64,000 nucleotides of DNA from contig JBDKGB010000027.1 in NCBI GenBank assembly GCA_039798485.1, forward strand, positions 1,240 through 65,239, read 5' to 3'. Origin of the DNA: Bacteroidota bacterium. GTDB lineage: Bacteria > Bacteroidota > Bacteroidia > Flavobacteriales_D > Crocinitomicaceae. Positions 1 through 64,000 of this stretch are shown here, in pieces. Numbering within the stretch: position 1 is the stretch's first letter; each line of letters begins with the position of its first letter. The position numbers and the translations under genes are program-made. Below the pieces are notes generated by a model. That model searched no databases and was not told the origin of the DNA. It was given only the letters and a program-made list of their open reading frames with translations.

Positions 1-888
1 TTGTTCAAAGATTACACCCTCTTTCAGCGAATATGGCGAGATGAAAACCTGCTTGGCAGGAATTTGTTTGAGCACCCAGCGGGTTTTAACAGCAGCAATG
101 GGTGCCATCTTTTTTCGAATGGGAATAATCCACTCGTTTTGATCGCGTTCCTCTTTTGTAGAGGCAATGATCTGTTCTAAAATTACATGTAACCGTTCTA
201 CCGAAATTTCAATCGAACGGTTCAACGATGGAAATGCATCATTGTGGATCAACTCGTAGAATGTTTCAAAACTTCCTGAAGCACCGATGAGCACCTTTTC
301 TCCTCGATTTTCAAAAAATGCACCTGCATTTGCGTTGAGCCAATCTTCAATGTTCGAGATATCCTTATCCGTCAACGGGTCAGACAAATCAAACAGCTGA
401 AATATGCGCGATACGCCAATGTTCATGCTGATCAAATCGTGTATGCCTGTTTCATCTGCCGAAATAAATTCAGTACTTCCACCACCAATGTCCATGATCA
501 ACGCGTGCTCGTTGAACTGATGCGAAGCTGCAATTCCTTTGTGGATCAACTCTGCCTCACGGTAACCACTCACGATTTCAATGTCAATGCCCAACTGCTC
601 TTTTACCAGAAGGCTAAATTCAAGTGCATTTTTTGCATCGCGTATAGCAGACGTACCAATGGCTTTAATGATCGAAACATGATGCACATCACAGACGTGT
701 TTAAAATGCGTCAATGCCTTCAACGCACGATCAATGGCATCTTTCGAAATCGTTTGATGGTTGATACCGCCCATACCGAGGGCCACTCCTTCTTTTTCGC
801 TGTGTAGCACATCGATGCCTTTATCATTTATCTCTACAATAAGTAAATTAAAGGTATTCGTGCCCAGATCAATGACAGCCTTTTTCAT
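1..888 (-). CDS. ppx: Ppx/GppA family phosphatase (exopolyphosphatase-like); 3' end runs off the window start
   Basis: Absent from the ORF track because no stop lies in the window. My minus-strand translation from the ATG at 888..886 reads MKKAVIDLGTNTFNLLIVE...HALIMDIGGGSTEFI... and stays open to position 1. DLGTNT and DIGGGSTE are the ASKHA phosphate-binding motifs typical of Ppx/GppA. Confidence 0.75.
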   Translation of the reverse strand, partial: MKKAVIDLGTNTFNLLIVEINDKGIDVLHSEKEGVALGMGGINHQTISKDAIDRALKALTHFKHVCDVHHVSIIKAIGTSAIRDAKNALEFSLLVKEQLGIDIEIVSGYREAELIHKGIAASHQFNEHALIMDIGGGSTEFISADETGIHDLISMNIGVSRIFQLFDLSDPLTDKDISNIEDWLNANAGAFFENRGEKVLIGASGSFETFYELIHNDAFPSLNRSIEISVERLHVILEQIIASTKEERDQNEWIIPIRKKMAPIAAVKTRWVLKQIPAKQVFISPYSLKEGVIFEQ

Positions 889-890
889 GC

Positions 891-2207
891 TTACATGCGT
901 TTCAACCAACGAAGCAACATACCAAAGCGCAGTCGATGTCCAAATTGCAGGATTCCATTACGGTACAATCTTCCCGCAAGCACAAGTACGCCAGCCGCAC
1001 TCAACATGAGAATGATCAAGGACATCCAAATCTCATAGGCATGTCCTGGGGCATAGCCCAATGACAGTTTCACCATCACGACGACAGGTGACGTAAATGG
1101 TAGGTAGTGAAAGAGTGTTGCCAATCCACTTTCGGGATTCAGGAGCGAATAATACCCTGCAAAAAGGGCAAAACAAAGCAAGAAAATTAGCGGTAAAACG
1201 AATTGTTGACCATCACTCTCGGAACCTGATGTTGCTCCGATGGCAGCAAACAAAGCCCCATAAAAAAGGTACCCTACAATAAAAAATAAGATGAAGTAAA
1301 AAGTCATCGTTCCAAACCGTATGCGTTCATAGACCAAATCAACAAATTGATTGTATTCTTTCGCCGCAAAGAAACTATCCGATGCATGTTCACCCATTGC
1401 TACGACATGATTCGGGTCGAATAAATCTGGAAAAACATAACTGCGCATGAGCAAAAGGCCAATGGCGACAAATAGCATCCACACAACAAACTGGATAAAT
1501 GCAGCGATTCCAATACCAACGATTTTGCCCATCATCAATTGATTTGGATGAACTGTAGCCAAAAGAACTTCGACTATGCGGTTGCTTTTCTCTCGAGTCA
1601 CACTTCGGAGAATTGTCATACCGAAAAGAAAGATGAAGGCAAAGATAAGTCCACCGTAAAACAAGCCTACCCATCCGCGAAGGTCTGAAGCTTCATCCAT
1701 GGGATCATTGACATTTCTGAAGGCCATATTGAGCGGTTGTTTGACTTTTCTAAACTCTCGAATAGACAAATCTGTAAATTGTGCCACCATCACCTCCTCG
1801 ATTCGACGTTCAACCTGGTATCGAATCATCGTTTGCATGCGCAAGGAAGGATTTTCGCGGTAGAAGACAAAGGACAACTTATTGGAAAGAATTTTTTCAT
1901 TGATCTCGACGAGAGCATCAAATTCACGGAATTTTTTAGCATCGCGAAATTCATCCATTTCGATGTAGCCACTGAAAAACGTATAGGTCACATCCGGATT
2001 TTCACCTACTAAAATCTTATTGTCCATGATTCCAGTTGGATCAGCGATAAGCACATTCCATTTCTGTTGACCTTCACCACCAAAGACAAATAGAAAATAG
2101 ATCAACACCAAAATCAACACCGGACCAGCGATCATCATTCCAACAAAGGATCTTGATCCCAAGCGTTCTTTCAATTCGCGCATCGCGACCAACCAACTGT
2201 TACGCAT
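891..2207 (-). CDS. ABC-2 type transporter permease (NatB-like)
   Basis: ORF 891..2240 is a polytopic membrane protein with a large N-terminal loop followed by several TM helices, directly downstream of an ABC ATPase. I trimmed the start to the ATG at 2207 (MRNSWLVAMRELKERLG) because the longer form overlaps the ATPase stop at 2200. Confidence 0.7.
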   Translation of the reverse strand: MRNSWLVAMRELKERLGSRSFVGMMIAGPVLILVLIYFLFVFGGEGQQKWNVLIADPTGIMDNKILVGENPDVTYTFFSGYIEMDEFRDAKKFREFDALVEINEKILSNKLSFVFYRENPSLRMQTMIRYQVERRIEEVMVAQFTDLSIREFRKVKQPLNMAFRNVNDPMDEASDLRGWVGLFYGGLIFAFIFLFGMTILRSVTREKSNRIVEVLLATVHPNQLMMGKIVGIGIAAFIQFVVWMLFVAIGLLLMRSYVFPDLFDPNHVVAMGEHASDSFFAAKEYNQFVDLVYERIRFGTMTFYFILFFIVGYLFYGALFAAIGATSGSESDGQQFVLPLIFLLCFALFAGYYSLLNPESGLATLFHYLPFTSPVVVMVKLSLGYAPGHAYEIWMSLIILMLSAAGVLVLAGRLYRNGILQFGHRLRFGMLLRWLKRM

Positions 2208-3129
2208 GATTTCCTTCGGTTTTAGGTGTGACCAAGTCAATAAATATATCTTGCATGGAAGGCAACACTTCCCATACTGCCTCGATGCGCACGTGCCCCA
2301 TCATGGCGCGCAAAAGATCATCAAAGTTGGCGTCCCCGCGTGTTTTCAAACGTGCAATGAAACGATCGTCTGCCAAGATTTCCTTGTCCACAAGTTCAAA
2401 ATTTGTCCACAAGGCATTCACAAAGGCAATCATTGAACCTCGGAATTTAATGGCAATCTCTCCTGTTTTTCTCGACTCTCTGATCTCCGATACTGTACCT
2501 TCAAGAATCTTCTTTGAATGGTCAATCAAAGCGACACGGTCACAAATCTCCTCCACACTTTTCATGTTGTGTGTCGAGAGAATGATCATTTTTCCTTTGG
2601 CACGCATTTCAACAAGTTCTTGCTTGATGAGCTCAACATTCACTGGATCGAAACCACTCAAGGGTTCATCTAAAATGAGCATTTTTGGTTCGTGCAAAAC
2701 CGTGCAAATGAATTGAACCTTTTGCGCCATTCCTTTCGACAACTCTTCGATGCGCTTTTTCTTCCAATCGGAAATATCAAATTTTTCAAGCCAAGAGTCA
2801 AGTTGCATTTTTACATCGCGTTTCGATAGCCCGCGCAATTGACCAAGAAATAAAGCGTGGTCTTCAACCGTCATTGATTTGTACAAGCCTCGTTCTTCCG
2901 GAAGGTACCCCACCATCGACAAGTGCTTTTGTGTCATAAGGTCGCCGTTGATTCGGACCACACCGCGATCTGCGTCGATGATTCTGTTTATGATGCGAAT
3001 TAGCGTGGTTTTACCTGCGCCATTAGGACCAAGAAGTCCAAAGATTTCTCCTTCACGCACCGACAACGAAACATCTTCGAGGGCTGTTTTACGAAAAAAG
3101 GATTTTGAGATGTGCTGTACTTCAAGCAT
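2200..3129 (-). CDS. ABC transporter ATP-binding protein (NatA-like)
   Basis: Walker A GPNGAGKTT, signature LSKGMAQK, Walker B MLILDEP. Confidence 0.9.
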   Translation of the reverse strand: MLEVQHISKSFFRKTALEDVSLSVREGEIFGLLGPNGAGKTTLIRIINRIIDADRGVVRINGDLMTQKHLSMVGYLPEERGLYKSMTVEDHALFLGQLRGLSKRDVKMQLDSWLEKFDISDWKKKRIEELSKGMAQKVQFICTVLHEPKMLILDEPLSGFDPVNVELIKQELVEMRAKGKMIILSTHNMKSVEEICDRVALIDHSKKILEGTVSEIRESRKTGEIAIKFRGSMIAFVNALWTNFELVDKEILADDRFIARLKTRGDANFDDLLRAMMGHVRIEAVWEVLPSMQDIFIDLVTPKTEGNHA

Positions 3130-3215
3130 TCAATGTGATTTCGAACTTAAAACTATCTTTTTTTTCTGAAGTACGAAAATCAAGACATGAATAAAACAAA
3201 CGGCCCGAGTTTATA

Positions 3216-4130
3216 TCATTGCTGATCGAACAACGTTGTCCTCATGTTTTTCCACTTGTAAATTTTCGCAAAGGCCAAAAGCAACAAGGGTTGAAGTACA
3301 AGCATTGTCGCAATCACATCCCACCCAAATGTTGGTTTGGCATGGTCAATCCAAAGTGCATCTGTTTGAAAAGCCTGCCACTCGTTGGTTAAAATGAGTG
3401 CTGCAAAAATGTTGTTTGCCGCATGGTAGCCCATCGAAAGTTCGAGACCATCATCCATCAGCACCATCAATCCGAGAAAAATGCCTGTTATAATGTAATA
3501 GCTCATCACTCCATAGCCCAGCGTTTGAACCTCTGGATTTGCTGCGTGCATGAGGCCAAAAAGCACCCCTGTGACAAGAACTGTGATCCAACCTCGACGA
3601 TTTTTGTGACCAAAGGCTTGAAACAAATAACCTCTAAAGAGTGCTTCTTCAGCAGTCGTTTGAATTGGGATGAGCAGTAATGAAATCAATATAAGCGGTA
3701 AAATCGTCGACGGATTCATGTTCCATTGAATTTGGTCATTGTCCACCATCATCAGACCAAGCAAAAGTGCCATCACGCCAGTCCAAATTCCCGCTGAAAA
3801 GAAAAATCTCTTCCAATCGAATTGCGAACGTGCAGTGAATAGTGACAAGATGCTTCGCTTGTGTATGAAGCGGTTACACAGCATAAGCGTCAAAAGGACC
3901 AAAACAAAAGGAAAAAGTAGGTAACCAAGGATGGTGTTTTCACCTAAGCGTGCTGTCCAATCCGACATGTTTCCAGACAAGGCTCCCTCACCACCTCCGT
4001 TGGCTATCGATAGGTGCACAAGCAATGGAATGGAACCAAGAATTGCATAACACAACACAACAATGCACAAGGTCAATATGTACCCTGAAATGCGGTTATT
4101 GCCTTGATCAGCGTTGGTTAAAAATGACAT
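3216..4130 (-). CDS. CPBP family intramembrane metalloprotease (CAAX protease-like)
   Basis: Polytopic membrane protein carrying the CPBP motifs EEALFRG, FGLMHAANP and HAANN. Confidence 0.8.
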   Translation of the reverse strand: MSFLTNADQGNNRISGYILTLCIVVLCYAILGSIPLLVHLSIANGGGEGALSGNMSDWTARLGENTILGYLLFPFVLVLLTLMLCNRFIHKRSILSLFTARSQFDWKRFFFSAGIWTGVMALLLGLMMVDNDQIQWNMNPSTILPLILISLLLIPIQTTAEEALFRGYLFQAFGHKNRRGWITVLVTGVLFGLMHAANPEVQTLGYGVMSYYIITGIFLGLMVLMDDGLELSMGYHAANNIFAALILTNEWQAFQTDALWIDHAKPTFGWDVIATMLVLQPLLLLAFAKIYKWKNMRTTLFDQQ

Positions 4131-4136
4131 GTACGT

Positions 4137-5261
<1,125 letters not shown>

Positions 5262-5819
5262 TTACTGTCCAACCAACACTTGAGCAAAGCGAATCACCTT
5301 TTCATTCAGGTAATATCCCTTGCGAATATCTTCAATTACTTTTCCTTTATCCTCTTCTGATGGTGCAGGGATGTTGGCAATCGCTTCGTGAAGGTCACTG
5401 TCAAATTTTTCACCTTTCGCTTCCATCGCCTTCAATCCTTTTGAAAGCAAAAGAGCCAACATTTTCGAATGAATTAAGTTGAACCCTTCCTTCACACTGT
5501 CGATGTTATCTGCCGTTTCATTGTTGGCAACCGCACGTTCAAAATCATCCAAAATAGGCAACAAGTCTCTCAGAAGTTGTGCATTGGCATTTTCGATGGT
5601 TTCTAAATGCTCTCTGCGGGAACGCTTTCTGAAATTATCAAAATCAGCGTGCAGGCGCAAAAAGCGCTCATTCAGTTCCAGGTATTTATCTTCTGCAGTT
5701 AGTTCAGCAGGTTCATTCACATGCTCTTCGGATGTCGTTTCCGCTTGTGTATCCATCTCATGTTGTTGCTCGTTTTCAGCACCTTTTCCCTCCTCATTCG
5801 GATTTTTTTCATCTACCAT
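5262..5819 (-). CDS. grpE: Nucleotide exchange factor GrpE
   Basis: Acidic N-terminus, FDNFRKR motif and LLPILDDFERA, located directly upstream of dnaJ. Confidence 0.9.
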   Translation of the reverse strand: MVDEKNPNEEGKGAENEQQHEMDTQAETTSEEHVNEPAELTAEDKYLELNERFLRLHADFDNFRKRSRREHLETIENANAQLLRDLLPILDDFERAVANNETADNIDSVKEGFNLIHSKMLALLLSKGLKAMEAKGEKFDSDLHEAIANIPAPSEEDKGKVIEDIRKGYYLNEKVIRFAQVLVGQ

Positions 5820-5831
5820 AACACATTATTT

Positions 5832-5854
5832 TTTGACTCGCCGCCTCAGTCAAA
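5832..5854. promoter_or_regulatory. 7-bp perfect inverted repeat with 9-nt spacer (TTTGACT-N9-AGTCAAA), about 13 nt upstream of the grpE start
   Basis: Read directly from the sequence. Its position in the grpE-dnaJ leader fits either an operator or a 5'UTR hairpin. It is not the CIRCE consensus. Confidence 0.25.
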
Positions 5855-5981
5855 GATACTGCCAATCATTTTATTCGGACATGATGGCAGTTTTTTTATT
5901 CAAAGGGTGAAAAGTTGGCATTTCCGAGCGAAAAAAATTGCCTTTAGAATCATTACATTTGTCGTTACAAAATTTAAACGA

Positions 5982-7448
5982 TTGAAAGTTCTAAAACCCA
6001 TACATGTACTCCTATTTACCCTTGGTGTGTTGCTCCTGTTATCACCCATTGTCATTTTTATTCCTGAAGGAGGATGGAACATTTTCGGCTACAAATTGCA
6101 GTTCATGTCCAAAACAGAGTTCTTTCACCCAATAAAACAAGAGAAGAAGGACATCTCCAAACTTGTCGCAAAAGTTGATACTTCTGGAATTGAAGACCCT
6201 TTGCTTCAGCATAAAAACGGATCCGATGGATCTTTCGGGGCTCCGAATGGCGGTGAACTTTCGACAGAATCGAGTACCTCCATTGCACTCAACGATGCAG
6301 GGCTTCAAAACCTTCACAGCTTCTTCACGAAATTGCAAAATGCTTCTACAGACAAAAAGAAGATCCATATTTTTCACTACGGTGATTCCCAAATTGAAGG
6401 AGACCGCATGACAGCCTATATTCGTCAGCGTATTCAAAATCAATTTGGTGGTACAGGACCAGGATTAATTCCTGCTATGAATGTGTATGCAACAAACACC
6501 TTCAAGCAGAGCCTTTCTGCCAACTTTGTTCGATACACCTGCTTTGGAGGAGATAAATTGAAAAACAAAAAATATGGTGCTTTGGGTTCCGCCGCGCGAT
6601 TTACTGCCGAAATGGATAGCTCGGGCATGAAAAATAAGACATCCATCGAAGAAGGTTGGATTGAGATTGAACCCAACAAGTCTGCCTATTCAAGAGCAAA
6701 AGAATACAACAATGTGAAGATGTTCTATACCAGTTGCTTGAAACCATGTGGACTAAAAGTGTATCAGAATGGCAATCTTATTCACGAGGATAGTTTGAAA
6801 ACAGACGGCAAATTGCACAGTGTCGATCTTTCTTTTGCAGCGACACCCGGAAAGTTAAAATATGTGTTTTCGGCGTCTGTCAGTCCGACGATATGTGGAT
6901 TTTCTCTAGAAGGAGACTATGGTGTTCAAGTCAACAATGTGGGGATGCGTGGTTCTAGTGGAACAATCTACGGGTACATGGACCAAGGGATTACTTCACA
7001 AATGTATGGGGACTTAAATACAGAATTGATCATCATGCAATTTGGAGGGAATTCTGTTCCCTCATTTAAAGACTCGAGTTCGGTGCGAAATTTCACCCGA
7101 AATTTTAAGGGACAGTTGAATACCATTCATAAGTTACGTCCCTCTGCAGCAATCATCGTTATTGGCCCGAGCGATATGTCGCGACTTGAAAAAGGTGTCT
7201 ATGAAACCTACCCCCTTCTTCCCTACTGTGTCGAACAGATGAAAAAAATCAGCCTTGAGGTTGGTGCAGGCTATTGGGATTTGTTCAGTGCCATGGGCGG
7301 TAAAAATTCAATGCCTTCATGGGTTGAACAAGGTCTCGCAGGCAAGGATTACATCCATTTCAGCAATGGTGGGGCAAGCTATGCCTCACAAATGTTCTTC
7401 GATGCATTTGCAGCTGAATTTGCAAAATGGCAAAAGGGAAAGAAATAA
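5982..7448 (+). CDS. SGNH/GDSL hydrolase family protein (membrane-anchored)
   Basis: ORF 5721..7448 contains HIFHYGDSQIEGD (a GDS block) and a late DYIHFS (DxxH-like) block. The 5' 260 nt overlap grpE antisense, so I trimmed the start to the in-frame TTG at 5982, which precedes an N-terminal hydrophobic helix (KVLKPIHVLLFTLGVLLLLSPIVIF). The start is uncertain. Confidence 0.65.
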   Translation: MKVLKPIHVLLFTLGVLLLLSPIVIFIPEGGWNIFGYKLQFMSKTEFFHPIKQEKKDISKLVAKVDTSGIEDPLLQHKNGSDGSFGAPNGGELSTESSTSIALNDAGLQNLHSFFTKLQNASTDKKKIHIFHYGDSQIEGDRMTAYIRQRIQNQFGGTGPGLIPAMNVYATNTFKQSLSANFVRYTCFGGDKLKNKKYGALGSAARFTAEMDSSGMKNKTSIEEGWIEIEPNKSAYSRAKEYNNVKMFYTSCLKPCGLKVYQNGNLIHEDSLKTDGKLHSVDLSFAATPGKLKYVFSASVSPTICGFSLEGDYGVQVNNVGMRGSSGTIYGYMDQGITSQMYGDLNTELIIMQFGGNSVPSFKDSSSVRNFTRNFKGQLNTIHKLRPSAAIIVIGPSDMSRLEKGVYETYPLLPYCVEQMKKISLEVGAGYWDLFSAMGGKNSMPSWVEQGLAGKDYIHFSNGGASYASQMFFDAFAAEFAKWQKGKK

Positions 7449-7452
7449 TTCA

Positions 7453-8763
7453 TTGACATTGAGGACACTGCTCACGTTTCTATTTATCGTAACTGGTTTT
7501 GAACTTTTGTTTGGCCAGAAGGAGGAACCTATGAGCAATTATTGTTTCCCAAATTTCCAAGAAATTGATTCGAATGCAATTTTCAAATATCCGTTTATTG
7601 ATCCATCCGTCAATCATTTTCGATTTTATTGCAACCAAAGTAAAAATTGGGAACTGCTTGCAAAACGAATGGATTCCTTGATTGAATTTCAGCAAGGCAA
7701 GATGCATTTTTACCATATTGGAGGATCCCACTTACAAGCAGACATTTACACCCATGACATCCGTTCATTTTTACAAAGCAACTGGGAAGGAATTCCGGGT
7801 GAACGCGGCATGGTGTTTCCCTTCAAGTTGGCACACACCAACAATCCATCCAACTACGAATTCAGCTCACCAAATACATGGACAGCCTTTCGCAGTGTGA
7901 CAAGTACACCCGCGACCATAGACTTCGGAGTAATGGGTGCGGCCATTACTTGCAACGACTCAGTCATTAACCTGTACTTTCGCCACAACCGCAGCAGTGT
8001 GCAACCACCATTCAACAAGGTGCGCATTCTTCACAACAAAGGAGAATTGCCTTTTGACATCAATTTTGGCGGGGATGAAATCTTGGTAGAGTCCATCTAT
8101 CAAAACCCGACCTTGGGCTACTCGGAAATCACATTTTCAGACCCGATTGATGTACTTGATGTTCAATTTTCACGAAAAAATCAACTGCCACTTGAATTGG
8201 AAATCTACGGCTTTCAATTTCTGAACGACCTTCCAGGGATTTCGTACACAAGCATTGGCGTTAATGGCGCAGGACTTTACACCTATTTGGGATGTAAAAA
8301 CTTTGAGGAGCAATTGTCCATATATCCACCCGACTTCTTTGCTTTTTCAGTAGGGACAAATGATGGTAATGTACCATATGACCAGTTTGATCCGCAAGTG
8401 TATAAAAGAAACCTTGAGAAGATGATTCAAAAAGTGCTTCGTGTAAATCCCAATTGCGCGATTCTTTTGACAGTGCCAAACGATTCATATTATCACCAGC
8501 ATTACCTCAACCGTAACATTGCACGAGAACGAGAAATGATCATTGAACTGGCTGAAACCTATCACGCGGCGGTTTGGGATTTTTATGGAATCATGGGGGA
8601 ACTAGGATCCTCCAAACTTTGGAAAAACAATGGGTTGATGCAAGGCGATTTGGTCCATTTCACCTCCCCAGGCTACCATTTAAAGGGAGAACTTTTCACG
8701 GATTCGTTCCTGAAGTTTCTTCGTCAAATGCACGAACGAACGATACAAACAACATTAAACTGA
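7453..8763 (+). CDS. SGNH/GDSL-like hydrolase family protein (second copy)
   Basis: ORF 7255..8763 contains FYHIGGSHLQADI, FSVGTNDG and GDLVHFT blocks. I trimmed the start to the TTG at 7453 or 7459, just after the upstream stop and before the hydrophobic LRTLLTFLFIVTGF segment. The start is uncertain. Confidence 0.6.
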   Translation: MTLRTLLTFLFIVTGFELLFGQKEEPMSNYCFPNFQEIDSNAIFKYPFIDPSVNHFRFYCNQSKNWELLAKRMDSLIEFQQGKMHFYHIGGSHLQADIYTHDIRSFLQSNWEGIPGERGMVFPFKLAHTNNPSNYEFSSPNTWTAFRSVTSTPATIDFGVMGAAITCNDSVINLYFRHNRSSVQPPFNKVRILHNKGELPFDINFGGDEILVESIYQNPTLGYSEITFSDPIDVLDVQFSRKNQLPLELEIYGFQFLNDLPGISYTSIGVNGAGLYTYLGCKNFEEQLSIYPPDFFAFSVGTNDGNVPYDQFDPQVYKRNLEKMIQKVLRVNPNCAILLTVPNDSYYHQHYLNRNIAREREMIIELAETYHAAVWDFYGIMGELGSSKLWKNNGLMQGDLVHFTSPGYHLKGELFTDSFLKFLRQMHERTIQTTLN

Positions 8764-8767
8764 ATAC

Positions 8768-10432
8768 ATGGAACGACTGTGGCAAATATTCTCCTTCAAT
8801 GAAAAAGAACCTCTGATATTCACACAGTTGGACTTTTGGCTTTTCTTTTTGGCGGTGATGATCATCTTCTCTATGATTCACAAGCATTTCTTGGTGCGAA
8901 GTATTTTCCTAACGGCAGTTTCCATTTTCTTTTATTTCAAGACCTCTGGATTGTTTGTTATTCTTTTGTGCATTAGTTTAGTTGGGAATTACTTTTTCGG
9001 AAAATGGGTGCACGACGCTCAACGGGAGCGCTCAAAGAAGTGGATCATAGGTATAGGGGCCTTTCTCAATCTTGCCGTCCTCGCCTACTTCAAGTATTCC
9101 TACTTCTTCACCGATTCGTTCAACGAGATGTTTCACACCGACTTCAAGGTGTTCAACCATTTGGCCTACATGGGAAATAGCTTCTTTGGCGAAGGCAGTT
9201 TTAATGTCGATAAAATCGTACTTCCTGTTGGCGTTTCCTTCTTTACTTTTCAGAGCATTTCCTATTTCATTGACATCTACCGAAAGGAGATTGAGCCTGT
9301 AAAGAATTTCTTTGATTACACCTTCTTCGTCACATACTTCCCACAACTTGTCGCTGGACCTATCGTTCGAGCGCGCGATTTCATCCCACAGATTCGTCAG
9401 CCCTTTGCGCTTGATAAAGATGCATTCAGCTGGTCAATCATACAGATTGTGAAGGGTTTACTTAAGAAGATTGTACTTGCGGATTACATTGCTGTGCATT
9501 TCATTGATAAAATTGTGGATGCACCTGAAGCCTATCCTGGATTTGTGAGTGTTTTGGCCATGTGGGGTTATTCGCTTCAGATTTACGGCGATTTTTCTGG
9601 ATACACTGATATAGCGATTGGACTTTCCCGATTGATGGGCTTCAATCTGCTTGAAAATTTCCGGTCACCGTACAAGGCCGTTAGCGTGGCAGATTTTTGG
9701 AGAAGATGGCACAAATCTTTGGGTTCATGGCTCCGCGATTATTTGTACATTCCATTGGGAGGTAACAAGACAGGAGGATTTGGCACCTACATCGCCACAG
9801 CCATCATTTTTGTGTTTTTAATCTTCATCACGCAATGGTACGAGTTGATCTATGTTTATCTCGGATTGACTGTGGTGTATATATTGGGCGTCTTGTTTAT
9901 TCCAAACTTCAAGCAGTATGTTCACCGGGACTTAAACCTCTTGATCACCATGGTAGTGGGTGGCTTGTGGCACGGTGCCAGTGAGAATTTTGTGATTTGG
10001 GGAGCGATGAATGGAGCCGCTTTGGTGATCTACAACTATTGGCGTAAAATTTCACCATATGAAAATTCAACATGGTTGGTGGTTCATTTTTGGAAAGTGT
10101 TCCTCACCTTCAACTTCATCACGTTCACGCGAATTTGGTTCCGCTTTGAAGATGAAGGCGCACCGATGGCCATGATCAACCACGTTTGGAATCATTTTGA
10201 CTTTACCTTGGAAACATTTGGACTGGTACTTTGGACTTATCAGAGCGTGTTCTGGGTTATTCTATTTGGGTTCATCGTACATTGGCTGCCTGACAATATT
10301 AAATTGATGTGGGAGAAATTGTTCAGCCGATCACCGATGCCTGTTCAAGCCATGGCGGTAGCGATCATCGTTGTCCTCATGTACCAAGCAGTGTCGGATA
10401 CCTTTAAGCCTTTCGTATATTTCCAGTTTTAG
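8768..10432 (+). CDS. MBOAT family O-acyltransferase (AlgI/PatA/DltB-like)
   Basis: Polytopic membrane protein with FWRRWHKSLGSWLRDYLYIPLGGN and the GGLWHGAS histidine motif typical of MBOAT. Confidence 0.85.
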   Translation: MERLWQIFSFNEKEPLIFTQLDFWLFFLAVMIIFSMIHKHFLVRSIFLTAVSIFFYFKTSGLFVILLCISLVGNYFFGKWVHDAQRERSKKWIIGIGAFLNLAVLAYFKYSYFFTDSFNEMFHTDFKVFNHLAYMGNSFFGEGSFNVDKIVLPVGVSFFTFQSISYFIDIYRKEIEPVKNFFDYTFFVTYFPQLVAGPIVRARDFIPQIRQPFALDKDAFSWSIIQIVKGLLKKIVLADYIAVHFIDKIVDAPEAYPGFVSVLAMWGYSLQIYGDFSGYTDIAIGLSRLMGFNLLENFRSPYKAVSVADFWRRWHKSLGSWLRDYLYIPLGGNKTGGFGTYIATAIIFVFLIFITQWYELIYVYLGLTVVYILGVLFIPNFKQYVHRDLNLLITMVVGGLWHGASENFVIWGAMNGAALVIYNYWRKISPYENSTWLVVHFWKVFLTFNFITFTRIWFRFEDEGAPMAMINHVWNHFDFTLETFGLVLWTYQSVFWVILFGFIVHWLPDNIKLMWEKLFSRSPMPVQAMAVAIIVVLMYQAVSDTFKPFVYFQF

Positions 10433-12297
10433 ACCGCATCAACATCTGAAGCAGCAATGTGCTCAGCGAAGAACACCATTTTGGCACTAAACCCTTCGTT
10501 GGCAGCAGATTTGAACTCTAACTTTCCTTTGAAAGAGAAGGTACGTTCTTCGATGCTATTCAAACCAACACCTTTTCGTAAGCGCTTGGCCTCTACACCT
10601 TGGCCATTGTCTTGATAAAATGCGTTGAATTTACCATCGGCAATAGAAATGCCTAAACGCGCTTCAGAAGCATTCGCATATTTCAACGTGTTGTTGGTTA
10701 ATTCTTGAGCGATGCGGTAAAAGTTGATGCTGAATCCGGCATCGAGCATGAGTTCTTCTGGTGCTTCGAGAATAAAGCGCACGCCATCTTGAGAATTGTT
10801 GAGTTTATCAAAATAGGAACGCAAGCTTGCGCTAAGGCCAGATATTTTTAATTCTGAAGGGTACAAATCTCTGCAGATGCGACGTAAGTCGTCAATGGCA
10901 GTTTTCGTTGTGTCCGACAAGAGCACCAAGTTTGAATTGGACGGATCTTTTTCCGCCTCATGGCCAAGCAACAAGTTCATTACCGTAAGTGTGCCGCCCA
11001 TGCTGTCGTGAAGCTCGCGGGACACACGTAATTTTTCATTTTCTGCCGATTGCAAGGCCGCACGATTGAGCGCAGCTTTTCGTTCCCGTTTCTCTTTTTT
11101 CCGTCGTGCATTAATCAAGAAATAAGCAAAAATGCTGAGAGATATAAAGGACACAAGTATGATGTAAATCCAGTTTTGCAAACGCAGGTTACTCACTTCC
11201 GTGCGTTTCTTGGAGAGTTTTAGGTCATTGATCAGTTTTGTTCTTTTGAGATCGTCATAGCGTTCTTGACTCTCGATAACAGCTTCACTCTGTTCGGCGT
11301 TGAGTCGCTTTAGCACTTGTTGGGCATATTTCGCATAATAGTCGCGACTCAACCGGTACTTACCTTCATGGTAGTAATAATCACTGAGGGAGAGATTCAG
11401 TTCTGGCATCATTTCATAGCCAACGAGTTCATTGGCATACAGCGCAATTGCTTTGTCTAAATACTCCTTGGCTTTGTCCCACTCTTCAGTTTCAATGAAT
11501 ATGGCTGCTAGATTGTTGTAAGATGAGACCGTACCTTCAAAATCGCCTTTAGACAAGAAAATTGTTGAACATTGTAAAAAGTACTCTTTCGCTTTCTGAT
11601 ATTCTTTGAGCGCCAAATACGCTGCAGCAATATTATTCAGGACATTCCCTAACTTTTCGTAATCCGTAGGATGAATGTACTTTAGGGACTTTTGATACAG
11701 TTGAATCGCTCTGAGCACATTGTTTCGGTTACCTTTCCCGTAAGCGATGGTACCTTGACCATTCAGCGCAGATGAGATAAGTGAAGAATCTTTCAGTCCT
11801 AAAGCTGATCTGTATGTTTTTGAAAAATAGCGCATTGCATAGGATGTATTTCCCAGATACTTATGCGCATTCCCTAACATTAGAAAAGCCTTTGCTTCCG
11901 TTTCTTGATCTCTCTCCTTGATTAAAATTAGTTTGTGTAAAACAGCAACAGCTGATTCCATGTCTTCTCTCAAATAATGAACAATCGCTATTTCAAGAAG
12001 AATTTGAGCTCTGTATTTATCCGCACCATCTTTCGAGAGCGCTTTTTTTCCATACTCCAGGGCCGAAGCATATCGAGCATTTAGACGCAAAGATTTCATT
12101 TTCAACGCATCGAACTCACAAAGCTCTTCACATACATTCGAGTAACAGGTCTCCTCGAAACGATAAATCAATTGACTGGCATCATCATTTTGCTCAAAAG
12201 CTGCTTCCATTTTTAGAAGCAGCTGATCACATGAGCTTTGACTTAAACAAATTTGAGTTAAGCAAAGAAATAAAATGATTGAGGCAATTCTTTTCAA
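10429..12297 (-). CDS. TPR-repeat sensor histidine kinase (HisKA_3 / HATPase_c)
   Basis: Signal peptide, about 350 aa of TPR-like repeats, one TM helix (IYIILVSFISLSIFAYFLI), the H-box RVSRELHDSMGG, and C-terminal N/G boxes. Confidence 0.8.
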   Translation of the reverse strand: MKRIASIILFLCLTQICLSQSSCDQLLLKMEAAFEQNDDASQLIYRFEETCYSNVCEELCEFDALKMKSLRLNARYASALEYGKKALSKDGADKYRAQILLEIAIVHYLREDMESAVAVLHKLILIKERDQETEAKAFLMLGNAHKYLGNTSYAMRYFSKTYRSALGLKDSSLISSALNGQGTIAYGKGNRNNVLRAIQLYQKSLKYIHPTDYEKLGNVLNNIAAAYLALKEYQKAKEYFLQCSTIFLSKGDFEGTVSSYNNLAAIFIETEEWDKAKEYLDKAIALYANELVGYEMMPELNLSLSDYYYHEGKYRLSRDYYAKYAQQVLKRLNAEQSEAVIESQERYDDLKRTKLINDLKLSKKRTEVSNLRLQNWIYIILVSFISLSIFAYFLINARRKKEKRERKAALNRAALQSAENEKLRVSRELHDSMGGTLTVMNLLLGHEAEKDPSNSNLVLLSDTTKTAIDDLRRICRDLYPSELKISGLSASLRSYFDKLNNSQDGVRFILEAPEELMLDAGFSINFYRIAQELTNNTLKYANASEARLGISIADGKFNAFYQDNGQGVEAKRLRKGVGLNSIEERTFSFKGKLEFKSAANEGFSAKMVFFAEHIAASDVDAV

Positions 12298-12624
12298 TTA
12301 TGGAATGTTAACGCGTATGATCACGCGTGGGTTAGGCTTTACCGTTGCACAGTTCAATTCAACAAATTCATAAACTCCACCACTTAAGAACGGAGGATTT
12401 TGTAAAGTTATCGTTGCTGGTGACGCGCCGTTTGTTGGATCGACGGAGCCCGAAACTAAAATTCCTTTCGGAGTTCCTGCATAGATGCTTGCCGACGTTA
12501 ACGTCAATTTTTGAGGTGTCCCATTAATGGTTAATGTTAACGTAAGCTTTCTGTTTCCGTCATAAGCTACTTTCAAAACAACCGTATCACCATTAATGGT
12601 GTTGGTTTGCACAGATTCTGTCAT
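12298..12624 (-). CDS. Hypothetical small beta-rich protein, abutting the TPR kinase start
   Basis: ORF 12298..12651 starts at a TTG; the first ATG is at 12624 (MTESVQTN...). Its stop codon is immediately adjacent to the kinase start at 12297. I recognise no family. Confidence 0.45.
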   Translation of the reverse strand: MTESVQTNTINGDTVVLKVAYDGNRKLTLTLTINGTPQKLTLTSASIYAGTPKGILVSGSVDPTNGASPATITLQNPPFLSGGVYEFVELNCATVKPNPRVIIRVNIP

Positions 12625-12735
12625 AGTATAGTCTTTAAAGTTAGTACTCAAAAATACACTTTACATCGTTCATTTTAATGATTTTAAAAAATAAAATTTT
12701 CAATATTCTAGTTCAAAATATCTATTTAAATTGCT

Positions 12736-13755
12736 TCAATCACTAAAAAACAATCTAAAACTACATTTATCTGCAGAAACCTGTTCTTCACTAAATTTCC
12801 CTCCAATATTTTGGATACTTTCTCGGACCTTTGTCGCATCTCGTTTTTGACGCGACATGGAAATTCCGTTTTCCATATAATGCAACTCAACCCCATGTTT
12901 CATTTTTCTTAACGACACTTCGACCTCTATGGCATCTGAGAAACTCAAGGTATTTTTCACAAGCAACTCAACACTTCGGTAAAGAACAATTTGAAAATCT
13001 TTATCACATTCAAAATCATCGGCTTTCATGAAAAAAGTAAGGCGTTTATTTTCCTTATTCGTTCGCCGGAGCAATGCGTTTAGACTTTCGATACAACCCT
13101 CCGTGTTGATTTCACGAGGATACAGATCGTCACTCAATTTCCGGATTTCTTGTATGGCGTTCTTGGAGGAATTTTTAAGTTCTGTCAAGCGCAGATTTTC
13201 TGGAGATTGGTCGTATTCATGAACAGCCATCATGTGGATGATCGACAAGGTGGATTGAAAATCGTCGTGCAATTCGCGCGAAAAACGCAACTTTTCTTGT
13301 TCCCTGGCCGCAAATGATGCTCTACGAAATTGCAATGACCGTTTTTCATGCTCAACTCTCCGCCGATACAGTAGGAAAGCTAAAAGCCCAATTGACGTTA
13401 GCACCACCCACAAACTTGTCAAAAGTAGATTGTTCTGCAATTTCAAGGCGATAGCTCGGTGCTCATTGTTGGATATGCGCAGTCTTCCGAGGTGAAGCTC
13501 TTTGTGCTCAACTTCATAGATCTCCTGAATTTTCTGCCGTGCATCGTCATTCTCTTTCTGAATCGTTTTAATTTTCTTGGCAACAAGTGCCCGATAAATG
13601 TCTGCACGATGGCGATCATCTCTCCCCCCTACATTCGATTCCAATACCTTTGAAACGACCACAGAACTTAGGTCTTGCATTGGCACCAGCGTATCTGTTG
13701 CCCGAAGTAGCACGGAACAAAAAATAAAAACGATGACACAATGCACTCGAAACAT
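12736..13755 (-). CDS. Sensor histidine kinase (HisKA_3 type), short form
   Basis: Signal/TM segment, a second TM helix (LLLTSLWVVLTSIGLLAFLLY), and the H-box RFSRELHDDFQSTLS. Confidence 0.7.
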   Translation of the reverse strand: MFRVHCVIVFIFCSVLLRATDTLVPMQDLSSVVVSKVLESNVGGRDDRHRADIYRALVAKKIKTIQKENDDARQKIQEIYEVEHKELHLGRLRISNNEHRAIALKLQNNLLLTSLWVVLTSIGLLAFLLYRRRVEHEKRSLQFRRASFAAREQEKLRFSRELHDDFQSTLSIIHMMAVHEYDQSPENLRLTELKNSSKNAIQEIRKLSDDLYPREINTEGCIESLNALLRRTNKENKRLTFFMKADDFECDKDFQIVLYRSVELLVKNTLSFSDAIEVEVSLRKMKHGVELHYMENGISMSRQKRDATKVRESIQNIGGKFSEEQVSADKCSFRLFFSD

Positions 13756-13951
13756 TTTTTTAAGAATAGTAGATTAGTAGGTATGTAAAATGATGGAAAA
13801 CATACCCCATCATCACATTAGTTAATTTTAACCGATTGACAATCAATACCCAAGCACGATAAGCTTGAAACTCTTGTCAACGGCAGCTAAATTTCAATTC
13901 TGAAAATACACAAAATCAGGCTTACAGCCTAATTTAATGTTCAGAACAATT

Positions 13952-15430
13952 TTAGTGTTTGATCAGGTCTGTAGTGATTTTTGCAGAAAGCAAACAAAGC
14001 GGAATACTCGGCCCTGGGTGAACACTTCCTCCGCAGAAATAAAGCCCTTTTATGGTCTTCGAAAAATTCGGGTGTCGCATGAATGCCGCAAATTTATTGT
14101 TAGAACTATTGCCGTAGATTGCCCCAAATGCGGATGACGTTCTATGTTCAATCACCCTCGGATCAAACACCATTTCGCATTCTATCAAGGAACGCAAATC
14201 TGTACCCAACATGCGGTCTACTTTACGGATGATGGCTTCGCGCGCTTGGTCGATGAACGCGTCCCAATCTTGTCCTTGGTTGTTTGGGACATTGACAAAA
14301 GCAAACCAGTTCTCGCAACCCTCTGGAGCATCTTGCGGGGAATGCTTTGCAGTGATATTCACATAAATTGTTGGATCGTGGTAGATCTCCTTCTTTTCGA
14401 AAATCGTATCAAATTCTGCTTTATAATCTTCCGCAAACAAAATATTGTGCAAGGTCAATTGATCGAACTTCCCTTTGATTCCCCAATAAAAGATTATCCC
14501 GGAGCTTGACTTGGGTTGATCTAAGGTTCGCTTCGGTTTTTTCGCCGTGGGAATGAGTTTATGGTAGGTATTGTACACATCCATGTTGGAAATCACAAGA
14601 TCGAATGCATGTGAACCTTTGTCTGTGCGCACTCCAGCTGCACGCTTATTTTCAAGTAAAATTTCACGCACTGGAGTGGAATAACTAAACTCAACCCCTA
14701 TGTCTTTGGCTAACTTTTCAAGGGCCTTGGTGATAGAGACCATTCCGCCTTCAGGATAGTAAGCACCGCGCTCTATTTCAACGTGAGAAATGACATTTAA
14801 TGTTGCAGGAGCCAAGTAAGGGCTTGAACCATTGTACGTTGAGTAGCGATTGAACACTTGCACCAACCGAGGATCCTTAAAGGCCTTTTCATTGGCGCCA
14901 TTCATCGTATCGAAAGCACCAATTTTTCCAAAATTCAGAATTCCCTTTGCGACAGCTTTCGTGAAAAAATTCTTAGGCACGTGCAAGGAATTGTGCAAGA
15001 ACACCTCATCTGTTAGATTGTACATTTCCTCGGTTTTCTCGAGGTACTTGAAGATAACCTCTTTTGAATCTAGTGAACCTTCGGCCATCGATTGGGCATA
15101 CGCTTCCTTGCCATTTACGCCTTCGAGGGTTGAGCCGTCTTCAAAGAAATAGCGGTAAACAGGGTCAAGTCGTTCGTAGCGAAAATAATCTCGTGGATTC
15201 TTCCCACAAAGTGTAAACAATTCGTCAGCAAACTGAGGCATCGTAAAAACAGATGGGCCCATATCGAAGCGATATCCTTGATTGCTTTCGCTGGATAATT
15301 TTCCGCCTGGAAATGCATTTGCTTCGAATACAGTGACACGATACCCCTTGTTTCTCATGCGTATTGATGCGGCCAATCCAGAAACTCCTGAACCAATTAC
15401 CGCACAACTTTTCCCATTTTCCATTTCCAT
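13952..15430 (-). CDS. Phytoene desaturase family protein (CrtI/CrtD-like FAD oxidoreductase)
   Basis: N-terminal FAD fold VIGSGVSGLAASIRM...FEANAFPGGK, length 492 aa, and C-terminal YFCGGSVHPGPSIP as seen in CrtI-family enzymes. Confidence 0.8.
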   Translation of the reverse strand: MEMENGKSCAVIGSGVSGLAASIRMRNKGYRVTVFEANAFPGGKLSSESNQGYRFDMGPSVFTMPQFADELFTLCGKNPRDYFRYERLDPVYRYFFEDGSTLEGVNGKEAYAQSMAEGSLDSKEVIFKYLEKTEEMYNLTDEVFLHNSLHVPKNFFTKAVAKGILNFGKIGAFDTMNGANEKAFKDPRLVQVFNRYSTYNGSSPYLAPATLNVISHVEIERGAYYPEGGMVSITKALEKLAKDIGVEFSYSTPVREILLENKRAAGVRTDKGSHAFDLVISNMDVYNTYHKLIPTAKKPKRTLDQPKSSSGIIFYWGIKGKFDQLTLHNILFAEDYKAEFDTIFEKKEIYHDPTIYVNITAKHSPQDAPEGCENWFAFVNVPNNQGQDWDAFIDQAREAIIRKVDRMLGTDLRSLIECEMVFDPRVIEHRTSSAFGAIYGNSSNNKFAAFMRHPNFSKTIKGLYFCGGSVHPGPSIPLCLLSAKITTDLIKH

Positions 15431-15498
15431 TTTTTATCCTTTATGCTCGTTATGTATAAAAAACGAACCTGAAAAAAGTTCCATTTGAATGCAACAAT

Positions 15499-17550
15499 CT
15501 ATTTCGATTGATCTAGTTTTCGCACCATGGTCAAGATCGTTGCGAGGGCAACAGTCTCCCCTGTTTCGTCATAGACATCGACCAAGAATTTCACAATTCC
15601 TTTAGCGATATCGTCATCTGAACGTTTTTCTTGATCGACTTTTTCTTTCACTGTAAACCGAACACCAAGTGTTGCTCCCGGATAAACAGGTTTCGTAAAA
15701 CGTGCTTCATCGAGTCCATAGTTTAACAAAACGGGACCTTTCTTCGGGTCAACAAACAATCCTGCGGCCTTTGACAACACGAAATAACCATGTGCAACGC
15801 GTCGTTCGAAAATCGTTCCTTCCAAGGATGTTGCATCCATGTGGGCATAGAAATTATCTCCAGAAACATTTGCAAAATTCACAATATCGGCATCTGTCAC
15901 CGTGTGTTTATGTGTAAATACCGTTTCGCCAACGACCAATTCTTCGAAGTGCTTTCTGAACACATGAGGATTGGCCTCTGGCATTTCAGCACCCACTTGG
16001 AACTGTTGTGTAATTTTCGTAATTGTGGTTGGGTGACCTTGAATTGCGGTGCGTTGCAGATAATGCAGCACTCCACGTTTTCCACCCATCTCTTCTCCTC
16101 CACCTGCTCGTCCAGGACCGCCATGTGTAAGCAAAGGCATCGGCGAACCGTGTCCAGTACTTTCCTTCGCACAGTCTTTATTCAAGACCAAAATTCGTCC
16201 GTGCATGCTCGCGGCATTTACCACATAGTCCATGGCTTCTTCATCACTCGGCGTAACAATGGATGATACCAACGAACCTTTCCCCATTTTCGCCAATTGG
16301 ATGGCTTCATCCAAATTTCGATAAGGCATGATCGTGGCAACCGGACCAAAAGCTTCGATATCGTGCACATCCGTTTGGTTGAATGGGTCGTTGTTGCGGA
16401 ATAAAATCGGCGAGAAGAACGCTCCCATCGCAGGATCGGCACCTATGACATCACATTCATTGATATCACCATACACGATTGATTGTGATTTTGCCAAAAG
16501 TTCAACATTGGCACGCACCCGCTCCACTTGAAGACGCGATGCCAAGGCCCCCATGCGCACACCTTCAACCGATGGATCACCAATTTTGGTACTTGCCAAT
16601 CGTGCTGCAATTGCTTTTTCGACCTCATCAATGCGATCGTCAGGGACAATGATTCGACGTACAGCGGTACATTTCTGACCGGCTTTGATCGTAATTTCTT
16701 TCACCGTTTCTTTGATGAATAAATCAAACTCTACTGTTCCGAGCTCTGCTTTTTCGCCTAATATTGTCGCATTGAGTGAATCTGCTTCTAAATTGAAAGC
16801 AACACTTTCAGCTGCGATTCTTGGATGAGCCTTCAACATTTTTCCTGTTGCGGCACTTCCTGTAAAGGTCACAACGTCTTCTGAAGATACATGTTCTATG
16901 ATGCCACGTCCAAGTCCACAAATCAACTGCAACGCTCCTTCAGGCAATATTTTAGAATCAATGATGTCGCGTACCACAACCTCTGTTAAGAAACAGGTAT
17001 ATTCCGATGGTTTCACAATCGCAGGTACTCCCGCCATAAGGTTGACAGCAATTTTTTCTAACATTCCCCAAACTGGAAAATTAAAGGCATTAATATGAAT
17101 GGCAACACCCTCGCGTGGCACCATGATGTGGTGACCGATAAATGTCCCATTCTTCGATAGAGGTGCGGCAACACCATCTACGTAATAGGGAAGATCAGGA
17201 AATTGTCGACGCAACGAAGCGTTTGAAAACAAGTTACCTATCCCACCCTCGATATCAATCCAAGAATCCACACGAGTAGCGCCTGTCCATGCACTCACCT
17301 GGTAATATTTTTCTTTTTTTTCCATGAGGTGCAACGCCAATGCTTTGAGCATTCTGCCTCGTTCTTGAAACGTCATCTTGCGCAATGCAAAGCCACCTGT
17401 GCTTTTACCGTAGGTTGAAATTGCTGCGAAATCCAGACCAGCGCTCGATACTTCACCAAGTTTTTGACCGTTGATCGCATTGAACAATTCTGTTTCCACA
17501 CCTGCCCCATCGATCCATTGACCAAGGACATAATTTTGATACCGTTGCAT
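15499..17550 (-). CDS. paaZ: Bifunctional aldehyde dehydrogenase / MaoC-type hydratase, PaaZ-like
   Basis: 683 aa. The N-terminal aldehyde dehydrogenase region includes KAGQKCTAV; the C-terminal region is a hot-dog (MaoC) fold including YAHMD. Length and architecture match PaaZ. Confidence 0.8.
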
Positions 17551-17808
17551 TTTCTAGAAATTAAAGCCTAAAAATAAAGAATGTCGTGGAATTTAAGGGT
17601 ATAAAGGTTGTGAATAAACGCAGCATTGGTCCTTGTGTGTCAGCAGTTAGATTCGTTTTTTCATTTTACCGAGGAAGCTCAGCGGATTGGATTGAAATTT
17701 TCAACCTGTGATGTTGACTACAAGCCTCAGTGCTAAGCGCATCTTCAAAAAAAATAATTGAACGTATCTAGCTGAAAGTTTATAATTTAAGGCCACATAT
17801 CATCGACA

Positions 17809-19629
17809 ATGAATCGAATCACCCTCCTACTCTTTTGTTTATTCAGCTTGTTCGGGCAAAGTCAGAACGACTTAAATAACCTGATTAAAGATGGGTTTAA
17901 TGAAAAACTTCAACCGAAAACACGCATAAAATCATTGCACTCTGCAGCAGAATTGATGACCAACTCCAATCCGGACAGCTCATATATTTTGTTGGATACC
18001 GCCATTGCACTACTTTCAAACAAGAATAACTCTGCCTTTTTACAAGCCAATCATTTGATCCGTGCGAAAACACTTCTCATTCAAGGTGTTTATCCGAAAG
18101 CCTTAGATTTTGCGCAGAAATCACTTGTTCTTTCTGAAAAACTGCAAAACAAGCAATTCATTTCGGACTGCTACAGTGTCATTGGACAAATTTACGAGCG
18201 TCAAGAGAAAAATACGAAAGCAGCAGATTTCCATAAAAAAGGGTTGAAAATTAACCGAGCTTTGAGGGATTCATTGCGCATTTCTACCTCCCTCAGTTTG
18301 CTCGGAAATATCTATGGTGCGACAAAACAATATCAAGCAGCACTTCAATCGTATCGGGAAAGTCTGAGCTTTATCGACATCAAGAAAAATCCAGAACAAG
18401 CGGGTGTAGCCTATGGCAACATAGGCTATGTCTATTATGAACAAGGTGTTGCGGCATTGAAGGAAAAATCTACAAAATCAGCACGCTATTTTTCATTGGC
18501 CCTTGATGCTACAGAGAAAGCCAAAGCGATCTTTTTATCGATGAACAATAGGCGATTTCAAATCATTGCTGAATTGAACATCGGCTTGGTTTACAACGAA
18601 CTTAAGGACTACAACACGGCAAAAAAGTGGTGTTATTCAGCCTATCAAACGGCAACTGAATTGAAGGTTCCTCCCTTAGAAAGAGATGCCTGCGATTGTC
18701 TCTACAAAAGCAATAAAGCGCTCGGCAACAACAAGGAAGCTTTGAGCTATTTTGAAATGTATAAATCGCTCAACGACTCGATCGAAAATCTTGACAATGA
18801 GCGCGCAATGGTTGAGAAGGAACTAAATTTCAGCTATGAAAAGGAGCAACTCGCAGACAGTTTGAAGTATGCACAAAAAGAAATTGTTACAGCATCACGC
18901 ATTCAAAAACAGCAGGTGGGATTGATTTCGGCAGGAGGTATTTTGTTACTGATCATCGTATTGATGATTGTTGTTGTTCGAAGCAAGAAACGGTCGGATG
19001 AACTTTTGCTCAACATCCTACCTTATGAAACAGCACAAGAACTCAAGCAAAAAGGTCAGGCAGAAACAAAAAACTTCGACAGTGTCACTGTCTTATTTAC
19101 AGATTTCAAAGGTTTTACTACAATATCAGAAACGCTTTCACCGAAAGAACTGATTACTGAGATCGACACTTGCTTCAAAGGCATTGACCGCATTATGGAA
19201 AAGTACGGCATTGAAAAAATAAAAACGATTGGCGATGCTTATATGGCAGCAGGTGGACTTCCCAAAGAAAACATGTCGCATCCGATTGATGTCGTTATGG
19301 CCGCTGAGGAAATCTTGGTTTTCATGGACCAACTCAAGCAAGAACGCATCCACAAAAATTTGCCATATTTTGAAATCCGTGTTGGCATCCACACAGGCCC
19401 TGTGATTGCTGGGATTGTTGGTATCAAGAAATTCTCTTATGATATTTGGGGAGACACGGTCAACACAGCGTCGCGCATGGAAAGTAGCGGTGAAGTGAAT
19501 CGAATCAACCTGTCTGGAGCAACCTACGCATTGATAAAGGACCAGTATGCCTGCGAGTACCGAGGAAAGGTAGAAGCGAAAAACAAAGGAAAAATAGACA
19601 TGTACTTTCTCGAAAAGAGACTCAGTTAA
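17809..19629 (+). CDS. TPR-repeat, membrane-anchored class III adenylate/guanylate cyclase
   Basis: Signal peptide, TPR-like repeats, one TM helix (GLISAGGILLLIIVLMIVVV), then the cyclase motifs VTVLFTDFKGFT, KTIGDAYMAAGG, RVGIHTGPVIAGIVG and WGDTVNTASRMES. Confidence 0.85.
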   Translation: MNRITLLLFCLFSLFGQSQNDLNNLIKDGFNEKLQPKTRIKSLHSAAELMTNSNPDSSYILLDTAIALLSNKNNSAFLQANHLIRAKTLLIQGVYPKALDFAQKSLVLSEKLQNKQFISDCYSVIGQIYERQEKNTKAADFHKKGLKINRALRDSLRISTSLSLLGNIYGATKQYQAALQSYRESLSFIDIKKNPEQAGVAYGNIGYVYYEQGVAALKEKSTKSARYFSLALDATEKAKAIFLSMNNRRFQIIAELNIGLVYNELKDYNTAKKWCYSAYQTATELKVPPLERDACDCLYKSNKALGNNKEALSYFEMYKSLNDSIENLDNERAMVEKELNFSYEKEQLADSLKYAQKEIVTASRIQKQQVGLISAGGILLLIIVLMIVVVRSKKRSDELLLNILPYETAQELKQKGQAETKNFDSVTVLFTDFKGFTTISETLSPKELITEIDTCFKGIDRIMEKYGIEKIKTIGDAYMAAGGLPKENMSHPIDVVMAAEEILVFMDQLKQERIHKNLPYFEIRVGIHTGPVIAGIVGIKKFSYDIWGDTVNTASRMESSGEVNRINLSGATYALIKDQYACEYRGKVEAKNKGKIDMYFLEKRLS

Positions 19630-19637
19630 ATCTTCTT

Positions 19638-20630
19638 CTAAACAAAAATAAACTCTTCTTCGTGACTGCTAATGTAGTCGAGCAATTCCATGACTTCATT
19701 CAAATCGGTTGATGTTACCAGTTTCATTCTGAATTCCTTGAAATGTGAAATCCCCTTAAAATAATTGGTGTAATGGCGCTTCATTTCTGCAATGCCCAAC
19801 ACTTCACCTTTCCAGTTCACTGACATTTGAAGGTGATCACGCGCTGCCTCTACGCGTTCTTTCAAACCAGGCGCTGCCATATGCGTACCTGTGGCCATAA
19901 AATGTTTTATTTCATTAAAGATCCACGGATATCCAATACTCGCACGACCTATCATGATGCCATCAACACCATAGCGCTGACGGTATTCTACGGCTTTTTC
20001 TGGTGTGTCAATGTCTCCGTTTCCAAACACTGGAATGCGCATGCGTTGGTTGTTCTTGACCTCTCCAATTAATGTCCAATCCGCATCGCCCTTGTACATT
20101 TGCTTGCGTGTACGACCGTGAATGGAAATGGCTTCTATACCAATGTCTTGCAAGCGTTCAGCGGTTTCTACAATGTACTTGGTGTCATCGTCCCATCCAA
20201 GTCGTGTTTTCACGGTGACAGGAAGGTTGGTGGCTTTCACAATTTCCTGAGTCATGCGCACCATCTTTGGGATGTCTTGCAAAATTCCCGCTCCTGCGCC
20301 CTTGCACGCCACCTTCTTTACCGGACACCCATAGTTGATGTCGATGATGTCGGGATTGACCTTTTCAATGATCTCAGCGGCTTGCTTCATGCTCTCGATT
20401 TCCGATCCAAAGATTTGAATCCCCACCGGCCGCTCGTATTCAAAAATATCCAATTTCTGAACACTCTTTGCGGCGTCACGAATGAGTCCTTCGGAGGAGA
20501 TAAATTCCGTGTACATCAAGTCGGCACCATTTTTCTTGCACAGCGCACGAAATGGCGGATCACTTACATCCTCCATTGGCGCAAGCAGCAATGGGAATTC
20601 CCCCAATTCGATGTTACGGATTTTTACCAC
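19638..20630 (-). CDS. dusB: tRNA-dihydrouridine synthase B
   Basis: LAPMEDVSDPPFR, INYGCPVKKV and the TIM-barrel Dus motifs. GTG start at 20630. Confidence 0.9.
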   Translation of the reverse strand: MVKIRNIELGEFPLLLAPMEDVSDPPFRALCKKNGADLMYTEFISSEGLIRDAAKSVQKLDIFEYERPVGIQIFGSEIESMKQAAEIIEKVNPDIIDINYGCPVKKVACKGAGAGILQDIPKMVRMTQEIVKATNLPVTVKTRLGWDDDTKYIVETAERLQDIGIEAISIHGRTRKQMYKGDADWTLIGEVKNNQRMRIPVFGNGDIDTPEKAVEYRQRYGVDGIMIGRASIGYPWIFNEIKHFMATGTHMAAPGLKERVEAARDHLQMSVNWKGEVLGIAEMKRHYTNYFKGISHFKEFRMKLVTSTDLNEVMELLDYISSHEEEFIFV

Positions 20631-20651
20631 GGTGCAAAGATAGTGAGGATA

Positions 20652-20715
20652 TTAAGATGTTAAGACATCAAGATTTTAAGATGTTAAGACAAAAGACGCG
20701 TCAGCCGCGGCTGAC
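20652..20715. promoter_or_regulatory. dusB upstream region: 16-bp direct repeat TTAAGATGTTAAGACA x2 (20652..20667, 20676..20691) plus a 16-nt perfect palindrome GTCAGCCGCGGCTGAC (20700..20715)
   Basis: Read directly from the sequence. It lies 20-85 nt upstream of the dusB start on the minus strand. Function unknown. Confidence 0.25.
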
Positions 20716-20835
20716 TGAAATACAAAGGACAAGAGACAAAAGACAAAAGACAAGAGTCTCAACCATACTTCGGGGGCTCCACCTCGGCGGACAAGTGAGG
20801 TTATGCAATTGGAGACAAACGACATAAGGACTAAA

Positions 20836-21045
20836 GCAAAAAAGGAGCACTTGATGTGCTCCTTTTTGTTACCTAACCTAAACCTAACTAAAACTACTGC
20901 TGTCTATGAAATCCGGGAACCACCCCGGTTGTTTTATGAATCAAAGATAGGTTCAGAATTTATGGTTGAACAGGAAAAAGGATTCGAATCAATATACTTT
21001 CAGTAGATGTTTCTAGTGCCACTACGTAGAACTACGTAGTGGCAA
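20836..21045 (-). repeat. Structured ~200 bp repeat element, copy A (candidate sRNA or leader; minus-sense end is an intrinsic terminator)
   Basis: Shares conserved blocks with copies B and C: a terminator hairpin (GGAGCAC-TTGAT-GTGCTCC flanked by A and T runs, 20838..20867), a CTAACCTAA/CTAAAACTACTGCT block, a GGGAACCACCCCG hairpin, TGTTTTATGA(A/T)TCAAAGATA, TACTTTCAGTA, and an ACTACGTAG palindrome. Confidence 0.6.
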
Positions 21046-21072
21046 GTATTCTAGGTGGTTTCAGCAGAAAAA

Positions 21073-22041
21073 TCAGAAGTTTGAAACAAGTTTTTTGGAA
21101 TGTTCATCCCATAGTTTTAGAGACAAACATCGACGGATTTCATTCAGTTTCAAGGAAGTCGTTTTGGGATGCTGCACTGCTGGAACATCGCGCATAACTT
21201 CAGGAAGACGATAAAATGGAATTCTTGCATTGAGGTGATGAATGTGGTGATAACCTATGTTCCCTGTGAACCAATGCATGATTCGATTGGTGTTCATATA
21301 ACTGGATGATTCCAAAGCGGCATCGATGTAATTCCAATGTGTGTCGGGCTTATAACTCGCACTTGGAAAATTGTGCTGGGCATAGAACAGATAAGCACCC
21401 AAACCACCAGAGATAAAATGTGGAATCAATGTAAAAAAGATACTTGTTGTCCAACCGAAATTGAGAAAAATCAAGGTATGTAAAGTGAAAAAAAAGGGCA
21501 ACGCGAAAATGGCCTCTCTGTTTTTTGATAAACTGACCAGCAAAGGATGGATGCACATGCCGATGAGAAACGAGAAGATGAAACCATTGAAGATGACAAG
21601 TGGATGACGAACAAACATGTACTGCCTCTTTTGTTTTTTAGAGAGTTCATTGAAACGTGCAATTGTGAACATTGGATACGATCCAATACCGGATTTAAAC
21701 AACTTTGAATTGTGGTCGTGGTGGTAGTTGTGAGATCGACGCCAAACAGTTTTTGGACACAATACATAATACCCGAAAACGGTAAAAAGAAAGTTTGCAG
21801 GTTTACTATCATTTAGGATTGCGTGATGCAAATAATCGTGGTAAATGACAAACATGCGCACAATGAGAAGTCCACAAAGTATGCTTAGCAGTAGTTGAAT
21901 TCCCCAAAATAGTTGGAGCGTCAAGATATATAAATTGGCAATAAACAATACAAATGTTGAGAGTGTAAGCCACCAACTTTTCAAGCGGTTTTCGTGCGCA
22001 TACTTCGCGGTAATGGCCAACAGATCTTCCGTCTTTTTCAT
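21073..22041 (-). CDS. Membrane fatty acid desaturase family protein
   Basis: Three histidine boxes: HDYLHH, HNYHHDH and HHIHHLN. Confidence 0.85.
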   Translation of the reverse strand: MKKTEDLLAITAKYAHENRLKSWWLTLSTFVLFIANLYILTLQLFWGIQLLLSILCGLLIVRMFVIYHDYLHHAILNDSKPANFLFTVFGYYVLCPKTVWRRSHNYHHDHNSKLFKSGIGSYPMFTIARFNELSKKQKRQYMFVRHPLVIFNGFIFSFLIGMCIHPLLVSLSKNREAIFALPFFFTLHTLIFLNFGWTTSIFFTLIPHFISGGLGAYLFYAQHNFPSASYKPDTHWNYIDAALESSSYMNTNRIMHWFTGNIGYHHIHHLNARIPFYRLPEVMRDVPAVQHPKTTSLKLNEIRRCLSLKLWDEHSKKLVSNF

Positions 22042-23123
22042 AGTGTGGAATACGCGCGTTTTGAGTTATTTCTAAGCAAGCGGAAATGCGAAATCACAGC
22101 CGAAATCAGGTACTTTTCACTTCGATATGGATAATTGTATTTCTTCGATATTTCCACCAAAATCTTCGTCAAAGCAGGATAATGAATGTGGCATATGTGT
22201 GGACACAAATGATGGATAACATGGAAATTAAAGCCTCCAAAAAGCGTAATGATCAAGGGATTCGATTTTCCAAAATCTGATGCCGTGAGCACTTGGTGAT
22301 AGGACCAGCTATGAGGCAAGACGTTCTCAGCATTCGGCTCTGGAAATTGTGCATCTTCACCAACATGTGTACTTAACAAGACAAAGGTGATGAACAAGCT
22401 ACCCACCACGGTGAGAAGGAAAAATGCGGAAAAGGCAAAAAGCCAACTTACTTGCAGCACCAATACTGGTAGCACAATCATCTGAACGAGATAAAACAAC
22501 TTAAAAATCACCATCTTCACGACCTCCTTCCTAGGATAGTTGCGATTGTCAAATACACCTATTCGTTTCGAAACAGCATCTTTAAAATCTCGATAAATGA
22601 CCCATCTAAAAATGTAAAGCATATACACCAATGGCATATACAGGTGTTGAAATCGGTGATATGCACGATGCTTATCTTTAGGGAAAATTTTAACAACACT
22701 AGTCTGCTGAATATCAGAATCATAATCCATGATGTTGGGAAACACATGGTGCGCGCCTAAATGCCGATTGACCCAGTTGAATGAATTTGTTCCAAGAAGG
22801 TCAAACACCAATAAAAGTCTTTGATTGTCTTTTCGACGTTTGAAAATGGCATTGTGAGCGGCATCATGCCCAATATTAAGTCCCAGAAAAACGGACCATG
22901 CCCCAAGGAAAGCATAGATCAAATAGAGATAAAAGTGATTTCCCCCAACGAAATAAATGCACAGATAGCCAAAAATGTAAATTAGCGCCATCAACACAAG
23001 TTTGATTTTCATCGCATGATTGGCGTAATAGGTTAGATTGTTGGATTTGAAATAATCATCTATCCGCTCTTTTAATTCGTTTAAGAAGTTCGAATTCTCT
23101 GGGGAGAAGGCTAGTTTTTCCAT
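22038..23123 (-). CDS. Membrane fatty acid desaturase family protein (second, front-end-like)
   Basis: Histidine boxes HDAAHN, HLGAHH and HVIHHLCPH. Its stop overlaps the downstream desaturase start by 4 nt. Confidence 0.85.
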   Translation of the reverse strand: MEKLAFSPENSNFLNELKERIDDYFKSNNLTYYANHAMKIKLVLMALIYIFGYLCIYFVGGNHFYLYLIYAFLGAWSVFLGLNIGHDAAHNAIFKRRKDNQRLLLVFDLLGTNSFNWVNRHLGAHHVFPNIMDYDSDIQQTSVVKIFPKDKHRAYHRFQHLYMPLVYMLYIFRWVIYRDFKDAVSKRIGVFDNRNYPRKEVVKMVIFKLFYLVQMIVLPVLVLQVSWLFAFSAFFLLTVVGSLFITFVLLSTHVGEDAQFPEPNAENVLPHSWSYHQVLTASDFGKSNPLIITLFGGFNFHVIHHLCPHICHIHYPALTKILVEISKKYNYPYRSEKYLISAVISHFRLLRNNSKRAYSTL

Positions 23124-23722
23124 TATACTGCGTTGCTATTTGAATTCGGTTCACGCTTGAAAAACCAAACAGTTAAATCGGTATATGGATGTTTCATTTC
23201 AGCATATTCAACATATCCACTCGTCTGGTACAATTTGCGAACGCGAGGGACGGTCGTTTCAATGAAAATGCACAAATTGCTTTGGTCACTTGTTTGAAAC
23301 ATTTTGTGTTTGATTTCAAATGCTGTTTTCGCAGTTCGTTGGTTCTTGTCTGTCGCAACAAGCAATCCTAACCAGCCATTTTCAGTGCGCAGAGCTGCAA
23401 CCTTTTTTTGGTATCGAATGGCTTTTACACCATTCCGAATTCCTGTGACAAACAACAAAACATAGAGTTTCAAAAAAAATAGCCGCAACGAAACTGCTTT
23501 TTGGCTCACCTGAAAAAATAACAAAGCCCCATTGCGATCTGAAGTAATGTACGCCCCCTGCTTTTCTTGAGACTCAAAAAAGAGAAGGCGAATGATCCAT
23601 TTTCGCTGTTTCAAGCTATCAGGATTCTTCACCATCCAATATACACCGAGCGATTCGACAAAAGCATCTTCCAAGATTTCAATTGCTCGTGTTTCGTCTT
23701 CCCGTGTTTGAACTACTTTCAT
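23123..23722 (-). CDS. GNAT-like N-acetyltransferase (putative)
   Basis: 199 aa with a GNAT-like C-terminal pattern (IFIETTVPRVRKLYQTSGYVEYAEM). Overlaps the next gene by 1 nt, which suggests an operon. Confidence 0.5.
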   Translation of the reverse strand: MKVVQTREDETRAIEILEDAFVESLGVYWMVKNPDSLKQRKWIIRLLFFESQEKQGAYITSDRNGALLFFQVSQKAVSLRLFFLKLYVLLFVTGIRNGVKAIRYQKKVAALRTENGWLGLLVATDKNQRTAKTAFEIKHKMFQTSDQSNLCIFIETTVPRVRKLYQTSGYVEYAEMKHPYTDLTVWFFKREPNSNSNAV

Positions 23723-23821
23723 TACAGTATTTTAAGCAGTCAAAAATGAGCTATTTTTTGCGTTTCACATTACTGATTTCCACCAACACAAAAACTTCAC
23801 TTGCGAATTCCGCAACTAAAA

Positions 23822-24022
23822 ACAAAAAAGGAGCACTCGTTTGCGCTCCTTTTTTACTACCTAACCTAACTAACTAAAACTACTGCTATGAAAAACGGGA
23901 ACCACCCCGTTGTTTTATGATTCAAAGATAGGGTGAGATCTGCGGGGTCGGTCATTGTATTGCCACTGGGCAATGTACTTTCAGTACTCCCCGGTAGTTG
24001 AACTACGTAGTTCTACTTAGTT
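23822..24022 (-). repeat. Structured ~200 bp repeat element, copy B
   Basis: Same block order as copy A. Terminator hairpin at 23824..23856, and 100 nt upstream (minus sense) of the GNAT start. Confidence 0.6.
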
Positions 24023-24135
24023 CACTAATCCTTTCATTAAATGAAGAAAATGAGGCAAGTTTGCCTTCCATCATCTCGATGTCAAATTCCTGATCTTAGC
24101 ATTTAAAATAGCATCTGAAGACTCAATTGCACAAA

Positions 24136-24340
24136 CTAAAAAAGGAGCACTCGTTTGCGCTCCTTTTTTACTACCTAAACCTAACTAAAACTAAACTACT
24201 GCTATGAAAAACGGGAACCACCCCGTCTGTTTTATGATTCAAAGATACGGTGAGGTCTGAGCATGCAATCCTATTTATGCATCAACGTCATGTACTTTCA
24301 GTACTCACCTGTAGGAGAACTACGTAGTTCTACCTAGTAG
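24136..24340 (-). repeat. Structured ~200 bp repeat element, copy C (tandem with B)
   Basis: Same block order. Terminator hairpin at 24138..24170. The element begins just after the phnA terminator. Confidence 0.6.
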
Positions 24341-24352
24341 ATGTTATTCAGC

Positions 24353-24388
24353 AAAAAAAAGAAGCGATAAAATCTCTTTTACCGCTTC
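24353..24388 (-). terminator. Rho-independent terminator of phnA
   Basis: The minus strand reads GAAGCG-(16 nt loop)-CGCTTC followed by T8, 57 nt after the phnA stop. Confidence 0.55.
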
Positions 24389-24444
24389 ACGTATACTTCA
24401 TTATTTTCTTCCGAGAAAATGCAATTTCACACTAATTTCATGGA

Positions 24445-25014
24445 TTACTTTTTCACATACTGTGTTAAGATCACGATACCCTGTCCATTGATTTTTCCTT
24501 CAATTTGCTCAGGATTGTCTTGTACCAAACGAATGTTACGTACGGACGTTCCACGTTTTGCCGTAAACCCAGCTCCTTTTACTTCAAGGTCCTTGATCAA
24601 TACAATCGTATCACCATTCTCTAAAATGGTTCCATTGCTATCTACATGATGCACAGCTGCTTCAACTTCACGGTGATCACCAGATGCTTGAGCCCAAGTC
24701 AAGGTCTCGTCATCCATGTACATCATGTCAATTAAATCTTGTGACCAACCTTCAGACTTAATGCGGTGAAGCATTCGCCAAGAAATTACTTGAACCGCTG
24801 GTACTTCGCTCCACATGCTCTCTGTTAAACAGCGCCAATGGTTTGAATCCATCGTATTTTGTGTTATCTGCTCAACACACGTCGAACAGGCATGCACGTG
24901 CTGATCTGGATTTGTACTATTACCCGGTTCTACAAGAAAAGCTATCAAGCCATCCGTGCCACCGCACAATTCACAAATCCCATTGCTGCGCGAACGCAAT
25001 TGCTCCTCTACCAT
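24445..25014 (-). CDS. phnA: PhnA family zinc-ribbon protein
   Basis: N-terminal CELCGG...CSTC zinc ribbon and the conserved C-terminal domain DSNGTILENGDTIVLIKDLEVKG...IRLV...IEGKI. Confidence 0.85.
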   Translation of the reverse strand: MVEEQLRSRSNGICELCGGTDGLIAFLVEPGNSTNPDQHVHACSTCVEQITQNTMDSNHWRCLTESMWSEVPAVQVISWRMLHRIKSEGWSQDLIDMMYMDDETLTWAQASGDHREVEAAVHHVDSNGTILENGDTIVLIKDLEVKGAGFTAKRGTSVRNIRLVQDNPEQIEGKINGQGIVILTQYVKK

Positions 25015-25016
25015 GC

Positions 25017-25535
25017 TTATTTTTTCAATTGATTGTCCAAGGCCATGTGGAGTCCGAGTCCACGAAGTTCTTGACCTTGAGCGATGATTGTCCCATCTCC
25101 ATCCACCAAGAATGCGGAAGGAATAGAATATACTTTATACAAGGTTGCAACAACATTGTCTTTGTCCCAACCGTGGTATTTCCATGTTAACTTATCCTGA
25201 GCAATCGCTGACTTCCATGCGTCTTCATTTCGGTCTAATGAAATGCTAAACACCTCAAAACCTTTGGCATTTTTAAACTTAGCCGATTTGTATTTTGCAT
25301 ACGCCTCAACCACATTTGGATTCTCTTTGCGACAAGGTCCGCACCAAGATGCCCAGAAGTCAATCAAGACCATTTTACCTTTCAACTTTGATAACTGAAC
25401 TGTTTTTCCCGCTGGCGTAACCAAGGTAATGTCTGGTGCTTTTTCTGCTGGCATGGCTTGATTTTCATCCTTAGTAGGTGAAAACAGCGAAAGTGAAAGC
25501 GCGCCTACGGCGATAAAAATGACTAAATATTTCAT
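25017..25535 (-). CDS. TlpA/redoxin family thiol-disulfide oxidoreductase (secreted)
   Basis: Signal peptide plus the FWASWCGPC thioredoxin-fold active site. Confidence 0.85.
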   Translation of the reverse strand: MKYLVIFIAVGALSLSLFSPTKDENQAMPAEKAPDITLVTPAGKTVQLSKLKGKMVLIDFWASWCGPCRKENPNVVEAYAKYKSAKFKNAKGFEVFSISLDRNEDAWKSAIAQDKLTWKYHGWDKDNVVATLYKVYSIPSAFLVDGDGTIIAQGQELRGLGLHMALDNQLKK

Positions 25536-26842
25536 TATCCTATTCTTCTAATGTCAGCACCTATGTTATTCAAGCGAAGTTCGATATCCTGATATCCTCG
25601 GTCAATTTGTTCGATATTGTGGATGACACTTTTTCCTTCAGCAGACAAAGCGGCGATGAGCAAAGAAACTCCTGCACGAATATCTGGTGAAGTCATTTGA
25701 ATACCTCTCAAATCGTATTGGCGGTCCAAGCCGATGACTGTGGCGCGATGGGGATCACACAAAATGATTTGAGCTCCCATATCAATCAACTTATCTACAA
25801 AGAACAGTCGTGATTCAAACATCTTTTGATGAATAAGCACAGAACCTTTTGCCTGAGTTGCAACAACTAGAACAATGGACAACAGATCGGGTGTAAATCC
25901 TGGCCACGGCGCATCTGCAATTGTCAAGATTGACCCATCGATGAAGGTATCAATTTCATAATGCTCTTGAGCGGGAATAAAGATATCATCACCACGACGC
26001 TCGATTTTAATCCCCAATCTTCTAAAAACATTTGGAATTACACCTAGATTGTCATAGCTGACATCCTTAATGGTGATCTCCGATTTTGTCATTGCTGCCA
26101 ATCCTATGAAACTCCCAATTTCTATCATGTCTGGAAGAATTCGATGGAAGCAACCGTTGAGTTCCTTCACCCCCTCAATCGTCAAAAGGTTTGACCCAAT
26201 ACCGGAAATTTTTGCCCCCATAGCATTGAGCATCTTACACAACTGCTGCAAATAAGGTTCACAAGCGGCATTGTAAAATGTCGTTGTTCCTTCTGCCATC
26301 ACAGCAGCCATTAAGATGTTTGCAGTGCCCGTTACAGAAGCTTCATCAAGGTGAATGTATGTTCCTTTAAGCTTTTTCGCTTCAACAGAATAGAAGTGTT
26401 CTCCTGCATCGTAGTTGAATTTTGCGCCCAACACCGCAAACCCTTCAAAGTGCGTGTCTAAGCGACGTCGTCCAATTTTGTCTCCACCAGGTTTCGGGAT
26501 AAATCCCTTTCCGAAGCGAGCAAGGAGTGGTCCGACAATCATGATTGAACCGCGCAAAGAACCTGCACGTTTTTTAAAATCTTCTGATTCAAGGTATTTC
26601 AAGTCAATGTCCTTGGCTTGGAAAATAAATGTTCCCTTTTCCACCTTTTCTACACGCACACCCATGGTCTGCAAAAGGTTGATCAGTTTGTTCACATCGA
26701 CAATGTCTGGGACATTCGAAATCGTAACTTTTTCTGCAGTCAAAAGCGGTGCACAAAGAACTTGTAGGGCTTCATTTTTTGCGCCTTGAGGGATGATTTC
26801 TCCTTTCAATGGCTTTCCACCGTAGATCTCAAAAGATGCCAT
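25535..26842 (-). CDS. murA: UDP-N-acetylglucosamine 1-carboxyvinyltransferase
   Basis: 435 aa with GAKNEALQVL, KPGGDKIGRRRLDTH and a MurA-typical C-terminus. Confidence 0.95.
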   Translation of the reverse strand: MASFEIYGGKPLKGEIIPQGAKNEALQVLCAPLLTAEKVTISNVPDIVDVNKLINLLQTMGVRVEKVEKGTFIFQAKDIDLKYLESEDFKKRAGSLRGSIMIVGPLLARFGKGFIPKPGGDKIGRRRLDTHFEGFAVLGAKFNYDAGEHFYSVEAKKLKGTYIHLDEASVTGTANILMAAVMAEGTTTFYNAACEPYLQQLCKMLNAMGAKISGIGSNLLTIEGVKELNGCFHRILPDMIEIGSFIGLAAMTKSEITIKDVSYDNLGVIPNVFRRLGIKIERRGDDIFIPAQEHYEIDTFIDGSILTIADAPWPGFTPDLLSIVLVVATQAKGSVLIHQKMFESRLFFVDKLIDMGAQIILCDPHRATVIGLDRQYDLRGIQMTSPDIRAGVSLLIAALSAEGKSVIHNIEQIDRGYQDIELRLNNIGADIRRIG

Positions 26843-26848
26843 GGATAT

Positions 26849-27490
26849 TTATTTTTTGATGAATTTCTTCTTGTTGTTATTGTTGTTGTTCTTCTTGAAA
26901 TTTCCTTTCGGACGTTGCTTTTGGTTTAAGCCCATGGAACGAAGAATTGTATTTGTATTGGTCAATTCATCTGGGTTTTCAAGAATCAATTTTCCTTTAG
27001 AAAGTTCTTTCAACTGTTGCGCGATCACATGATTTTCCACAGCATCGTTGTTGTAAGCGAGGAACTGCTTTTTCATGAAATTCGCCATGGTGTTCTTCAA
27101 GTACTCCGTTTCCTTTTCGTCCGTAAGCTCTTCCGATTTTTCTAAGATGCGCTGCGTATACTTCCCGTAATGTCCGAAACGAATTGATCCTTTTGGATAA
27201 TCCATGATCGAAGGTTTCTCATTGAGTACCTCTTGTTTTGGAATCTCGTAGGGAGAATCTACATCAAGGGTAAAATCAGACATCACAAAAAGGTGTGTCC
27301 AAAGCTTGTGGCGGAAATCGTCGACATCGCGCAAATGAGGATTGAGCTGACCCATAACTTCAATGATGGCTTGAGCCGCTCTGTTGCGTTCGGTGCGATC
27401 AGCGATTTCCATGGCATGCGCAATCATATTTTGCACATTGCGACCGTACTCTGGTAAAATCAGTTTCCCACGTGTTGTGTTGTATTCCAT
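26849..27490 (-). CDS. DUF4290 domain protein with Asn/Lys-rich tail
   Basis: MEYNTTRGKLILPEYGRNVQNMI... is the conserved N-terminus of the protein usually found upstream of murA in Bacteroidota. I trimmed the start to the ATG at 27490. Confidence 0.7.
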   Translation of the reverse strand: MEYNTTRGKLILPEYGRNVQNMIAHAMEIADRTERNRAAQAIIEVMGQLNPHLRDVDDFRHKLWTHLFVMSDFTLDVDSPYEIPKQEVLNEKPSIMDYPKGSIRFGHYGKYTQRILEKSEELTDEKETEYLKNTMANFMKKQFLAYNNDAVENHVIAQQLKELSKGKLILENPDELTNTNTILRSMGLNQKQRPKGNFKKNNNNNNKKKFIKK

Positions 27491-27525
27491 GAATGTTCTC
27501 TCCTTTTTGAGTAGCACCTACTCTT

Positions 27526-29781
27526 TTAATTTTCTAGCTGTTTTGCTAATGCGTTGTCGTACACTTCTTTTGCTTCAGTGATGAAGCCGAAATGTTCGTC
27601 GTCAATCATCAATTTACCTTTGGTCACATGCCCTAGCAAGGTGCAAGTTACGCCAGAATCCATGATGAATTCAATAAATTGCTCTTCTTGTTCTTCGGTC
27701 ACTGTAACAACAGCTCTACCTTGTCCTTCACCGAACAAAAATGCATCTTCACGAGAACCTGATTCGTCACGTACCTCTGAGTCTGTAACGATATCGAACC
27801 CAAGTTCGCGTGGCATCGACATTTCGGTTAACGCAACAAACAAACCACCATCAGAAACATCGTGTGCAGCATTGATCAATTCGTTTTGAATCAATCCTTT
27901 GATTGTTTGGTGCATCAAATATTCTTTTTCAAGATCGAAATAAGGTGCTGGTGATGCTTTCACGCCATGGTATGTTGCCAAATATTCAGATGAAGCAATG
28001 TCAGCAGTGTACTCGCCGATCAAGAAAATCAAATCTCCCTTTTGTTTGAAGTCCAAGGTCATGATACGGTCTTTATCTTCAACGATTCCAATCATACCGA
28101 TTGTCGGCGTTGGAAACACCGGCACCTCTACCCCATTGGTTACAGTCTGATTGTAGAAGGATACGTTCCCACCAGTCACTGGCGTGTTGAATTTTATGCA
28201 CGCTGCAGACATTCCTTTGATTGCGCCCACAAACTGCCAGTAGGATTCTGGATTGTACGGATTCCCAAAATTCAAGCAATTCGTAATTGCACTTGGTTCA
28301 CCTCCTGCACACGTAATGTTACGTGCCGCTTCAGCAACTGCGATCATTGTTCCAATTTCAGGATCTGCATTGACGTAGCGTGAATTGCAATCCACAGTCA
28401 TTGCCAGAGCCTTGTTTGTTCCTTTGATGTTTACTACACCAGCATCTGACGGACGATTTGTTGTCATCGTGCGCGTTCCAACCATGGAGTCATATTGTTG
28501 ATAGATCCATCGTTTTGATGCGATATTCGGCATGCCCAAAAGGGCATAAGCCACAGCTTTCAAGTCTGCAGGCTTTTCTACTTGATCAATCGAAAACTTT
28601 TTGTATTCAGCGTAATATGCTGGTTCAGTGTAATCTCTTTTGTATTGAGGAGCGCCCCCGCCAAGCACCAACGATTCAGCTGGAACATCGCCAACCAGTT
28701 CACCGTGCATGAAGTAGCGAACACGTCCACCTTCGGTAACAACGCCTATTTCTTCAGCGTGCAAATCCCACTTATCAAAAATTTGCTTTACCAATGACTC
28801 TTGTCCTTTTGCCACAACAACAAGCATACGCTCTTGCGACTCGGACAACAGGATTTCATAAGGAAGCATGTTCTCTTGTCGTGTAGGAACACGATCAAGA
28901 TGAATGTCCATACCAACACCTCCGCCGGCAGACATTTCACAGGTAGAGCAAGTAATTCCTGCAGCACCCATGTCTTGCATACCACGTATAGCGTCTGTTT
29001 TTGCCAATTCCATCGTCGCTTCAAGCAGCAATTTTTCCATGAATGGATCCCCAACTTGGACCGATGGAAGGTCATTTGCTGAATCTTCAGTAATGTCTTT
29101 TGATGCAAATGCCGCCCCCGCAATACCGTCTTTACCTGTGGACGAACCTACAATAAAAACAGGATTTCCTGGGCCTGTTGCCTTCGCTGAAATGATGCGT
29201 TTTGTATCAATAATTCCAGCAGAGAATGCATTTACCAATGGGTTTGTGTTGTAGGAGTCATCAAAAAACACTTCACCACCAACGATTGGAATACCGAAGG
29301 CATTTCCATAATCACCAATTCCCTTCGTAACCCCTTTCACCAACCATTTCGTTCTCGCGTTTTCAATATTTCCAAAACGCAGTGAATTCAATTGAGCGAT
29401 TGGACGGGCACCCATTGTAAAAATATCGCGGTTGATCCCCCCAACACCTGTTGCAGCACCTTGATACGGCTCCAATGCACTTGGGTGATTGTGCGATTCA
29501 ATTTTAAATACACATCCCAAACCATCACCGATATCTACAAGTCCAGCATTTTCTTCACCTGCCTTTACAAGCATGTGAGGGCCATCTTTTGGCAATGTTT
29601 TTAACCAAAGAATTGAATTCTTGTAAGAACAGTGCTCAGACCACATCACCGAATAAACGGCCGTTTCTGTAAAATTTGGTGTGCGACCAAGAATGTCACA
29701 AATCATTTCAAATTCGTCTGGGCGTAAACCTAAATCTACCGCCTGTTCTAAAGTTGCTGCCTGTTGAAGGGTACTTTCCAT
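27526..29781 (-). CDS. purL: Phosphoribosylformylglycinamidine synthase subunit PurL
   Basis: SEHCSYK, ESHNHPS and the tandem AIR-synthase-like domains. I trimmed the start to the ATG at 29781 (MESTLQQAA...). Confidence 0.9.
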
Positions 29782-29943
29782 AAAATCTTTTGTTGCACAA
29801 ATATAAATAAAATATTGGGGCGAATTCCCTATCAACATCCCTTCAAATCTGCACTTCCATTTTTGAGGCAAATTAAATTTGTTGGTTTAAAAATTTTTTT
29901 TTTATCTTGTAAGCGCTAAAGCTACAACACCCAACCTACTGCC

Positions 29944-31281
29944 ATGCTTAAATTGTTTGATTTAAGGACCTTGTCGATACTCACGATATGTGCATCCTTC
30001 CATTGTCGTTCTCAAATTGTTACCTCGAGTAGTGCAACAATTCAAATCAATTCGGGCGCATTGGTTCACTGCAATGGTGGGATGGAATTGAATGGAACTT
30101 CCCAACTCGTTAACCAAGGAACACTCTATACCACTAAAAATTCAAGCTTTCCTCAAAACGGAAATTTTAGCATTAACGGCAGCTCATCAAGTGCTGGGAA
30201 TGGCAATTATTACATCGAGCAAGATTGGAAAAACAACGCCACATTCACCGGTGGTTCCAGCACCGTTCACTTGTATGGAAATACCGAGCAATTCATTACA
30301 AGCGACAATTTAACTGAAACCATTTTTAACGATCTCATTCTCTCAGGATTGGGCATCGGATCAGATAAAAGAAAGACACTACTTAACACCAATGCATCTT
30401 GCGGAAATCTTGGAAATTTAGTGATCAATAACCGAGAATTAGCGACTGAAGGAAACACGTTTAGTGTATTGAATCCTTCTCCATCTGCCATCTCCTATGA
30501 CAATACATTTTTGGCTGAAGGATTTGTGAGCAGTCTACTTTCGGGAGCACTTGTGCGACAAACAAATTCGACACAGAACTATGTTTTTCCTGTCGGATCA
30601 AGCAACGGTACAGAGCGCTTTAGAGCGGTAAACATTCAACCTGACGGAACCTCGTCCGGAGCATTTTCAGTGCGTTTCAACAATTACAATGCAGACTTGG
30701 ATGCGTATTTTTTAAGTCAACATGAAACCTTAATCGATAATTTGAATGCCCTCTTTTACCATTCTATTCAACGCGTTTCCGGAAATACAAATGCAACAGT
30801 TGGCGTTCAGTATCTTCCTACATCGGATGGCGATTGGAAAGGGCTTTCACATTGGTATCTTCCCAATCAACAATGGAACTCACTCGGTGATCTACCTCAA
30901 ATCAATACCGGTAACTACAGCGAGATTCTGCGCAGCGGATGGAACTTTCCAGATGCGTCAAATGAATACGTCCTTATAAACCCTGCTGACATCATTATCA
31001 TTCCCACCGCATTTACACCGGACGGTGATGGCGTGAATGAATCGTGGGAAATACCAAATTTGGACAAACAGTATCCAAAAAATGTGGTTCGCATCTATAA
31101 CCGATGGGGAAGCTTATTGTATGAGCACGATTCCTCAACAGATGGTGCCTACGCCACAAAACCATGGGATGGCACCGTTAAAGGTGACATCATGCCCGTT
31201 GGTTCTTACTACTACATCATCGATTTTAACAATTTAGACAATTCGTCTGTAAAAGGTATCGTGACCATTGTCAACGACTAA
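29944..31281 (+). CDS. Secreted protein with a T9SS type B (CHU_C, gliding-motility-associated) C-terminal sorting domain
   Basis: Signal peptide. The C-terminus reads [21 protein letters not shown]...[13 protein letters not shown]...PWDG...GSYYYIIDF. Confidence 0.8.
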
Positions 31282-31300
31282 ATTCAACAGTTCAAAAATT

Positions 31301-34072
31301 ATGAAAATGAATACATTGTACCGTTTCGCTCTAACCGCAACATGCCTTGTGGTTTCACAAACAATTTTTGCGCAGAACAATGTCGGCATCGGCACAAACA
31401 CACCTGATCCAAGCGCGATTGTTGATATGTCAGCTTCAGATAAAGGAATGTTGGTTCCTCGCATGACAAGTGCTCAACGCACCGCTATTGTAAATCCGGC
31501 AGAGGCACTTTTGGTGTACGATACTGATGTTGAATGTTACTTCTATTTTAAACTATCAAGTGGCTGGTTGAACTTGTGCGCCGCAATGACAGGACCGCAA
31601 GGACCTGCTGGTGCTACAGGACCGCAAGGGCCAATTGGATTAACAGGAGCTACTGGCGCTGCTGGTCCTCAAGGCCCAACTGGGCTAACTGGTGCTACAG
31701 GACCGCAAGGGCCGATTGGACTAACAGGAGCTACTGGGCCTGCTGGGCCTCAAGGACCAACTGGGCTAACTGGCGCTACTGGACCACAGGGACCGATAGG
31801 TTTGACAGGACCAACTGGGCCTACTGGACCACAAGGACCTATTGGTTTGACCGGTCCTACGGGAGCTACTGGAGCAACTGGTCCACAAGGGCCTATTGGA
31901 CTAACAGGAGCTACAGGAGCAGCTGGTCCACAAGGTCCACAAGGACCAATTGGATTGACTGGGGCTACGGGACCACAAGGACCTGCAGGAGCTGATGGTG
32001 CTACAGGAGCAACTGGTCCACAGGGACCCATTGGATTGACTGGTGCTACAGGAGCACAAGGACCTGCAGGAGCTGATGGTGCTACAGGAGCAACTGGTCC
32101 GCAGGGACCCATTGGATTGACTGGTGCGACAGGACCACAAGGGCCTGCTGGAGCTGATGGTGCTACAGGACCAACTGGACCGCAAGGAGCAACTGGCGCT
32201 ACTGGGCCACAAGGACCTGCTGGAGCGAATGGACAGGGCGGTGTATCCGTATCTGGAACGGGAATCACATTGACTGGAACGGGAACGGCTGCTGACCCTT
32301 ATGTCATCAATGAAAATGACGATGATTGGAAAATCCTTGGTAACGCAGGAACTGTTGCGGGAACAAATTTTATTGGGACCACAGATGCCCAAGCCTTTAT
32401 CACAAAAACAGGTGGCAATGCTGCAGCAAATGAACGCATGCGCATCTTAGCGACTGGTCCTGGGGTATACAATGCGACGACACCCTTTGCAGGTGATGTC
32501 TTTTCTGTGTACGCATCAGGTGCTGCCGGTGCAATTAACCCATTAGGCACCTTTGCGGTAAATGGATATTCTGCTGGAAACGGCACTGGTGTATATGGTG
32601 AAACAAATGGCGGAGCAACAACAAATGGAACTGCTGTTTGGGGTGATCTTTACGGAACTGCTACTACCGCATCATCAAGCAGTGAGGGGGTGTGGGGATT
32701 GAACTCTACCGCTCCAGCTGGAACGGGTGCAACTGCTGCTGTTGCCGTTGGTGCGCGTGGTGAAGCTACAGGTGCAGCAGGAACAGCAATCACCATTGGA
32801 ACACTAGGGATTTCAACAGGAACAGCAGGTTCTGCCTATGGTGTATATGGCCAATCATCGTCACCTGCTGCAATGGGAGTCTTTGGAATTAACCTTGATG
32901 TTAGTGCAAATCCAGCACACGGTATTCAAGGCCAAACTGGGGCAAATGGCAGTGCCGCAGGTATTCGCGGTTTCAACACGGCAACTGCAATTGGAGCTGG
33001 TCAAAATGGATTCGGTGTTCGAGGCAGTGCCAACACCGCTCCCACGGGAACTGGATTTGTGATCGGTGTACGCGGTGATTGTAGCGGAACAACTGGTTCT
33101 ACATATGGTGTATACGGTCAATCCGCCTCTGCAACTGGATTTGGTGCAGACGGAGTGAATACGAATGTTTCAGGTACTGGCTTGTTCGCAATAGGAAACA
33201 ATGCCGCAGGTACCTATTTAGTCGGAGGTTCAGGAGCTGCCATCAACGGTAACGGAATTGGAACCTTTTCAATCGCAAAAACTGCGGCTTCTGGAAATGG
33301 AGTCGTTGGAATTGGTAACAACTTGACTGCATCCATACTTACACCTTCAACGGGTAGTGGTGTCACGGGTGTTGGAACGCAGTACGGTATCGTAGGATAT
33401 GCAACAACAACTGTAAATGCAAACCCATTGAACAACATCACAGCAAATGGAGCCACAGCAAGTGCAGGTGGTTATTTTGAAGTGCAAGCGGCAGGTGTAG
33501 CACAAACTTGGTCCTATGTTGGTGTGCGTGACAACGGAGGTGTTTTACGCAAAATCATTGGTACAGGAACTGTAAACACGATTGTGAAAGACCTAGATGA
33601 AAAATATGTCGCACTTTCTTGTCCTGAAGCGCCAGAAAATTTATTTCAAGATTATGGTGTAGGACAACTTGTAAACGGAAAAGTACACATCACGATTGAC
33701 CCTATTTTCGCAAAGAATATTGTTGTAAATGAAAAACATCCTCTTCGTGTATTTGTGCAGCTGGAGGGTGATTGCAAGGGGGTGTATGTCACCAACAAAA
33801 CGGCAAATGGATTTGACGTCATTGAGTTGAACGCAGGGACATCCAATACATCCTTCTCTTGGTCGATCGTGGCGAACCGCGCAGACGAAACCTTACAAGA
33901 CGGATCCGTGTCTAAGTATTCAGATGAACGCTTCGCACCGGCACCAGGTCCACAGCAAACGGTAATGCAACAAGCGGTAGAAGAGAACATGGATGTACGC
34001 ACTGTTCCATCTGAAGAACCTGTATCTTCGACAGGTGTGAGCACGAAGCCGAATCCACGCAAAAAGTTGTAA
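31301..34072 (+). CDS. Secreted collagen-like triple-helix repeat protein with a Gly/Ala/Thr-rich region and a globular C-terminal domain
   Basis: The ATG at 31301 gives a signal peptide ([25 protein letters not shown]). About 72 uninterrupted G-X-Y triplets follow ([13 protein letters not shown]...). The N-terminal VGIGT...LVPRMT..QR.AI module is common in Bacteroidota fibre-like proteins. Confidence 0.85.
31592..32242 (+). repeat. Coding Gly-X-Y (collagen-like) repeat tract
   Basis: 651 nt of GGN-NNN-NNN periodicity with repeated [13 protein letters not shown] blocks. All long antisense or out-of-frame ORFs here are artefacts of this repeat. Confidence 0.9.
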
Positions 34073-34146
34073 AAGCATAGTGATTTGAAATCACAATTTC
34101 AAAAGTCTGTATATTGAATGCAGGCTTTTTTTTATGCTTCTTGAGC

Positions 34147-34915
34147 CTACCACGGAGGCACGGGACTATTGTTTTTCATTTAAAATTCAACTGGATTCTT
34201 TCGCCTTGCACGTCAATTCTCTGCGCCTCTAGGTGAATAAACCAAATAATTATCTACTACAGAGGCACAGAGATCAATTGTATCTGAAATTCAACTGGAT
34301 TCTTACGCCTTGCACGTTCATTCTCTGCGCCTCTAGGTGAATAAACAAGATTATTGTCTACCACGGAGGCAAAGAGATCAATTGTATCTGAAATTCAACT
34401 GGATTCTTAAGCCTTGCACGTTCATTCTCTGCGACTCTAGGTGAATAAACCAAATAATTGTCTACCACGGAGGCAAAGAGATCAATTGTATCTGAAATTC
34501 AACTGGATTCTTTCGCCTTGCACGTTCATTCTCTGCGACTCTAGGTGAATAAACCAAATAATTGTCTACCACAGAGGCACAGAGATCAATTGTATCTGAA
34601 ATTCAATTGGATTCTTAAGCCTTGCACGTTCATTCTCTGCGCCTCTAGGTGAATAAACAAGATTATTGTCTACCACGAAGGCAAAGAAATCAATTGTATC
34701 TGAAATTCAACTGGATTCTTCCGCCTTGTACGTTCATTCTCTGCGCCTCTAGATTAATAAACCAGATTATTGTCTGCCACGGAGGCACAGAGATCAATCG
34801 TATCTGCAATTCAACTGGATTCTTCCGCCTTGCACGTTAATTCTCTGCGCCTCAAGGTGAATAAACAAGATTATTGTCTACTAGAAAGGCACAGAGGTTA
34901 ATTGTATCTCAAATA
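34147..34915. repeat. Non-coding tandem repeat, 104-bp unit, about 7.4 copies
   Basis: Unit starts (CTACCACGGAGGCA...) are at 34147, 34254, 34358, 34462, 34566, 34670, 34774 and 34878. Units are about 90% identical over their full length. A 104-nt period is not a multiple of 3. Confidence 0.9.
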
Positions 34916-35003
34916 CATTTCAGCTAGTTTCCATACTACATCTTTCATGTTATCAGCATGCAATGAGACGAAGGAGCTAAAAAATTCTTGGTCGAAATTC
35001 TTC

Positions 35004-36155
35004 CTACTTCTGCGCGAAGCGGTATAAGATGTATGCGATACCACCAAACAAGATGTTGGGCACCCAAACAGCCAATTCTGCCGGAAACCCAACCTTCATG
35101 GCAGCCACCGTGGTCACTTTCATGGCGAAGATGTATATGAAAATAATACCCAAACCCAAGGCAATGCTAATTCCAATTCCACCGCGCTTTTTGCGTGAAG
35201 AAACCGAAACACCAATAATGGTCAACACATAGGAAGCAAACGGATAAGAAGTACGTTGATTGAGTTCGATTTCATACATCGGAACATTTCCTGAACCTTT
35301 CTCCTTTTCTCTTTGGATGAATCCTTTCAGCTCAGAATAGGTCATGGCTTCAGCAATGTTATCGCGCTGTGCCATTTCCTCAATTCTAAACTTGAAGACA
35401 GTATCTTTTTTCTGTCCCTCGTGAACCTCATCATTTGGATAACCTACCCTGCGTTCGAAGTAATCCGTCAATACCCAAACATCAGTCCCCGGCTTGTTCT
35501 GCGCCGATCGAGCCTTGATAAAGTACTTCAATTTTTTATTGTTGTCCCACTGTTCAAGTACGAAGTCGTTGACTACATTTTGTTCGGATGAAAAACTCGA
35601 AAAATAGACCACTTGGTTGCCAGGATATTCTGCGTGATAATCTTCGACATACATGGCATCTCGGTAATATTTCTCCTCAAAGGCGAGTCTCACTTTATTG
35701 GCCTTGGGCAAAATAAAATGGTTCATGAATAAGGAAATCAACATCAAGATTGTCGCAGAAATCATATACGGCCGAAGAAAACGGTGAAAGGGTCTTCCAC
35801 TGTTGAGCATTGGAATGATTTCCGTGTCTTGCGCCATTTTCGCTGTAAACCAAATGACCGAAACGAAGATGATCATTGAGGAAAACATGTTCCCATAGAA
35901 GAGAATGAAATTCAGATAGTACTCGAAGATAATCCCAGAGATTGGTGCTTGATTGTCGATAAATTCACTCAATCGTTCGGACAAGTCAAAGACCATTGCG
36001 AGGAGCATGATGATTCCAAGCATGAAGAAGAACGTGGTTAAGAACTTCCGAATGATATATTTATCAAGAATGGATAGCACGCTAGAGTCGTTGTCCCAAT
36101 TTTGGTGTGAGCGCATTTTTCCATTCAACAAAAGTGCCGTCGAGAATTCGTTCAC
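35004..36155 (-). CDS. LptF/LptG family permease (YjgP/YjgQ)
   Basis: N-terminal ILDKYIIRKF motif, 3 TM helices, a large periplasmic loop, then 3 more TM helices. The annotated GTG start overlaps the tgt 3' end, so the true start may be about 40-75 nt downstream. Confidence 0.75.
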   Translation of the reverse strand: MNEFSTALLLNGKMRSHQNWDNDSSVLSILDKYIIRKFLTTFFFMLGIIMLLAMVFDLSERLSEFIDNQAPISGIIFEYYLNFILFYGNMFSSMIIFVSVIWFTAKMAQDTEIIPMLNSGRPFHRFLRPYMISATILMLISLFMNHFILPKANKVRLAFEEKYYRDAMYVEDYHAEYPGNQVVYFSSFSSEQNVVNDFVLEQWDNNKKLKYFIKARSAQNKPGTDVWVLTDYFERRVGYPNDEVHEGQKKDTVFKFRIEEMAQRDNIAEAMTYSELKGFIQREKEKGSGNVPMYEIELNQRTSYPFASYVLTIIGVSVSSRKKRGGIGISIALGLGIIFIYIFAMKVTTVAAMKVGFPAELAVWVPNILFGGIAYILYRFAQK

Positions 36156-37212
36156 GGGCCTCTTTCATCAAATCAAGATAAAATGCAAGGTTATGAATGG
36201 TTGCGATTTGAATCCCAAGGTTTTCACCTGACTTTATCAAATGGCGCAAATAGGCTTTGGTATACGCTTGATCCACGTAGGCTTTTCCCGTTGGGTCAAG
36301 TGGAGAAAAATCCATTTCCCATTTCTTGTTCTTGATGTTTATTGTTCCTTCGCGTGTAAACAACATGCCGTGACGTGCATTTCTTGAGGGCATCACGCAA
36401 TCGAACATATCAATCCCCATGGCAATGCATTCCAACAAATTAACAGGCGTACCCACACCCATCAAATAACGGGGTTTTTCGGTCGGTAAAATTTGACACA
36501 CATGGTCGGTCATCTCGTACAATTCTTCATCGGGTTCACCTACAGAAAGCCCACCTATTGCGTTTCCAACGGCATCAAATGACGCGATTTTCTCCGCAGA
36601 TTCCGTTCTCAAATCCTTGTAAACACTCCCTTGAACAATAGGAAAAAGTGCTTGATTGTAGCCGTATTTTGGTTCGGTTTCCTCCATTCGGTCCATACAG
36701 CGTTTTAACCAGCGGTGTGTCATGTGCATGGAGCGTTTGGCATACTGGTAATCGCAGGGATATGGTGTACATTCATCAAAAGCCATGATGATATCGGCGC
36801 CAATGGTTCGTTGAATATCAATCGCACGTTCCGGTGTAAAGAAATGATAACTTCCGTCGATGTGCGACTGAAACTTCACCCCTTCCTCATTGATTTTTCG
36901 TGAACCCGACAAGGAATACACTTGATATCCTCCACTATCTGTCAACATCGGCCGATCCCAACCAATAAATTTGTGTAAGCCACCAGCTGCCTCAAGGACT
37001 TCGATTCCAGGACGCAGAAAGAGGTGGTAGGTGTTTCCGAGAATGATTTGCGCCTTGATGTCATCTGCCAATTCATGCTGATGCACCCCCTTCACGGATC
37101 CAACTGTTCCCACAGGCATAAAGATAGGGGTCTCAATTGTACCGTGATCGGTATGTAACAATCCCACTCGCGCGCGGGATTTTGGGTCAGTATGGCGAAG
37201 TTCAAAGTGCAT
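36082..37212 (-). CDS. tgt: tRNA-guanine transglycosylase (queuine tRNA-ribosyltransferase)
   Basis: 376 aa with FMPVGT, TDSGGYQV, the C..C..C..H zinc site region and GIDMFDCV. Confidence 0.95.
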   Translation of the reverse strand: MHFELRHTDPKSRARVGLLHTDHGTIETPIFMPVGTVGSVKGVHQHELADDIKAQIILGNTYHLFLRPGIEVLEAAGGLHKFIGWDRPMLTDSGGYQVYSLSGSRKINEEGVKFQSHIDGSYHFFTPERAIDIQRTIGADIIMAFDECTPYPCDYQYAKRSMHMTHRWLKRCMDRMEETEPKYGYNQALFPIVQGSVYKDLRTESAEKIASFDAVGNAIGGLSVGEPDEELYEMTDHVCQILPTEKPRYLMGVGTPVNLLECIAMGIDMFDCVMPSRNARHGMLFTREGTINIKNKKWEMDFSPLDPTGKAYVDQAYTKAYLRHLIKSGENLGIQIATIHNLAFYLDLMKEARERILDGTFVEWKNALTPKLGQRL

Positions 37213-37292
37213 AAAATGTTGAAAACTAAACGGCGCAAAGATAAAGCTATTTCATTAGTCACCCCATCTTTGTACCGAAGCTTTACGCCGAC

Positions 37293-38432
37293 ATGCATTT
37301 TATACCTTCATTCGAGTCTTCCGCATTTTTATATGTGTTCCTAACATTTGGAATTACAGCTTTGGTGCATCTGACGTATGTGCTTCTCATCCAAGGAAAA
37401 TTCGCCTTTTACAAGCAGAAAACTCCAACCGAGAACGAAGCCTCTTTTCCTCCAATATCGCTGATTATTGCAGCGCGAAACGAATCAGACAATCTGTACG
37501 AAAACCTCCCATTCATCTTAACCCAAGACTACCCTCAGTTTGAAGTGATTGTCATCAACAACCAATCGGTAGACGATTCCAGTCAACTTTTGCGGGCGTT
37601 TCAAAATGAATACAGAAATCTCCATGTCATCGAAGTAGAGCGAAACCCACACCTCCGGCCTGGCAAGAAACTCTCCATCACTATCGGGATCAAGGGAGCA
37701 AAATACGACCATTTCATTTTGACAGATGCGGATTGTCGTCCAGCTTCTCGGTTGTGGTTGCAGTCGATGGCAAAATCCTTTCGTGCTGATAAAGAGCTCA
37801 TCATTGGCTACGGTCCTTACACCAAAACGTCAGGTTTTTTAAATCGCCTGATTCGCTTCGACACCGCTTCCATTGGCATCAGTTATTATTCCATGGCCTT
37901 GTCGGGTTTGCCCTACATGGGAGTAGGACGCAACATTGGTTATACCAGGAAACTTTTCGATTCTGTGAATGGATTCAAATCACATTATGGTTTAGCTTCT
38001 GGCGATGACGATCTTTTTGTACAAGAAGCAGCAACAAAAAAGAATGTCTCGATCAATATTGATAAAGATGCCTTTTGTTACTCTGCCCCTTGCAGTGACT
38101 GGGATGCGTGGATTCGACAAAAAACCAGACACTACACGACTACCGATCGGTACGAGGTTATTAAAAAATGGATGTTAGGAATATATCCCTTGACCCTGCT
38201 GATCTTGCTTATTTCCTTTGTTATTTTGATGCTGAGTAATGATTTCCGATGGTTAAGTGCCTCGGTATTCATTTTCGTTACGGGTGTTAAATGGTGGGTA
38301 CAAGGCCGTTGTTTCATTAAATTGAACGAAGGCAGCTTGGTGAAATACCTACCATTGTGGGACATGATGTACACGATCTTGATGCCGATCATTTATTATT
38401 CATCTGAAAAAAAGGCAGCAAACAAATGGTAG
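37293..38432 (+). CDS. Family 2 glycosyltransferase (membrane)
   Basis: ISLIIAARNE..., VIVINNQSVDDS, LTDADC, and C-terminal TM helices. Confidence 0.75.
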   Translation: MHFIPSFESSAFLYVFLTFGITALVHLTYVLLIQGKFAFYKQKTPTENEASFPPISLIIAARNESDNLYENLPFILTQDYPQFEVIVINNQSVDDSSQLLRAFQNEYRNLHVIEVERNPHLRPGKKLSITIGIKGAKYDHFILTDADCRPASRLWLQSMAKSFRADKELIIGYGPYTKTSGFLNRLIRFDTASIGISYYSMALSGLPYMGVGRNIGYTRKLFDSVNGFKSHYGLASGDDDLFVQEAATKKNVSINIDKDAFCYSAPCSDWDAWIRQKTRHYTTTDRYEVIKKWMLGIYPLTLLILLISFVILMLSNDFRWLSASVFIFVTGVKWWVQGRCFIKLNEGSLVKYLPLWDMMYTILMPIIYYSSEKKAANKW

Positions 38433-39031
38433 AAGGCGAACACTTATCCGACAAAGCACGACACGATCTCATTCTGGTAGATGCGGCGCGGAAAGGCAAT
38501 CAAGCAGCATACGCTGAGTTGATGGACCGTTATCGAGAATCAATCTATTACATGATGCTCAAAATGGTGAAAAACCAAGATGATGCTGATGATTTAACGA
38601 TCGAAGCCTTTGGCAAAGCATTTAGCCGCTTGGAACAATACTCTCCAAGTTATGCCTTCAGTACTTGGCTGTTTAAAATCGCTTCCAACAATTGTATTGA
38701 TTTCATTCGCAAAAAACGAATCAAAGTGACCTCCATGGATACTGGCTTTACCTCAAGCGATGGTGAAGTGGTTTACATTGAAGCAAAAGCTTCGGTCATG
38801 AATCCCGAAGAAACAATTATTCACGGTCAAAAAGTGTCGCACATGCGTGTTCTTGTGAGCAAGCTGAAGCCACGCTACCGCGAACTTGTGGAGAAACGTT
38901 ATTTTGAGGAATTGAGTTACGAAGAGATCGCTGAAGAGTTGAATCTGCCGTTGGGGACCGTTAAAGCTCAACTTTTTCGCGCCAGAGACTTCCTTGCTGG
39001 AATGATGGAGAAAACCAAAGACACGATTTAA
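38426..39031 (+). CDS. RNA polymerase sigma-70 family (ECF-type) sigma factor
   Basis: Region 2 (DADDLTIEAF...FSTWLFKIASNNCIDFIRKK) and region 4 (ELSYEEIAEELNLPLGTVKAQLFRAR). Confidence 0.85.
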   Translation: MVEGEHLSDKARHDLILVDAARKGNQAAYAELMDRYRESIYYMMLKMVKNQDDADDLTIEAFGKAFSRLEQYSPSYAFSTWLFKIASNNCIDFIRKKRIKVTSMDTGFTSSDGEVVYIEAKASVMNPEETIIHGQKVSHMRVLVSKLKPRYRELVEKRYFEELSYEEIAEELNLPLGTVKAQLFRARDFLAGMMEKTKDTI

Positions 39032-39082
39032 TCCGTTTATTTTCCCAAACAATTATCGAACGGCATTACCGTAGATTTTACC

Positions 39083-39706
39083 ATGCATCACATTGAACAC
39101 TACTTCCCTAACCTTTCTGACATTCAAAAAAAACAATTTGAATTATTGGGAGAGCTTTACCAGCATTGGAATGAGCAAATCAATGTGATTTCACGAAAAG
39201 ATACCGACAATTTTTACGAACGTCACGTCTTGCATTCCCTAGGAATCGCAAAGGTGATGACGTTTGCAGATGGCTCCAAAATTCTCGACATAGGAACAGG
39301 TGGCGGTTTCCCAGGAATACCTTTAGCGATCCTTTTCCCAGAATGTCAATTCACCTTAGTAGATTCGATTGGCAAGAAGATTCGGGTTGTCAACGAAGTG
39401 AAAAATGCATTGGGACTAAAGAATGTTGTCGCCATTCACGAGCGTGCAGAAAACATCAAAGGAAACTTCGATTTTATCGTAAGTCGTGCCGTTACCGCCA
39501 TGCCAGACTTCATCCGGTGGACTACTGGAAAAATCGCCAAGAACAACAACAATCCATTGAAGAACGGAATTTTGTACTTGAAAGGTGGTGACTTGACAGA
39601 GGAACTGTCTACAGTTAAACAAAAAATGGAATTGTTTAACCTGAGTGAGGTTTACGCAGAGGAGTTTTTCGAAACAAAAAAAGTGGTGTACGTCAAATTA
39701 AATTGA
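39083..39706 (+). CDS. rsmG: 16S rRNA (guanine527-N7)-methyltransferase
   Basis: WNEQINVISRKD, the SAM motif DIGTGGGFPGIPLAI, and VDSIGKK. Confidence 0.9.
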   Translation: MHHIEHYFPNLSDIQKKQFELLGELYQHWNEQINVISRKDTDNFYERHVLHSLGIAKVMTFADGSKILDIGTGGGFPGIPLAILFPECQFTLVDSIGKKIRVVNEVKNALGLKNVVAIHERAENIKGNFDFIVSRAVTAMPDFIRWTTGKIAKNNNNPLKNGILYLKGGDLTEELSTVKQKMELFNLSEVYAEEFFETKKVVYVKLN

Positions 39707-39713
39707 CTTCTGC

Positions 39714-40253
39714 TTAAGACAGCTTGTATTTCTTAAAGAATACGTCCCAATCCCAGATAAAGTTCGCCATCACCTCATCCAATCGCTTTAGGAACAACGG
39801 ATTTGGCGCTTGCATACGCTTGAAATACTCGTCTTGGTATTCGTTTAAACCATACTTGTGGAACATTGCCTTCGACATGCCATAAATCATATTCTTAGAA
39901 GGATGATTTACGCGTGTAATGAACGACTGGTAATCACGAACAAGTTTTTCAAAATCAACATCAGACATGTCGTAGATGCGTGCTAATTTTTCAAAGATTA
40001 GTTTTTCAACACGGCCAGCTTGTTCTGCTTCAAAGGTGCTTTCCAAGAAAGACAAATTCCCTACGATAACAATCATCCCAAACTCACCGCTTTCAGTATT
40101 CGAAATTTCAGGGGATTTCATGAAAACAGCATCTTCATTAATCAGAGACGCGACCTCTTTGAATCCATTATCCACCGAATCAAAAATCGCGTTGATGAAC
40201 ACGTTTGCAACCTGATTGTCTGAAAGTCTGCGCTTAATCAATGTTCCCAGCAT
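39714..40253 (-). CDS. Hypothetical protein
   Basis: A 179-aa ORF with coding-like composition. I recognise no motif. Confidence 0.5.
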   Translation of the reverse strand: MLGTLIKRRLSDNQVANVFINAIFDSVDNGFKEVASLINEDAVFMKSPEISNTESGEFGMIVIVGNLSFLESTFEAEQAGRVEKLIFEKLARIYDMSDVDFEKLVRDYQSFITRVNHPSKNMIYGMSKAMFHKYGLNEYQDEYFKRMQAPNPLFLKRLDEVMANFIWDWDVFFKKYKLS

Positions 40254-40380
40254 AATGATCTGTGTTGATAATACTTACTACTTACAAATTTAATGATGTA
40301 GCTAAGGGAACGGCAGTTGCATGCATATAGGTTTTCAACCAAGTTTTCAACACATTTCGATAAATTTTTCGGGTTTTTGA

Positions 40381-40476
40381 ATGAAAATCAGTAAAAAACG
40401 AAAAGAAAATCATTCATTTTGTCTTAGAAATAGCGCTTCTTGCCCTATTATTTTAGCCAAAGGAAGTAAGGTATGA
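40381..40476 (+). CDS. Possible 31-aa upstream ORF overlapping the P-type ATPase start (ATGA)
   Basis: My translation is MKISKKRKENHSFCLRNSASCPIILAKGSKV. Its TGA at 40474..40476 overlaps the ATPase ATG at 40473..40475. There is no other support. Confidence 0.2.
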   Translation: MKISKKRKENHSFCLRNSASCPIILAKGSKV

Positions 40477-42908
40477 CAAGAGGATTGAGCACTATTGAAG
40501 CGCAGCGTCGACTTAAAACAAACGGGGCGAATGAACTTCCCGCAAAGGAATCAAAAGGCATATTTCGCATTGTATTGGCGGTTCTTGGCGAACCGATGTT
40601 CCTCCTCTTGATTTCATCGGCCACTCTATACATTATCCTTGGAGATCTTGGGGAAGGCATTACGCTGCTTTCTACCATTAGCATCATCATTGCAATCACA
40701 TTTATCCAACATAGAAAAACAGAAAAAGCCTTGGATGCATTGCGCCACCTTGCAGCTCCCCATGCCACCGTAGAGCGCGATGGTATTTATGTGCGCATTC
40801 CCAGTCGAGAAATCGTGGAGGGTGACCATGTTGCAATCAACGAAGGCGACCGCATTCCAGCAGATGGTAAAGTTCTAGAATGTTTTACCCTTGAAGTCGA
40901 TGAATCTCTACTCACTGGCGAGGCTCTACCTTTGGAAAAAAGATTCGATGAACATCTTTTTGGAGGGACATTGGTCACACGGGGACGAGGTGTCATGGCT
41001 ATAATTTCCACGGGCATCGATACAGAATTTGGAAAGATTGGAATATCCTTGACTGCCATAAAAGAACAACCAACACAACTACAATCTGAATTGGGCAGGC
41101 TGATTAAATGGTTCAGTATTGTAGGTGTAGGACTGTGTATTGCTGTTGTGATCCTTTTCTACTCCACTAGAGGGAACTTTATACAATCTCTACTAAATGG
41201 GCTTTCAGCTGCGATGGCCATACTTCCTGAAGAATTCCCAGTAATAATGACCGTATTCTTAGCCTTGGGAGCTTGGCGGCTGAGTAAATTAAATGTCTTG
41301 ACACGAAAACCATCTGCCATAGAAACGCTTGGATCAGCAACTTTTCTGTGCAGTGATAAAACGGGTACTATCACCTGTAACAAGATGGTAGTATCTACCT
41401 GTGTTCCCTTTGGGGAAAATGATAAAAATAGCGTTGCTGAATACGCCAATTTAGCGTGTATTAAAAATGCGCAAGACCCTATGGAATGTGCAATTCAGCA
41501 TTATTCCTTTGAACGTAAAGAAGACAATGTACTTACGCTAATCAAAGAATATCCGTTCAGCCATAAATTAACTGCCATGACTTTGGTTTATCAGGATGGA
41601 ACGCATTACAAGATCGCATGCAAGGGGGCTCCTGAAACGCTTTTTAAATTGTGTCATTTTACAGCAAGAGAAACGGAAGAGTGGCATGATAAACTCAATC
41701 AACTAGCAAAAAAAGGAATGCGTGTTTTGGGTGTTGCTGAAGGCACTTATCCTGCGAAAAAATTGCCGCTTTCACAAGAGGAATTTACGTTTACGTTTTT
41801 AGGCTTGATCGCATTATCGGACCCTGTACGTGCGGATGTACCTGAAGCAATCACCGAATGTCGCAGTGCAGGTATTCGCATTATTATGTTGACTGGAGAC
41901 CACCCAGAAACGGCAGCAACGATAGGCTTAGAAATTGGACTTCATGCTGAAGCATTGCTTTTGGGTTCCGATATTCAATCGATGACAGACGATCAATTGC
42001 GCGAGAAACTTAGGCATACAGAGATAATTGCACGTCTGAAGCCCGAACAAAAGTTACGCATCGTACTTTCCTTACAAGCCTCAGGGGAAATTGTTGCGAT
42101 GACGGGGGATGGCGTAAACGACGCCCCTGCTTTGAAAGCTGCGAACATTGGTGTTGCCATGGGATTAAAAGGAACAGATGTCGCACGTGAGGCTTCCTCA
42201 TTGATTTTACTCGACGACCATTTTGCCTCCATCGTCCATGCTATCCGTTCGGGTAGAAAAATCTATGACAATTTGCGCAAAGCAATGTCTTATGTTCTCG
42301 CTATACATATCCCAATCATTGGACTTACACTTCTCCCTGCTTTTATTTCCAGTATTCCACTCATCCTAATGCCCCTACACATCGTTTTTATGGAAATCAT
42401 CATCGATCCTGTCAGTTCAGTCGCTTTTGAATCGGAAGCTGAAGAAAAGGATATTATGAAACATCCGCCACGAAAAACAAATGCTCGATTTTTCGGAAGA
42501 AAAGAAATCACGCAAGCGCTCGTAGATGGGTTCTTATTGCTATGCGGCGTGCTTGTTCTCTATTGGATTTCAAAAAATGAAGAACATTCGGACGATCAGC
42601 TCCGGTCGATGGCCTTCATCACACTCATCAGCTCAAATTTACTGATGGTGATGTCGAAGCTCTCTTTATCACGAAGTATTTTCTCTATGTTTTCGAATAA
42701 AAATAAAGCGGCAAAATTCATTTTATTGTCAGCCATTCTGCTCATGATTGGTGTTTTTGCCATACCAGGAGTAGCGCCCTTTTTTCACATGAAATACCCT
42801 GGGAATCTCCATGTGTTTTATGCTTTAAGTACTTCCCTTGTATTTACCTTTTGTCTTGAACTATTGAAGATTCATCGACGTAAAAAATCATCAGGGCTTA
42901 CGGCCTAA
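40473..42908 (+). CDS. Cation-transporting P-type ATPase (P2/P3-like, Ca2+/Mg2+ type)
   Basis: TGE region, phosphorylation site CSDKTGTIT, MLTGDHPETA, GDGVNDAPALK, and 10 predicted TM segments. Confidence 0.9.
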   Translation: MTRGLSTIEAQRRLKTNGANELPAKESKGIFRIVLAVLGEPMFLLLISSATLYIILGDLGEGITLLSTISIIIAITFIQHRKTEKALDALRHLAAPHATVERDGIYVRIPSREIVEGDHVAINEGDRIPADGKVLECFTLEVDESLLTGEALPLEKRFDEHLFGGTLVTRGRGVMAIISTGIDTEFGKIGISLTAIKEQPTQLQSELGRLIKWFSIVGVGLCIAVVILFYSTRGNFIQSLLNGLSAAMAILPEEFPVIMTVFLALGAWRLSKLNVLTRKPSAIETLGSATFLCSDKTGTITCNKMVVSTCVPFGENDKNSVAEYANLACIKNAQDPMECAIQHYSFERKEDNVLTLIKEYPFSHKLTAMTLVYQDGTHYKIACKGAPETLFKLCHFTARETEEWHDKLNQLAKKGMRVLGVAEGTYPAKKLPLSQEEFTFTFLGLIALSDPVRADVPEAITECRSAGIRIIMLTGDHPETAATIGLEIGLHAEALLLGSDIQSMTDDQLREKLRHTEIIARLKPEQKLRIVLSLQASGEIVAMTGDGVNDAPALKAANIGVAMGLKGTDVAREASSLILLDDHFASIVHAIRSGRKIYDNLRKAMSYVLAIHIPIIGLTLLPAFISSIPLILMPLHIVFMEIIIDPVSSVAFESEAEEKDIMKHPPRKTNARFFGRKEITQALVDGFLLLCGVLVLYWISKNEEHSDDQLRSMAFITLISSNLLMVMSKLSLSRSIFSMFSNKNKAAKFILLSAILLMIGVFAIPGVAPFFHMKYPGNLHVFYALSTSLVFTFCLELLKIHRRKKSSGLTA

Positions 42909-44546
42909 AAGTTCAAGAATTGGAGTACCTGTCATGGCACCGCTTCGCTGAAGGTTCAAGATGTGTGACAAAGTTGCAGCGATGTCTGTAATTTCGATCG
43001 GACGAAAGACCTCTTGCGCAGGGATTCCAGAACCGTACCACAACAAAGGAACATGTGTATCGTAGTTGAAGGCGGAACCGTGGCTTGTTCCCTTGTGCGC
43101 TGCTGGCACATCCAACTCTTTCATCAAGTATCCAGGCTCTAAAATAAATACCACATCACCACTTTCTTTCGGATGAATTCCTTTGATGACCATGGCTTGC
43201 CATTGATCTTTTGCTGCACTATTCAGCTCCGAAGGCGTGTAAACCGCTTTAACCCCATCCCAAGAACGTATTTCTTCTGACACAAATTGAGCTACTTGAT
43301 CGATGGTCAAATGCATCTCAGCAATCTTTTTATGGTCCAAATAAATGTTCTGATTCTCTTCACACAGGACCAGAGGAGCACCAAATTTTGCTGCACTTGA
43401 CGTTTTTAACAATTCAAGCGGCTCCTTGACAAACGTATACCCACCTGGTAACTTTAGATCAATCAAATATTGGGGCACAGGAACTACTGCATGATCTGCC
43501 GTCAGGAACACAACAAAACCATCTTTACCGTATTGCTTTTCAAGTTGACAGAGTAAACGTGCTATCTCGAGATCCAACCGTAAATACATGTCTTCAAGTT
43601 CAACAGAACGCATCCCGAATGAATGCCCTGCGATATCGGGGGTTGAATAGGAAATACAGAGCATATCGGTTTGCGCATCCGCTCCAAGATTCTCTGATGT
43701 CATGGCTTGAATTGCAAAATTTGTGAGGTAGGTATTTGCAAAAGGTGTTACCGTAAACAAGGAGAAATTGTTTTTTCCTGCAGCAAGGGATGATGCATTC
43801 ATTTGTGCCAAATCGTAAGGAAATGTAGGTGTCGATTTCCCTGCGAGCACTTGTTCGTAGGGAGAATCATCTGGACCGGATGCCGTATAACTTGAAATCT
43901 CGTGTAAGGTATTCCAAGACTGCTTCATGTACTTTTCTGCATTGTCTTTTGCATTGAAATCCTGCACCCATTGCGGCAATTCACTTTTGTAGAAGGAACT
44001 CGTAATAAATTTTCCAGTTGCATAATCAAACCAATACGAACCATTGCTCAAATGTCCACCTGGTAAAATCGCGCTACGGTCCTTGATGGAAACAGAGACA
44101 ACCCGTGCATTCGGATAAGTCATTTTCAGCTGATCCGTGATGGTGTATGTTTTTAAATTCTTTGGCGAACATTTTCCTCCTGCTGAACTAGTTCCTACTG
44201 ATGTTGCGGTGGAGTCGAAAACACAGTTCAGCACACTTCCTGAATTCCGATCGTACCATTCATTCCCAACGATTCCATGATTGGCCGGTGTCGTCCCTGT
44301 GTAGATACTTGCATGCCCTGGACCAGTAAATGTTGGGACATAATTGTACATGGTTGTGCGGCAGTTCGTTCCATTATGCATGATTTTGTTGAAGCCATTT
44401 TCGCCAAATCGTGCTTGGTACCGATAGAGGTATTCGTAGCACATTTGGTCAACAACAATACCGACAACAAGTTTGGGTTGCGCGGACTTTTGATTGAAAG
44501 CCAACATGGGCAAACAAAGCACAATGGATACGAGCAGGTTTTTCAT
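42891..44546 (-). CDS. pafA: Alkaline phosphatase, PafA-like (nucleotide pyrophosphatase/phosphodiesterase superfamily)
   Basis: Signal peptide, VVGIVVDQMCYEYLYRY, PTFTGPGHASIYTG, and C-terminal GTSHGS. Confidence 0.8.
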   Translation of the reverse strand: MKNLLVSIVLCLPMLAFNQKSAQPKLVVGIVVDQMCYEYLYRYQARFGENGFNKIMHNGTNCRTTMYNYVPTFTGPGHASIYTGTTPANHGIVGNEWYDRNSGSVLNCVFDSTATSVGTSSAGGKCSPKNLKTYTITDQLKMTYPNARVVSVSIKDRSAILPGGHLSNGSYWFDYATGKFITSSFYKSELPQWVQDFNAKDNAEKYMKQSWNTLHEISSYTASGPDDSPYEQVLAGKSTPTFPYDLAQMNASSLAAGKNNFSLFTVTPFANTYLTNFAIQAMTSENLGADAQTDMLCISYSTPDIAGHSFGMRSVELEDMYLRLDLEIARLLCQLEKQYGKDGFVVFLTADHAVVPVPQYLIDLKLPGGYTFVKEPLELLKTSSAAKFGAPLVLCEENQNIYLDHKKIAEMHLTIDQVAQFVSEEIRSWDGVKAVYTPSELNSAAKDQWQAMVIKGIHPKESGDVVFILEPGYLMKELDVPAAHKGTSHGSAFNYDTHVPLLWYGSGIPAQEVFRPIEITDIAATLSHILNLQRSGAMTGTPILELLGRKP

Positions 44547-44625
44547 GAACGATATTTTGATGCTTAAAATTAGTCAAAGCAATACATTCGCGTTCATTTC
44601 ACCATTAACTTTGCAACAAAAAAAG

Positions 44626-45216
44626 ATGCTCGGACTGAAAATGGCGACCGATCCTCGTTGGGTGAACATCGTTGAAAAGAACATTCAAGAAATTCTGATT
44701 GATCATGCATACTGCGAGCAGAAAGCGGCAAGCAATGCGATCTCGATGATTGTTCAGTACCCTCAATACCCTGATTTGGTTGAGGCCATGACGGCCATTT
44801 GCCGAGAGGAAATGGAACATTTCAATATGGTTCATCAAAAACTTCAGGAGCGTGGCTTGGCATTGGGATTCGAACGCAAGGACCCCTATGTGCATGACCT
44901 GTCCGATTACTTAAAAAAGAACAAAAACACAGGGTCACGTGCGAGTCACTTTGTGAATCAAATGCTCTTTGCGGCCATGATCGAAGCGCGCAGTTGCGAG
45001 CGATTTAAAATACTCTCCGAGGAAATCAATGACGAAGATTTACGAGGTTTTTACCGATCACTTATGGAAAGTGAGGCCCGTCATTACACGACGTTTCTTG
45101 GCTTTGCTCGAAAATATGGAGATGGAATTGATGTTGAAGAGCGCTGGAGTGATTTCTTGGCATTTGAGTCCTCGCTGATGGACAAATATGGGAAGGGCGA
45201 AACGATGCATGGATAA
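44626..45216 (+). CDS. miaE: tRNA-(ms2io6A)-hydroxylase
   Basis: MLGLKMATDPRWVNIVEKN...LIDHAYCEQKAA, with di-iron motifs EEMEHF and ESEARH. I trimmed the start to the ATG at 44626 because the longer ORF overlaps pafA. Confidence 0.85.
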   Translation: MLGLKMATDPRWVNIVEKNIQEILIDHAYCEQKAASNAISMIVQYPQYPDLVEAMTAICREEMEHFNMVHQKLQERGLALGFERKDPYVHDLSDYLKKNKNTGSRASHFVNQMLFAAMIEARSCERFKILSEEINDEDLRGFYRSLMESEARHYTTFLGFARKYGDGIDVEERWSDFLAFESSLMDKYGKGETMHG

Positions 45217-45217
45217 T

Positions 45218-45251
45218 AAAAAGGGGCAAAATTCAATTCGCCCCTTTTTTG
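45218..45251. terminator. Bidirectional rho-independent terminator between miaE and the M14 peptidase gene
   Basis: AAAAGGGGC-(loop)-GCCCCTTTTTT sits between two convergent genes. Confidence 0.7.
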
Positions 45252-45272
45252 TGCATGTATGAAATACCTCGA

Positions 45273-48107
45273 TTAAAGAACGGCAAATTTCAATTGACCA
45301 ATCTTTCCATTTTTCACTGTTTGCAAATAGAAGATTCCACTGCTCACACGGTCAAGTTGAATCATTTGAGTGCTTGACACAATGTTTTCAGCAAGAACAA
45401 CCTTTCCATTCATGTCGTATACTTTTAATACTTGACCAATTTCAAGCCCTGTTACGATAAATTGTCCATTGTTTGGATTTGGAAGGACCTTCACACCGTT
45501 ATAAATGAGATTATCAATGGATGCGCAATCTTCAACAGTAAGCACCAAGGTGTTTGTTCCAATACATCCATTTGCATCTGCATACGTAGCCGTCAACGTT
45601 TGCGCACCTAAGCCAGCAATCGTTGGATCAAAGGATCCACCAGAAACACCAACTCCAGTCACCACAGAATTGGCAGGAGAAACTGTCAACTGAACTGTTC
45701 CATCGCTGATACAAACCGCATTGTTCACTGCTGAACTTGTGATTGTAACCACTGGAAGCGCATTCACGGTAATGTAATTTGTCAACGTTGATGTATTCGA
45801 ACCTGCTGTATTTGTTACCGTGAGGGTTACCGTATACGTTCCAGGAGTTGCATAAACGTGCGAAGGCGACTGATCAGTCGATGTTGTATTGTCACCGAAA
45901 TTCCATGCCCATGTCGTTGGTTGGTTCGCTGAAAGATCATTGAAAGCTACTGGGCTATTGACACAAACAGATGTAGACGCCGTGTTGAATGATGCTGTAG
46001 GTGCCACGGCAGGACCAGCCTCATTGAACATGATTTTAAAATCATCGAAGTAGAATCCATCTCCATTTGTTCCGTTGTCTGATGCCAATTTGAAGCGCAC
46101 TTTAATCACCTGTCCGAGGTAATCACTTAGGTTAATTTCTTCAAGTACCCAGTTGGACTGCACTCCTTCGTACACAGGTTGATTGTTGGGTTGAACACTT
46201 CCATTCGCGTTTGTTCCAGGTACAGTATAGTTTCCGCACTGACCAATCCACGTTGTTCCACCATCCGTAGACACTTGAAACTGAACGTAGTCGTAATCTG
46301 CTTCAATGTTCCATTTTGCATAGTACGAAATCCCTGCTGCCGTTGCATTCGTCAAATCGATTGTCGGCACATACGTATAGGTTTTTGAAGCGATATTGTT
46401 CGCATAGTTTCCTGTTGGACTATCCGTGTACGATGTTGAAGCAGAAACGAAGGTAGACGTTGTTGTTCCCCATGTACCTGTCCAGTTGGCATTTGAACCA
46501 TCTTCCACAACTTGCACTGTCAACGCACCATACGTTTTAACGATGGTATCCTTCTTTACCCACATGCCGTTGTCAGTCTTCAAAATGTACTTGATTTGAT
46601 CACCGTACTGGATTGCAGGATTCAACACATAAGAAATGGCACCAGAAGTATTCGTCATCAAAGGGACATTGTAAACTACAGGAGCACCTACAGATTGAAT
46701 GTTCAACAAGGGCTGAATAGAAACCGTTATAGCTCCATTTTCACGTCCCAAACGCTGCGCTGTATGCGAGAAGTTGCCTGTTAATGTCGCTACCGTTGAC
46801 GGATCAGCATCTTTCACGATTAAGTACTTTCGGCTGATGTGTGCAAGAACTAGGTTCGGGAACAACATGTCCTTGCAGGTAGCATCAATTTCCGAAGCGG
46901 GTTGCCAAAATGCAGTACCTACTTCAGGTGTATGCACAAACATGGTGTCTTTAACGCCTACTCCAATATCCAATTTGTACATGTAGTCATCTGAATCCCC
47001 CGAAGCTGGGTACAAAGCGGAACTTTTCATTGCTGTGTAGCCATTGTACTGTACCATATGATTTGTTTCCGCTTGGAAATAATTGTGGTGGGGAGCAAAT
47101 TCAGCTACAGTTGTTCCAATAGGGAAAAGAATATCTTCCGCATAGGTGTGCGCATTGAACGCTGTAATAAAATGATTGTTCTGCACCAACCAGCGTATTG
47201 CTTGCACTTCAGGCTCGGAATATGCTGCCGTTCCGCAGTAGGTATCGTTGCTTGTATTCGTGCTAGTTCCTGTTGTTCCCCAACCGTAGCCGTAATTTCT
47301 ATTCAAGTCAACACCGTAAACACCACCACCGTTGTTGCGGCGATTCTTGCGCCACATTCCACCACCATTCGGGTTTGTTGATTCGTTGTACAAATACCCG
47401 TCAACATTGATACATGGCACAAAGTAAAGCTGCATGTTGTCAACGATGTATTTTACCTCATCATTCGTAGCGTAGTTTTCCAACAGGTACCACATGTAAA
47501 AAATCGTTTCCATCATGCTCATTGGTTCACGCGCATGGTGAATGGCGGTATAAAGAACTTTCGTCTCTGCACTTTCGTCGGTAGCTGCGTTATCAGAGAT
47601 GCGCACGTAATAAATTGGGCGATTTTCTCGCGACAAAAAGGTAGAAATTGGTGCTTTAGCCGTGATTAAATTTGGGTATAATGTTGCCATTTGATCCAAT
47701 TCGGCAAGCATTTCATTGTATTTCAAGTACCCCCCCATTGTTCCTTGGTTGAAGTTCGTCGGCGTAACAGGACTAAATCCAGAATTCGCACCACCTCCAG
47801 CGCAGCTTGCATTTTTAGGAACGTACCCACTTGGATCAGACATGTGTTCAATGTAATATGCCTGAACATCCTCAATCAAAACCTCATAATTGAAATTGTT
47901 GGCATCCATGATGTCCATTTCCAAATTCGAAAAATCGGAAATAAAGAAGACACCCTCTTTGTAGGTGCCGTGGTCTACCGTAACACCTAAATCACCTAAA
48001 CGCTTCAATTCTAGCGCATCAGCAAATACTTTAACGCGTGAATATGAGGTTTGAGCAAAACTTAAGGTACTTAAAACAGTAAAAAGGAGAGTAATTAGTT
48101 TTTTCAT
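45273..48107 (-). CDS. Secreted M14 zinc carboxypeptidase with a PKD domain and a T9SS type A C-terminal sorting domain
   Basis: Signal peptide MKKLITLLFTVLSTLSFAQ, M14 motif HHAREPMS, PKD segment (WNFGDNTTS...HVYATPGTYTVTLTVTN), and CTD (VLPNPNNGQF...GIFYLQ). Confidence 0.85.
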   Translation of the reverse strand: MKKLITLLFTVLSTLSFAQTSYSRVKVFADALELKRLGDLGVTVDHGTYKEGVFFISDFSNLEMDIMDANNFNYEVLIEDVQAYYIEHMSDPSGYVPKNASCAGGGANSGFSPVTPTNFNQGTMGGYLKYNEMLAELDQMATLYPNLITAKAPISTFLSRENRPIYYVRISDNAATDESAETKVLYTAIHHAREPMSMMETIFYMWYLLENYATNDEVKYIVDNMQLYFVPCINVDGYLYNESTNPNGGGMWRKNRRNNGGGVYGVDLNRNYGYGWGTTGTSTNTSNDTYCGTAAYSEPEVQAIRWLVQNNHFITAFNAHTYAEDILFPIGTTVAEFAPHHNYFQAETNHMVQYNGYTAMKSSALYPASGDSDDYMYKLDIGVGVKDTMFVHTPEVGTAFWQPASEIDATCKDMLFPNLVLAHISRKYLIVKDADPSTVATLTGNFSHTAQRLGRENGAITVSIQPLLNIQSVGAPVVYNVPLMTNTSGAISYVLNPAIQYGDQIKYILKTDNGMWVKKDTIVKTYGALTVQVVEDGSNANWTGTWGTTTSTFVSASTSYTDSPTGNYANNIASKTYTYVPTIDLTNATAAGISYYAKWNIEADYDYVQFQVSTDGGTTWIGQCGNYTVPGTNANGSVQPNNQPVYEGVQSNWVLEEINLSDYLGQVIKVRFKLASDNGTNGDGFYFDDFKIMFNEAGPAVAPTASFNTASTSVCVNSPVAFNDLSANQPTTWAWNFGDNTTSTDQSPSHVYATPGTYTVTLTVTNTAGSNTSTLTNYITVNALPVVTITSSAVNNAVCISDGTVQLTVSPANSVVTGVGVSGGSFDPTIAGLGAQTLTATYADANGCIGTNTLVLTVEDCASIDNLIYNGVKVLPNPNNGQFIVTGLEIGQVLKVYDMNGKVVLAENIVSSTQMIQLDRVSSGIFYLQTVKNGKIGQLKFAVL

Positions 48108-48334
48108 TTCTGGCAAAGTTTGCAGCCAATTTACGGCTTTTTTTTATCCATGCCCTACTTCAATACCATTTCATTTTTCAAAATCGGAAAATATTTTTGA
48201 ACTAATCCTCTAATCATTGAATAATCAGCAGAAACAGATTTTAAGTCAACAAAATCCATGATCCAATTACGGAAAAAACAAGCCTTCAATTTTATCAGCG
48301 GAAAGCATTATTTTTGATAAAAAAAACGGATTGT

Positions 48335-50131
48335 ATGCCTGAAAATAAAATCACCTTTGGAAAAATATTTTGGCCAAGTTTACTCGCCATTTTTATCATG
48401 ACCATCATTGGCTTGTTCTTGTTCATATTAATTGTGGGTGGAATCATCGGAAGTTTTGGTGAATTTGGACCTAAACCACTATCCCTTAAGAACAATACAG
48501 TCTTGCACATGACATTGGACGGTGAAATCGGAGAACAGTCAACAAGCACCTTTGATCCAACATCGTTTAATGTGAACAGAACCATTGGCTTGAGTGATAT
48601 CCTTTTCGGCATTGAAACAGCTAAAAACGACAGCAAGGTGAAAGGAATCTTTTTGGAGGTTGGCGATTTAAATTGTGGCTATGCGAGTACCCGTGAAATC
48701 AGAGAAGCACTCATTGACTTTAAAGAAGCTGGGAAATTTATTGTGGCCTACAATGCCGGGGAAGTCATCACGCAAAAAGAGTTCTACTTAAGTGCTGTAG
48801 CGAATGAACTCTATGCTTTCCCGTCGTCGGCCATGGAGTTTTTTGGACTTGGTGCTGAACTTACCTATTTCAAAAACACCTTGGACAAATTGGATGTAGA
48901 AGTAGAAATCATACGCGGCAGCAACAACGATTTCAAGAGCGCAGTTGAGCCATTTTTCCGAACTGAGATGAGTGATTCAAGCCGTGTGCAAATTGAACGT
49001 TACTTGACATCGATGTGGGAAGACATTCGTATGGACATCTCTAAAGATCGCAATGTTTCCGTTTCGAAGCTGAATGAAATTGCGGAAAAAGCATCCATTC
49101 GCAGAGCAAATGACGCAATTAAGCTGAAGATGATTGATGGTGTGATGTACCGCGATGAAGTCATTGAATTGATTTCCGAGAAAATTGGTTTAGACAAAGA
49201 CGAAGAAATTGAATTTCAAGCTTTTGAGAAATATGCCCGCAAAAAATTCTATTCAGAGCAAGCATTAACAAAAAATGACGACCCAAACATTGCAGTCATT
49301 TTGGCGGAAGGTGATATTTCAACAGATGGCGATGGTTTGACATCCAAAGAAATCTGCAAACTCTTTCAGGACGTACGTAAAAACAGCTCCATCAAAACCG
49401 TTGTTTTCCGGGTAAACAGTCCAGGAGGAAGTGCATTGGCAAGCGACGAAATTTGGCGTGAAGTTGTGCTCACGAATAAGTCGAAGAAGGTTATTGTTTC
49501 GATGGGTGATGTTGCGGCTTCTGGAGGCTATTACATCGCTGCACCAGGCACAACAATCTTTGCTGAACCTACAACCATTACAGGATCCATTGGGGTTTTT
49601 GGAATGATTCCTTACTTAGGAAAGATGCTGGAAAACAAATTGGGAATCACCTTCGACCGTGCTGGAACCAATGCGCACTCAATCATGTCGCTCATGAAAA
49701 AATTGACACCAGACGAGTTGAAAATGATTCAAGAGGAAGTAGACTTCACGTACTTGGAGTTTCTCAACCGTGTTGCGGTTGGAAGAGGTCTTTCTGTAGA
49801 CAACGTGAATGTCATCGCACGAGGTCGTGTTTGGACAGGCCGAGATGCACTTCAAATCGGGCTTGTTGACCGCTTGGGTGGACTGCGCGACGCCATTCAA
49901 TACGCCTCTAAAAAAGCTGGGATAAAAGACAAAAAGGTCCTCTATTATCCGTTGAAAGAAGAAGATATGTGGCAAGAACTACTTGAAGATTTTGAAGAGG
50001 AAAATGGCGACATGGTAATGGCGAAAAATAAATTGCCTGAAGCACTTACAGCATCTTACGAATCATTGCTGCACATGAGCAATCGCTTCGGTATTCAGAT
50101 GCGCTTACCTTACGAAATCACGATCCATTAA
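48335..50131 (+). CDS. sppA: Signal peptide peptidase SppA, 67K type
   Basis: Two ClpP-like S49 domains, including the SMGDVAASGGYYIA serine site. I trimmed the start to the ATG at 48335. Confidence 0.85.
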   Translation: MPENKITFGKIFWPSLLAIFIMTIIGLFLFILIVGGIIGSFGEFGPKPLSLKNNTVLHMTLDGEIGEQSTSTFDPTSFNVNRTIGLSDILFGIETAKNDSKVKGIFLEVGDLNCGYASTREIREALIDFKEAGKFIVAYNAGEVITQKEFYLSAVANELYAFPSSAMEFFGLGAELTYFKNTLDKLDVEVEIIRGSNNDFKSAVEPFFRTEMSDSSRVQIERYLTSMWEDIRMDISKDRNVSVSKLNEIAEKASIRRANDAIKLKMIDGVMYRDEVIELISEKIGLDKDEEIEFQAFEKYARKKFYSEQALTKNDDPNIAVILAEGDISTDGDGLTSKEICKLFQDVRKNSSIKTVVFRVNSPGGSALASDEIWREVVLTNKSKKVIVSMGDVAASGGYYIAAPGTTIFAEPTTITGSIGVFGMIPYLGKMLENKLGITFDRAGTNAHSIMSLMKKLTPDELKMIQEEVDFTYLEFLNRVAVGRGLSVDNVNVIARGRVWTGRDALQIGLVDRLGGLRDAIQYASKKAGIKDKKVLYYPLKEEDMWQELLEDFEEENGDMVMAKNKLPEALTASYESLLHMSNRFGIQMRLPYEITIH

Positions 50132-50838
50132 CCGTTGTTTCGACGGCGGTAATTGCGTTTCTTGCTGGTCCACTTGTATTGGCGCTTGTTGCTGAAATTG
50201 CTCTTGTACACAGGCTTCACACGGTAAACAAGTCCAATGGTGTGTTGCACATAATCGGTGTTTGACGCCCAGATATCGGACACCAATCCAAGTTTTCCTG
50301 CTGTCTGAAGACGTAAACCCCAACTTTTTGAGAACCATAGATTTGCACCTAAGGTTAGACTTAACATTGGTGTAATTGGGGTCGACATCGTTTGACGGTA
50401 CGTCATACCAGCGCCAAACGCAAAATACATGTCAAGCCATTGAGCATAATAGGCCATGCGTGGTAAGAAACTGTATTTCAACGAAACATCTGCCGCTACA
50501 AAAACACCTTTGACTCCTGTTGAGTCGTTGATCAACTTCGACGTTGTATAGCGGTTGTAGGACAATGCGCCATCTACACTCCAACCGCGCTTTAAGTACT
50601 TATCAATGGAAAGTGTAGTTGGATAGTATAGGTAATTCCAAGAGGTCGTGTAGTCTAAAAGGTTTGAAAAAGCTAGGCCATCGTCGTCGACAACATTCCA
50701 TCCAAGGCCAAACATCCACTTGTACGGATCATTTCTTTTTCGCAGGTATTGAGATTGCGCGTACATGGCATTCGCCCATACACACAACAAAAGTGTAAAA
50801 AGAAGAGGAGCGAATTTCCGTGTTGTTATTCTCGACAT
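50128..50838 (-). CDS. Putative outer-membrane beta-barrel protein with a basic tail
   Basis: Signal peptide (FAPLLFTLLLCVWANAMYAQ) and alternating aromatic/hydrophobic beta-strand patterning. No specific family recognised. Confidence 0.5.
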   Translation of the reverse strand: MSRITTRKFAPLLFTLLLCVWANAMYAQSQYLRKRNDPYKWMFGLGWNVVDDDGLAFSNLLDYTTSWNYLYYPTTLSIDKYLKRGWSVDGALSYNRYTTSKLINDSTGVKGVFVAADVSLKYSFLPRMAYYAQWLDMYFAFGAGMTYRQTMSTPITPMLSLTLGANLWFSKSWGLRLQTAGKLGLVSDIWASNTDYVQHTIGLVYRVKPVYKSNFSNKRQYKWTSKKRNYRRRNNG

Positions 50839-50937
50839 ATACCTGTGTTCACAATAGTTGAATTGCCACAAAGGTACGCAACTCCATCAAAAAAAGAAGC
50901 CCCCGAAAAATCGAGGGCTTCCAATACCTAGTATTAC

Positions 50938-52290
50938 TTATTTCGAAGCAAGCTCAACGAAGTCGTCATACGAAATTTCTTTCTCCGACAATTTCACTGT
51001 GCTCTTGAAATACTGTGTCAATTTTTGCTCTGCAAGCATGTCGTAAATTCTATTTGCTTCCTCCTTGTTACCAAGTACTTGCAACGCTGATTTTGTCAAT
51101 TCACTATCGTCTGGCGCAGGAATTCCGTATTGTGCATAATTGCTCACCAACAATCCTTTTGTAAATTCAATCACTTCTTGGTTATCCAACTTTATTTCGT
51201 TGTTCTTGAAGATGCTGGTTTGAATCAACTGCCATTTCAAGCTTTTTGCATACCCATCGTATTCTGCGTCCAATTGTTCGTCAGAAATTGGCTTTTCGTT
51301 TGACAATTTTATCCAACGCTTCAAGAATGCATCTGGCAAGTTGATGGCTGTTTTCTCCAAAAGCTCATCGTAAATGGTCCGTGTCAATAAGCGATCTGAA
51401 TCGTTTGCAAACATGTTTCTAAGGTCATCTGCGATGCGTGCCTTCAATTCTTTTTCAGAAGAAATGGCACCTTCACCAAACAAGCGGTCATACAGCTCTT
51501 GGTTCAATTCCGCTGCTTCCATATGCTTGATTTCGTTGATTGTCATTTGGAATTTATCAGAGATTGTTTCCAACGCCGCTTCTTGAATTCCCAACATGGC
51601 TGCAATATCGCTACCACCGCGAGAAACATGCGCTGGATTCACAACAACTTTATCACCGATTGCTTTACCCTCCAATGCTTTTTTCGCTTTAGCATCTTTC
51701 ACAAACTCCATAGAAATTGTCGAAGAATGAAGGATTCCGCCTTCCTTAATTTCTCCGTCTGCATTGAGTTCAACGAATTGAGCCAAAATCATATCCTTTT
51801 CTCCAACGGTATCTGAAGAAATTAATTTTCCATAACGGCGCGTAAGGTCTTCGATTTGTTTTGAGATAAGCGCATCATCGATTTTCACTTTTACGTGATC
51901 GAATTTGCTCTTCGACGACAAAGGAAGTTCAAATTGTGGGCTCAATCCGATTTCGAATTCAAACGTGAAATTTTCTGGCTTGTCAAAGTTGCCGTCCACG
52001 TCGCTTCCAGCTTTTGGGATTGGGTTACCGAGGATATCTATTTTGTTTTCAGCGATAAATTGGTACAATCCATCGTTTACAATCTTGTTTAACTCATCTG
52101 CAAGTACACCTTTACCGTATTGTTTTTGCACAATTCCGAAAGGCACATGACCTGGACGGAAACCAGGGATTTTAGCCGTTTTTCGGTATTTTTCCAAAGT
52201 TGATTTTACCTTGTCCTGATAATCTCCAGGCACGATTTCAACCTTCAATAATGCATTCAATGCATCAACGTCTTGACGAGTTACGTTCAT
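50938..52290 (-). CDS. tig: Trigger factor
   Basis: 450 aa with the N-terminal ribosome-binding motif (IPGFRPGHVP). Domain order matches Tig. Confidence 0.9.
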   Translation of the reverse strand: MNVTRQDVDALNALLKVEIVPGDYQDKVKSTLEKYRKTAKIPGFRPGHVPFGIVQKQYGKGVLADELNKIVNDGLYQFIAENKIDILGNPIPKAGSDVDGNFDKPENFTFEFEIGLSPQFELPLSSKSKFDHVKVKIDDALISKQIEDLTRRYGKLISSDTVGEKDMILAQFVELNADGEIKEGGILHSSTISMEFVKDAKAKKALEGKAIGDKVVVNPAHVSRGGSDIAAMLGIQEAALETISDKFQMTINEIKHMEAAELNQELYDRLFGEGAISSEKELKARIADDLRNMFANDSDRLLTRTIYDELLEKTAINLPDAFLKRWIKLSNEKPISDEQLDAEYDGYAKSLKWQLIQTSIFKNNEIKLDNQEVIEFTKGLLVSNYAQYGIPAPDDSELTKSALQVLGNKEEANRIYDMLAEQKLTQYFKSTVKLSEKEISYDDFVELASK

Positions 52291-52316
52291 TTTAATTTCA
52301 ATTATAGCTTAAACAA

Positions 52317-52346
52317 AAAAGGTCCCGTTTACCAACGAGACCATTT
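52317..52346 (-). terminator. Hairpin plus T-run immediately after tRNA-Leu
   Basis: The minus strand reads GGTCTCGTT-GGTA-AACGGGACC (one mismatch) followed by TTTTTT. Confidence 0.5.
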
Positions 52347-52350
52347 TCAG

Positions 52351-52432
52351 TGCGGATGGAGGGACTCGAACCCGCACACCTCTCGGCACCAGATCCTAAG
52401 TCTGGCGTGTCTACCAATTTCACCACATCCGC
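52351..52432 (-). tRNA. tRNA-Leu (anticodon UAG), 82 nt, long variable arm
   Basis: Reverse complement: GCGGATGTGGTGAAATTGGTAGACACGCCAGACTTAGGATCTGGTGCCGAGAGGTGTGCGGGTTCGAGTCCCTCCATCCGCA. It has a 7-bp acceptor stem, anticodon loop CT-TAG-GA and T-loop TTCGAGT. My hand fold shows one C-U mismatch in the T stem. Confidence 0.85.
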
Positions 52433-52640
52433 AAATTTATTTCAATTAAGGCCGTTCGTTCAACGCTACCTTCCCTTTCGGGATGGCAAAGATAATAGTT
52501 TTATTTAGAGAATGAAAAACCTGAGCAGGAAAAAAATATCAATTTGAATTTTAAAGGGTATTTTTTTGTGGAAAAGTCGTGATAACTGAATTTTAAATGT
52601 GCGTTTGTTCCGTGTAAATTTGTGCTATTCTATTCGAACA

Positions 52641-53537
52641 ATGATTACACTCAACCCAAAAACGCTTCCAGTACCAAAAGTTCACCAGTACCTGCTTGGT
52701 GCTGTAGGACCTAGACCAATAGCTTTTGCGGCGACAATTGATGCGGATGGAAATCACAACTTGGCGCCGTTCAGTTTCTTCAATGTATTCAGTGCGAATC
52801 CACCCATCTTGATTTTCTCACCTGCTCGATCAGGAAGAGCCAACACCACAAAAGACACGTACAACAACGTGAAAGTTATTCCTGAAGTGGTAATCAACGT
52901 GGTCAATTACGATATGGTGCATCAAATGAGCTTGGCAAGTTCACCCTATCCATCCGGAACAAGCGAATTTACGAAAGCGGGATTTACTCCTCTGGCATCT
53001 GAAACCATTCAACCCATGCGTGTGGCAGAAGCACCAGTACAGTTCGAATGTAAGGTAAATGAAGTGATTGAACTCGGAACTGAAGGAGGAGCAGGAAATT
53101 TGATCATTTGTGAGGTAACCCGCATCCACATCCATGAAGAGGTTTTGGATGAGGCTGGCATGATAGACCAAAAGAAAATTGATTTGGTCGCACGCATGGG
53201 GGGTAACTGGTATTGTCGTGCTGATGAGCGCTCGATGTTCGAAATCACGAAACCCATTACAACATGCGGGATTGGGTTCGATCACTTACCGGCAGATATC
53301 CTCGCGAGCGGCGTGCTTTCGCGCAACGACCTAGGTCAGCTTGCTGGGATCGAAGCACTTCCTGATGAAACGGAAGTTAATGAATACAAATTGTTAGAAC
53401 TTAGTGAATTGTTCGTATCTTTAGAAGACGACGCAAACGCATTGGAAAACGCCCTTCATGAGCGCGCTAAAGTGTTGCTAAGCGAAAACAAACTGGACGA
53501 GGCGTGGATGACGCTTTTGGCTTTTAATAATGGATAA
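52641..53537 (+). CDS. Flavin reductase family protein
   Basis: GPRPIAFAATIDADGNHNLAPFSFFN is the flavin reductase-like FMN-binding split-barrel signature. I trimmed the start to the ATG at 52641. Confidence 0.75.
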   Translation: MITLNPKTLPVPKVHQYLLGAVGPRPIAFAATIDADGNHNLAPFSFFNVFSANPPILIFSPARSGRANTTKDTYNNVKVIPEVVINVVNYDMVHQMSLASSPYPSGTSEFTKAGFTPLASETIQPMRVAEAPVQFECKVNEVIELGTEGGAGNLIICEVTRIHIHEEVLDEAGMIDQKKIDLVARMGGNWYCRADERSMFEITKPITTCGIGFDHLPADILASGVLSRNDLGQLAGIEALPDETEVNEYKLLELSELFVSLEDDANALENALHERAKVLLSENKLDEAWMTLLAFNNG

Positions 53538-53554
53538 CAACAAACAATAATACA

Positions 53555-53968
53555 ATGAGTAGTGTAAAGGTTAAAGGAAGAATCAAGGCAATTCTTGATG
53601 TTGAAAGTGGAGTAAGCAAAGCTGGCAAAGATTGGCAAAAACAAAGCTTTGTAATTGATACCGGTGATTCATTCAATCCAGATTTGTGCATCAGTCTTTT
53701 TGGAAATGACAAAGTTGCTGAACTAGGTCGATTCGCAATTGGGCAAGAGGTGGAAGTTTCTATCAATCTATATTCCCGTGAATATTCAGGTAAATACTAT
53801 CACAATGTTGACGGATTCAGAATTGATTTAGTGGGTAATGCGTCACAGGGTATCCCTGCTGGAGGTCCTTCACCTATCAACCTTGGCAACGCTCCGATAA
53901 ATGAGCCTGCAATTACTGCCCCTGCAGCAATTTCTGAAAGCGGTGCTGATGACGATCTTCCGTTCTAA
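53555..53968 (+). CDS. DUF3127 domain protein (OB-fold-like)
   Basis: VKGRIKAILDVESGVSKAGKDWQKQSFVIDT... matches the conserved N-terminus of the DUF3127 family as I recall it. Confidence 0.6.
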   Translation: MSSVKVKGRIKAILDVESGVSKAGKDWQKQSFVIDTGDSFNPDLCISLFGNDKVAELGRFAIGQEVEVSINLYSREYSGKYYHNVDGFRIDLVGNASQGIPAGGPSPINLGNAPINEPAITAPAAISESGADDDLPF

Positions 53969-53990
53969 AGGACAGAGAATATATTTTTTG

Positions 53991-54018
53991 AAAGCCGGTT
54001 CTGCCGGCTTTTTTTTAT
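53991..54018. terminator. Bidirectional rho-independent terminator
   Basis: AAAGCCGG-TTCTG-CCGGCTTT followed by a T-run, between convergent genes. Confidence 0.75.
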
Positions 54019-54043
54019 GGCAAATAATCTAGAAATCTTTACG

Positions 54044-54403
54044 CTATAGAATCGTGATGTATCCCGTCACGTCGATGTATTCCTGTGAATTGTATTTGCG
54101 GTAGCGAATTTTGTACACATAGGTACCTTCGCCAAAGACTTGAACCTGTTGTTTTTTCTTCCCCGTTCGTGCCTGCAAATCCATATCAAAAGGTGTCATG
54201 AAGGTCTTTGCCTCATAAACCAACTGTCCCCAGCGCGAGTAGATTTGCAAAGAAAACTCAGCCAAATCACACGTACATCCGATTGTCAATTGATCATTAT
54301 TCGCCTTGGACAAGGAAGATGGGACGGAAAAACAGGTATCCTTTTGCTGCGAAGAAGCAGCAAACCCAAAGAAGAACAAGCAAATGAAAAGAAACAGTCT
54401 CAT
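54044..54403 (-). CDS. Small secreted protein that is essentially only a T9SS type B (CHU_C-like) sorting domain
   Basis: Signal peptide, then IYSRWGQLVYEA...GTYVYKI...GYITIL, resembling the C-terminal domain of ORF 29944..31281. Confidence 0.55.
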   Translation of the reverse strand: MRLFLFICLFFFGFAASSQQKDTCFSVPSSLSKANNDQLTIGCTCDLAEFSLQIYSRWGQLVYEAKTFMTPFDMDLQARTGKKKQQVQVFGEGTYVYKIRYRKYNSQEYIDVTGYITIL

Positions 54404-54480
54404 CTTTTTTTCTCAAAAATAAGCATAAACCAACTTCAAACGCCACAAGGGATTATCTTTGCGCCCTTAATTTGTGCGAT

Positions 54481-56112
54481 ATGATTTCAGTTGATGGCCT
54501 TGCCGTAGAGTTCAGTGGTAAAATCCTGTTTAGTGATGTTAGCTTTGTCATCAATGACACCGATAAAATCGCCTTGATGGGGAAAAATGGCGCTGGAAAA
54601 TCAACGCTACTGAAAATTCTTGCAGGTCAAAACAAGCCCACAAAGGGTGGTGTTTCATCGCCAAAAGGTACCGTCATTGCTTATTTACCACAGCATTTGT
54701 TGACGGCAGACGAGTGTACCGTATTCGAGGAAACTTCCAAGGCCTTTCAAGAAATTTTTGCCATGAAAGCGGAGATGGATGAAATCAACCACCAGCTGAC
54801 AGTGCGCACCGACTACGATTCAGACGACTACATGAAACTGATCGAACAGGTGTCTGAACTCAGTGAAAAATACTACTCCATTGAAGAAATAAACTACGAT
54901 GGCGAGGTCGAAAAAACACTCAAAGGCTTAGGATTTGTGCGCGAAGACTTCGACCGTTCAACCTCCGAGTTTAGCGGTGGATGGAGGATGCGCATCGAGT
55001 TGGCGAAGATCCTTTTGCGCAAGCCAGACCTCATCTTGCTCGATGAGCCCACCAATCACTTGGACATCGAATCCATTCAATGGTTGGAGAATTTCCTGAC
55101 CGAACAAGCCAAAGCAGTTGTAGTCATCTCCCACGACCGCGCCTTTGTCGACAACATCACTACGCGAACCATCGAAGTGACGATGGGAAGAATATACGAC
55201 TACAAAGCGAAATATTCCCATTACCTTGAATTGCGCAAAGAACGACGCGAACAGCAACAAAAACAATACGACGAGCAGCAAAAGTTCATCGCTGAAACAA
55301 CCGAATTTATCGAACGTTTCAAGGGTACGTATTCCAAAACACTTCAAGTGCAATCACGGGTAAAGATGCTCGAGAAATTGGACATCATTGAAGTCGATGA
55401 AGTAGACACATCAGCCTTACGACTTCGCTTCCCTCCTGCTCCGCGCTCTGGGAATTATCCGGTGATTGTTGAAGAATTGAGTAAATCCTATGGCGATCAT
55501 GTGGTCTTCCACAATGCATCGATGACCATTGAACGCGGACAAAAATTGGCCTTCGTCGGAAAAAATGGAGAAGGGAAATCGACCATGATCAAAGCAATCA
55601 TGAATGAAATCGACTTTACCGGATCTCTTCAACTTGGACACAACATTAAGATTGGGTATTTTGCTCAAAACCAGGCCGCATTGCTTGACGAGGAACTGTC
55701 GATTTTCGAAACCATCGACTACATCGCTGTGGGTGACATCCGTACGAAAATCAAAGATATCTTGGGGGCATTTATGTTCGGTGGAGAAACGAGTGCGAAA
55801 AAGGTGAAAGTACTGTCCGGTGGTGAACGCACACGATTGGCGATGATCAAACTCCTTTTAGAGCCGGTTAACCTGTTGATTCTCGATGAGCCGACCAATC
55901 ACCTCGACATGAAAACCAAAGACATCATCAAAGATGCCTTGCGCAATTTTGACGGAACACTGATTATCGTTTCTCACGACCGCGACTTCTTGGATGGCTT
56001 GGTGACGAAGGTGTTTGAATTCGGGAACAAACGCGTGAAGGAACATTTCGAAGACATCAAAGGATTCTTGGAAAAGAAAAAGATGGAGTCCTTACGAGAA
56101 ATCGAAAAATAA
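54481..56112 (+). CDS. ABC-F family ATPase (two NBDs, no TMD)
   Basis: Two Walker A sites (GKNGAGKST, GKNGEGKST), two signatures (FSGGWRMR, LSGGERTR) and an inter-domain linker. ATG at 54481. Confidence 0.9.
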   Translation: MISVDGLAVEFSGKILFSDVSFVINDTDKIALMGKNGAGKSTLLKILAGQNKPTKGGVSSPKGTVIAYLPQHLLTADECTVFEETSKAFQEIFAMKAEMDEINHQLTVRTDYDSDDYMKLIEQVSELSEKYYSIEEINYDGEVEKTLKGLGFVREDFDRSTSEFSGGWRMRIELAKILLRKPDLILLDEPTNHLDIESIQWLENFLTEQAKAVVVISHDRAFVDNITTRTIEVTMGRIYDYKAKYSHYLELRKERREQQQKQYDEQQKFIAETTEFIERFKGTYSKTLQVQSRVKMLEKLDIIEVDEVDTSALRLRFPPAPRSGNYPVIVEELSKSYGDHVVFHNASMTIERGQKLAFVGKNGEGKSTMIKAIMNEIDFTGSLQLGHNIKIGYFAQNQAALLDEELSIFETIDYIAVGDIRTKIKDILGAFMFGGETSAKKVKVLSGGERTRLAMIKLLLEPVNLLILDEPTNHLDMKTKDIIKDALRNFDGTLIIVSHDRDFLDGLVTKVFEFGNKRVKEHFEDIKGFLEKKKMESLREIEK

Positions 56113-56117
56113 AGCCG

Positions 56118-57227
56118 TCAAAAATTTCGGTCCAATCTCCTGCCCTTCCATTGCGGCTTGAACCAATACATCATGCTCAAAATAAGCAAGGTGTAAAAAG
56201 GAAAAAGGAACTCATAGATGGGAATGAAGAGCCACGAAATTCGGCGCTGAATCCTCTTGAAATACGGATAAAAAATCAGCATGTCCAACCCTGTTTTGAT
56301 CGCGAAGATTGTCCAAAATTCTTTCCATTCGTGAGACCAACTTTTGGAAACCAGAAGCGCTACAAAAGCAAAGGTTAAAAGGGCTTGAACAATCGCCAAA
56401 CTTGTACTTAGATTGTCCTTCACATCTCCAGTTTTTGCCAACCACCTCAAACGCTGGTGGATAAATTCCCGAAAGGATTGAGGTGTTTCCGTTTTAATGG
56501 CCAGCTTCGGATCTGTCATTAACCGAACATCCGCCCCGCCATCTCGAAAATCGCGCAACAAATAAATATCATCCCCACTAGGCATGTGTGCATGTCGCTC
56601 AATGCGATCGAGGCGCTCAAAGGCTTCCCTGCTGTACAAGAGGTTTGCGCCACTCGCCATGATGGGTCGCTTCCAACCTGACAGGCCACAATTTGCCGAA
56701 TTGACTAAAATCAAATCCACTTCGTAGAGGTGTTCGTACCAGCGCTGGGCAACCATCACTGCTGGAAGAATATACATGTCTGCGTGTTCTAAGGTCAAAA
56801 GCGTCGAGAAATAACCCTCAGAAAAAGACACATCTGCATCCATCGACAAGATCCATTTTCCTTCACTTTCTTGAATCCCACGTCGAATGGCCACTTTCTT
56901 TCCTTGTTCATGCGTATCCAATGTAATCGCCATCCAGTTTATCCCTGAAAGATTTTCCCGAAGAATTGCCATCGAATCGTCCTCGGAATGATCATCCACA
57001 AAAACAAAACTATTTGGTTGATTTTTCGCCCTACGCATGGACGCTAACAATGGAGTAAGGCGCTTTGCTTCATTTCGAAATGGAACAATGACTGAAAGTT
57101 CTTCACTCGAAATCGTTTGCTTTCCAATGGTATAGGTCCCTTCTTTTTTCCGTTGGAGGAAATACCCTAGTCCAACGATACCGGCCATGATGGCGCCATA
57201 CACAATAAAGAAAGCTAAAACCATCAT
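56118..57227 (-). CDS. Family 2 glycosyltransferase (membrane)
   Basis: VIVPFRNE, VFVDDHSEDDS and MDADV. I trimmed the start to the ATG at 57227, which forms an ATGA overlap with the upstream stop. Confidence 0.75.
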   Translation of the reverse strand: MMVLAFFIVYGAIMAGIVGLGYFLQRKKEGTYTIGKQTISSEELSVIVPFRNEAKRLTPLLASMRRAKNQPNSFVFVDDHSEDDSMAILRENLSGINWMAITLDTHEQGKKVAIRRGIQESEGKWILSMDADVSFSEGYFSTLLTLEHADMYILPAVMVAQRWYEHLYEVDLILVNSANCGLSGWKRPIMASGANLLYSREAFERLDRIERHAHMPSGDDIYLLRDFRDGGADVRLMTDPKLAIKTETPQSFREFIHQRLRWLAKTGDVKDNLSTSLAIVQALLTFAFVALLVSKSWSHEWKEFWTIFAIKTGLDMLIFYPYFKRIQRRISWLFIPIYEFLFPFYTLLILSMMYWFKPQWKGRRLDRNF

Positions 57228-58147
57228 GCCTTTGCACGTTTTAGAATGACCAAAGAAACGAGGGTCGGAAGAAACAGATTCATGACCCAAATGGAAAACG
57301 CGGCGAGTACCACCGGAAATTCAGAAATACCAGCAGCGGCAAACACCCAAACCGCAACAGATTCGCGCACACCCAATTTCCCGAGAAATAATGACGGCGC
57401 CAAGGTCACCCAAAAATAGAATTGCCAAATCCATAAGATGCTTGTCGCATCGATTTCAACACCAAAGGCATAGAGTACACATGAGAATTGGAGCGTAAAG
57501 ATCAGATGACGAAAAATCCCTAGTCCGAGCATTCGAATTCTCAAATCTTTGTTGCTCTCGAGAAGTGCCAATAAACCTCGAACAAAAGTTCGCTTTCGAA
57601 GGAATTTCAGCAGCCACTCCATTCGAAAATAGAGCACTAGAAATAAACAAGCAACAAGCGCGATCAGGAAATATATGGTAGAACCAAGTGGAGTTTCGAA
57701 GGGCAATTTATGAAGCAGGATGACTGCCAAGGCACCAACCACCATCGTCACTGCAAACTGTGACATGCTCCCAATTAGCGTAAGTAAGGTAAGTTGAACG
57801 CGGTGTTTTCGGTCGAAATAAAGGATACGCCCGATGAAATTACCCAGCATGTTGGGTGTCAGCATGCCCGTTACCATTCCCGCTAAAAAACTATGGAAAA
57901 CAATAGATTTTTCGCTTTGCACTCCGGCACGACCCAGCGACAAGGTCCATTTTCGCCATTCTGTCCACCAGTTGATCGGCATAAGTACGAGACCAAAAGC
58001 CAAAAAAAGTGGGTGTTCAAGTGAGAACTGTCGTTGTTGTGCATCGAACTTATCCAAGCGTTGGTACAAGAAAAAAATGAGCACAGCCAACGCAAGCAAT
58101 TTGAGGAAATTGAAGATTGTCTGCCTATTTTTTATAGCTTTAGCCAA
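57224..58147 (-). CDS. Flippase-like / lysylphosphatidylglycerol-synthase TM domain family membrane protein (UPF0104)
   Basis: Eight or so TM helices. The architecture, and translational coupling to a GT2, are typical of this family. Confidence 0.55.
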   Translation of the reverse strand: MAKAIKNRQTIFNFLKLLALAVLIFFLYQRLDKFDAQQRQFSLEHPLFLAFGLVLMPINWWTEWRKWTLSLGRAGVQSEKSIVFHSFLAGMVTGMLTPNMLGNFIGRILYFDRKHRVQLTLLTLIGSMSQFAVTMVVGALAVILLHKLPFETPLGSTIYFLIALVACLFLVLYFRMEWLLKFLRKRTFVRGLLALLESNKDLRIRMLGLGIFRHLIFTLQFSCVLYAFGVEIDATSILWIWQFYFWVTLAPSLFLGKLGVRESVAVWVFAAAGISEFPVVLAAFSIWVMNLFLPTLVSLVILKRAKA

Positions 58148-58161
58148 CGAAGAAAATTTGA

Positions 58162-58719
58162 ATGGTTGAAGATAAGATTATTCTCGGAATTGACCCCGGA
58201 ACCACGATTATGGGATATGGACTTATTCATGTGCAGAAAAATCAATTGACCATGCTCAACTTCGGAATTGTTCAGCTCAACAAGCTTCCAACCCATCCCG
58301 ACAAGCTAAAACGCATTTACGACCGAATATCTGGGATCATCCAAGAGTACCATCCGGATGAACTGGCCATTGAAGCGCCATTTTTCGGGAAGAACGTGCA
58401 GTCGATGTTAAAGCTCGGCCGTGCTCAAGGTGTTGCCATTGCTGCGGGTTTGAGCCACAACCTTCCCTTTGAAGAGTATTCACCAAAGCGTGTAAAGCAA
58501 GCCATTACCGGCAGTGGTAGCGCGTCGAAGGAACAAGTGGCAGCGATGCTACAGAAACTCTTGAAATTCGAGGAAATGCCGAAATATTTAGATGCCACAG
58601 ATGGCTTGGCGGTTGCCGTATGTCATCATTTTTCCAAGGGCATTGGTGAGCACAACAAAGCGAAAGGCGGCGGATGGGATTCCTTTCTTCGCCAAAATCC
58701 TGACCGTAAAAAGGAATAA
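58162..58719 (+). CDS. ruvC: Crossover junction endodeoxyribonuclease RuvC
   Basis: ILGIDPGTTIMGYG, ELAIEAPFFGKNVQS and ATDGLAVAVCH. Confidence 0.9.
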   Translation: MVEDKIILGIDPGTTIMGYGLIHVQKNQLTMLNFGIVQLNKLPTHPDKLKRIYDRISGIIQEYHPDELAIEAPFFGKNVQSMLKLGRAQGVAIAAGLSHNLPFEEYSPKRVKQAITGSGSASKEQVAAMLQKLLKFEEMPKYLDATDGLAVAVCHHFSKGIGEHNKAKGGGWDSFLRQNPDRKKE

Positions 58720-58720
58720 G

Positions 58721-59368
58721 ATGTCTGGGGAACATCGATCTAGAATCGTTTTATGGCCCCTGTTCACCATCGGCGGAATTCTACTTTTTACAGTATTCTA
58801 TTTGCTTGCGGCCCATTACTATCCTGGTGGATCGAATGTCAATGTCCATGAACCTGGTTTCAGTTGGCGCAACAATTATTGGTGTGAGCTACTCGGGGAA
58901 AATGCTAAAAATGGTGCAGCAAATTCAGGCCGTAGCTTTGGCTTGGTAGGCATGGTTATCCTATCTGTGTCCATATCCATTTTCTGGTGGAATGTTCCAA
59001 CGATAGTTTATGAAAAAAACAAATCAATTCGAGGTTTTATGCGCTATTGCGGCATTTTGTCCATGATTTTTTCGTCACTCATTTTCACCAATTGGCACGA
59101 CGGCATTATCTATGTTGCTGTTATCTCAGGGACGATCGCTTTCACCTTGCTGTTTTATGAATTGTTCCGCAACAAGCGCGACTTCCTCTCCTATTTCGGG
59201 GTGGTTTGCCTCGGATTCATTTTCGCGAATGGCATCATCTACATCAGCAATTTTGGCATTGTCTTTCTTCCTCTCCTCCAAAAGATCACGTTTGGCCTTA
59301 CACTACTTTGGATCATCCTTGTAATTTTACAGTTGAAAAAACACGCCTATTCGCATTCATCATGGTAA
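58721..59368 (+). CDS. Hypothetical integral membrane protein
   Basis: ATG at 58721 (MSGEHRS...) with about 6 hydrophobic helices. The longer ORF-track form overlaps ruvC. Confidence 0.5.
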   Translation: MSGEHRSRIVLWPLFTIGGILLFTVFYLLAAHYYPGGSNVNVHEPGFSWRNNYWCELLGENAKNGAANSGRSFGLVGMVILSVSISIFWWNVPTIVYEKNKSIRGFMRYCGILSMIFSSLIFTNWHDGIIYVAVISGTIAFTLLFYELFRNKRDFLSYFGVVCLGFIFANGIIYISNFGIVFLPLLQKITFGLTLLWIILVILQLKKHAYSHSSW

Positions 59369-59724
59369 AAAAACGCAAACCCAACAAGAACATCCTTTCT
59401 CCAAGAGACTTTACCCTTCGGATGATCAAATTCTTTTTGATTTCCATGGTTTTTATGGCCGTATCTCTACTCATTGGAGTCATCGGTTACCGCCATTACG
59501 CGAATCTCTCCTGGATTGACAGTTTCTACAATGCGTCCATGATCCTCACAGGAATGGGCCCGGGAAGCATCCTCACAACCACGGGAGGTAAAGTTTTTTC
59601 GTCACTTTATGCACTCTTCAGTGGGATTGTTTTTCTAACGACTGCTGCGATTTTTATTTCCCCGATTGCCCATCGTCTGCTGCATTTGTTGCACGTGGAT
59701 GAGGATGAGGAAAATGTGGGGTGA
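59362..59724 (+). CDS. Small 2-TM pore-loop (K+-channel-like) membrane protein, atypical filter
   Basis: ATG at 59362. The order is TM1, then SWIDSFYNASMILTGMGPG (a pore-helix and filter-like segment), then TM2. This resembles the S..D..Y.S.VT.TTVGYG layout, but with TGMGPG in the filter position. Confidence 0.4.
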   Translation: MVKKRKPNKNILSPRDFTLRMIKFFLISMVFMAVSLLIGVIGYRHYANLSWIDSFYNASMILTGMGPGSILTTTGGKVFSSLYALFSGIVFLTTAAIFISPIAHRLLHLLHVDEDEENVG

Positions 59725-59730
59725 CCTTAT

Positions 59731-61065
59731 TTATACCGATTTCCGACTTCGCCACCACCGCTTCAGTTTTTTTGATTTCTCCGGGAACAAATACATCAAT
59801 AGCGGAATGGCTATGGAAATGAGTAAAATCCCAACTAAACTGTAAAAAACCCATGCATTCATCCCCGTCCATCGTTGAACCTTTGGCGCTGCATTTACAA
59901 TGGGCAAAACACTCCCAATGGAGGTGAAAATCCCGACAAGTCCAAGTAAGGCATTCGCACGGGATTGTTGTTGTTCGCGAATGGATTCTGATATTCGGGT
60001 GATTCGGTCCTGAAACTGCTTTAATTCCCCATCAATATCCAAACTTGACCGGTGCTTTTGGTACATCAAGTTTGGTAAGAAATTGTAAGAAATATGGCTG
60101 ATGTTGTAGGTATTCAGAAATTCTTCAAACTGGTCCCTCACTTTCACAGAGTCATTGATCATTTCAGAATTGTACCGATATAGATTGAATTTGATTAACA
60201 AGTTGTGCAAGAAAACCCGAAAGTATGATTGCGACCAAGTACGCGTTTTAGCTGTCGTTTTATCCTCATCTAACATTGCGTTGCCAAGCACTGTGAAGGA
60301 ATCAAAAAGTGGAAGTATATCGTAGTTGTTGAAGATAGAGATTTTATTTTCCATCAGCTCCTCAAAATAGGTTTGGCTTGGAGAGAACAACTTTTGGCCA
60401 CCGGCAGAACCTATTTGTGCTCCACATCCAAGATCATACAAGAGTTCAGCGCGCGTATTTTGATCTACAATTTCTTCAAGGTCAATGATTGAAAAAACTT
60501 TAAACTTTGAACCCGAATAATCGTCCACCTTCGGTCCCTTCCTTCCTGTTTCCCCACTAATTGAAATGTCGCACAGCACTTCTTTTTCAATCCAATTCAC
60601 CCAATTGAGTTCTGCGTCAGAACTTAAGACCTTCGTATAGAAATTTCTCACGACAAACGTGAGGTCTGAATAACTGGCTAGCTCCTTCATTTCAATGGAC
60701 AAATCGATCGAGAAAAAATGAAGATTGTTCTTGAATAAAAACACTTCAGCTCCTTCAACACGAACAGAAATGCAGGTTTTTTCTTTCGTTGTCTCGTTTG
60801 TGCGCACAACCAAAACAATGTCATTTTCGAGGTTTTTTGTTAAAATCGTTGCACTGCTTTCTTCTTGGCGTAAGAAATACAAATCGCGAAATTCGGGGTA
60901 CCAGTAATTTTTGAAATAATCCAGTGTTTTTGGATCGTCGATAACTTCTTCCGTGTACTTTTCCTGTTTAAATTTCGAGGCCAGTGTGCGCACACTTCCT
61001 TTCGTTTCAAACACACCCACAATCCGAACAATGGCATTGCGAACTTTTAGAGATGACTTGTCCAT
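59731..61065 (-). CDS. CorA-like membrane protein (large soluble N-domain, coiled coil, TM1-GMN-TM2, basic tail)
   Basis: The C-terminus reads ...ALLGLVGIFTSIGSVLPIV-NAAPKVQRWT-GMN-AWVFYSLVGILLISIAIPLLMYLF-PEKSKKLKRWW. The GMN motif is at aa 401-403 (nt 59857..59865). The N-terminal 370 aa match nothing I recognise. Confidence 0.45.
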   Translation of the reverse strand: MDKSSLKVRNAIVRIVGVFETKGSVRTLASKFKQEKYTEEVIDDPKTLDYFKNYWYPEFRDLYFLRQEESSATILTKNLENDIVLVVRTNETTKEKTCISVRVEGAEVFLFKNNLHFFSIDLSIEMKELASYSDLTFVVRNFYTKVLSSDAELNWVNWIEKEVLCDISISGETGRKGPKVDDYSGSKFKVFSIIDLEEIVDQNTRAELLYDLGCGAQIGSAGGQKLFSPSQTYFEELMENKISIFNNYDILPLFDSFTVLGNAMLDEDKTTAKTRTWSQSYFRVFLHNLLIKFNLYRYNSEMINDSVKVRDQFEEFLNTYNISHISYNFLPNLMYQKHRSSLDIDGELKQFQDRITRISESIREQQQSRANALLGLVGIFTSIGSVLPIVNAAPKVQRWTGMNAWVFYSLVGILLISIAIPLLMYLFPEKSKKLKRWWRSRKSV

Positions 61066-61122
61066 TTAGCAGTTGAATAGGGTACGAAAGTAGGAAATAA
61101 AGTAACAGAAATCTTCATCGGT

Positions 61123-62619
61123 CTAAGCTTCATAAATGGTGGACTTTTCTATGACCACTTTTTTAAACTCCTCAGAAACATTGAATTGGTTGAAAGCTTC
61201 ATCAACAGCCTCGGGCATTAATCCTTTCATGGGGTGCAACAATTCAACTTGAGCCAATTCTTTCATTGACGGGTAGCGATAAAAGCTCTCAGTGCCATCA
61301 TCATCGCAGCGGTAGGTAAAGATCCAGCGAATGTTTTTGGGTGAACGCCAATCCTCTAAAGGCTCCTCGTTTTCATCGTAGGTATAAAACCAATCTGAAA
61401 TTTTCAATTGCGCATAAGCCACTTGCGCCTCATCAAGACCATCAATAATGATGACCAAATTACCCGAAGTATTGTTTTTTTGTAGGTTCAAATGCGATTC
61501 AAGCAGCGATTGAAACAACTGAATCACGTCAAAATACTTGCTTGGTAAACGGTTGAGCTTGCGTTGAATGTGCTCATCAGAACGATTCCAATATTGGCTT
61601 CGATAGCCCTGAAGGATCAGGTGGTACAATGTTGCATGGAGGCTGTTTTGAAGTCCTGCACCACAAAAATGATAGAGCACTTGAGCCTTTGAATCTTGTA
61701 GTGTTCCGATCACATCAGCGATGAGTGCCCCCTTCCCCATTCCGGCTGGAGACTTCACACAAAGCACATTTTTCTCATCCACATTCTGGCAGAATTCAAG
61801 AATGGCTTTCTTTTCTCGTTCACGACCAACAAAGCACGATTGATAATAGGCTATACGCTCGCTATGGTCGAAAACTTGTCCTGCTCCTCCTTGCAGCGAG
61901 GCACGCATAGGTTCAAAAATCGGCTCAAGGTGCGTGTCAGAACATTGAGCATCCTCGTCACCCAACATAAGGTTCAACATTGAAACCTCACCCTTCGACT
62001 TATGTAATCCTTGAAAAATGTATGGATGTTCCTTGTCCTCCCCTTGTTGTAAGAAGGGATGTAGGCACAGGGCGTGTTCATTTTCCTGCCAATAACATTT
62101 GCCATCAATCAATGCGATCTCCCCATTTGAAAACAGTCCCACGAGCTCTGCCATTTCTTCAAACATGAGAATACCATTTGAAAGCTGTTGAAGAAACTCC
62201 GACTTTAATTGAATCTGTTGATGCACGAATTTGTTTCGAAACGTGACAAATCTATCCAGAAGGGATTGCCCTCCTTTGGGTTGAACCATTGGATCTTTCC
62301 AAGCATCTTCTTCAGTACTGATCACCCACAGATTTTTCCAGCTTGTATCTGAAGGCAACGTTTCTCTGAGATTATCAAGTACCTGCTTGGTAAAAAGGGC
62401 GTCACCTTGTCCATCCAATTTTTCAAATTTTCTGCATAGTTGAATGACTGCACCCATCCGCAAAATCATGGTGCTCATTCCGAATGCAGCCATGAAGAAA
62501 TTGTTTAGTCCGGCGTTGTCGTTTTCTATGAGTTCAGACAATAGATCTTGCTCTGCACAAATGTGCTTTTCGTTTTTTAGCGCTATGTACCTTTGGTGGT
62601 ATGTTAGTATCGGCTTCAT
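61123..62619 (-). CDS. Fusion of an RNxxxH (HEPN-like) N-domain and a NACHT-like P-loop NTPase; no sensor repeats
   Basis: FRNKFVH at aa 127-133 (nt ~62221..62238), at the end of a ~130-aa helical region. Walker A is SPAGMGKGAL (aa 290-299), Walker B is LVIIIDGLDEA (aa 388-398), and there is a sensor-1-like IFTYR. The protein ends about 60 aa after that. Confidence 0.55.
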   Translation of the reverse strand: MKPILTYHQRYIALKNEKHICAEQDLLSELIENDNAGLNNFFMAAFGMSTMILRMGAVIQLCRKFEKLDGQGDALFTKQVLDNLRETLPSDTSWKNLWVISTEEDAWKDPMVQPKGGQSLLDRFVTFRNKFVHQQIQLKSEFLQQLSNGILMFEEMAELVGLFSNGEIALIDGKCYWQENEHALCLHPFLQQGEDKEHPYIFQGLHKSKGEVSMLNLMLGDEDAQCSDTHLEPIFEPMRASLQGGAGQVFDHSERIAYYQSCFVGREREKKAILEFCQNVDEKNVLCVKSPAGMGKGALIADVIGTLQDSKAQVLYHFCGAGLQNSLHATLYHLILQGYRSQYWNRSDEHIQRKLNRLPSKYFDVIQLFQSLLESHLNLQKNNTSGNLVIIIDGLDEAQVAYAQLKISDWFYTYDENEEPLEDWRSPKNIRWIFTYRCDDDGTESFYRYPSMKELAQVELLHPMKGLMPEAVDEAFNQFNVSEEFKKVVIEKSTIYEA

Positions 62620-62621
62620 GA

Positions 62622-62780
62622 TTACTTATCGTAATAGCATCTAGCGAGTTTTGCACACGTTGTCGGATGAGCACAACTAGGATTACCTGGTCTTTTACAT
62701 CTAACTCCAGGAGGTGGGCTTACCATTTTTACTGTCTTTGTAAACTTGATTTTCTTGACTGATTTTAACTTTGCTTCCAT
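62622..62780 (-). CDS. Unannotated 52-aa basic, Cys/Pro-rich micro-ORF
   Basis: My codon-by-codon translation is MEAKLKSVKKIKFTKTVKMVSPPPGVRCKRPGNPSCAHPTTCAKLARCYYDK. The ATG at 62780 is 8 nt after the upstream stop (62788), and the TAA at 62624..62622 is 2 nt before the downstream ATG (62619). It is below the ORF-track length cut-off. Confidence 0.45.
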   Translation of the reverse strand: MEAKLKSVKKIKFTKTVKMVSPPPGVRCKRPGNPSCAHPTTCAKLARCYYDK

Positions 62781-62787
62781 GGTTAAA

Positions 62788-64000
62788 CTATTTTATTAAT
62801 ACTTTATGCTGATATTCCAGTTTCACATCACGCCTTCCTAGTGTAAGAAAAATGCGAGAGCTTTCCTCGATTGTTTTTGGGAAGCCATAGAGTTCATCAA
62901 CTTCATCTTGTTTAAACGGTTCTTTACCCAAGGAATAAAATGGACTCAAGATCCCAAAAGCTTCATGCACAAATTCTATCGGGAACCCATGCATATCTGC
63001 GAAACGCCTAGCAACAATCACTTCTTTATTCTCTAACTTGGAATGAATGGCAAAAACAATTTCTTTCAATTTCTCATAATCAGCCACTTGGTCCTTTTGT
63101 TCTTTGCTAGGTCCTTTAAAACGAAGGTAATTCGTTAAAGAGTAATTCACTAGGTCAATCTCTACCTTTGCTTTAGACTTGCCTAATTCAACCTCAGCGT
63201 TGAAAAATCGCTTGAGATAAGGATAATTCCAAGACGTACCAAGCACTGCGACACCTGCCTCAAACAATTCATTGAAGAACAAAGTGAGGTGATTTTCATT
63301 GAACAAAGCTACATGCATGTTGTGGAGTATTACCACAGGCATTTTAGTCATTAGCTTCTGGTTGTCCTTGTTTTTTAGAAATTTAATGGGATCCTTGTGA
63401 GCGTTATCCTTATGAGTATGTTCGAACAACACTTTTCCCAATTCCCTTTCTAAAAAAGAACGTGTGTAGGTTGCACCTTGATCATTCAGCGCATAATGAA
63501 TGGGCAAATACGGACCTTGATCGGCCAATTTCAATAGGGTACGGTAGGCCTGAACACCCACTTCCGATCCAGGATTGTACCAACAGACCAAGGCACCTTT
63601 TCCCTTTTCCAATAGGGACAAAGCAGCTTGTTTCATTTCAGGGATATCTTTGGAGTTTTGACGCGCAAAAGCACCTTCCTCAATTCGGAAACTCTCAGAA
63701 TATTCATGAGAAACACGCTGTGCGAGTTGGCCGAATGATTCACAATTCCTGAGCAACTCCCAAGCACTGGGATCGGTAATGTTCCACTGACCATTGAAGC
63801 CCTGATGATCAATGAAATGGAATTCTCCGAAGGTTTGTTCAAACAATCCAGCTTGTTGGATTTTTTCGAGGATCGCTTCCATCTTGCTTAATTCTTCCCG
63901 ATTTCGTTCGGGCGGCAAGACAAAAAATCCGTGCATCACGGCATTCCGCAAACTGGCCAGGTGGTGTATTTCTTCGTTCAGAACCTCCTTTCCGTCGCAC
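62788..64000 (-). CDS. Paralog of 61123..62619 with an RNxxxH motif and a degenerate (probably inactive) P-loop; 5' end lies outside the window
   Basis: The reading frame stays open to nt 64000 (CDGKEVLNEEIHHLASLRNAVMHGFF...). LRNAVMHG is at nt ~63931..63948. The positions equivalent to Walker A, Walker B and sensor-1 read NPGSEVGVQA, VVILHNMHVA and LGTSW. Confidence 0.5.
   Translation of the reverse strand, partial: CDGKEVLNEEIHHLASLRNAVMHGFFVLPPERNREELSKMEAILEKIQQAGLFEQTFGEFHFIDHQGFNGQWNITDPSAWELLRNCESFGQLAQRVSHEYSESFRIEEGAFARQNSKDIPEMKQAALSLLEKGKGALVCWYNPGSEVGVQAYRTLLKLADQGPYLPIHYALNDQGATYTRSFLERELGKVLFEHTHKDNAHKDPIKFLKNKDNQKLMTKMPVVILHNMHVALFNENHLTLFFNELFEAGVAVLGTSWNYPYLKRFFNAEVELGKSKAKVEIDLVNYSLTNYLRFKGPSKEQKDQVADYEKLKEIVFAIHSKLENKEVIVARRFADMHGFPIEFVHEAFGILSPFYSLGKEPFKQDEVDELYGFPKTIEESSRIFLTLGRRDVKLEYQHKVLIK

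Follow-up and report, generated by a model that had tools for sequence, protein, structure and literature searches.

What is the ~200-bp element that occurs three times on the minus strand between phnA and dus in this genome, and is it RNA, DNA or both that its conserved blocks encode? The window, as we call the whole 64,000-nucleotide stretch of DNA analysed here, carries on that strand, in this order, phnA (25014-24445), the phnA terminator, copy C, copy B, ORF199 (199 aa, without a match to any family), two fatty-acid desaturases, copy A and dus; the second desaturase of this operon resembles Delta5 DesA. The initial annotation had reported three units with ordered conserved blocks, and alignment bears this out, placing copy A at 21039-20838, copy B at 24020-23824 and copy C at 24337-24138, all on the minus strand. 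The same three copies are recovered by the direct-repeat families D3-D5, and by the pattern TTTGA-N22-40-TTTCATAG-N0-4-CAGTAGTTT, whose only matches in the window they are (0.00 expected in shuffles). A covariance model scores them at 104-111 bits (E about 1e-18), and a search of the window with this model finds no copy beyond A, B and C.

Each copy contains the octamer TATCTTTG, and setting this putative promoter box at -12 to -5, where the corresponding -7 motif sits in Flavobacterium psychrophilum (PMC9723704), gives predicted transcription starts at A24235 for copy C (box at 24247-24240), A23918 for copy B (box at 23930-23923) and A20937 for copy A, and thus predicted RNAs of 98, 95 and 100 nt; copy C is taken to end with the last U of its run, at 24138. 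The features of the three units and of the preceding terminator are as follows.

24361..24388, minus strand: phnA terminator, just upstream of copy C
24320..24337, minus strand: copy C, phased palindromic octamers CTAGGTAG-AA-CTACGTAG (about -102..-85; 6 strand-matches versus 0.2 expected)
24294..24303, minus strand: copy C, upstream block TACTGAAAGT (about -68..-59)
24248..24293, minus strand: copy C, 46-bp spacer, variable in sequence and invariant in length
24240..24247, minus strand: copy C, putative -7 promoter box TATCTTTG (TAnnTTTG)
24138..24235, minus strand: copy C, predicted sRNA of 98 nt (covariance model match 24138-24239, 104.5 bits)
24211..24226, minus strand: copy C, 5' hairpin ACGGGG-UGGU-UCCCGU
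24138..24170, minus strand: copy C, intrinsic terminator of stem, loop and U6 (from the fold and from the inverted repeat 24137-24148 / 24159-24170, 100% complementary)
24003..24020, minus strand: copy B, octamers CTAAGTAG-AA-CTACGTAG
23977..23986, minus strand: copy B, upstream block TACTGAAAGT
23923..23930, minus strand: copy B, putative -7 box TATCTTTG
23824..23918, minus strand: copy B, predicted sRNA of 95 nt (covariance model match 23824-23922, 111 bits)
23895..23910, minus strand: copy B, 5' hairpin ACGGGG-UGGU-UCCCGU
23824..23856, minus strand: copy B, intrinsic terminator (16 pairs, 23858-23821)
21017..21044, minus strand: copy A, octamers CTACGTAG-TT-CTACGTAG, extended to a palindrome with 13-nt arms
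20996..21005, minus strand: copy A, upstream block TACTGAAAGT
20942..20949, minus strand: copy A, putative -7 box TATCTTTG
20838..20937, minus strand: copy A, predicted sRNA of 100 nt (alignments; covariance model match 20838-20941, 109.3 bits)
20913..20928, minus strand: copy A, 5' hairpin CCGGGG-UGGU-UCCCGG
20838..20867, minus strand: copy A, intrinsic terminator (arms 20839-20850 / 20856-20867)

The unit divides into two halves of different character. In an alignment of 16 sequences, copies from related genomes included, the well-conserved part begins with TA(t/c)(c/a)TTTG and extends to the terminator, TAnnTTTG itself being invariant (16/16 copies). In the RNA part, pairwise identity averages 0.87 when all copies are compared and 0.90-0.96 among orthologs of one group, versus 0.71 in the upstream blocks and 0.58 in the spacer that separates these blocks from the box. 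TAnnTTTG is the -7 box recognized by the primary sigma factor of Bacteroidota, sigma-A (PMC7366714). Within the window it is 3.4-fold enriched in intergenic DNA (17 occurrences versus 5 expected), and the very octamer TATCTTTG also precedes dus, tgt and one tRNA; matches to sigma-70-type promoters are scarcer than chance in the region 20400-24600 (2 found versus 10 expected). The copies have no -33 motif, which is normal in Flavobacteria (PMC7366714), so that its absence does not imply the need for an activator.

Upstream of the box, it is the geometry that is kept. From the end of TACTGAAAGT to the -7 box there are exactly 46 bp in 15/15 copies, despite a varying spacer sequence. Farther upstream lie two or three CTAnGTAG octamers (about -102 to -75), each palindromic and 10 bp apart from start to start, which are found in the window at the units only; the upstream blocks are thus centred near -63.5 and -93.5 relative to the predicted start, three helical turns apart. 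A search of about 150 kb of related DNA for CTAnGTAG-nn-CTACGTAG away from an sRNA copy gave no match. A hairpin-forming middle had been proposed, and here the first description has to be revised: across 16 copies the 46-nt spacers show no folding beyond that of dinucleotide shuffles (mean z -0.23), and their sequence changes follow no compensatory pattern. Fixed spacing, free spacer sequence, palindromic blocks and the lack of excess folding together point to protein-binding sites ahead of a promoter, presumably occupied by a transcription factor common to all copies. Judged from its sequence, the upstream half thus behaves like promoter and operator DNA rather than RNA.

It is improbable, to our mind, that the whole ~200 nt form one structured RNA that includes the 5' blocks and a middle hairpin, although whole units do fold with z -3.4 to -4.8 and conservation of the 5' blocks extends to other species. 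What lowers these energies is the terminator together with the 5' hairpin and the palindromes in the DNA, while the middle by itself stays at the level of shuffles, fixed in length and free in sequence. Moreover, a canonical -7 box would lie in the middle of such a transcript, and its own promoter would find no place: the first conserved block of copy C (24337) follows the phnA terminator (24388-24361) by ~24 nt, a proximity that had been noticed correctly, and this gap leaves no room for a promoter upstream of the blocks. Finally, at two related loci (L029_A and L039) the -7 box and the RNA are kept while the sequence upstream is unrelated and lacks the blocks, showing that the RNA half is a separable module. 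The RNA-like part of the supposed ~200-nt element is therefore confined to its 3' 95-100 nt.

The distance of 46 bp also recalls dCas12f-sigmaE, an RNA-guided system of transcription whose transcripts begin 45-48 bp past the target-adjacent motif (PMC13472631), and a gene for an ECF sigma factor is present in the window (38426-39031). That the upstream blocks are targets of such a system is nonetheless hardly credible. Counted from the predicted start, -46 falls into the spacer, where the sequence varies; TACTGAAAGT is not preceded by a conserved G, and the promoter box is a canonical one of sigma-A. Nothing Cas12f-like adjoins the ECF sigma gene, and the RNA ends 3' in a covarying terminator and not in a guide.

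Downstream of what we take to be a sigma-A promoter, the consensus fold of the RNA half comprises a 5' hairpin of 6 bp and a terminator of 11 pairs, and folding of the RNA halves gives z -3.1 to -4.6. A strong intrinsic terminator at the end of each unit had been recognized from the outset, and all three window copies indeed carry one, with arms of 11-12 nt that are perfectly complementary and followed by a T-run. The hairpin ACGGGG-UGGU-UCCCGU of copies B and C becomes CCGGGG-UGGU-UCCCGG in copy A, and the alignment confirms the change of the closing pair from A-U to C-G on which the initial annotation had built its case for covariation; copy A is also distinguished by an ACAG insertion in the single-stranded region, a feature of its type.

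Related genomes extend this comparison to 18 distinct RNA-half sequences from 13 loci, including syntenic loci fetched via PhnA. Among these the closing pair is AU in 9, UA in 4, CG in 3 and unpaired in 2, and the pairs of the terminator alternate among GU, AU and GC. In an alignment that was itself fitted to the structure model, 99.0% of the paired cells can pair, versus 95.2% in shuffles (0/500 of which reach 99.0%), and 13 cells have changed on both sides versus 4.0 expected; sliding the structure along the alignment lowers pairing to 36-68%. Changes on both sides affect only 3/17 pairs, and 10/17 pairs never vary, among them five of the six hairpin pairs. The covariation is thus real but thin, since the family is young and narrow (see below). 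The strand is given by the same pairs: one G-U pair of the hairpin is invariant and G-U pairs are frequent in the terminator, and these would become A-C mismatches on the plus strand, which makes the minus strand that of the RNA.

Between hairpin and terminator runs a C-free single-stranded stretch, UUUCAUAG(ACAG)CAGUAGUUUUAG, followed by (UUAG/G)n. UUUCAUAG, CAGUAGU and UUAGUUAG are invariant among the copies, an invariance that is partly by construction for motifs that the scans required. Stem and loop of the hairpin, CGGGGUGGUUCCCG, are invariant in the 18 distinct copies too, although the genome scan had left them free, and this suggests that it is the sequence as such which is constrained. 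Copies differ in how many UUAG/UUAGG units they carry; such variation would break a long base-pairing, so that a fixed seed would be limited to ~20 nt.

No conserved ORF was found on either strand, frames and stops differing between copies, in line with the early remark that the short ORFs do not keep their frame. A 67-aa plus-strand ORF extends over copy A only, and the plus-strand mini-ORF from ATGAAA shifts in frame and stop from copy to copy. Moreover, the correlated changes of the closing pair would alter two codons of this antisense mini-ORF in step, which fits the pairing of an RNA and not a protein. Public annotations place spurious ORFs of 50-67 aa over copy A, gene calls that a reading as sRNA would correct.

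Where else does the family occur? A scan of species-representative genomes, with the hairpin left free in the pattern, returned 28 stretches, nine of which are true members, all from Flavobacteriales MAGs, the others being chance matches in coding DNA. Six further loci with true copies came from a scan of metagenomes for which the hairpin served as anchor. The scans of genomes and metagenome contigs demanded exact seed or hairpin motifs, so that diverged members would escape them; with this scope, the family appears to be restricted to one group of uncultured freshwater Flavobacteriales. Counting the copies, as the initial annotation had advised, thus yields three in the window and further ones in related MAGs, with three copies per genome in each of two MAGs searched. 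In the closest genomes beyond the clade, L051-L053, whose PhnA is about 72% identical, an unfiltered model search of the phnA locus found no copy, and the family therefore appears narrow and young.

Within the clade the copies occupy few syntenic positions. The first lies after phnA (copy C, duplicated as C and B in the window) and the second between the desaturase operon and dus (copy A); related genomes show a third, after a DUF2779 gene (type D), downstream of which are found a convergent tRNA and a CotH gene. The desaturase operon is missing in one genome (L038), where two copies remain between phnA and dus, and in one strain only one copy separates phnA from ORF199. The copies appear to mediate gain or loss of the desaturase operon between strains. 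Such service as recombination substrate (in the single-copy strain and in the strain devoid of the operon between two copies) could be expected from a selfish or non-functional repeat of MITE or REP type, and the A-runs and T-runs that flank the terminator hairpins could stop transcription both ways, as would suit bidirectional terminators combined with binding sites and without any RNA product. We nevertheless regard this explanation as very improbable. No terminal inverted repeats flank the units, the copies keep the same syntenic positions across species instead of being scattered, and BLAST searches of phage and plasmid collections gave no match to the unit, viral contigs yielding weak matches at chance level only (23.9 bits); the MITE or IS end that had been named as a possible identity is thereby not what we find. 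In addition, conservation of the RNA half far exceeds that of the intergenic DNA around it, the adjacent ORF199 protein being only 75-79% identical, and the pair-preserving changes and G-U pairs are strand-specific.

Synteny bears equally on the question of whether the units act in cis. Copies B and C lie upstream of the ORF199-desaturase operon and copy A upstream of dus, on the same strand in both cases, and they might accordingly be leaders or attenuators of these genes, controlled by regulated read-through of the terminator. Type D copies have no gene on the sense strand downstream, their convergent context excluding a leader role for them, and the two copies retained in L038 have outlived the operon that they should control. 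ORF199 and dus possess upstream signals of their own (a palindrome, TTGCGnAATTCGCAA, and a TATCTTTG box at 20642-20649, respectively). The terminator is strong (11-16 pairs, U6), and the consensus fold offers no conserved alternative pairing to it; a tandem pair of leaders, finally, would make little sense. Taken together, a role as cis-acting leader seems to us quite unlikely. The initial annotation had left the choice between independent transcription units and attenuator-type leaders: the first alternative stands, in that the units have the look of minus-strand non-coding RNA genes, and the second falls with the convergent context of the D copies.

The explanation that we favour, and hold to be probable although by no means certain, is that each ~200-bp unit is a complete sRNA gene, equipped with a promoter and with control sites ahead of it, and that the product of this gene acts in trans. 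The generic features of trans-encoded sRNAs are present: an own promoter (as judged from the motif only), a terminator with pair-preserving variation, and no conserved ORF. In the scheme that we propose, one DNA-binding protein would control all copies via their shared upstream blocks, and sigma-A would recognize the TAnnTTTG box downstream of the 46-bp spacer. Transcription would begin 5 nt past this box and stop at the intrinsic terminator, yielding a non-coding RNA of 95-100 nt that is composed of a short A-rich 5' leader, the invariant 5' stem-loop, the C-free unstructured stretch, and the terminator hairpin with its U-run. By analogy with known systems, the invariant single-stranded stretch may base-pair in trans with mRNAs at or near their start codons. 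The sibling copies may add to the dosage of the RNA or differ slightly in specificity, as GUUUUUCAUAG in copies B and C is replaced by GGAUUUCAUAGACAG in copy A.

Near-identical sibling sRNAs under a shared regulator, some of them in tandem, are known from Proteobacteria, for example Qrr1-5 in Vibrio, OmrA/B and PrrF1/2. As proposed for the present units, each of these has an own promoter, preceded by regulator sites that the siblings share, and each combines a conserved seed with an intrinsic terminator; they differ in that there is no relation in sequence, and in that the phylum of the present family lacks Hfq. Closer to our clade, the Rfp sRNAs of Flavobacterium psychrophilum, for instance Rfp18, are independently transcribed from sigma-A promoters of the TAnnTTTG type and predicted to act by base-pairing (PMC9723704). 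Compared by description only, Rfp18 is reported to pair via its third stem-loop, whereas an unstructured stretch would do so here.

The initial annotation could name no Rfam family for the element, and rightly so: at gathering thresholds, a scan of the whole window finds a single tRNA and nothing else. A permissive scan gives sub-threshold matches only, mostly driven by the terminator, and the best of these that reach beyond it are GibS and FopS, over GUUUUUCAUAG.A.UAG.UUUA. FopS (RF04319) scores 24.2 bits (E 1.4) against a gathering score of 56, in copy B only, and GibS (RF04182) scores 25.1 and 22.9 bits against a gathering score of 115, with the R1-like stretch alone aligned, so that the element belongs to neither family by these measures. 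Against shuffles, the likeness reaches p about 0.002-0.008 for the B/C type, values that are only nominal as both families were picked post hoc out of 4227, while the A and D types fall short of significance. We therefore treat it as resemblance and not as homology.

This resemblance is nevertheless instructive. FopS is a paralogous family of 14 members with canonical promoters in Bacteroides thetaiotaomicron (PMC11697453, PMC7366714), and represses translation by pairing beside start codons (PMC11697453); for both FopS and GibS, pairing at start-codon regions has been shown to block translation (PMC11697453, PMC7366714). The present family shares with FopS the presence of several sibling copies in one Bacteroidota genome, promoters of the canonical sigma-A type (by motif, TAnnTTTG), the intrinsic terminator, and an unstructured seed rich in U, A and G. 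The seeds themselves are alike, GUUUUUCAUgGUAUUAGAUUUA in FopS and GUUUUUCAUAGCAGUAGUUUUA here, both including the complement of AUGAAAAA. Yet, FopS is 65-70 nt long, against a predicted 95-100 nt here, and its R1' seed is found at the extreme 5' end, whereas ours would start ~26-28 nt past the predicted start, behind a leader and the invariant stem-loop. The UUAGG repeats and the conserved palindromic blocks upstream of the promoter are further differences, as are the hosts, which are Bacteroidaceae for FopS and a freshwater clade of Flavobacteriales for the family described here. With GibS it shares an identical run of 11 nt, GUUUUUCAUAG, inside the R1 seed, which in GibS pairs across start codons (PMC7366714), as well as a long single-stranded 5' portion; unlike the present family, GibS is ~145 nt long and single-copy, with a second seed (R2) and a non-canonical PM2 promoter. 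UUUCAU being complementary to AUGAAA, pairing with start codons in the manner of FopS and GibS would be plausible here too. A more specific reading, attractive though on balance doubtful, is that, by descent or by convergence, the family is the counterpart of FopS and GibS in free-living Flavobacteriales; its UUUUUCAUAG seed would mask start regions of the AUGAAAAA type, and it would be wired to a shared transcription factor via rigidly spaced palindromes.

The search for targets was confined to the window and to orthologs of candidate genes. Scans for duplexes with the long seed found, in the window, only the antisense strands of the units themselves, and a duplex scan of the start regions in the window stayed at chance level, with a minimum of -16.1 kcal/mol versus a mean minimum of -18.0 kcal/mol in the shuffled-seed control. 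A match at the start of ORF199 and two in the second desaturase (CTATGAAAAA at the start codon and AACTACTGCTA at +145) are not conserved in the orthologs.

A serious rival assigns the same transcript of ~100 nt a different role, that of a sponge or decoy which would titrate an RNA-binding protein, for example an Rbp of the RRM type, through the hairpin CGGGGUGGUUCCCG and the UUAG/UUAGG repeats. The invariance of CGGGGUGGUUCCCG, in spite of a genome scan that left the hairpin free, fits recognition of a sequence and not of a shape alone, and a varying count of UUAG/G units suits a multivalent platform better than it does a fixed duplex. There is also a precedent, as RbpB is bound by FopS and GibS in Bacteroides (PMC11697453). 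The most conserved part of the single-stranded region (UUUCAUAG..CAGUAGUUUUAG) is, however, non-repetitive and holds the anti-start-codon hexamer, and some copies carry one or two repeat units only (for instance L028_D). Weighing these points, we consider titration of a protein rather unlikely, and retain base-pairing in trans as the more probable function.

Seen as a base-pairing regulator, the element would be a previously undescribed sRNA family of a known kind, its expression and function being predicted from comparative sequence data. Start regions of the AUGAAAAA type are typical of secreted and outer-membrane proteins beginning with Met-Lys-Lys. To our knowledge, environmental Bacteroidota lack both Hfq and ProQ, their post-transcriptional control is almost unstudied, and the well-studied sRNAs of the phylum come from gut Bacteroides only. 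The family thus provides a cleanly delimited candidate for asking whether start-codon-masking sRNAs are general in Bacteroidota. If the more specific reading given above were true, sibling sRNAs directed against start codons would be a phylum-wide principle in these Hfq-less bacteria. The host clade is one of abundant, uncultured freshwater Flavobacteriales, in which a putative layout of promoter and operator can be read from the sequence.

As for the setting of the locus, the DNA is that of a member of Bacteroidota, and the MAGs closely related to it bear the labels Cryomorphaceae, Crocinitomicaceae or Flavobacteriales and derive for the most part from freshwater samples. The window also encodes DUF4290 and CHU_C (type IX secretion) proteins, and a phnA gene identical to that of the window is found on the JGI metagenome contig 3300046786.

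The operon that lies between the predicted sRNA genes in the window, consisting of ORF199 and two fatty-acid desaturase genes, is missing from a close relative whose flanking-gene proteins are 97-99% identical. There (locus L038, 6211-7081, compared with window 20630-24445), phnA is followed first by a C-type copy and then by one of the A type, with dus next and no operon between phnA and dus. The ORF199-desaturase-desaturase operon thus represents a presence/absence polymorphism bounded by the sRNA copies. The second copy of this relative joins an A-like RNA half (-7 box to terminator) to a B-like upstream half, a mosaic that suggests recombination between copies. The tandem pair of copies C and B is polymorphic too, as a single copy separates phnA from ORF199 in one sample (L004, 3561-3900).

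Two features mark the start of the operon:
23123-23722, minus strand: ORF199 (199 aa), first gene of the desaturase operon
23780-23800, minus strand: palindrome TTGCGGAATTCGCAA, located some 60-75 nt before the start of ORF199

The ORF199 protein matched no family in Pfam or NCBIfam. Among relatives it has diverged far more than the housekeeping genes on either side, with 75-79% identity against 92-99%. Its orthologs keep the upstream palindrome as TTGCGnAATTCGCAA or TTGCGAATATCGCAA, and this element probably serves the ORF199-desaturase operon as its operator or promoter region.

On the other side of the operon, public gene calls place short ORFs (50-67 aa) antisense over copy A:
window 20803-21006, plus strand
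L001 10009-10161
L002 10009-10212

These ORFs have no conserved counterparts in copies B and C; they are most likely spurious. In another sample (L001), an insertion of about 1.3 kb directly follows the terminator of copy A (about 10180-11670); neither of its two ORFs (162 and 136 aa) matched a family. Odd short repeats (TTAAGATGTTAAGACA twice, and AAGACAA-type repeats) and a hairpin, GTCAGCCGCGGCTGAC, lie between copy A and dus (window 20640-20800).

In the D-type copies, which follow a DUF2779 gene in related genomes and face a convergent tRNA and a CotH gene, TATCTTGT stands immediately upstream of the palindromic octamers (L009, about 6055-6065; L017; L028, about 3893-3903). It fits TAnnTTGY, a variant box described from F. 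psychrophilum for an alternative class of promoters (PMC9723704). The match could be due to chance, or it could mark a second promoter that transcribes into the blocks.

Two further features of the window lie away from the copies:
38426-39031, plus strand: ECF-type sigma factor gene, between a glycosyltransferase gene and gidB
34183-34914 (full extent about 34074-34997): tandem array in which a 104-nt unit is repeated about 7-9 times (TRF score 1156, 90% matches)

No anti-sigma or Cas12f-like gene was detected among the neighbours of the sigma factor gene. The array is non-coding, its 104-nt period not being divisible by 3, and every unit carries the inverted repeat TCTCTGCGCCTC...GGAGGCACAGAGA. 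It is flanked by a 934-aa collagen-repeat ORF and lptF/G.

Follow-up and report, generated by a model that had tools for sequence, protein, structure and literature searches.

The gene cluster and its extent

What is encoded by the four closely packed genes that end a 64,000-nt stretch of DNA (the window) from a Bacteroidota bacterium (assembly GCA_039798485.1, contig JBDKGB010000027.1), and which of them belong together? The cluster, at positions 59731–64000, lies on the minus strand and comprises gene F (59731–61065, 444 aa), gene E (61123–62619, 498 aa), the small gene D52 (62622–62780, 52 aa) and the part of gene C encoding the C-terminal 403 of its 510 residues (62788–64000). The 5' end of C lies past the window, in which 62788–63999 translates to 403 aa without a start codon. 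The intergenic gaps F/E, E/D52 and D52/C are 57, 2 and 7 nt; the initial annotation had described the four genes, their strand and the first two gaps correctly, giving 8 nt for the last, and the RNAVMH, RNKFVH, Walker A, Walker B and GMN motifs were all found where it had placed them. The full length of C was taken from the identical contigs L001–L004, and L002 gives the upstream order A (1062 aa)-B (335)-C (510)-D52-E (498)-F (444). Once the locus is extended, the supposed four-gene operon thus has two more genes upstream, past the window end. The ORFs are regarded as genuine genes because their relatives are numerous (475 in the databases for E, 336 for F), the RNxxxH, Walker A and Walker B motifs are invariant, and D52 recurs with pN lower than pS.

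The four genes are real, and three of them are part of a larger variant of the bacterial NLR-type (STAND) immune sensors. With somewhat better than even confidence, the window is read here as containing the 3' portion of an NLR-like (STAND) conflict system with three components, A-C-E, followed by the unrelated but often adjacent gene F. The system has no model in PADLOC, Pfam or NCBIfam, which agrees with the earlier statement that the cluster has no name; it appears to be a novel variant of the known antiviral STAND NTPase class, and from its architecture and gene context we infer a role in defence.

Genes E and A as the two parts of a STAND protein

The product of E consists of a helical N-terminal domain with the motif RNKFVH (R128–H133, 62221–62238, minus strand; R128, N129 and H133 invariant), a small beta-rich domain and a NACHT-clade nucleotide-binding domain, and it ends just upstream of the GxP motif of helical domain 1. 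The nucleotide-binding domain carries, all on the minus strand, the Walker A motif SPAGMGKGA (61726–61752), the Walker B motif VIIIDGLDE of the NACHT type hhhhDGhDE (61429–61455; D393, D396 and E397 invariant) and the sensor-1 strand IRWIFTYR (61309–61332; R437 invariant). The proposal of a NACHT-type NTPase is borne out by Pfam, in which NPHP3_N matches E at 4.4e-13, above the gathering score, followed by AAA_16 (3e-8) and NACHT (2e-3); NPHP3_N is matched by 30/30 members of the E family. The AF2 model of E is weak (pLDDT 61), and Foldseek returned only generic AAA+/Apaf-like matches with it. Every member of the family keeps RNxxxH, Walker A and Walker B, and the Walker A described as intact indeed keeps its Lys, but throughout the split family it reads G-M-G-K-G, with Gly in the place of the Ser/Thr that follows Lys, whereas unsplit relatives carry GKS. 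With this substitution, E may be able to bind nucleotide but not to hydrolyse it.

The initial annotation had remarked that the NTPases lack a sensor region. None is seen in the window because the winged-helix domain and repeat arm belong to gene A, encoded just past position 64000. A contains the GxP part of helical domain 1, a winged-helix domain with a conserved His, and a long variable helical/TPR-like arm. An exhaustive profile search for single-chain homologues of E and A retrieved P0374 (1785 aa), P0391, P0380, P0396, P0442 and P0454, in which the E profile and the profile of the N-terminal part of A (A-N) match colinearly, side by side; in P0374 the former covers residues 6–509 (3e-82) and the latter 522–692 (8e-42). 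By this colinearity, E and A make up one STAND protein split into two chains, E being its N-terminal and A its C-terminal half. In L007 and L008 the two genes even overlap, at the stop codon of E and the start codon of A. P0442 and P0454 exceed the Pfam NACHT gathering score, and P0442 also matches the PADLOC model Avs1b (4.6e-13). Among the invariant residues of A-N, P6, Y8 and L9 lie in LEPTYL, the counterpart of GNPLYL in P0442, and H106 lies within YQLYHERLKVYLL; among PDB sequences, A-N matches the WHD/HD2 region of Apaf-1 best (E 0.028).

Gene C and the HEPN-like heads

The product of C has an N-terminal helical domain with the invariant sequence RNxxMHGFF, a P-loop NTPase domain and a conserved C-terminal tail, LGRRDxKLEYQHK. 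Its RNAVMH motif (Rx4H, residues 125–130) is encoded at 63931–63948 on the minus strand, and R125, N126, M129 and H130 are invariant. In the NTPase domain both Walker A and Walker B are eroded, and the P-loop is degraded in 49/49 distinct copies from split systems. The C homologue of locus L091, which stands beside an unsplit gene, still has GGGLGSGKS and VVVLLDD where C is aligned with it; the Walker A region of C, LEKGKGALVCWYNPGSEV (63559–63612, minus strand), aligns with KSSKGAVHIGGGLGSGKSAAW of this homologue, so the P-loop had rightly been called decayed. C is therefore best described as an inactivated NTPase with the same layout as E and as its obligate partner. The two had also been proposed to be paralogs, which is not demonstrable, as both BLASTP and hhalign comparisons of C with E were non-significant (probability 1–7%).

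The RNxxxH motif is invariant in the N-terminal helical domain of both families, and this part of the proposed HEPN assignment stands. Recurrent matches of the heads to HEPN_LA2681, RiboL-PSP, HepT, Apea and Swt1 point the same way, all of them below the Pfam thresholds: HEPN_LA2681 matches 9/29 C members, at best with 7.8e-5, and no Pfam HEPN model scores the heads of C or E above its gathering threshold. In one source an E homologue carries the annotation DUF86, and searches of PDB profiles with the N-terminal domains of C and E found nothing. The heads are accordingly termed HEPN-like here, on the strength of the invariant motif and the sub-threshold matches. HEPN RNases such as Cas13, Csm6/Csx1 and HepT reportedly need two Rx4-6H motifs per active site (Anantharaman et al. 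2013), and the constant co-encoding of C and E, each with an R-N-x-x-x-H in a helical domain, would fit a composite site of two HEPN domains.

The existence of unsplit homologues, the eroded P-loop of C and a nonsense codon in one E copy (L097) might also be read as decay, with E and A the fragments of a pseudogenised STAND gene, C a degenerate duplicate, and none of them functional. This reading is very improbable and is already contradicted by the conservation of the sequences. The split point is the same in 81 distinct loci spanning 33–100% identity, with invariant motifs on either side of it; the reading frames of E and A are both properly bounded by start and stop codons; A has multiplied into paralogues without E doing so; and RNxxMHGFF and the C-terminal motifs of C are invariant although its P-loop is lost. 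Together the constant split point, invariant motifs, intact codons and multiplication of A show long-term purifying selection on the split form.

The conserved unit and its accessory genes

The invariant core of the 81 distinct related loci consists of C, E and one or two A proteins. C is found beside E in 75/75 distinct loci in which the sequence permits testing, and A was found in all 15 well-flanked loci, in one or two copies, upstream or downstream of the C-E pair; the A proteins form at least 20 C-terminal sequence clusters. The four-gene combination of the window is thus not the conserved unit, since D52 is present in three genomes only and F accompanies the system in a minority of the well-flanked loci, often on the opposite strand.

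D52 is a basic micro-protein with four Cys, encoded in the variable slot between genes C and E; 66 of the 82 C-E pairs are directly adjacent, without it. The suggestion of a Cys-rich micro-ORF proved sound: homologues with all four Cys occur in two other genomes (L012, 73% identity, and L097, 71%), and pN is 0.16 against a pS of 0.80. D52 is a lineage-restricted accessory. B is another, possibly UDG-like.

C and E are unusually conserved for defence proteins, as the best 120 E clusters are 62–82% identical to the query. No relative of the system was found in the viral contigs, plasmids and phages searched, and its chromosomal neighbours stay constant over a wide range of divergence, the link to the same envelope-type genes being kept across E identities of 46–100%. 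These features would also fit a housekeeping role, in which A-C-E would be a resident regulatory STAND switch of a freshwater Bacteroidota lineage, controlling for instance the envelope or stress genes of the adjacent DUF4407/OmpA/transglutaminase-like/DUF350/CorA-like cluster, with RNxxxH heads that act on specific cellular RNAs or are not nucleases. Non-defence STAND clades are indeed common, 391 of 589 (PMC13581612). Nevertheless, such a role is considered quite unlikely. The arms of A are hypervariable and present in several copies, unsplit relatives match Avs1b, and the GC content of A and B (0.30–0.33; C and E have 0.43, the flanks 0.45) looks foreign; the part of the cluster within the window, which had been thought AT-richer, has a GC content of 0.414 versus 0.427 for the rest, the 15th percentile of equal-sized windows and hence not significant. 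The same locus shows presence/absence and pseudogene polymorphism, and variable inserts occupy the slots between its genes. In L096 only remnants of the cassette are left between DUF350 and F, where other genes have taken its place and an integrase adjoins. AbiEii, a caspase-like protease, WYL and other STAND genes are among the neighbours in related loci.

Gene F, a CorA-like neighbour

F has a CorA-like fold with a long stalk and two C-terminal transmembrane helices. It has no Pfam match, but PADLOC models built from CRISPR-associated CorA proteins match it at 4.5e-10 and 1e-7, in its C-terminal third only (residues ~256–423), the N-terminal domain being unrelated; its AF2 model (pLDDT 82) retrieves CorA structures first, the top Foldseek matches being T. 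maritima CorA (E 1.6e-3, TM 0.17–0.24). The GMN motif does lie between the two hydrophobic helices, as had been reported, but it is unique to the copy in the window and is not conserved in the F family.

A CorA membrane effector activated by SAM-AMP is established in type III-B CRISPR defence (Chi et al. 2023, PMC10600005). By analogy, A-B-C-D52-E-F could be a single defence operon, in which F would serve as the membrane effector: the activated STAND/HEPN complex, or the products of its RNA cleavage, would open it as a pore or ion leak. F is on the same strand as E and 57 nt downstream of it in the window, and 10 nt downstream in L009, where the A, C and E genes, F and the DUF4407/OmpA/DUF350 genes make up one co-directional 18-gene array with gaps from E onward of at most 25 nt, or overlaps. 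In 6/15 well-flanked loci at most 10 kb separates E from F or its cluster, and in L095 an A gene lies ~9 kb from F. The L009 array, the close spacing and the A gene of L095 point to a possible functional link, yet a single operon is unlikely. F is absent from the remaining 9/15 loci and is on the opposite strand in L006, L010, L018, L077, L081 and L084; in L093–L095, with neither C nor E within 10 kb, it belongs to a conserved operon of its own, Septknot-F-173aa-266aa, the last protein being DUF481-like; and L096 retains F and DUF350 although A-C-E has decayed. Neither cas10 nor another signal synthase is present in any locus examined. Rather than the core component it had been taken for, F is thus most likely a conserved neighbour that belongs to a distinct envelope-type gene cluster.

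Proposed mechanism and comparison with known systems

For A-C-E as a conflict system, the following mechanism can be proposed from the domain anatomy, itself assigned by homology. At rest, E would bind the winged-helix domain of A in trans, replacing the ordinary intramolecular lock of STAND proteins. A ligand, most plausibly a phage protein, would bind the repeat arm of A and free this lock, driving a nucleotide-dependent oligomerisation of E with C. The two RNxxxH heads would then join in a composite HEPN-type RNase site, the cutting of RNA by which would arrest the infected cell. With one or two A paralogues per locus, whose arms are unrelated, one C/E engine could serve several sensors; F would belong to the envelope-type gene cluster beside the A-C-E cassette.

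The system resembles Avs and bNACHT proteins (Gao et al. 2022; Kibby et al., bioRxiv 10.1101/2022.07.19.500537; Lee et al. 2026, PMC13581612) in its N-terminal effector head, NACHT-clade NTPase, winged-helix domain and long TPR-like sensor arm, and HEPN is among the effector types listed for bNACHT proteins. PADLOC Avs models match the unsplit relative P0442 but none of E, C or A themselves. Unlike in Avs and bNACHT, the chain is interrupted here after the nucleotide-binding domain, ahead of the GxP/winged-helix part, so that E and A are separate proteins, the A subunits are alternative, an obligate second protein of the same layout has a dead P-loop, and Walker A is GKG, not GK[ST].

Another related arrangement is the nSTAND2 two-gene system (Kaur, Iyer, Burroughs & Aravind 2021, PMC8195603, Fig. 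6C), whose two neighbouring STAND-type genes, one of them with eroded NTP-binding motifs, encode proteins predicted to assemble into a hetero-oligomer, and in which HEPN is a frequent effector. That system belongs to the MNS-like clade, with STAND+wHTH followed by nSTAND2+wHTH+TPRs+HEPN, and its HEPN domain is C-terminal and on the inactive partner only. Here, in contrast, both C and E have an N-terminal RNxxxH head, the active partner is NPHP3_N/NACHT-like, and the wHTH and repeats are carried by a third protein.

Gene Order and Survey of Related Loci

Four open reading frames lie on the minus strand at the end of the window: F (444 aa, 59731-61065), E (498 aa, 61123-62619), the micro-gene D52 (52 aa, 62622-62780) and C, which runs from 62788 to the window end with 403 codons and without a start; the gaps between them are 57, 2, and 7 nt. 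All four were found where the initial annotation had placed them, and the motifs quoted there are present in the translated minus-strand frames: RNAVMH in C (63931-63948), and in E RNKFVH (62221-62238), the Walker A motif SPAGMGKGA (61726-61752), and the Walker B motif VIIIDGLDE (61429-61455). The impression that the cluster is AT-richer than its surroundings is not significant, since its GC content of 0.414 vs. 0.427 in the rest of the window falls on the 15th percentile of equal-sized windows. The lowest GC in the profiled 40-64 kb part is a dip to 0.377-0.380 at 47500-49000, unrelated to A-C-E. A promoter and terminator scan found sites no more often than it did in shuffled sequence, the consensus used being that of sigma-70, which is not applicable to Bacteroidota.

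The exact 498-aa E protein was found by look-up on four contigs. Contig L002, identical to the window and extending upstream, carries six co-directional genes, A (1062 aa), B (335 aa), C (510 aa), D52, E (498 aa), and F (444 aa); the extension past position 64000 proposed in the initial annotation thus supplies the full-length C as well as the upstream genes A and B. On L002, A is preceded by an OmpA-like gene, a gene for a 575-aa membrane protein and a DUF350 gene, and ruvC and other ordinary genes follow downstream of the six-gene run. Related loci, 97 in all, were gathered from a genome scan, a metagenome scan and contig look-ups, and their open reading frames were called, clustered and profiled; 81 distinct E loci are among them. 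The genome contig scan, queried with a single protein, contributed four loci. A mobile-element origin was considered and set aside, as no relatives of E were found in viral contigs, plasmids or phages.

E and A as Two Parts of a STAND Protein

E matches the Pfam families NPHP3_N (4.4e-13, 50.2 bits vs. a cut-off of 24.8) and AAA_16 (34.7 bits vs. 32.6), and these matches, together with weaker ones to NACHT and nSTAND1, fall on residues 260-405. The Pfam NACHT model stays below its cut-off on E (18.4 vs. 26.7) and exceeds it in the unsplit relatives P0442 and P0454, the former of which also matches the PADLOC model Avs1b; a NACHT-clade NTPase family model is matched by all 30 of the 30 E family members. 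By profile match above the curated threshold, E is predicted to be a NACHT-clade STAND NTPase. In alignments that go as low as 35% identity, R128, N129, H133, G293xGKG297, D393GLDE397, and R437 are invariant, as are the Walker B motif and the sensor-1 strand IRWIFTYR, to which R437 belongs. Within the Walker A motif, GMGKG, a glycine replaces the Ser/Thr after the lysine throughout the split family, while the unsplit relatives read GKS, which suggests nucleotide binding with weak hydrolysis. E ends in LxPLxGLxxEAVxEAF, which we take to be the strand and helix normally leading into helical domain 1 of STAND proteins.

An exhaustive profile search with E revealed six single-chain relatives, P0374 (1785 aa), P0391, P0380, P0396, P0442, and P0454, all with the E region followed colinearly by A-N, the shared N-terminal domain of the A proteins; in P0374 the E profile covers residues 6-509 (3e-82) and the A-N profile residues 522-692 (8e-42). 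A word-indexed database search with the A-N alignment found only same-family fragments of <470 aa and no fusions. The E and A genes overlap, stop codon with start codon, in loci L007 and L008. The A protein starts with LEPTYLRYIYD and contains GKYQLYHERLKVYLLQK, with P6, Y8, L9, and H106 invariant, and P0442 reads GNPLYL, a GxP motif, where A has LEPTYL. The best PDB sequence match of A-N, a marginal one (E 0.028), is to residues 362-500 of Apaf-1 (WHD/HD2). On this homology E and A can be considered one STAND protein split in two, a split maintained in 81 distinct loci, with the helical domain 1 GxP motif and a predicted winged-helix domain with its conserved histidine located on the separate protein A. 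The NTPases had been described as lacking any sensor region; because single-chain homologues join E to A and A itself lies beyond the window, this sensor-less look comes from the window edge together with a real splitting of the gene, and the odd NTPases call for caution as an edge effect of the window end.

A is present in all 15 loci with enough flank, in one or two copies per locus, upstream of C-E in 13 and downstream in two. Only the first ~240 residues are common to the A proteins, which range in length from 526 to 1699 aa, and their C-terminal parts form at least 20 clusters. The unsplit relatives carry TPR repeats; among 28 A proteins a few match TPR families and one, weakly, APAF1_C, and the 1062-aa A shows no Pfam repeat match. 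A, B, and D52 are all without a match in Pfam, PADLOC or NCBIfam. On L002 (3790-7985) the GC content is 0.299 in A and 0.325 in B vs. 0.425 in C, 0.429 in E, and 0.45 in the flanks; A and B being far more AT-rich, the sensor genes seem to be a recent import or to have been exchanged separately from the C/E engine.

C as a Pseudo-NTPase Partner

No family in Pfam, PADLOC or NCBIfam is matched by C above threshold. A homologue of C (542 aa, 3e-81) comes after the unsplit E-A gene of locus L091 and reads GGGLGSGKS and VVVLLDD where the C of the window reads YNPGSEV and VVILHNM. The decayed P-loop noted in C is thereby borne out by an aligned, intact GSGKS. The Walker lysine is missing from 49 of the 49 distinct split-system C proteins, every one of which keeps RNxxMHGFF and the C-terminal LGRRDxKLEYQHK. 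C lies beside E in each of the 75 loci, among the 81 distinct E loci, where the sequence permits the test, and the two genes are directly adjacent in 66 of 82 pairs. C is accordingly predicted from its motifs to be an inactivated NTPase partner of E. C and E had also been called paralogues; this was not upheld, for BLASTP and hhalign, full-length and per-domain, gave non-significant results (hhalign probability 1-7%). As their weak alignments are all colinear and yet non-significant, C and E are described here as sharing a common architecture and not as proven paralogues.

The N-Terminal Heads of C and E

Both heads carry an invariant RNxxxH motif, R128-N-x3-H133 in 30 diverse members of the E family and R125-N-x3-H130 in 29 members of the C family. 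In C this region matches HEPN_LA2681 at 2e-3, below threshold; the same model is approached by nine of the 29 C family members (best 7.8e-5, about 18-22 bits vs. a cut-off of 27), and eight of the 30 E family members give sub-threshold matches to the RiboL-PSP, HepT, Apea, and Swt1 HEPN models. No member of either set matches a Pfam HEPN family above threshold, and searching the PDB by profile with the N-domain of E or that of C gave no match. In the AF2 model of E, residues 3-163 are helical, with low confidence around the RNxxxH motif (pLDDT 45-75). It is a poor model, and with the whole chain Foldseek returned generic AAA+/Apaf-1/ORC matches, dominated by the NTPase domain. A HEPN identity of the two heads, as proposed earlier, is what we infer from the invariant motif and the recurrent sub-threshold matches.

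Two further features of E were observed. After the P-loop helix (residues ~307-322, window 61650-61700) there is an invariant YHFCGAGxQNSLHA, its cysteine included; a rhodanese reading of this HFCGAG loop, prompted by the active-site loops of 6mxv (E 4e-4), was judged probably a short-motif coincidence. In locus L097 (7292-8785) E has an in-frame stop directly after Walker A (GMGKGA*), as a pseudogene or a sequencing error.

Relation to Known Systems and a Proposed Model of Action

The closest known kind of system to A-C-E is the Avs/bNACHT antiviral STAND NTPases (PMC13581612; bioRxiv 10.1101/2022.07.19.500537), and the closest concept to the C/E pair is the pairing of active and inactive STAND proteins in nSTAND2 (PMC8195603, section 15). 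In the nSTAND2 two-gene system the inactive gene carries a wHTH and TPRs with a C-terminal HEPN or GT4 domain, and the NTPase belongs to an MNS-like clade (PMC8195603). C/E resembles it in having an active and an inactive NTPase; in contrast, C and E both have their HEPN-like domain at the N-terminus, the NTPase is NPHP3_N/NACHT-like, and a third protein carries the wHTH and the repeats, and A-C-E is not classed as an nSTAND2 two-gene system. PMC13581612 touches on split STAND proteins only briefly, in a methods section, and a search of open-access text found no account of the A-C-E family, nor of its split, of the pseudo-NTPase partner or of the several sensor subunits. In PADLOC-DB v2, E has weak, P-loop-level matches only (PDC-S20 2e-5, STAND_TPR 0.01), F a partial CorA match, C, D52, A, and B have no match at all, and the locus is not assigned to any system model, in agreement with the earlier remark that no named system with this combination was known.

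STAND/NLR receptors are thought to work by the nucleotide-binding and winged-helix domains locking each other within one chain. With these halves on separate proteins in 81 distinct loci, with one or two sensors per engine and an obligatory pseudo-NTPase, A-C-E offers a natural experiment on this lock. A defence function of the system is suggested by inference, and the model considered here draws its homology basis from a NACHT-clade NTPase split between E and A, a dead-NTPase C that is always co-inherited, the RNxxxH motif invariant in both heads, and sensor arms that are hypervariable and not limited to a single copy. The lock would be a mutual one in trans, between E and the winged-helix domain of A, and a ligand on the arm of A would release it; released C and E would then oligomerise, their heads forming a composite HEPN-type RNase site, the activity of which would result in abortive infection or growth arrest. 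On a further reading A-C-E would be a combinatorial modular NLR, in which active E and dead C, each contributing one half of a HEPN RNase site, form a C/E heteromer that interchangeable, horizontally swapped A sensors join in trans, a proposal that we make tentatively and consider possible rather than likely. The C/E engine may, in addition, pass a signal to the CorA-like/envelope module next to it. If this further reading is true, the recognition range grows by the addition of a sensor gene and not by duplication of the whole receptor, and A-C-E is a prokaryotic counterpart of sensor/helper NLR networks, the receptor being split at the nucleotide-binding/winged-helix boundary. Interchangeable sensors would give bacteria a cheap route to diversify pattern recognition, and would provide a ready-made modular scaffold for receptor engineering. 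An NLR split in this way, with several sensors, is unusual and lends itself to direct testing.

B, D52 and Adjoining Genes

B occurs in seven distinct E-centred genomes (nine loci including duplicates of the window's genome). Its family (235-335 aa; L002:6978-7985, L010, L012, L018, L023, L085) shows conserved LILGSFPV, ISISD, and SIPSPGSP, motifs that we take to resemble family-6-type uracil/hypoxanthine-DNA glycosylases; a UDG-like identity, with a marginal match to 2l3f only (E 0.14), was not adopted and is kept as a lead. The B of the window genome has an extra Cys-rich tail of ~100 aa. The Cys-rich micro-gene D52 proved to recur: it is present in three genomes, the third known copy being in L097, with all four cysteines kept and with pS 0.80 vs. 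pN 0.16, i.e., under purifying selection.

The slot between C and E, when filled, holds a variable small gene, such as D52 or an FtsK-gamma-like protein, and constitutes a variable insertion site (L006:9515-9970, L009:7607-10004, L010:8880-9998). In some loci it contains an FtsK-gamma-like winged-helix protein of 151-153 aa, to which an AAA+/AAA_lid_6 ATPase and other small proteins are added in L009; in L010 the AAA+/AAA_lid_6 ATPase is located instead ~10 kb upstream on the opposite strand, and in L079 the slot holds an 857-aa gene. A conventional single-chain STAND gene (NPHP3_N and TPR_12, 1101-1267 aa, with a weak Avs2 match) adjoins the split system in several loci (L005:12133-15438; L047:750-4553; L048).

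The CorA-Like Gene F and the Envelope-Type Neighbourhood

F has no match in Pfam, its CorA family included, and matches the CorA models of PADLOC, built from type III CRISPR loci, with its C-terminal third only (PDLC01174, 4.5e-10). Its AF2 model (pLDDT 82) has the layout of the CorA fold, in which an alpha/beta domain on the cytoplasmic side leads through a long stalk helix to two C-terminal TM helices, and the top Foldseek PDB matches are to T. maritima CorA and modest, with E 1.6e-3 at best and TM only 0.17-0.24. The GMN triplet, which in the CorA/MIT metal-ion transporters stands at the end of TM1, is present in the window copy of F only, and there in the loop before TM2; at its positions an alignment of 46 sequences retains G in 12, M in two, and N in 22. 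The gene lists of the loci fetched as encoding contigs hold no cas or nucleotide-synthase Pfam family, and F is not assigned to the type III CRISPR-associated CorA effectors, for which linkage to cas10/SAM-AMP would accompany the profile match.

F is found in six of 15 well-flanked loci, often on the opposite strand. In L093-L095 it belongs to a conserved operon, Septknot-F-173aa-266aa (DUF481-like), adjoining a DUF4407-331aa-OmpA-552aa-DUF350-4HBT cluster, with no C or E gene within 10 kb. An A-type gene lies at the edge of L095, and the statement that F never co-occurs with A-C-E at a distance was revised. A functional link of F to A-C-E is favoured by L009, where a single co-directional run takes in two A genes, C, four small genes, E, F, and all of the envelope-type cluster, with gaps from E onward of at most 25 nt or overlaps; we nevertheless rate such a link as improbable, and F is probably a neighbour of A-C-E and not a component. 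The CorA-like protein ending in TM1-GMN-TM2, which lent the locus its exotic look, is thus to be treated with caution as a probable bystander. As F occurs in six of 15 loci and D52 in three genomes, the framing as a four-gene unit does not hold either; of the initial annotation, the observation is confirmed and the interpretation upheld in part.

Locus L096 retains the flanks (DUF350 at 69% identity, F at 58%) around a cassette remnant (3742-8957), in which 27 codons from the start of A and 96 from the end of E are what is left between DUF350 and F. The replacement genes encode an AAA_14/DUF4143 ATPase, a 196-aa protein and a TPR protein of 1320 aa that has a YRNGLAHG (Rx4H) motif of its own, and a tyrosine integrase is located just beyond F. 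The remnants in L096 and the in-frame stop in L097, together with the GC contrast of A and B, represent a cargo cassette that turns over while the flanks around it are conserved.

The A-C-E cassette lies repeatedly beside or inside this recurrent envelope-type neighbourhood, which consists of DUF4407, a ~331-aa gene, an OmpA-like gene, a 550-575-aa membrane protein gene and DUF350, in some cases with a 4HBT thioesterase, and of the operon of a Septknot protein, the CorA-like F, a 173-aa and a DUF481-like 266-aa protein (L002:2-2621, upstream of A and past the window end; L009:11502-21077; L093:393-12644; L095:1330-12644). The 550-575-aa protein shows, by eye, a transglutaminase-like Cys/His core at its C-terminus.

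Follow-up and report, generated by a model that had tools for sequence, protein, structure and literature searches.

A rare four-cysteine small-protein gene at the A-B junction of a HEPN-like/STAND-NTPase operon in Bacteroidota

Comparison with described systems

CCHC zinc knuckles are short Cys/His metal-binding domains with basic flanks. Bacteroidetocins, the class IIf bacteriocins of Bacteroidota, are basic, carry a double-glycine (GG) leader of 15-16 residues and contain four Cys (PMC6671954). Architectures in which an N-terminal HEPN domain is combined with a STAND NTPase are described in PMC3710099. Here we describe a gene for a four-Cys peptide in a 64,000-nucleotide stretch of DNA from a Bacteroidota bacterium (the window), where it lies between two larger genes, A and B, and compare it with each of these systems.

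Like the bacteroidetocins, the peptide is small and ribosomally made, belongs to Bacteroidota, has an N-terminal extension of ~15 residues, four Cys and a basic character, and shows a patchy, mobile distribution. Bacteroidetocins, however, have a conserved GG leader and a mature form of 42-48 residues with hydrophobic stretches, whereas in the peptide GG is mostly missing and the core is 30 residues long and very hydrophilic. Bacteroidetocin genes are, moreover, always adjacent to genes for an ABC transporter/peptidase and a TM protein, and usually to one for a thiol oxidoreductase, none of which is found near the peptide. Among the features that define double-glycine bacteriocins, the four Cys and the basic charge are thus present, and a conserved leader of 15-24 residues ending in GG, GA or GS (the window copy reads ...K-M-V-S before the core) and the export genes are missing. 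Of the marks of a RiPP precursor, neither a nearby maturase nor a conserved leader was found; the leader is the least conserved part of the peptide. Like zinc knuckles, it is very small and basic, has invariant Cys and His residues and carries a Lys-rich tail, and by this analogy a cytoplasmic setting would be plausible. Unlike them, it has the arrangement C-x7-C-x-H-x3-C-x5-C, with no CxxC and no C-x2-C-x4-H-x4-C; that is, the ligand spacing of canonical zinc fingers and knuckles is absent. The peptide fails the defining tests of double-glycine bacteriocins, RiPP precursors and canonical zinc knuckles alike.

At the level of the operon, the STAND/HEPN-type conflict operons treated in PMC3710099 and PMC7159879 likewise combine an optional, co-directional and tightly packed small gene with an R-x4-H (HEPN-like) region, a STAND fold and a CorA-like membrane effector. 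A term search of the two articles returned no Cys-rich peptide partner and no slot at a junction of this kind. Unlike the small ORFs of those operons, the four-Cys peptide also occurs outside them.

A partial likeness was seen to YgiQ-type proteins (Radical_SAM_N + Radical_SAM + DUF3362), a family without a solved structure. As in the peptide, their motif has the form C-x7-C-x5-C and includes P-S-C-x-H-P; unlike the peptide, it contains one more Cys, at +3, and has no counterpart of the fourth Cys. One such protein is encoded at L009:796-2697 (minus strand), and the motif is found in the genome of the window at G000:C23:2706-2774. The radical-SAM core and the peptide align ungapped with 9 of 18 identities and the same spacing (E ~0.2 per genome); a database-wide search did not recover the similarity, which is at chance level. 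We regard it as a weak lead, and as a lead only, towards possible metal binding.

The peptide gene, its homologues and their conservation

The gene lies on the minus strand at 62622..62780 and consists of 52 codons, beginning with ATG (62780..62625), and a TAA stop (62624..62622). Upstream, gene A ends with TAG at 62790..62788, and the peptide ATG starts at the 8th base after it, behind a 7-nt spacer (62781..62787, minus strand); downstream, a 2-nt spacer (62620..62621, minus strand) separates the peptide stop from the ATG of the NTPase gene B at 62619. The ORF takes up 159 of the 168 nt between A and B (62620..62787). An earlier note on this DNA had given the same location, gap, translation and 8-nt and 2-nt junctions, all of which agree with the sequence; its count of four Cys is likewise correct, and its seven Pro are in fact six (residues 22, 23, 24, 31, 34 and 39). 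The Cys, at positions 28, 36, 42 and 48, form the pattern C-x7-C-x5-C-x5-C, with His38 two residues past the second of them. There are ten Lys, and the net charge at pH 7 is about +10, of which the core has about +5; the GRAVY value is -0.6 for the whole peptide and -0.9, or very hydrophilic, for the core. GC3 is 0.28, compared with 0.42-0.44 in the neighbouring genes. A complete ORF of at least 52 codons appeared in 7 of 5000 mononucleotide shuffles of the 168-nt gap, so its length is beyond chance; the conservation of the frame under purifying selection in ~20 homologues is the more decisive evidence.

These ~20 homologues derive from metagenomes, and every one of them has an open frame. In what follows, WIN is the window copy, and L0xx, G0xx and P00xx denote homologous loci, genomes and database protein clusters, respectively. 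A search of 5.8 billion proteins returned three homologues, of 51-52 residues and 71-75% identity. Pattern scans found one locus (L016) in a species-genome collection and 16 loci (L017-L032) in metagenomes, and an HMM search of 1.84 billion representatives gave seven related clusters. The frame is intact in 17 loci and 9 database clusters, at 45-88% identity, and ~30 distinct peptide sequences are found in ~15 billion proteins. The 13 distinct full-length DNA copies can all be read without interruption from an M-E/K-T start to the stop, with indels that span whole codons. At L026:5989-5991 and in L027, on two independent metagenome contigs, ATT stands in place of the ATG that starts the other copies (M-E-T-I-I-N-K); the remaining ORF is intact in both and 98% identical to the ATG-bearing copy of L028. 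Either ATT serves as the start there or these copies have been freshly silenced.

In an alignment of 15 sequences, 15 core residues are invariant, namely the four Cys, R30, P31, N33, S35, A37, H38, P39, T40, T41, K44 and Y50, which gives the core pattern RP.N.SCAHPTTC.K; Met1, outside these columns, is also invariant. At least two different codons are used for every one of the 15 core residues, and Ser, for instance, is written as both AGT and TCT. To quantify selection, pN and pS were obtained from Nei-Gojobori counts. Pooled over the core, pN was 0.09 versus a pS of 0.68 in clade 1 (pN/pS 0.14), and 0.04 versus 0.48 in clade 2 (pN/pS 0.07); between WIN and its closest relatives, core pN was 0.05-0.08 and pS 0.7-0.88, which is saturated. 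Third positions vary in 29 of 30 core codons, and second positions in 11 of 30. The comparison of homologous loci that the earlier note had called for, of synonymous against non-synonymous changes and of the Cys spacing, is thus positive: core pN/pS is 0.07-0.14 and the Cys are invariant. These data demonstrate that the 52-codon frame, read in that note as coding, is a genuine gene under strong purifying selection, with amino acids conserved and no frame breaks among its homologues.

No Pfam, NCBIfam or PADLOC model matches the peptide or four of its homologues, the NCBIfam precursor models giving nothing at E<=10, and a literature search with the core motif had no match. The family is without any match in curated libraries, and the sources label its members 'hypothetical protein' or nothing. 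We conclude that this is a new, previously undescribed and rare family of small proteins. Sequence matches in the PDB were confined to the base of the HIV gp120 V3 loop ('..I-x-C-x-R-P-x-N-N'; E 0.08-3), a coincidence, and the top score in the ESM Atlas, 0.82, was inside the noise range.

The gap could also be read as encoding no protein, its ORF being a product of chance, a cis-regulatory uORF of irrelevant sequence, or part of a structured RNA. In favour of this, the ORF is short, sits close against the start of the next gene and contains P-P-P-G, which belongs to a known ribosome-stalling type of motif; the PPP is missing from clade 2, however, and the amino-acid sequence is under selection in genomic surroundings that differ widely. 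A structured RNA or riboswitch was rejected, as the gap has no Rfam match at E<=1 and a fold z-score of -0.15. The non-coding reading, to which we assign a negligible probability, is already refuted by the selection data unless the homologues are assembly artefacts.

The peptide consists of two parts, in agreement with the Lys-rich, leader-like half and Cys/Pro core of the original description. Codons 1-21 (62718..62780, minus strand) form a Lys-rich N-terminal segment that varies in length and sequence and has an AlphaFold pLDDT of <50, and codons 22-52 (62625..62717, minus strand) form the conserved core, which contains P-x-P, C28, C36, His38, C42 and C48 among its features. Across the family the product has 45-55 residues and is strongly cationic, with the C-terminal ~30 residues near-invariant. 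The N-terminal segment is 11-27 residues long, poorly conserved, Lys-rich and always in frame; it opens with M-E/K-T in nearly all copies, and the ATG is usually the first start past an in-frame stop 1-6 codons upstream. Its pN/pS within clades is ~0.45, and it is therefore translated. In clade 1 the transition to the core reads ...K-M-V-S-P-P-P-G-V-R-C..., and the peptide ends ...C-Y-Y-D-K; the corresponding sequences of clade 2 are ...K-A-G-G-P-K-P-W-I-T-C... and ...C-H-Y-S. The core sits at the extreme C-terminus in every true member, and a library-wide HMM search found no fused form, the only longer records being a 92-residue read-through and a 230-residue probable over-call.

A second possible start, at Met19, had also been put forward. 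This residue is invariant in clade 1 and missing from clade 2 and L022, so the 34-residue product is not the general form; the upstream part is in frame, its indels are codon-sized, and its pN/pS tells against a general Met19 start as well. Within clade 1, Met19 may still act as an additional internal start. AlphaFold, run on the 15-sequence alignment, gave a model of the peptide too unreliable for a fold search (pLDDT 58); in this low-confidence model a strand at 27-29 pairs with a strand at 49-51.

The operon and its A-B junction

Downstream of the peptide, gene B (61123..62619, minus strand) encodes a protein of 498 residues with an R-N-x3-H region and a P-loop STAND NTPase, for which Pfam gives NPHP3_N (4.4e-13) and AAA_16 (3e-8) above the cut-off, and also NACHT and nSTAND1. 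The last gene of the operon (59731..61065, minus strand) encodes a CorA-like membrane protein (PADLOC CorA models, 4.5e-10 and 1e-7). Upstream of the peptide, gene A (62788..64000, minus strand), which runs off both the window and the contig, encodes a protein of ~500 residues with a helical R-N-x3-H domain and a degenerate STAND/AAA+-like fold. Protein A has no Pfam match above the cut-off; its homologue in L018 matches HEPN_LA2681 at E=0.01, below the cut-off, and this is the sole Pfam match to a HEPN. The R-N-x3-H, to be compared with the R-x4-6-H motif of HEPN domains, is invariant in the families of both proteins and is N-terminal in B. An AlphaFold model of the protein A family (alignment A4; pLDDT 82) shows a helical N-terminal domain and an AAA+/STAND-like alpha/beta domain, and Foldseek relates the model to Apaf-1, CED-4, Dark and ORC/Cdc6 ATPases. 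Judged by this model, protein A has the look of a degenerate NTPase that partners B. Neither BLASTP nor hhalign detects significant similarity between A and B beyond the short R-N-x3-H region. The 'two NTPase paralogs' of the earlier note are therefore a statement about folds only, because the sequence comparison is negative and the model hits ATPases: a shared fold architecture is plausible, and paralogy at the sequence level is not borne out.

When the operon was submitted to PADLOC, the matches were weak and partial (PDC-S20, 2e-5 over 59 residues) apart from the CorA-like models, and no named defence system was returned. The operons of L016 and L018 additionally encode a protein of 769-1150 residues and one of ~200 residues upstream of A. 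In the genome of the window, the N-terminal ~200 residues of the large upstream protein are encoded at the edge of another contig (G000:C43:110-700, minus strand; L046), with 73% identity to L016:338-2647. The operon is therefore split here by the assembly, and the window contains only its distal part.

The A-B junction was compared in 16 operons. Nine or ten of the junctions (L026 being the tenth) have no spacer, with a gap of -4 to +5 nt that includes 4-nt ATGA-type overlaps. In four operons the junction contains the peptide, which stands alone in the window, L018 and L019 and beside a 150-residue ORF (L016:4782-5234, plus strand) in L016. Unrelated ORFs fill it in three others, coding for a 99-residue membrane protein (G022, L014:507-806, minus strand), a 212-residue protein (G061, L034:866-1504, plus strand) and a 230-residue protein (G122, L041:753-1445, plus strand). 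No family match was found for the 99-, 212-, 230- or 150-residue cargo. Between the stop of A and the peptide there are 7 nt in the window and 9-10 nt in L018, L019 and L016; between the peptide stop and B there are 2 nt in the window, L016 and L018, and 12 nt in L019. Cargo-bearing A proteins end directly past ...Y-Q-H-K-V-L-x-K, and spacer-less A proteins extend 2-5 residues further, reaching the start of B. The 212-residue cargo shares (L034:1480-1504, compared with L036) the ...N-I-Q-x tail and the ATGA overlap that end A in the cargo-less sister. Since this cargo carries the tail of A, the insertion took place just upstream of the last codons of A and captured them.

These comparisons show that the window peptide is a 168-nt insertion at a junction where A and B ancestrally overlap by 4 nt, and that this junction is a recurrent cargo slot, which holds unrelated small genes elsewhere. 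The earlier note had counted homologous loci without the spacer as grounds for rejecting the ORF. Such loci do exist, in 9-10 of the 16 operons, and for that very reason the peptide is to be seen as an optional insertion and not as a spurious ORF. Nor is it a core subunit, because most A-B operons do without it.

In an ML tree of the B protein, the window groups with L016 and L018 in a supported clade (97/93), and L019, which likewise has the peptide, branches outside the group to which six peptide-less operons belong. The second deep branch of this tree includes L025 and L026, whose peptide is of clade 2 and lies away from the A-B junction; in L024-L028 this peptide follows, at a distance of 34 nt, the final gene of an operon rearranged to A-B-Big-DUF2797. 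The DUF2797 protein of L026 (E=8e-76; L026:5160-5954, plus strand) is encoded after the large protein of the operon and before the clade-2 peptide. Standalone copies also exist: those of L017 and L020 lie between DUF805 genes, that of L030 after gldN and that of L029 beside truA- and leuB-like genes, and others are near genes for an M54 peptidase, a SHOCT protein, or SnoaL and cysteine dioxygenase. These flanking genes are unrelated among themselves. Identity between the standalone copy in L017 and the one in the L018 slot is 88%; copies therefore move between contexts. Because copies exist far from A-B genes, the peptide may work on its own.

Of 401 genomes searched in the order Flavobacteriales, 13 (~3%) encode a member of the B-protein family. 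The peptide is absent from 60 close relatives, 400 order genomes and 400 class genomes, in which hits recurring at E ~0.2 belong to the YgiQ motif, and thus is found in its own genome only among ~860 Bacteroidia; it was likewise absent from IMG/VR viral contigs, INPHARED phage records and PLSDB plasmids. About 5 of ~12 independent peptide lineages lie inside the A-B operon, at two positions and with two peptide clades matching two operon clades. With this proportion of lineages in one rare operon, the association is far from chance. We conclude that the peptide joined the HEPN-like/STAND-NTPase operon at least twice, in two operon positions, and also occurs on its own. It is a horizontally mobile accessory gene repeatedly linked to this system, and the composite reading of a real, selected and mobile accessory gene is, in our assessment, highly probable.

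It has also to be considered that the peptide is an unrelated hitchhiker, with an independent cellular function and a proximity to A-B that reflects a recombination-prone slot and no functional tie. That the slot takes unrelated ORFs, that the peptide is found in at least six other contexts, that most A-B operons are without it and that its GC3 is atypical are all in keeping with this. However, given the rarity of both the B family and the peptide, the share of lineages in the operon is far above what chance would give, and we consider a hitchhiker unlikely.

Possible roles of the peptide

The earlier note had named a small disulfide- or metal-binding regulator, an antitoxin-like partner and a secreted or modified peptide as candidates. 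We tentatively consider it likeliest that the peptide is a cationic knot in the cytoplasm, with a metal bound by its four Cys and the His, and that it modulates the A-B system. The peptide would be co-transcribed and translationally chained with its neighbours, the 7-nt and 2-nt spacers taking the place of the ATGA overlap, and would remain in the cytoplasm, as a signal peptide is lacking and an exporter is near no copy. In this reducing environment, the four invariant Cys and the His would most simply constitute a small metal site, of Zn or Fe-S type, and the Lys-rich tail could be a flexible basic arm suited to contacts with nucleic acid or an acidic surface. The peptide would thus be an optional accessory subunit, modulator or adaptor of the A-B NTPase machine, and not an essential one, acting for example by tuning the activation of the machine or by binding nucleic acid. 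A cytoplasmic role is favoured because no exporter, peptidase, oxidoreductase or maturase gene adjoins the peptide in any of 14 contexts, because no C39 peptidase (PF03412) was found in its own genome (85% complete), because the window peptide has no hydrophobic signal region, and because the chaining to cytoplasmic partners is kept. Against a metal knot, Zn sites are seldom built from single Cys 5-7 residues apart without CxxC, a spacing that is common in secreted peptides held by disulfides. Against the cytoplasmic reading, the variable N-terminus ahead of a fixed C-terminus and the small residues before P-x-P (AGG/AAG/MVS) look like a cleavable leader.

The main rival is accordingly an exported, leader-processed cationic peptide with two disulfides, bacteriocin-, antimicrobial- or signal-like, which would be self-sufficient cargo in permissive slots. 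It would be cut before P-x-P to a mature form of ~30 residues, with the pairings C28-C48 and C36-C42. The N-terminus is variable, and the core is invariant and C-terminal in all members, as would suit such a peptide, with small residues ahead of it (AGG/AAG in clade 2; in P0008, ANA preceded by a hydrophobic stretch); the four invariant Cys with their non-CxxC spacing, the net positive charge, the pairing of strands 27-29 and 49-51 in the low-confidence model, the bacteroidetocin-like layout (PMC6671954) and the many standalone copies are also consistent with it. However, genes for an ABC transporter/C39 peptidase, a TM immunity protein or a thiol oxidoreductase stand beside the peptide in none of the 14 contexts, and PF03412 is missing from the genome, as noted above; GG is present in 3 of 13 distinct sequences and not in the window copy, a hydrophobic signal region is lacking from a peptide whose core has a strongly negative GRAVY value, and no bacteriocin Pfam model matches. 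Export would also leave the enrichment beside one rare cytoplasmic operon unexplained. We judge it to be somewhat unlikely.

The Cys, Ser and Thr of the core (S-C, T-T-C) might alternatively be modified to thioethers or azolines, the peptide being a RiPP precursor and the enzymes unrecognised ones, possibly the large proteins of the operon. A Cys/Ser/Thr-rich core behind an N-terminal extension, next to large proteins without assigned function, would be compatible with this, yet genes for radical SAM, YcaO, LanB/C/M or peptidase proteins adjoin none of the copies, the standalone copies have no common neighbour, and no NCBIfam precursor model matches. A variable leader and a fixed core are, moreover, the opposite of what is seen in most RiPP families. 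The absence of maturation and export genes from the surroundings of the peptide in all 14 contexts speaks against a modified peptide, a reading that we hold to be highly improbable.

A different view of the operon, which we consider quite improbable, is that the A-B junction may be a dedicated exchange slot for small plug-in genes and the peptide a self-encoded ligand, guardee or decoy monitored by the STAND sensor. Loss of the peptide, its cleavage at the invariant C-x-R-P loop, or release of its metal during infection would then switch on the HEPN-like and CorA-like effectors. If true, a mobile gene of 160 nt would give bacteria a counterpart to the decoy-guarding of NLR-type NTPases.

Taken together, the best overall explanation is a real mobile gene whose product would be a cytoplasmic modulator, to which we give a little less than an even chance. 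The interpretation in the earlier note survives as to a coding gene and its two-part layout; the general use of the Met19 start and the sequence paralogs do not. The general kind of gene, for small Cys-rich accessory proteins, is familiar, and what is unusual is the tie to an undescribed HEPN-like/STAND/CorA operon with a swap-slot. Proteins of <60 residues routinely escape annotation; selection on this one is demonstrated, and curated libraries contain no relative. The four-Cys family is among the rarest seen, and it was recruited repeatedly into one uncharacterised operon of this type. If the peptide is exported instead, it would stand for a new class of cationic peptides, stabilised by Cys, in aquatic Bacteroidota; if its link to the operon is functional, it would offer a way into the tuning of NTPase conflict systems by very small accessory factors.
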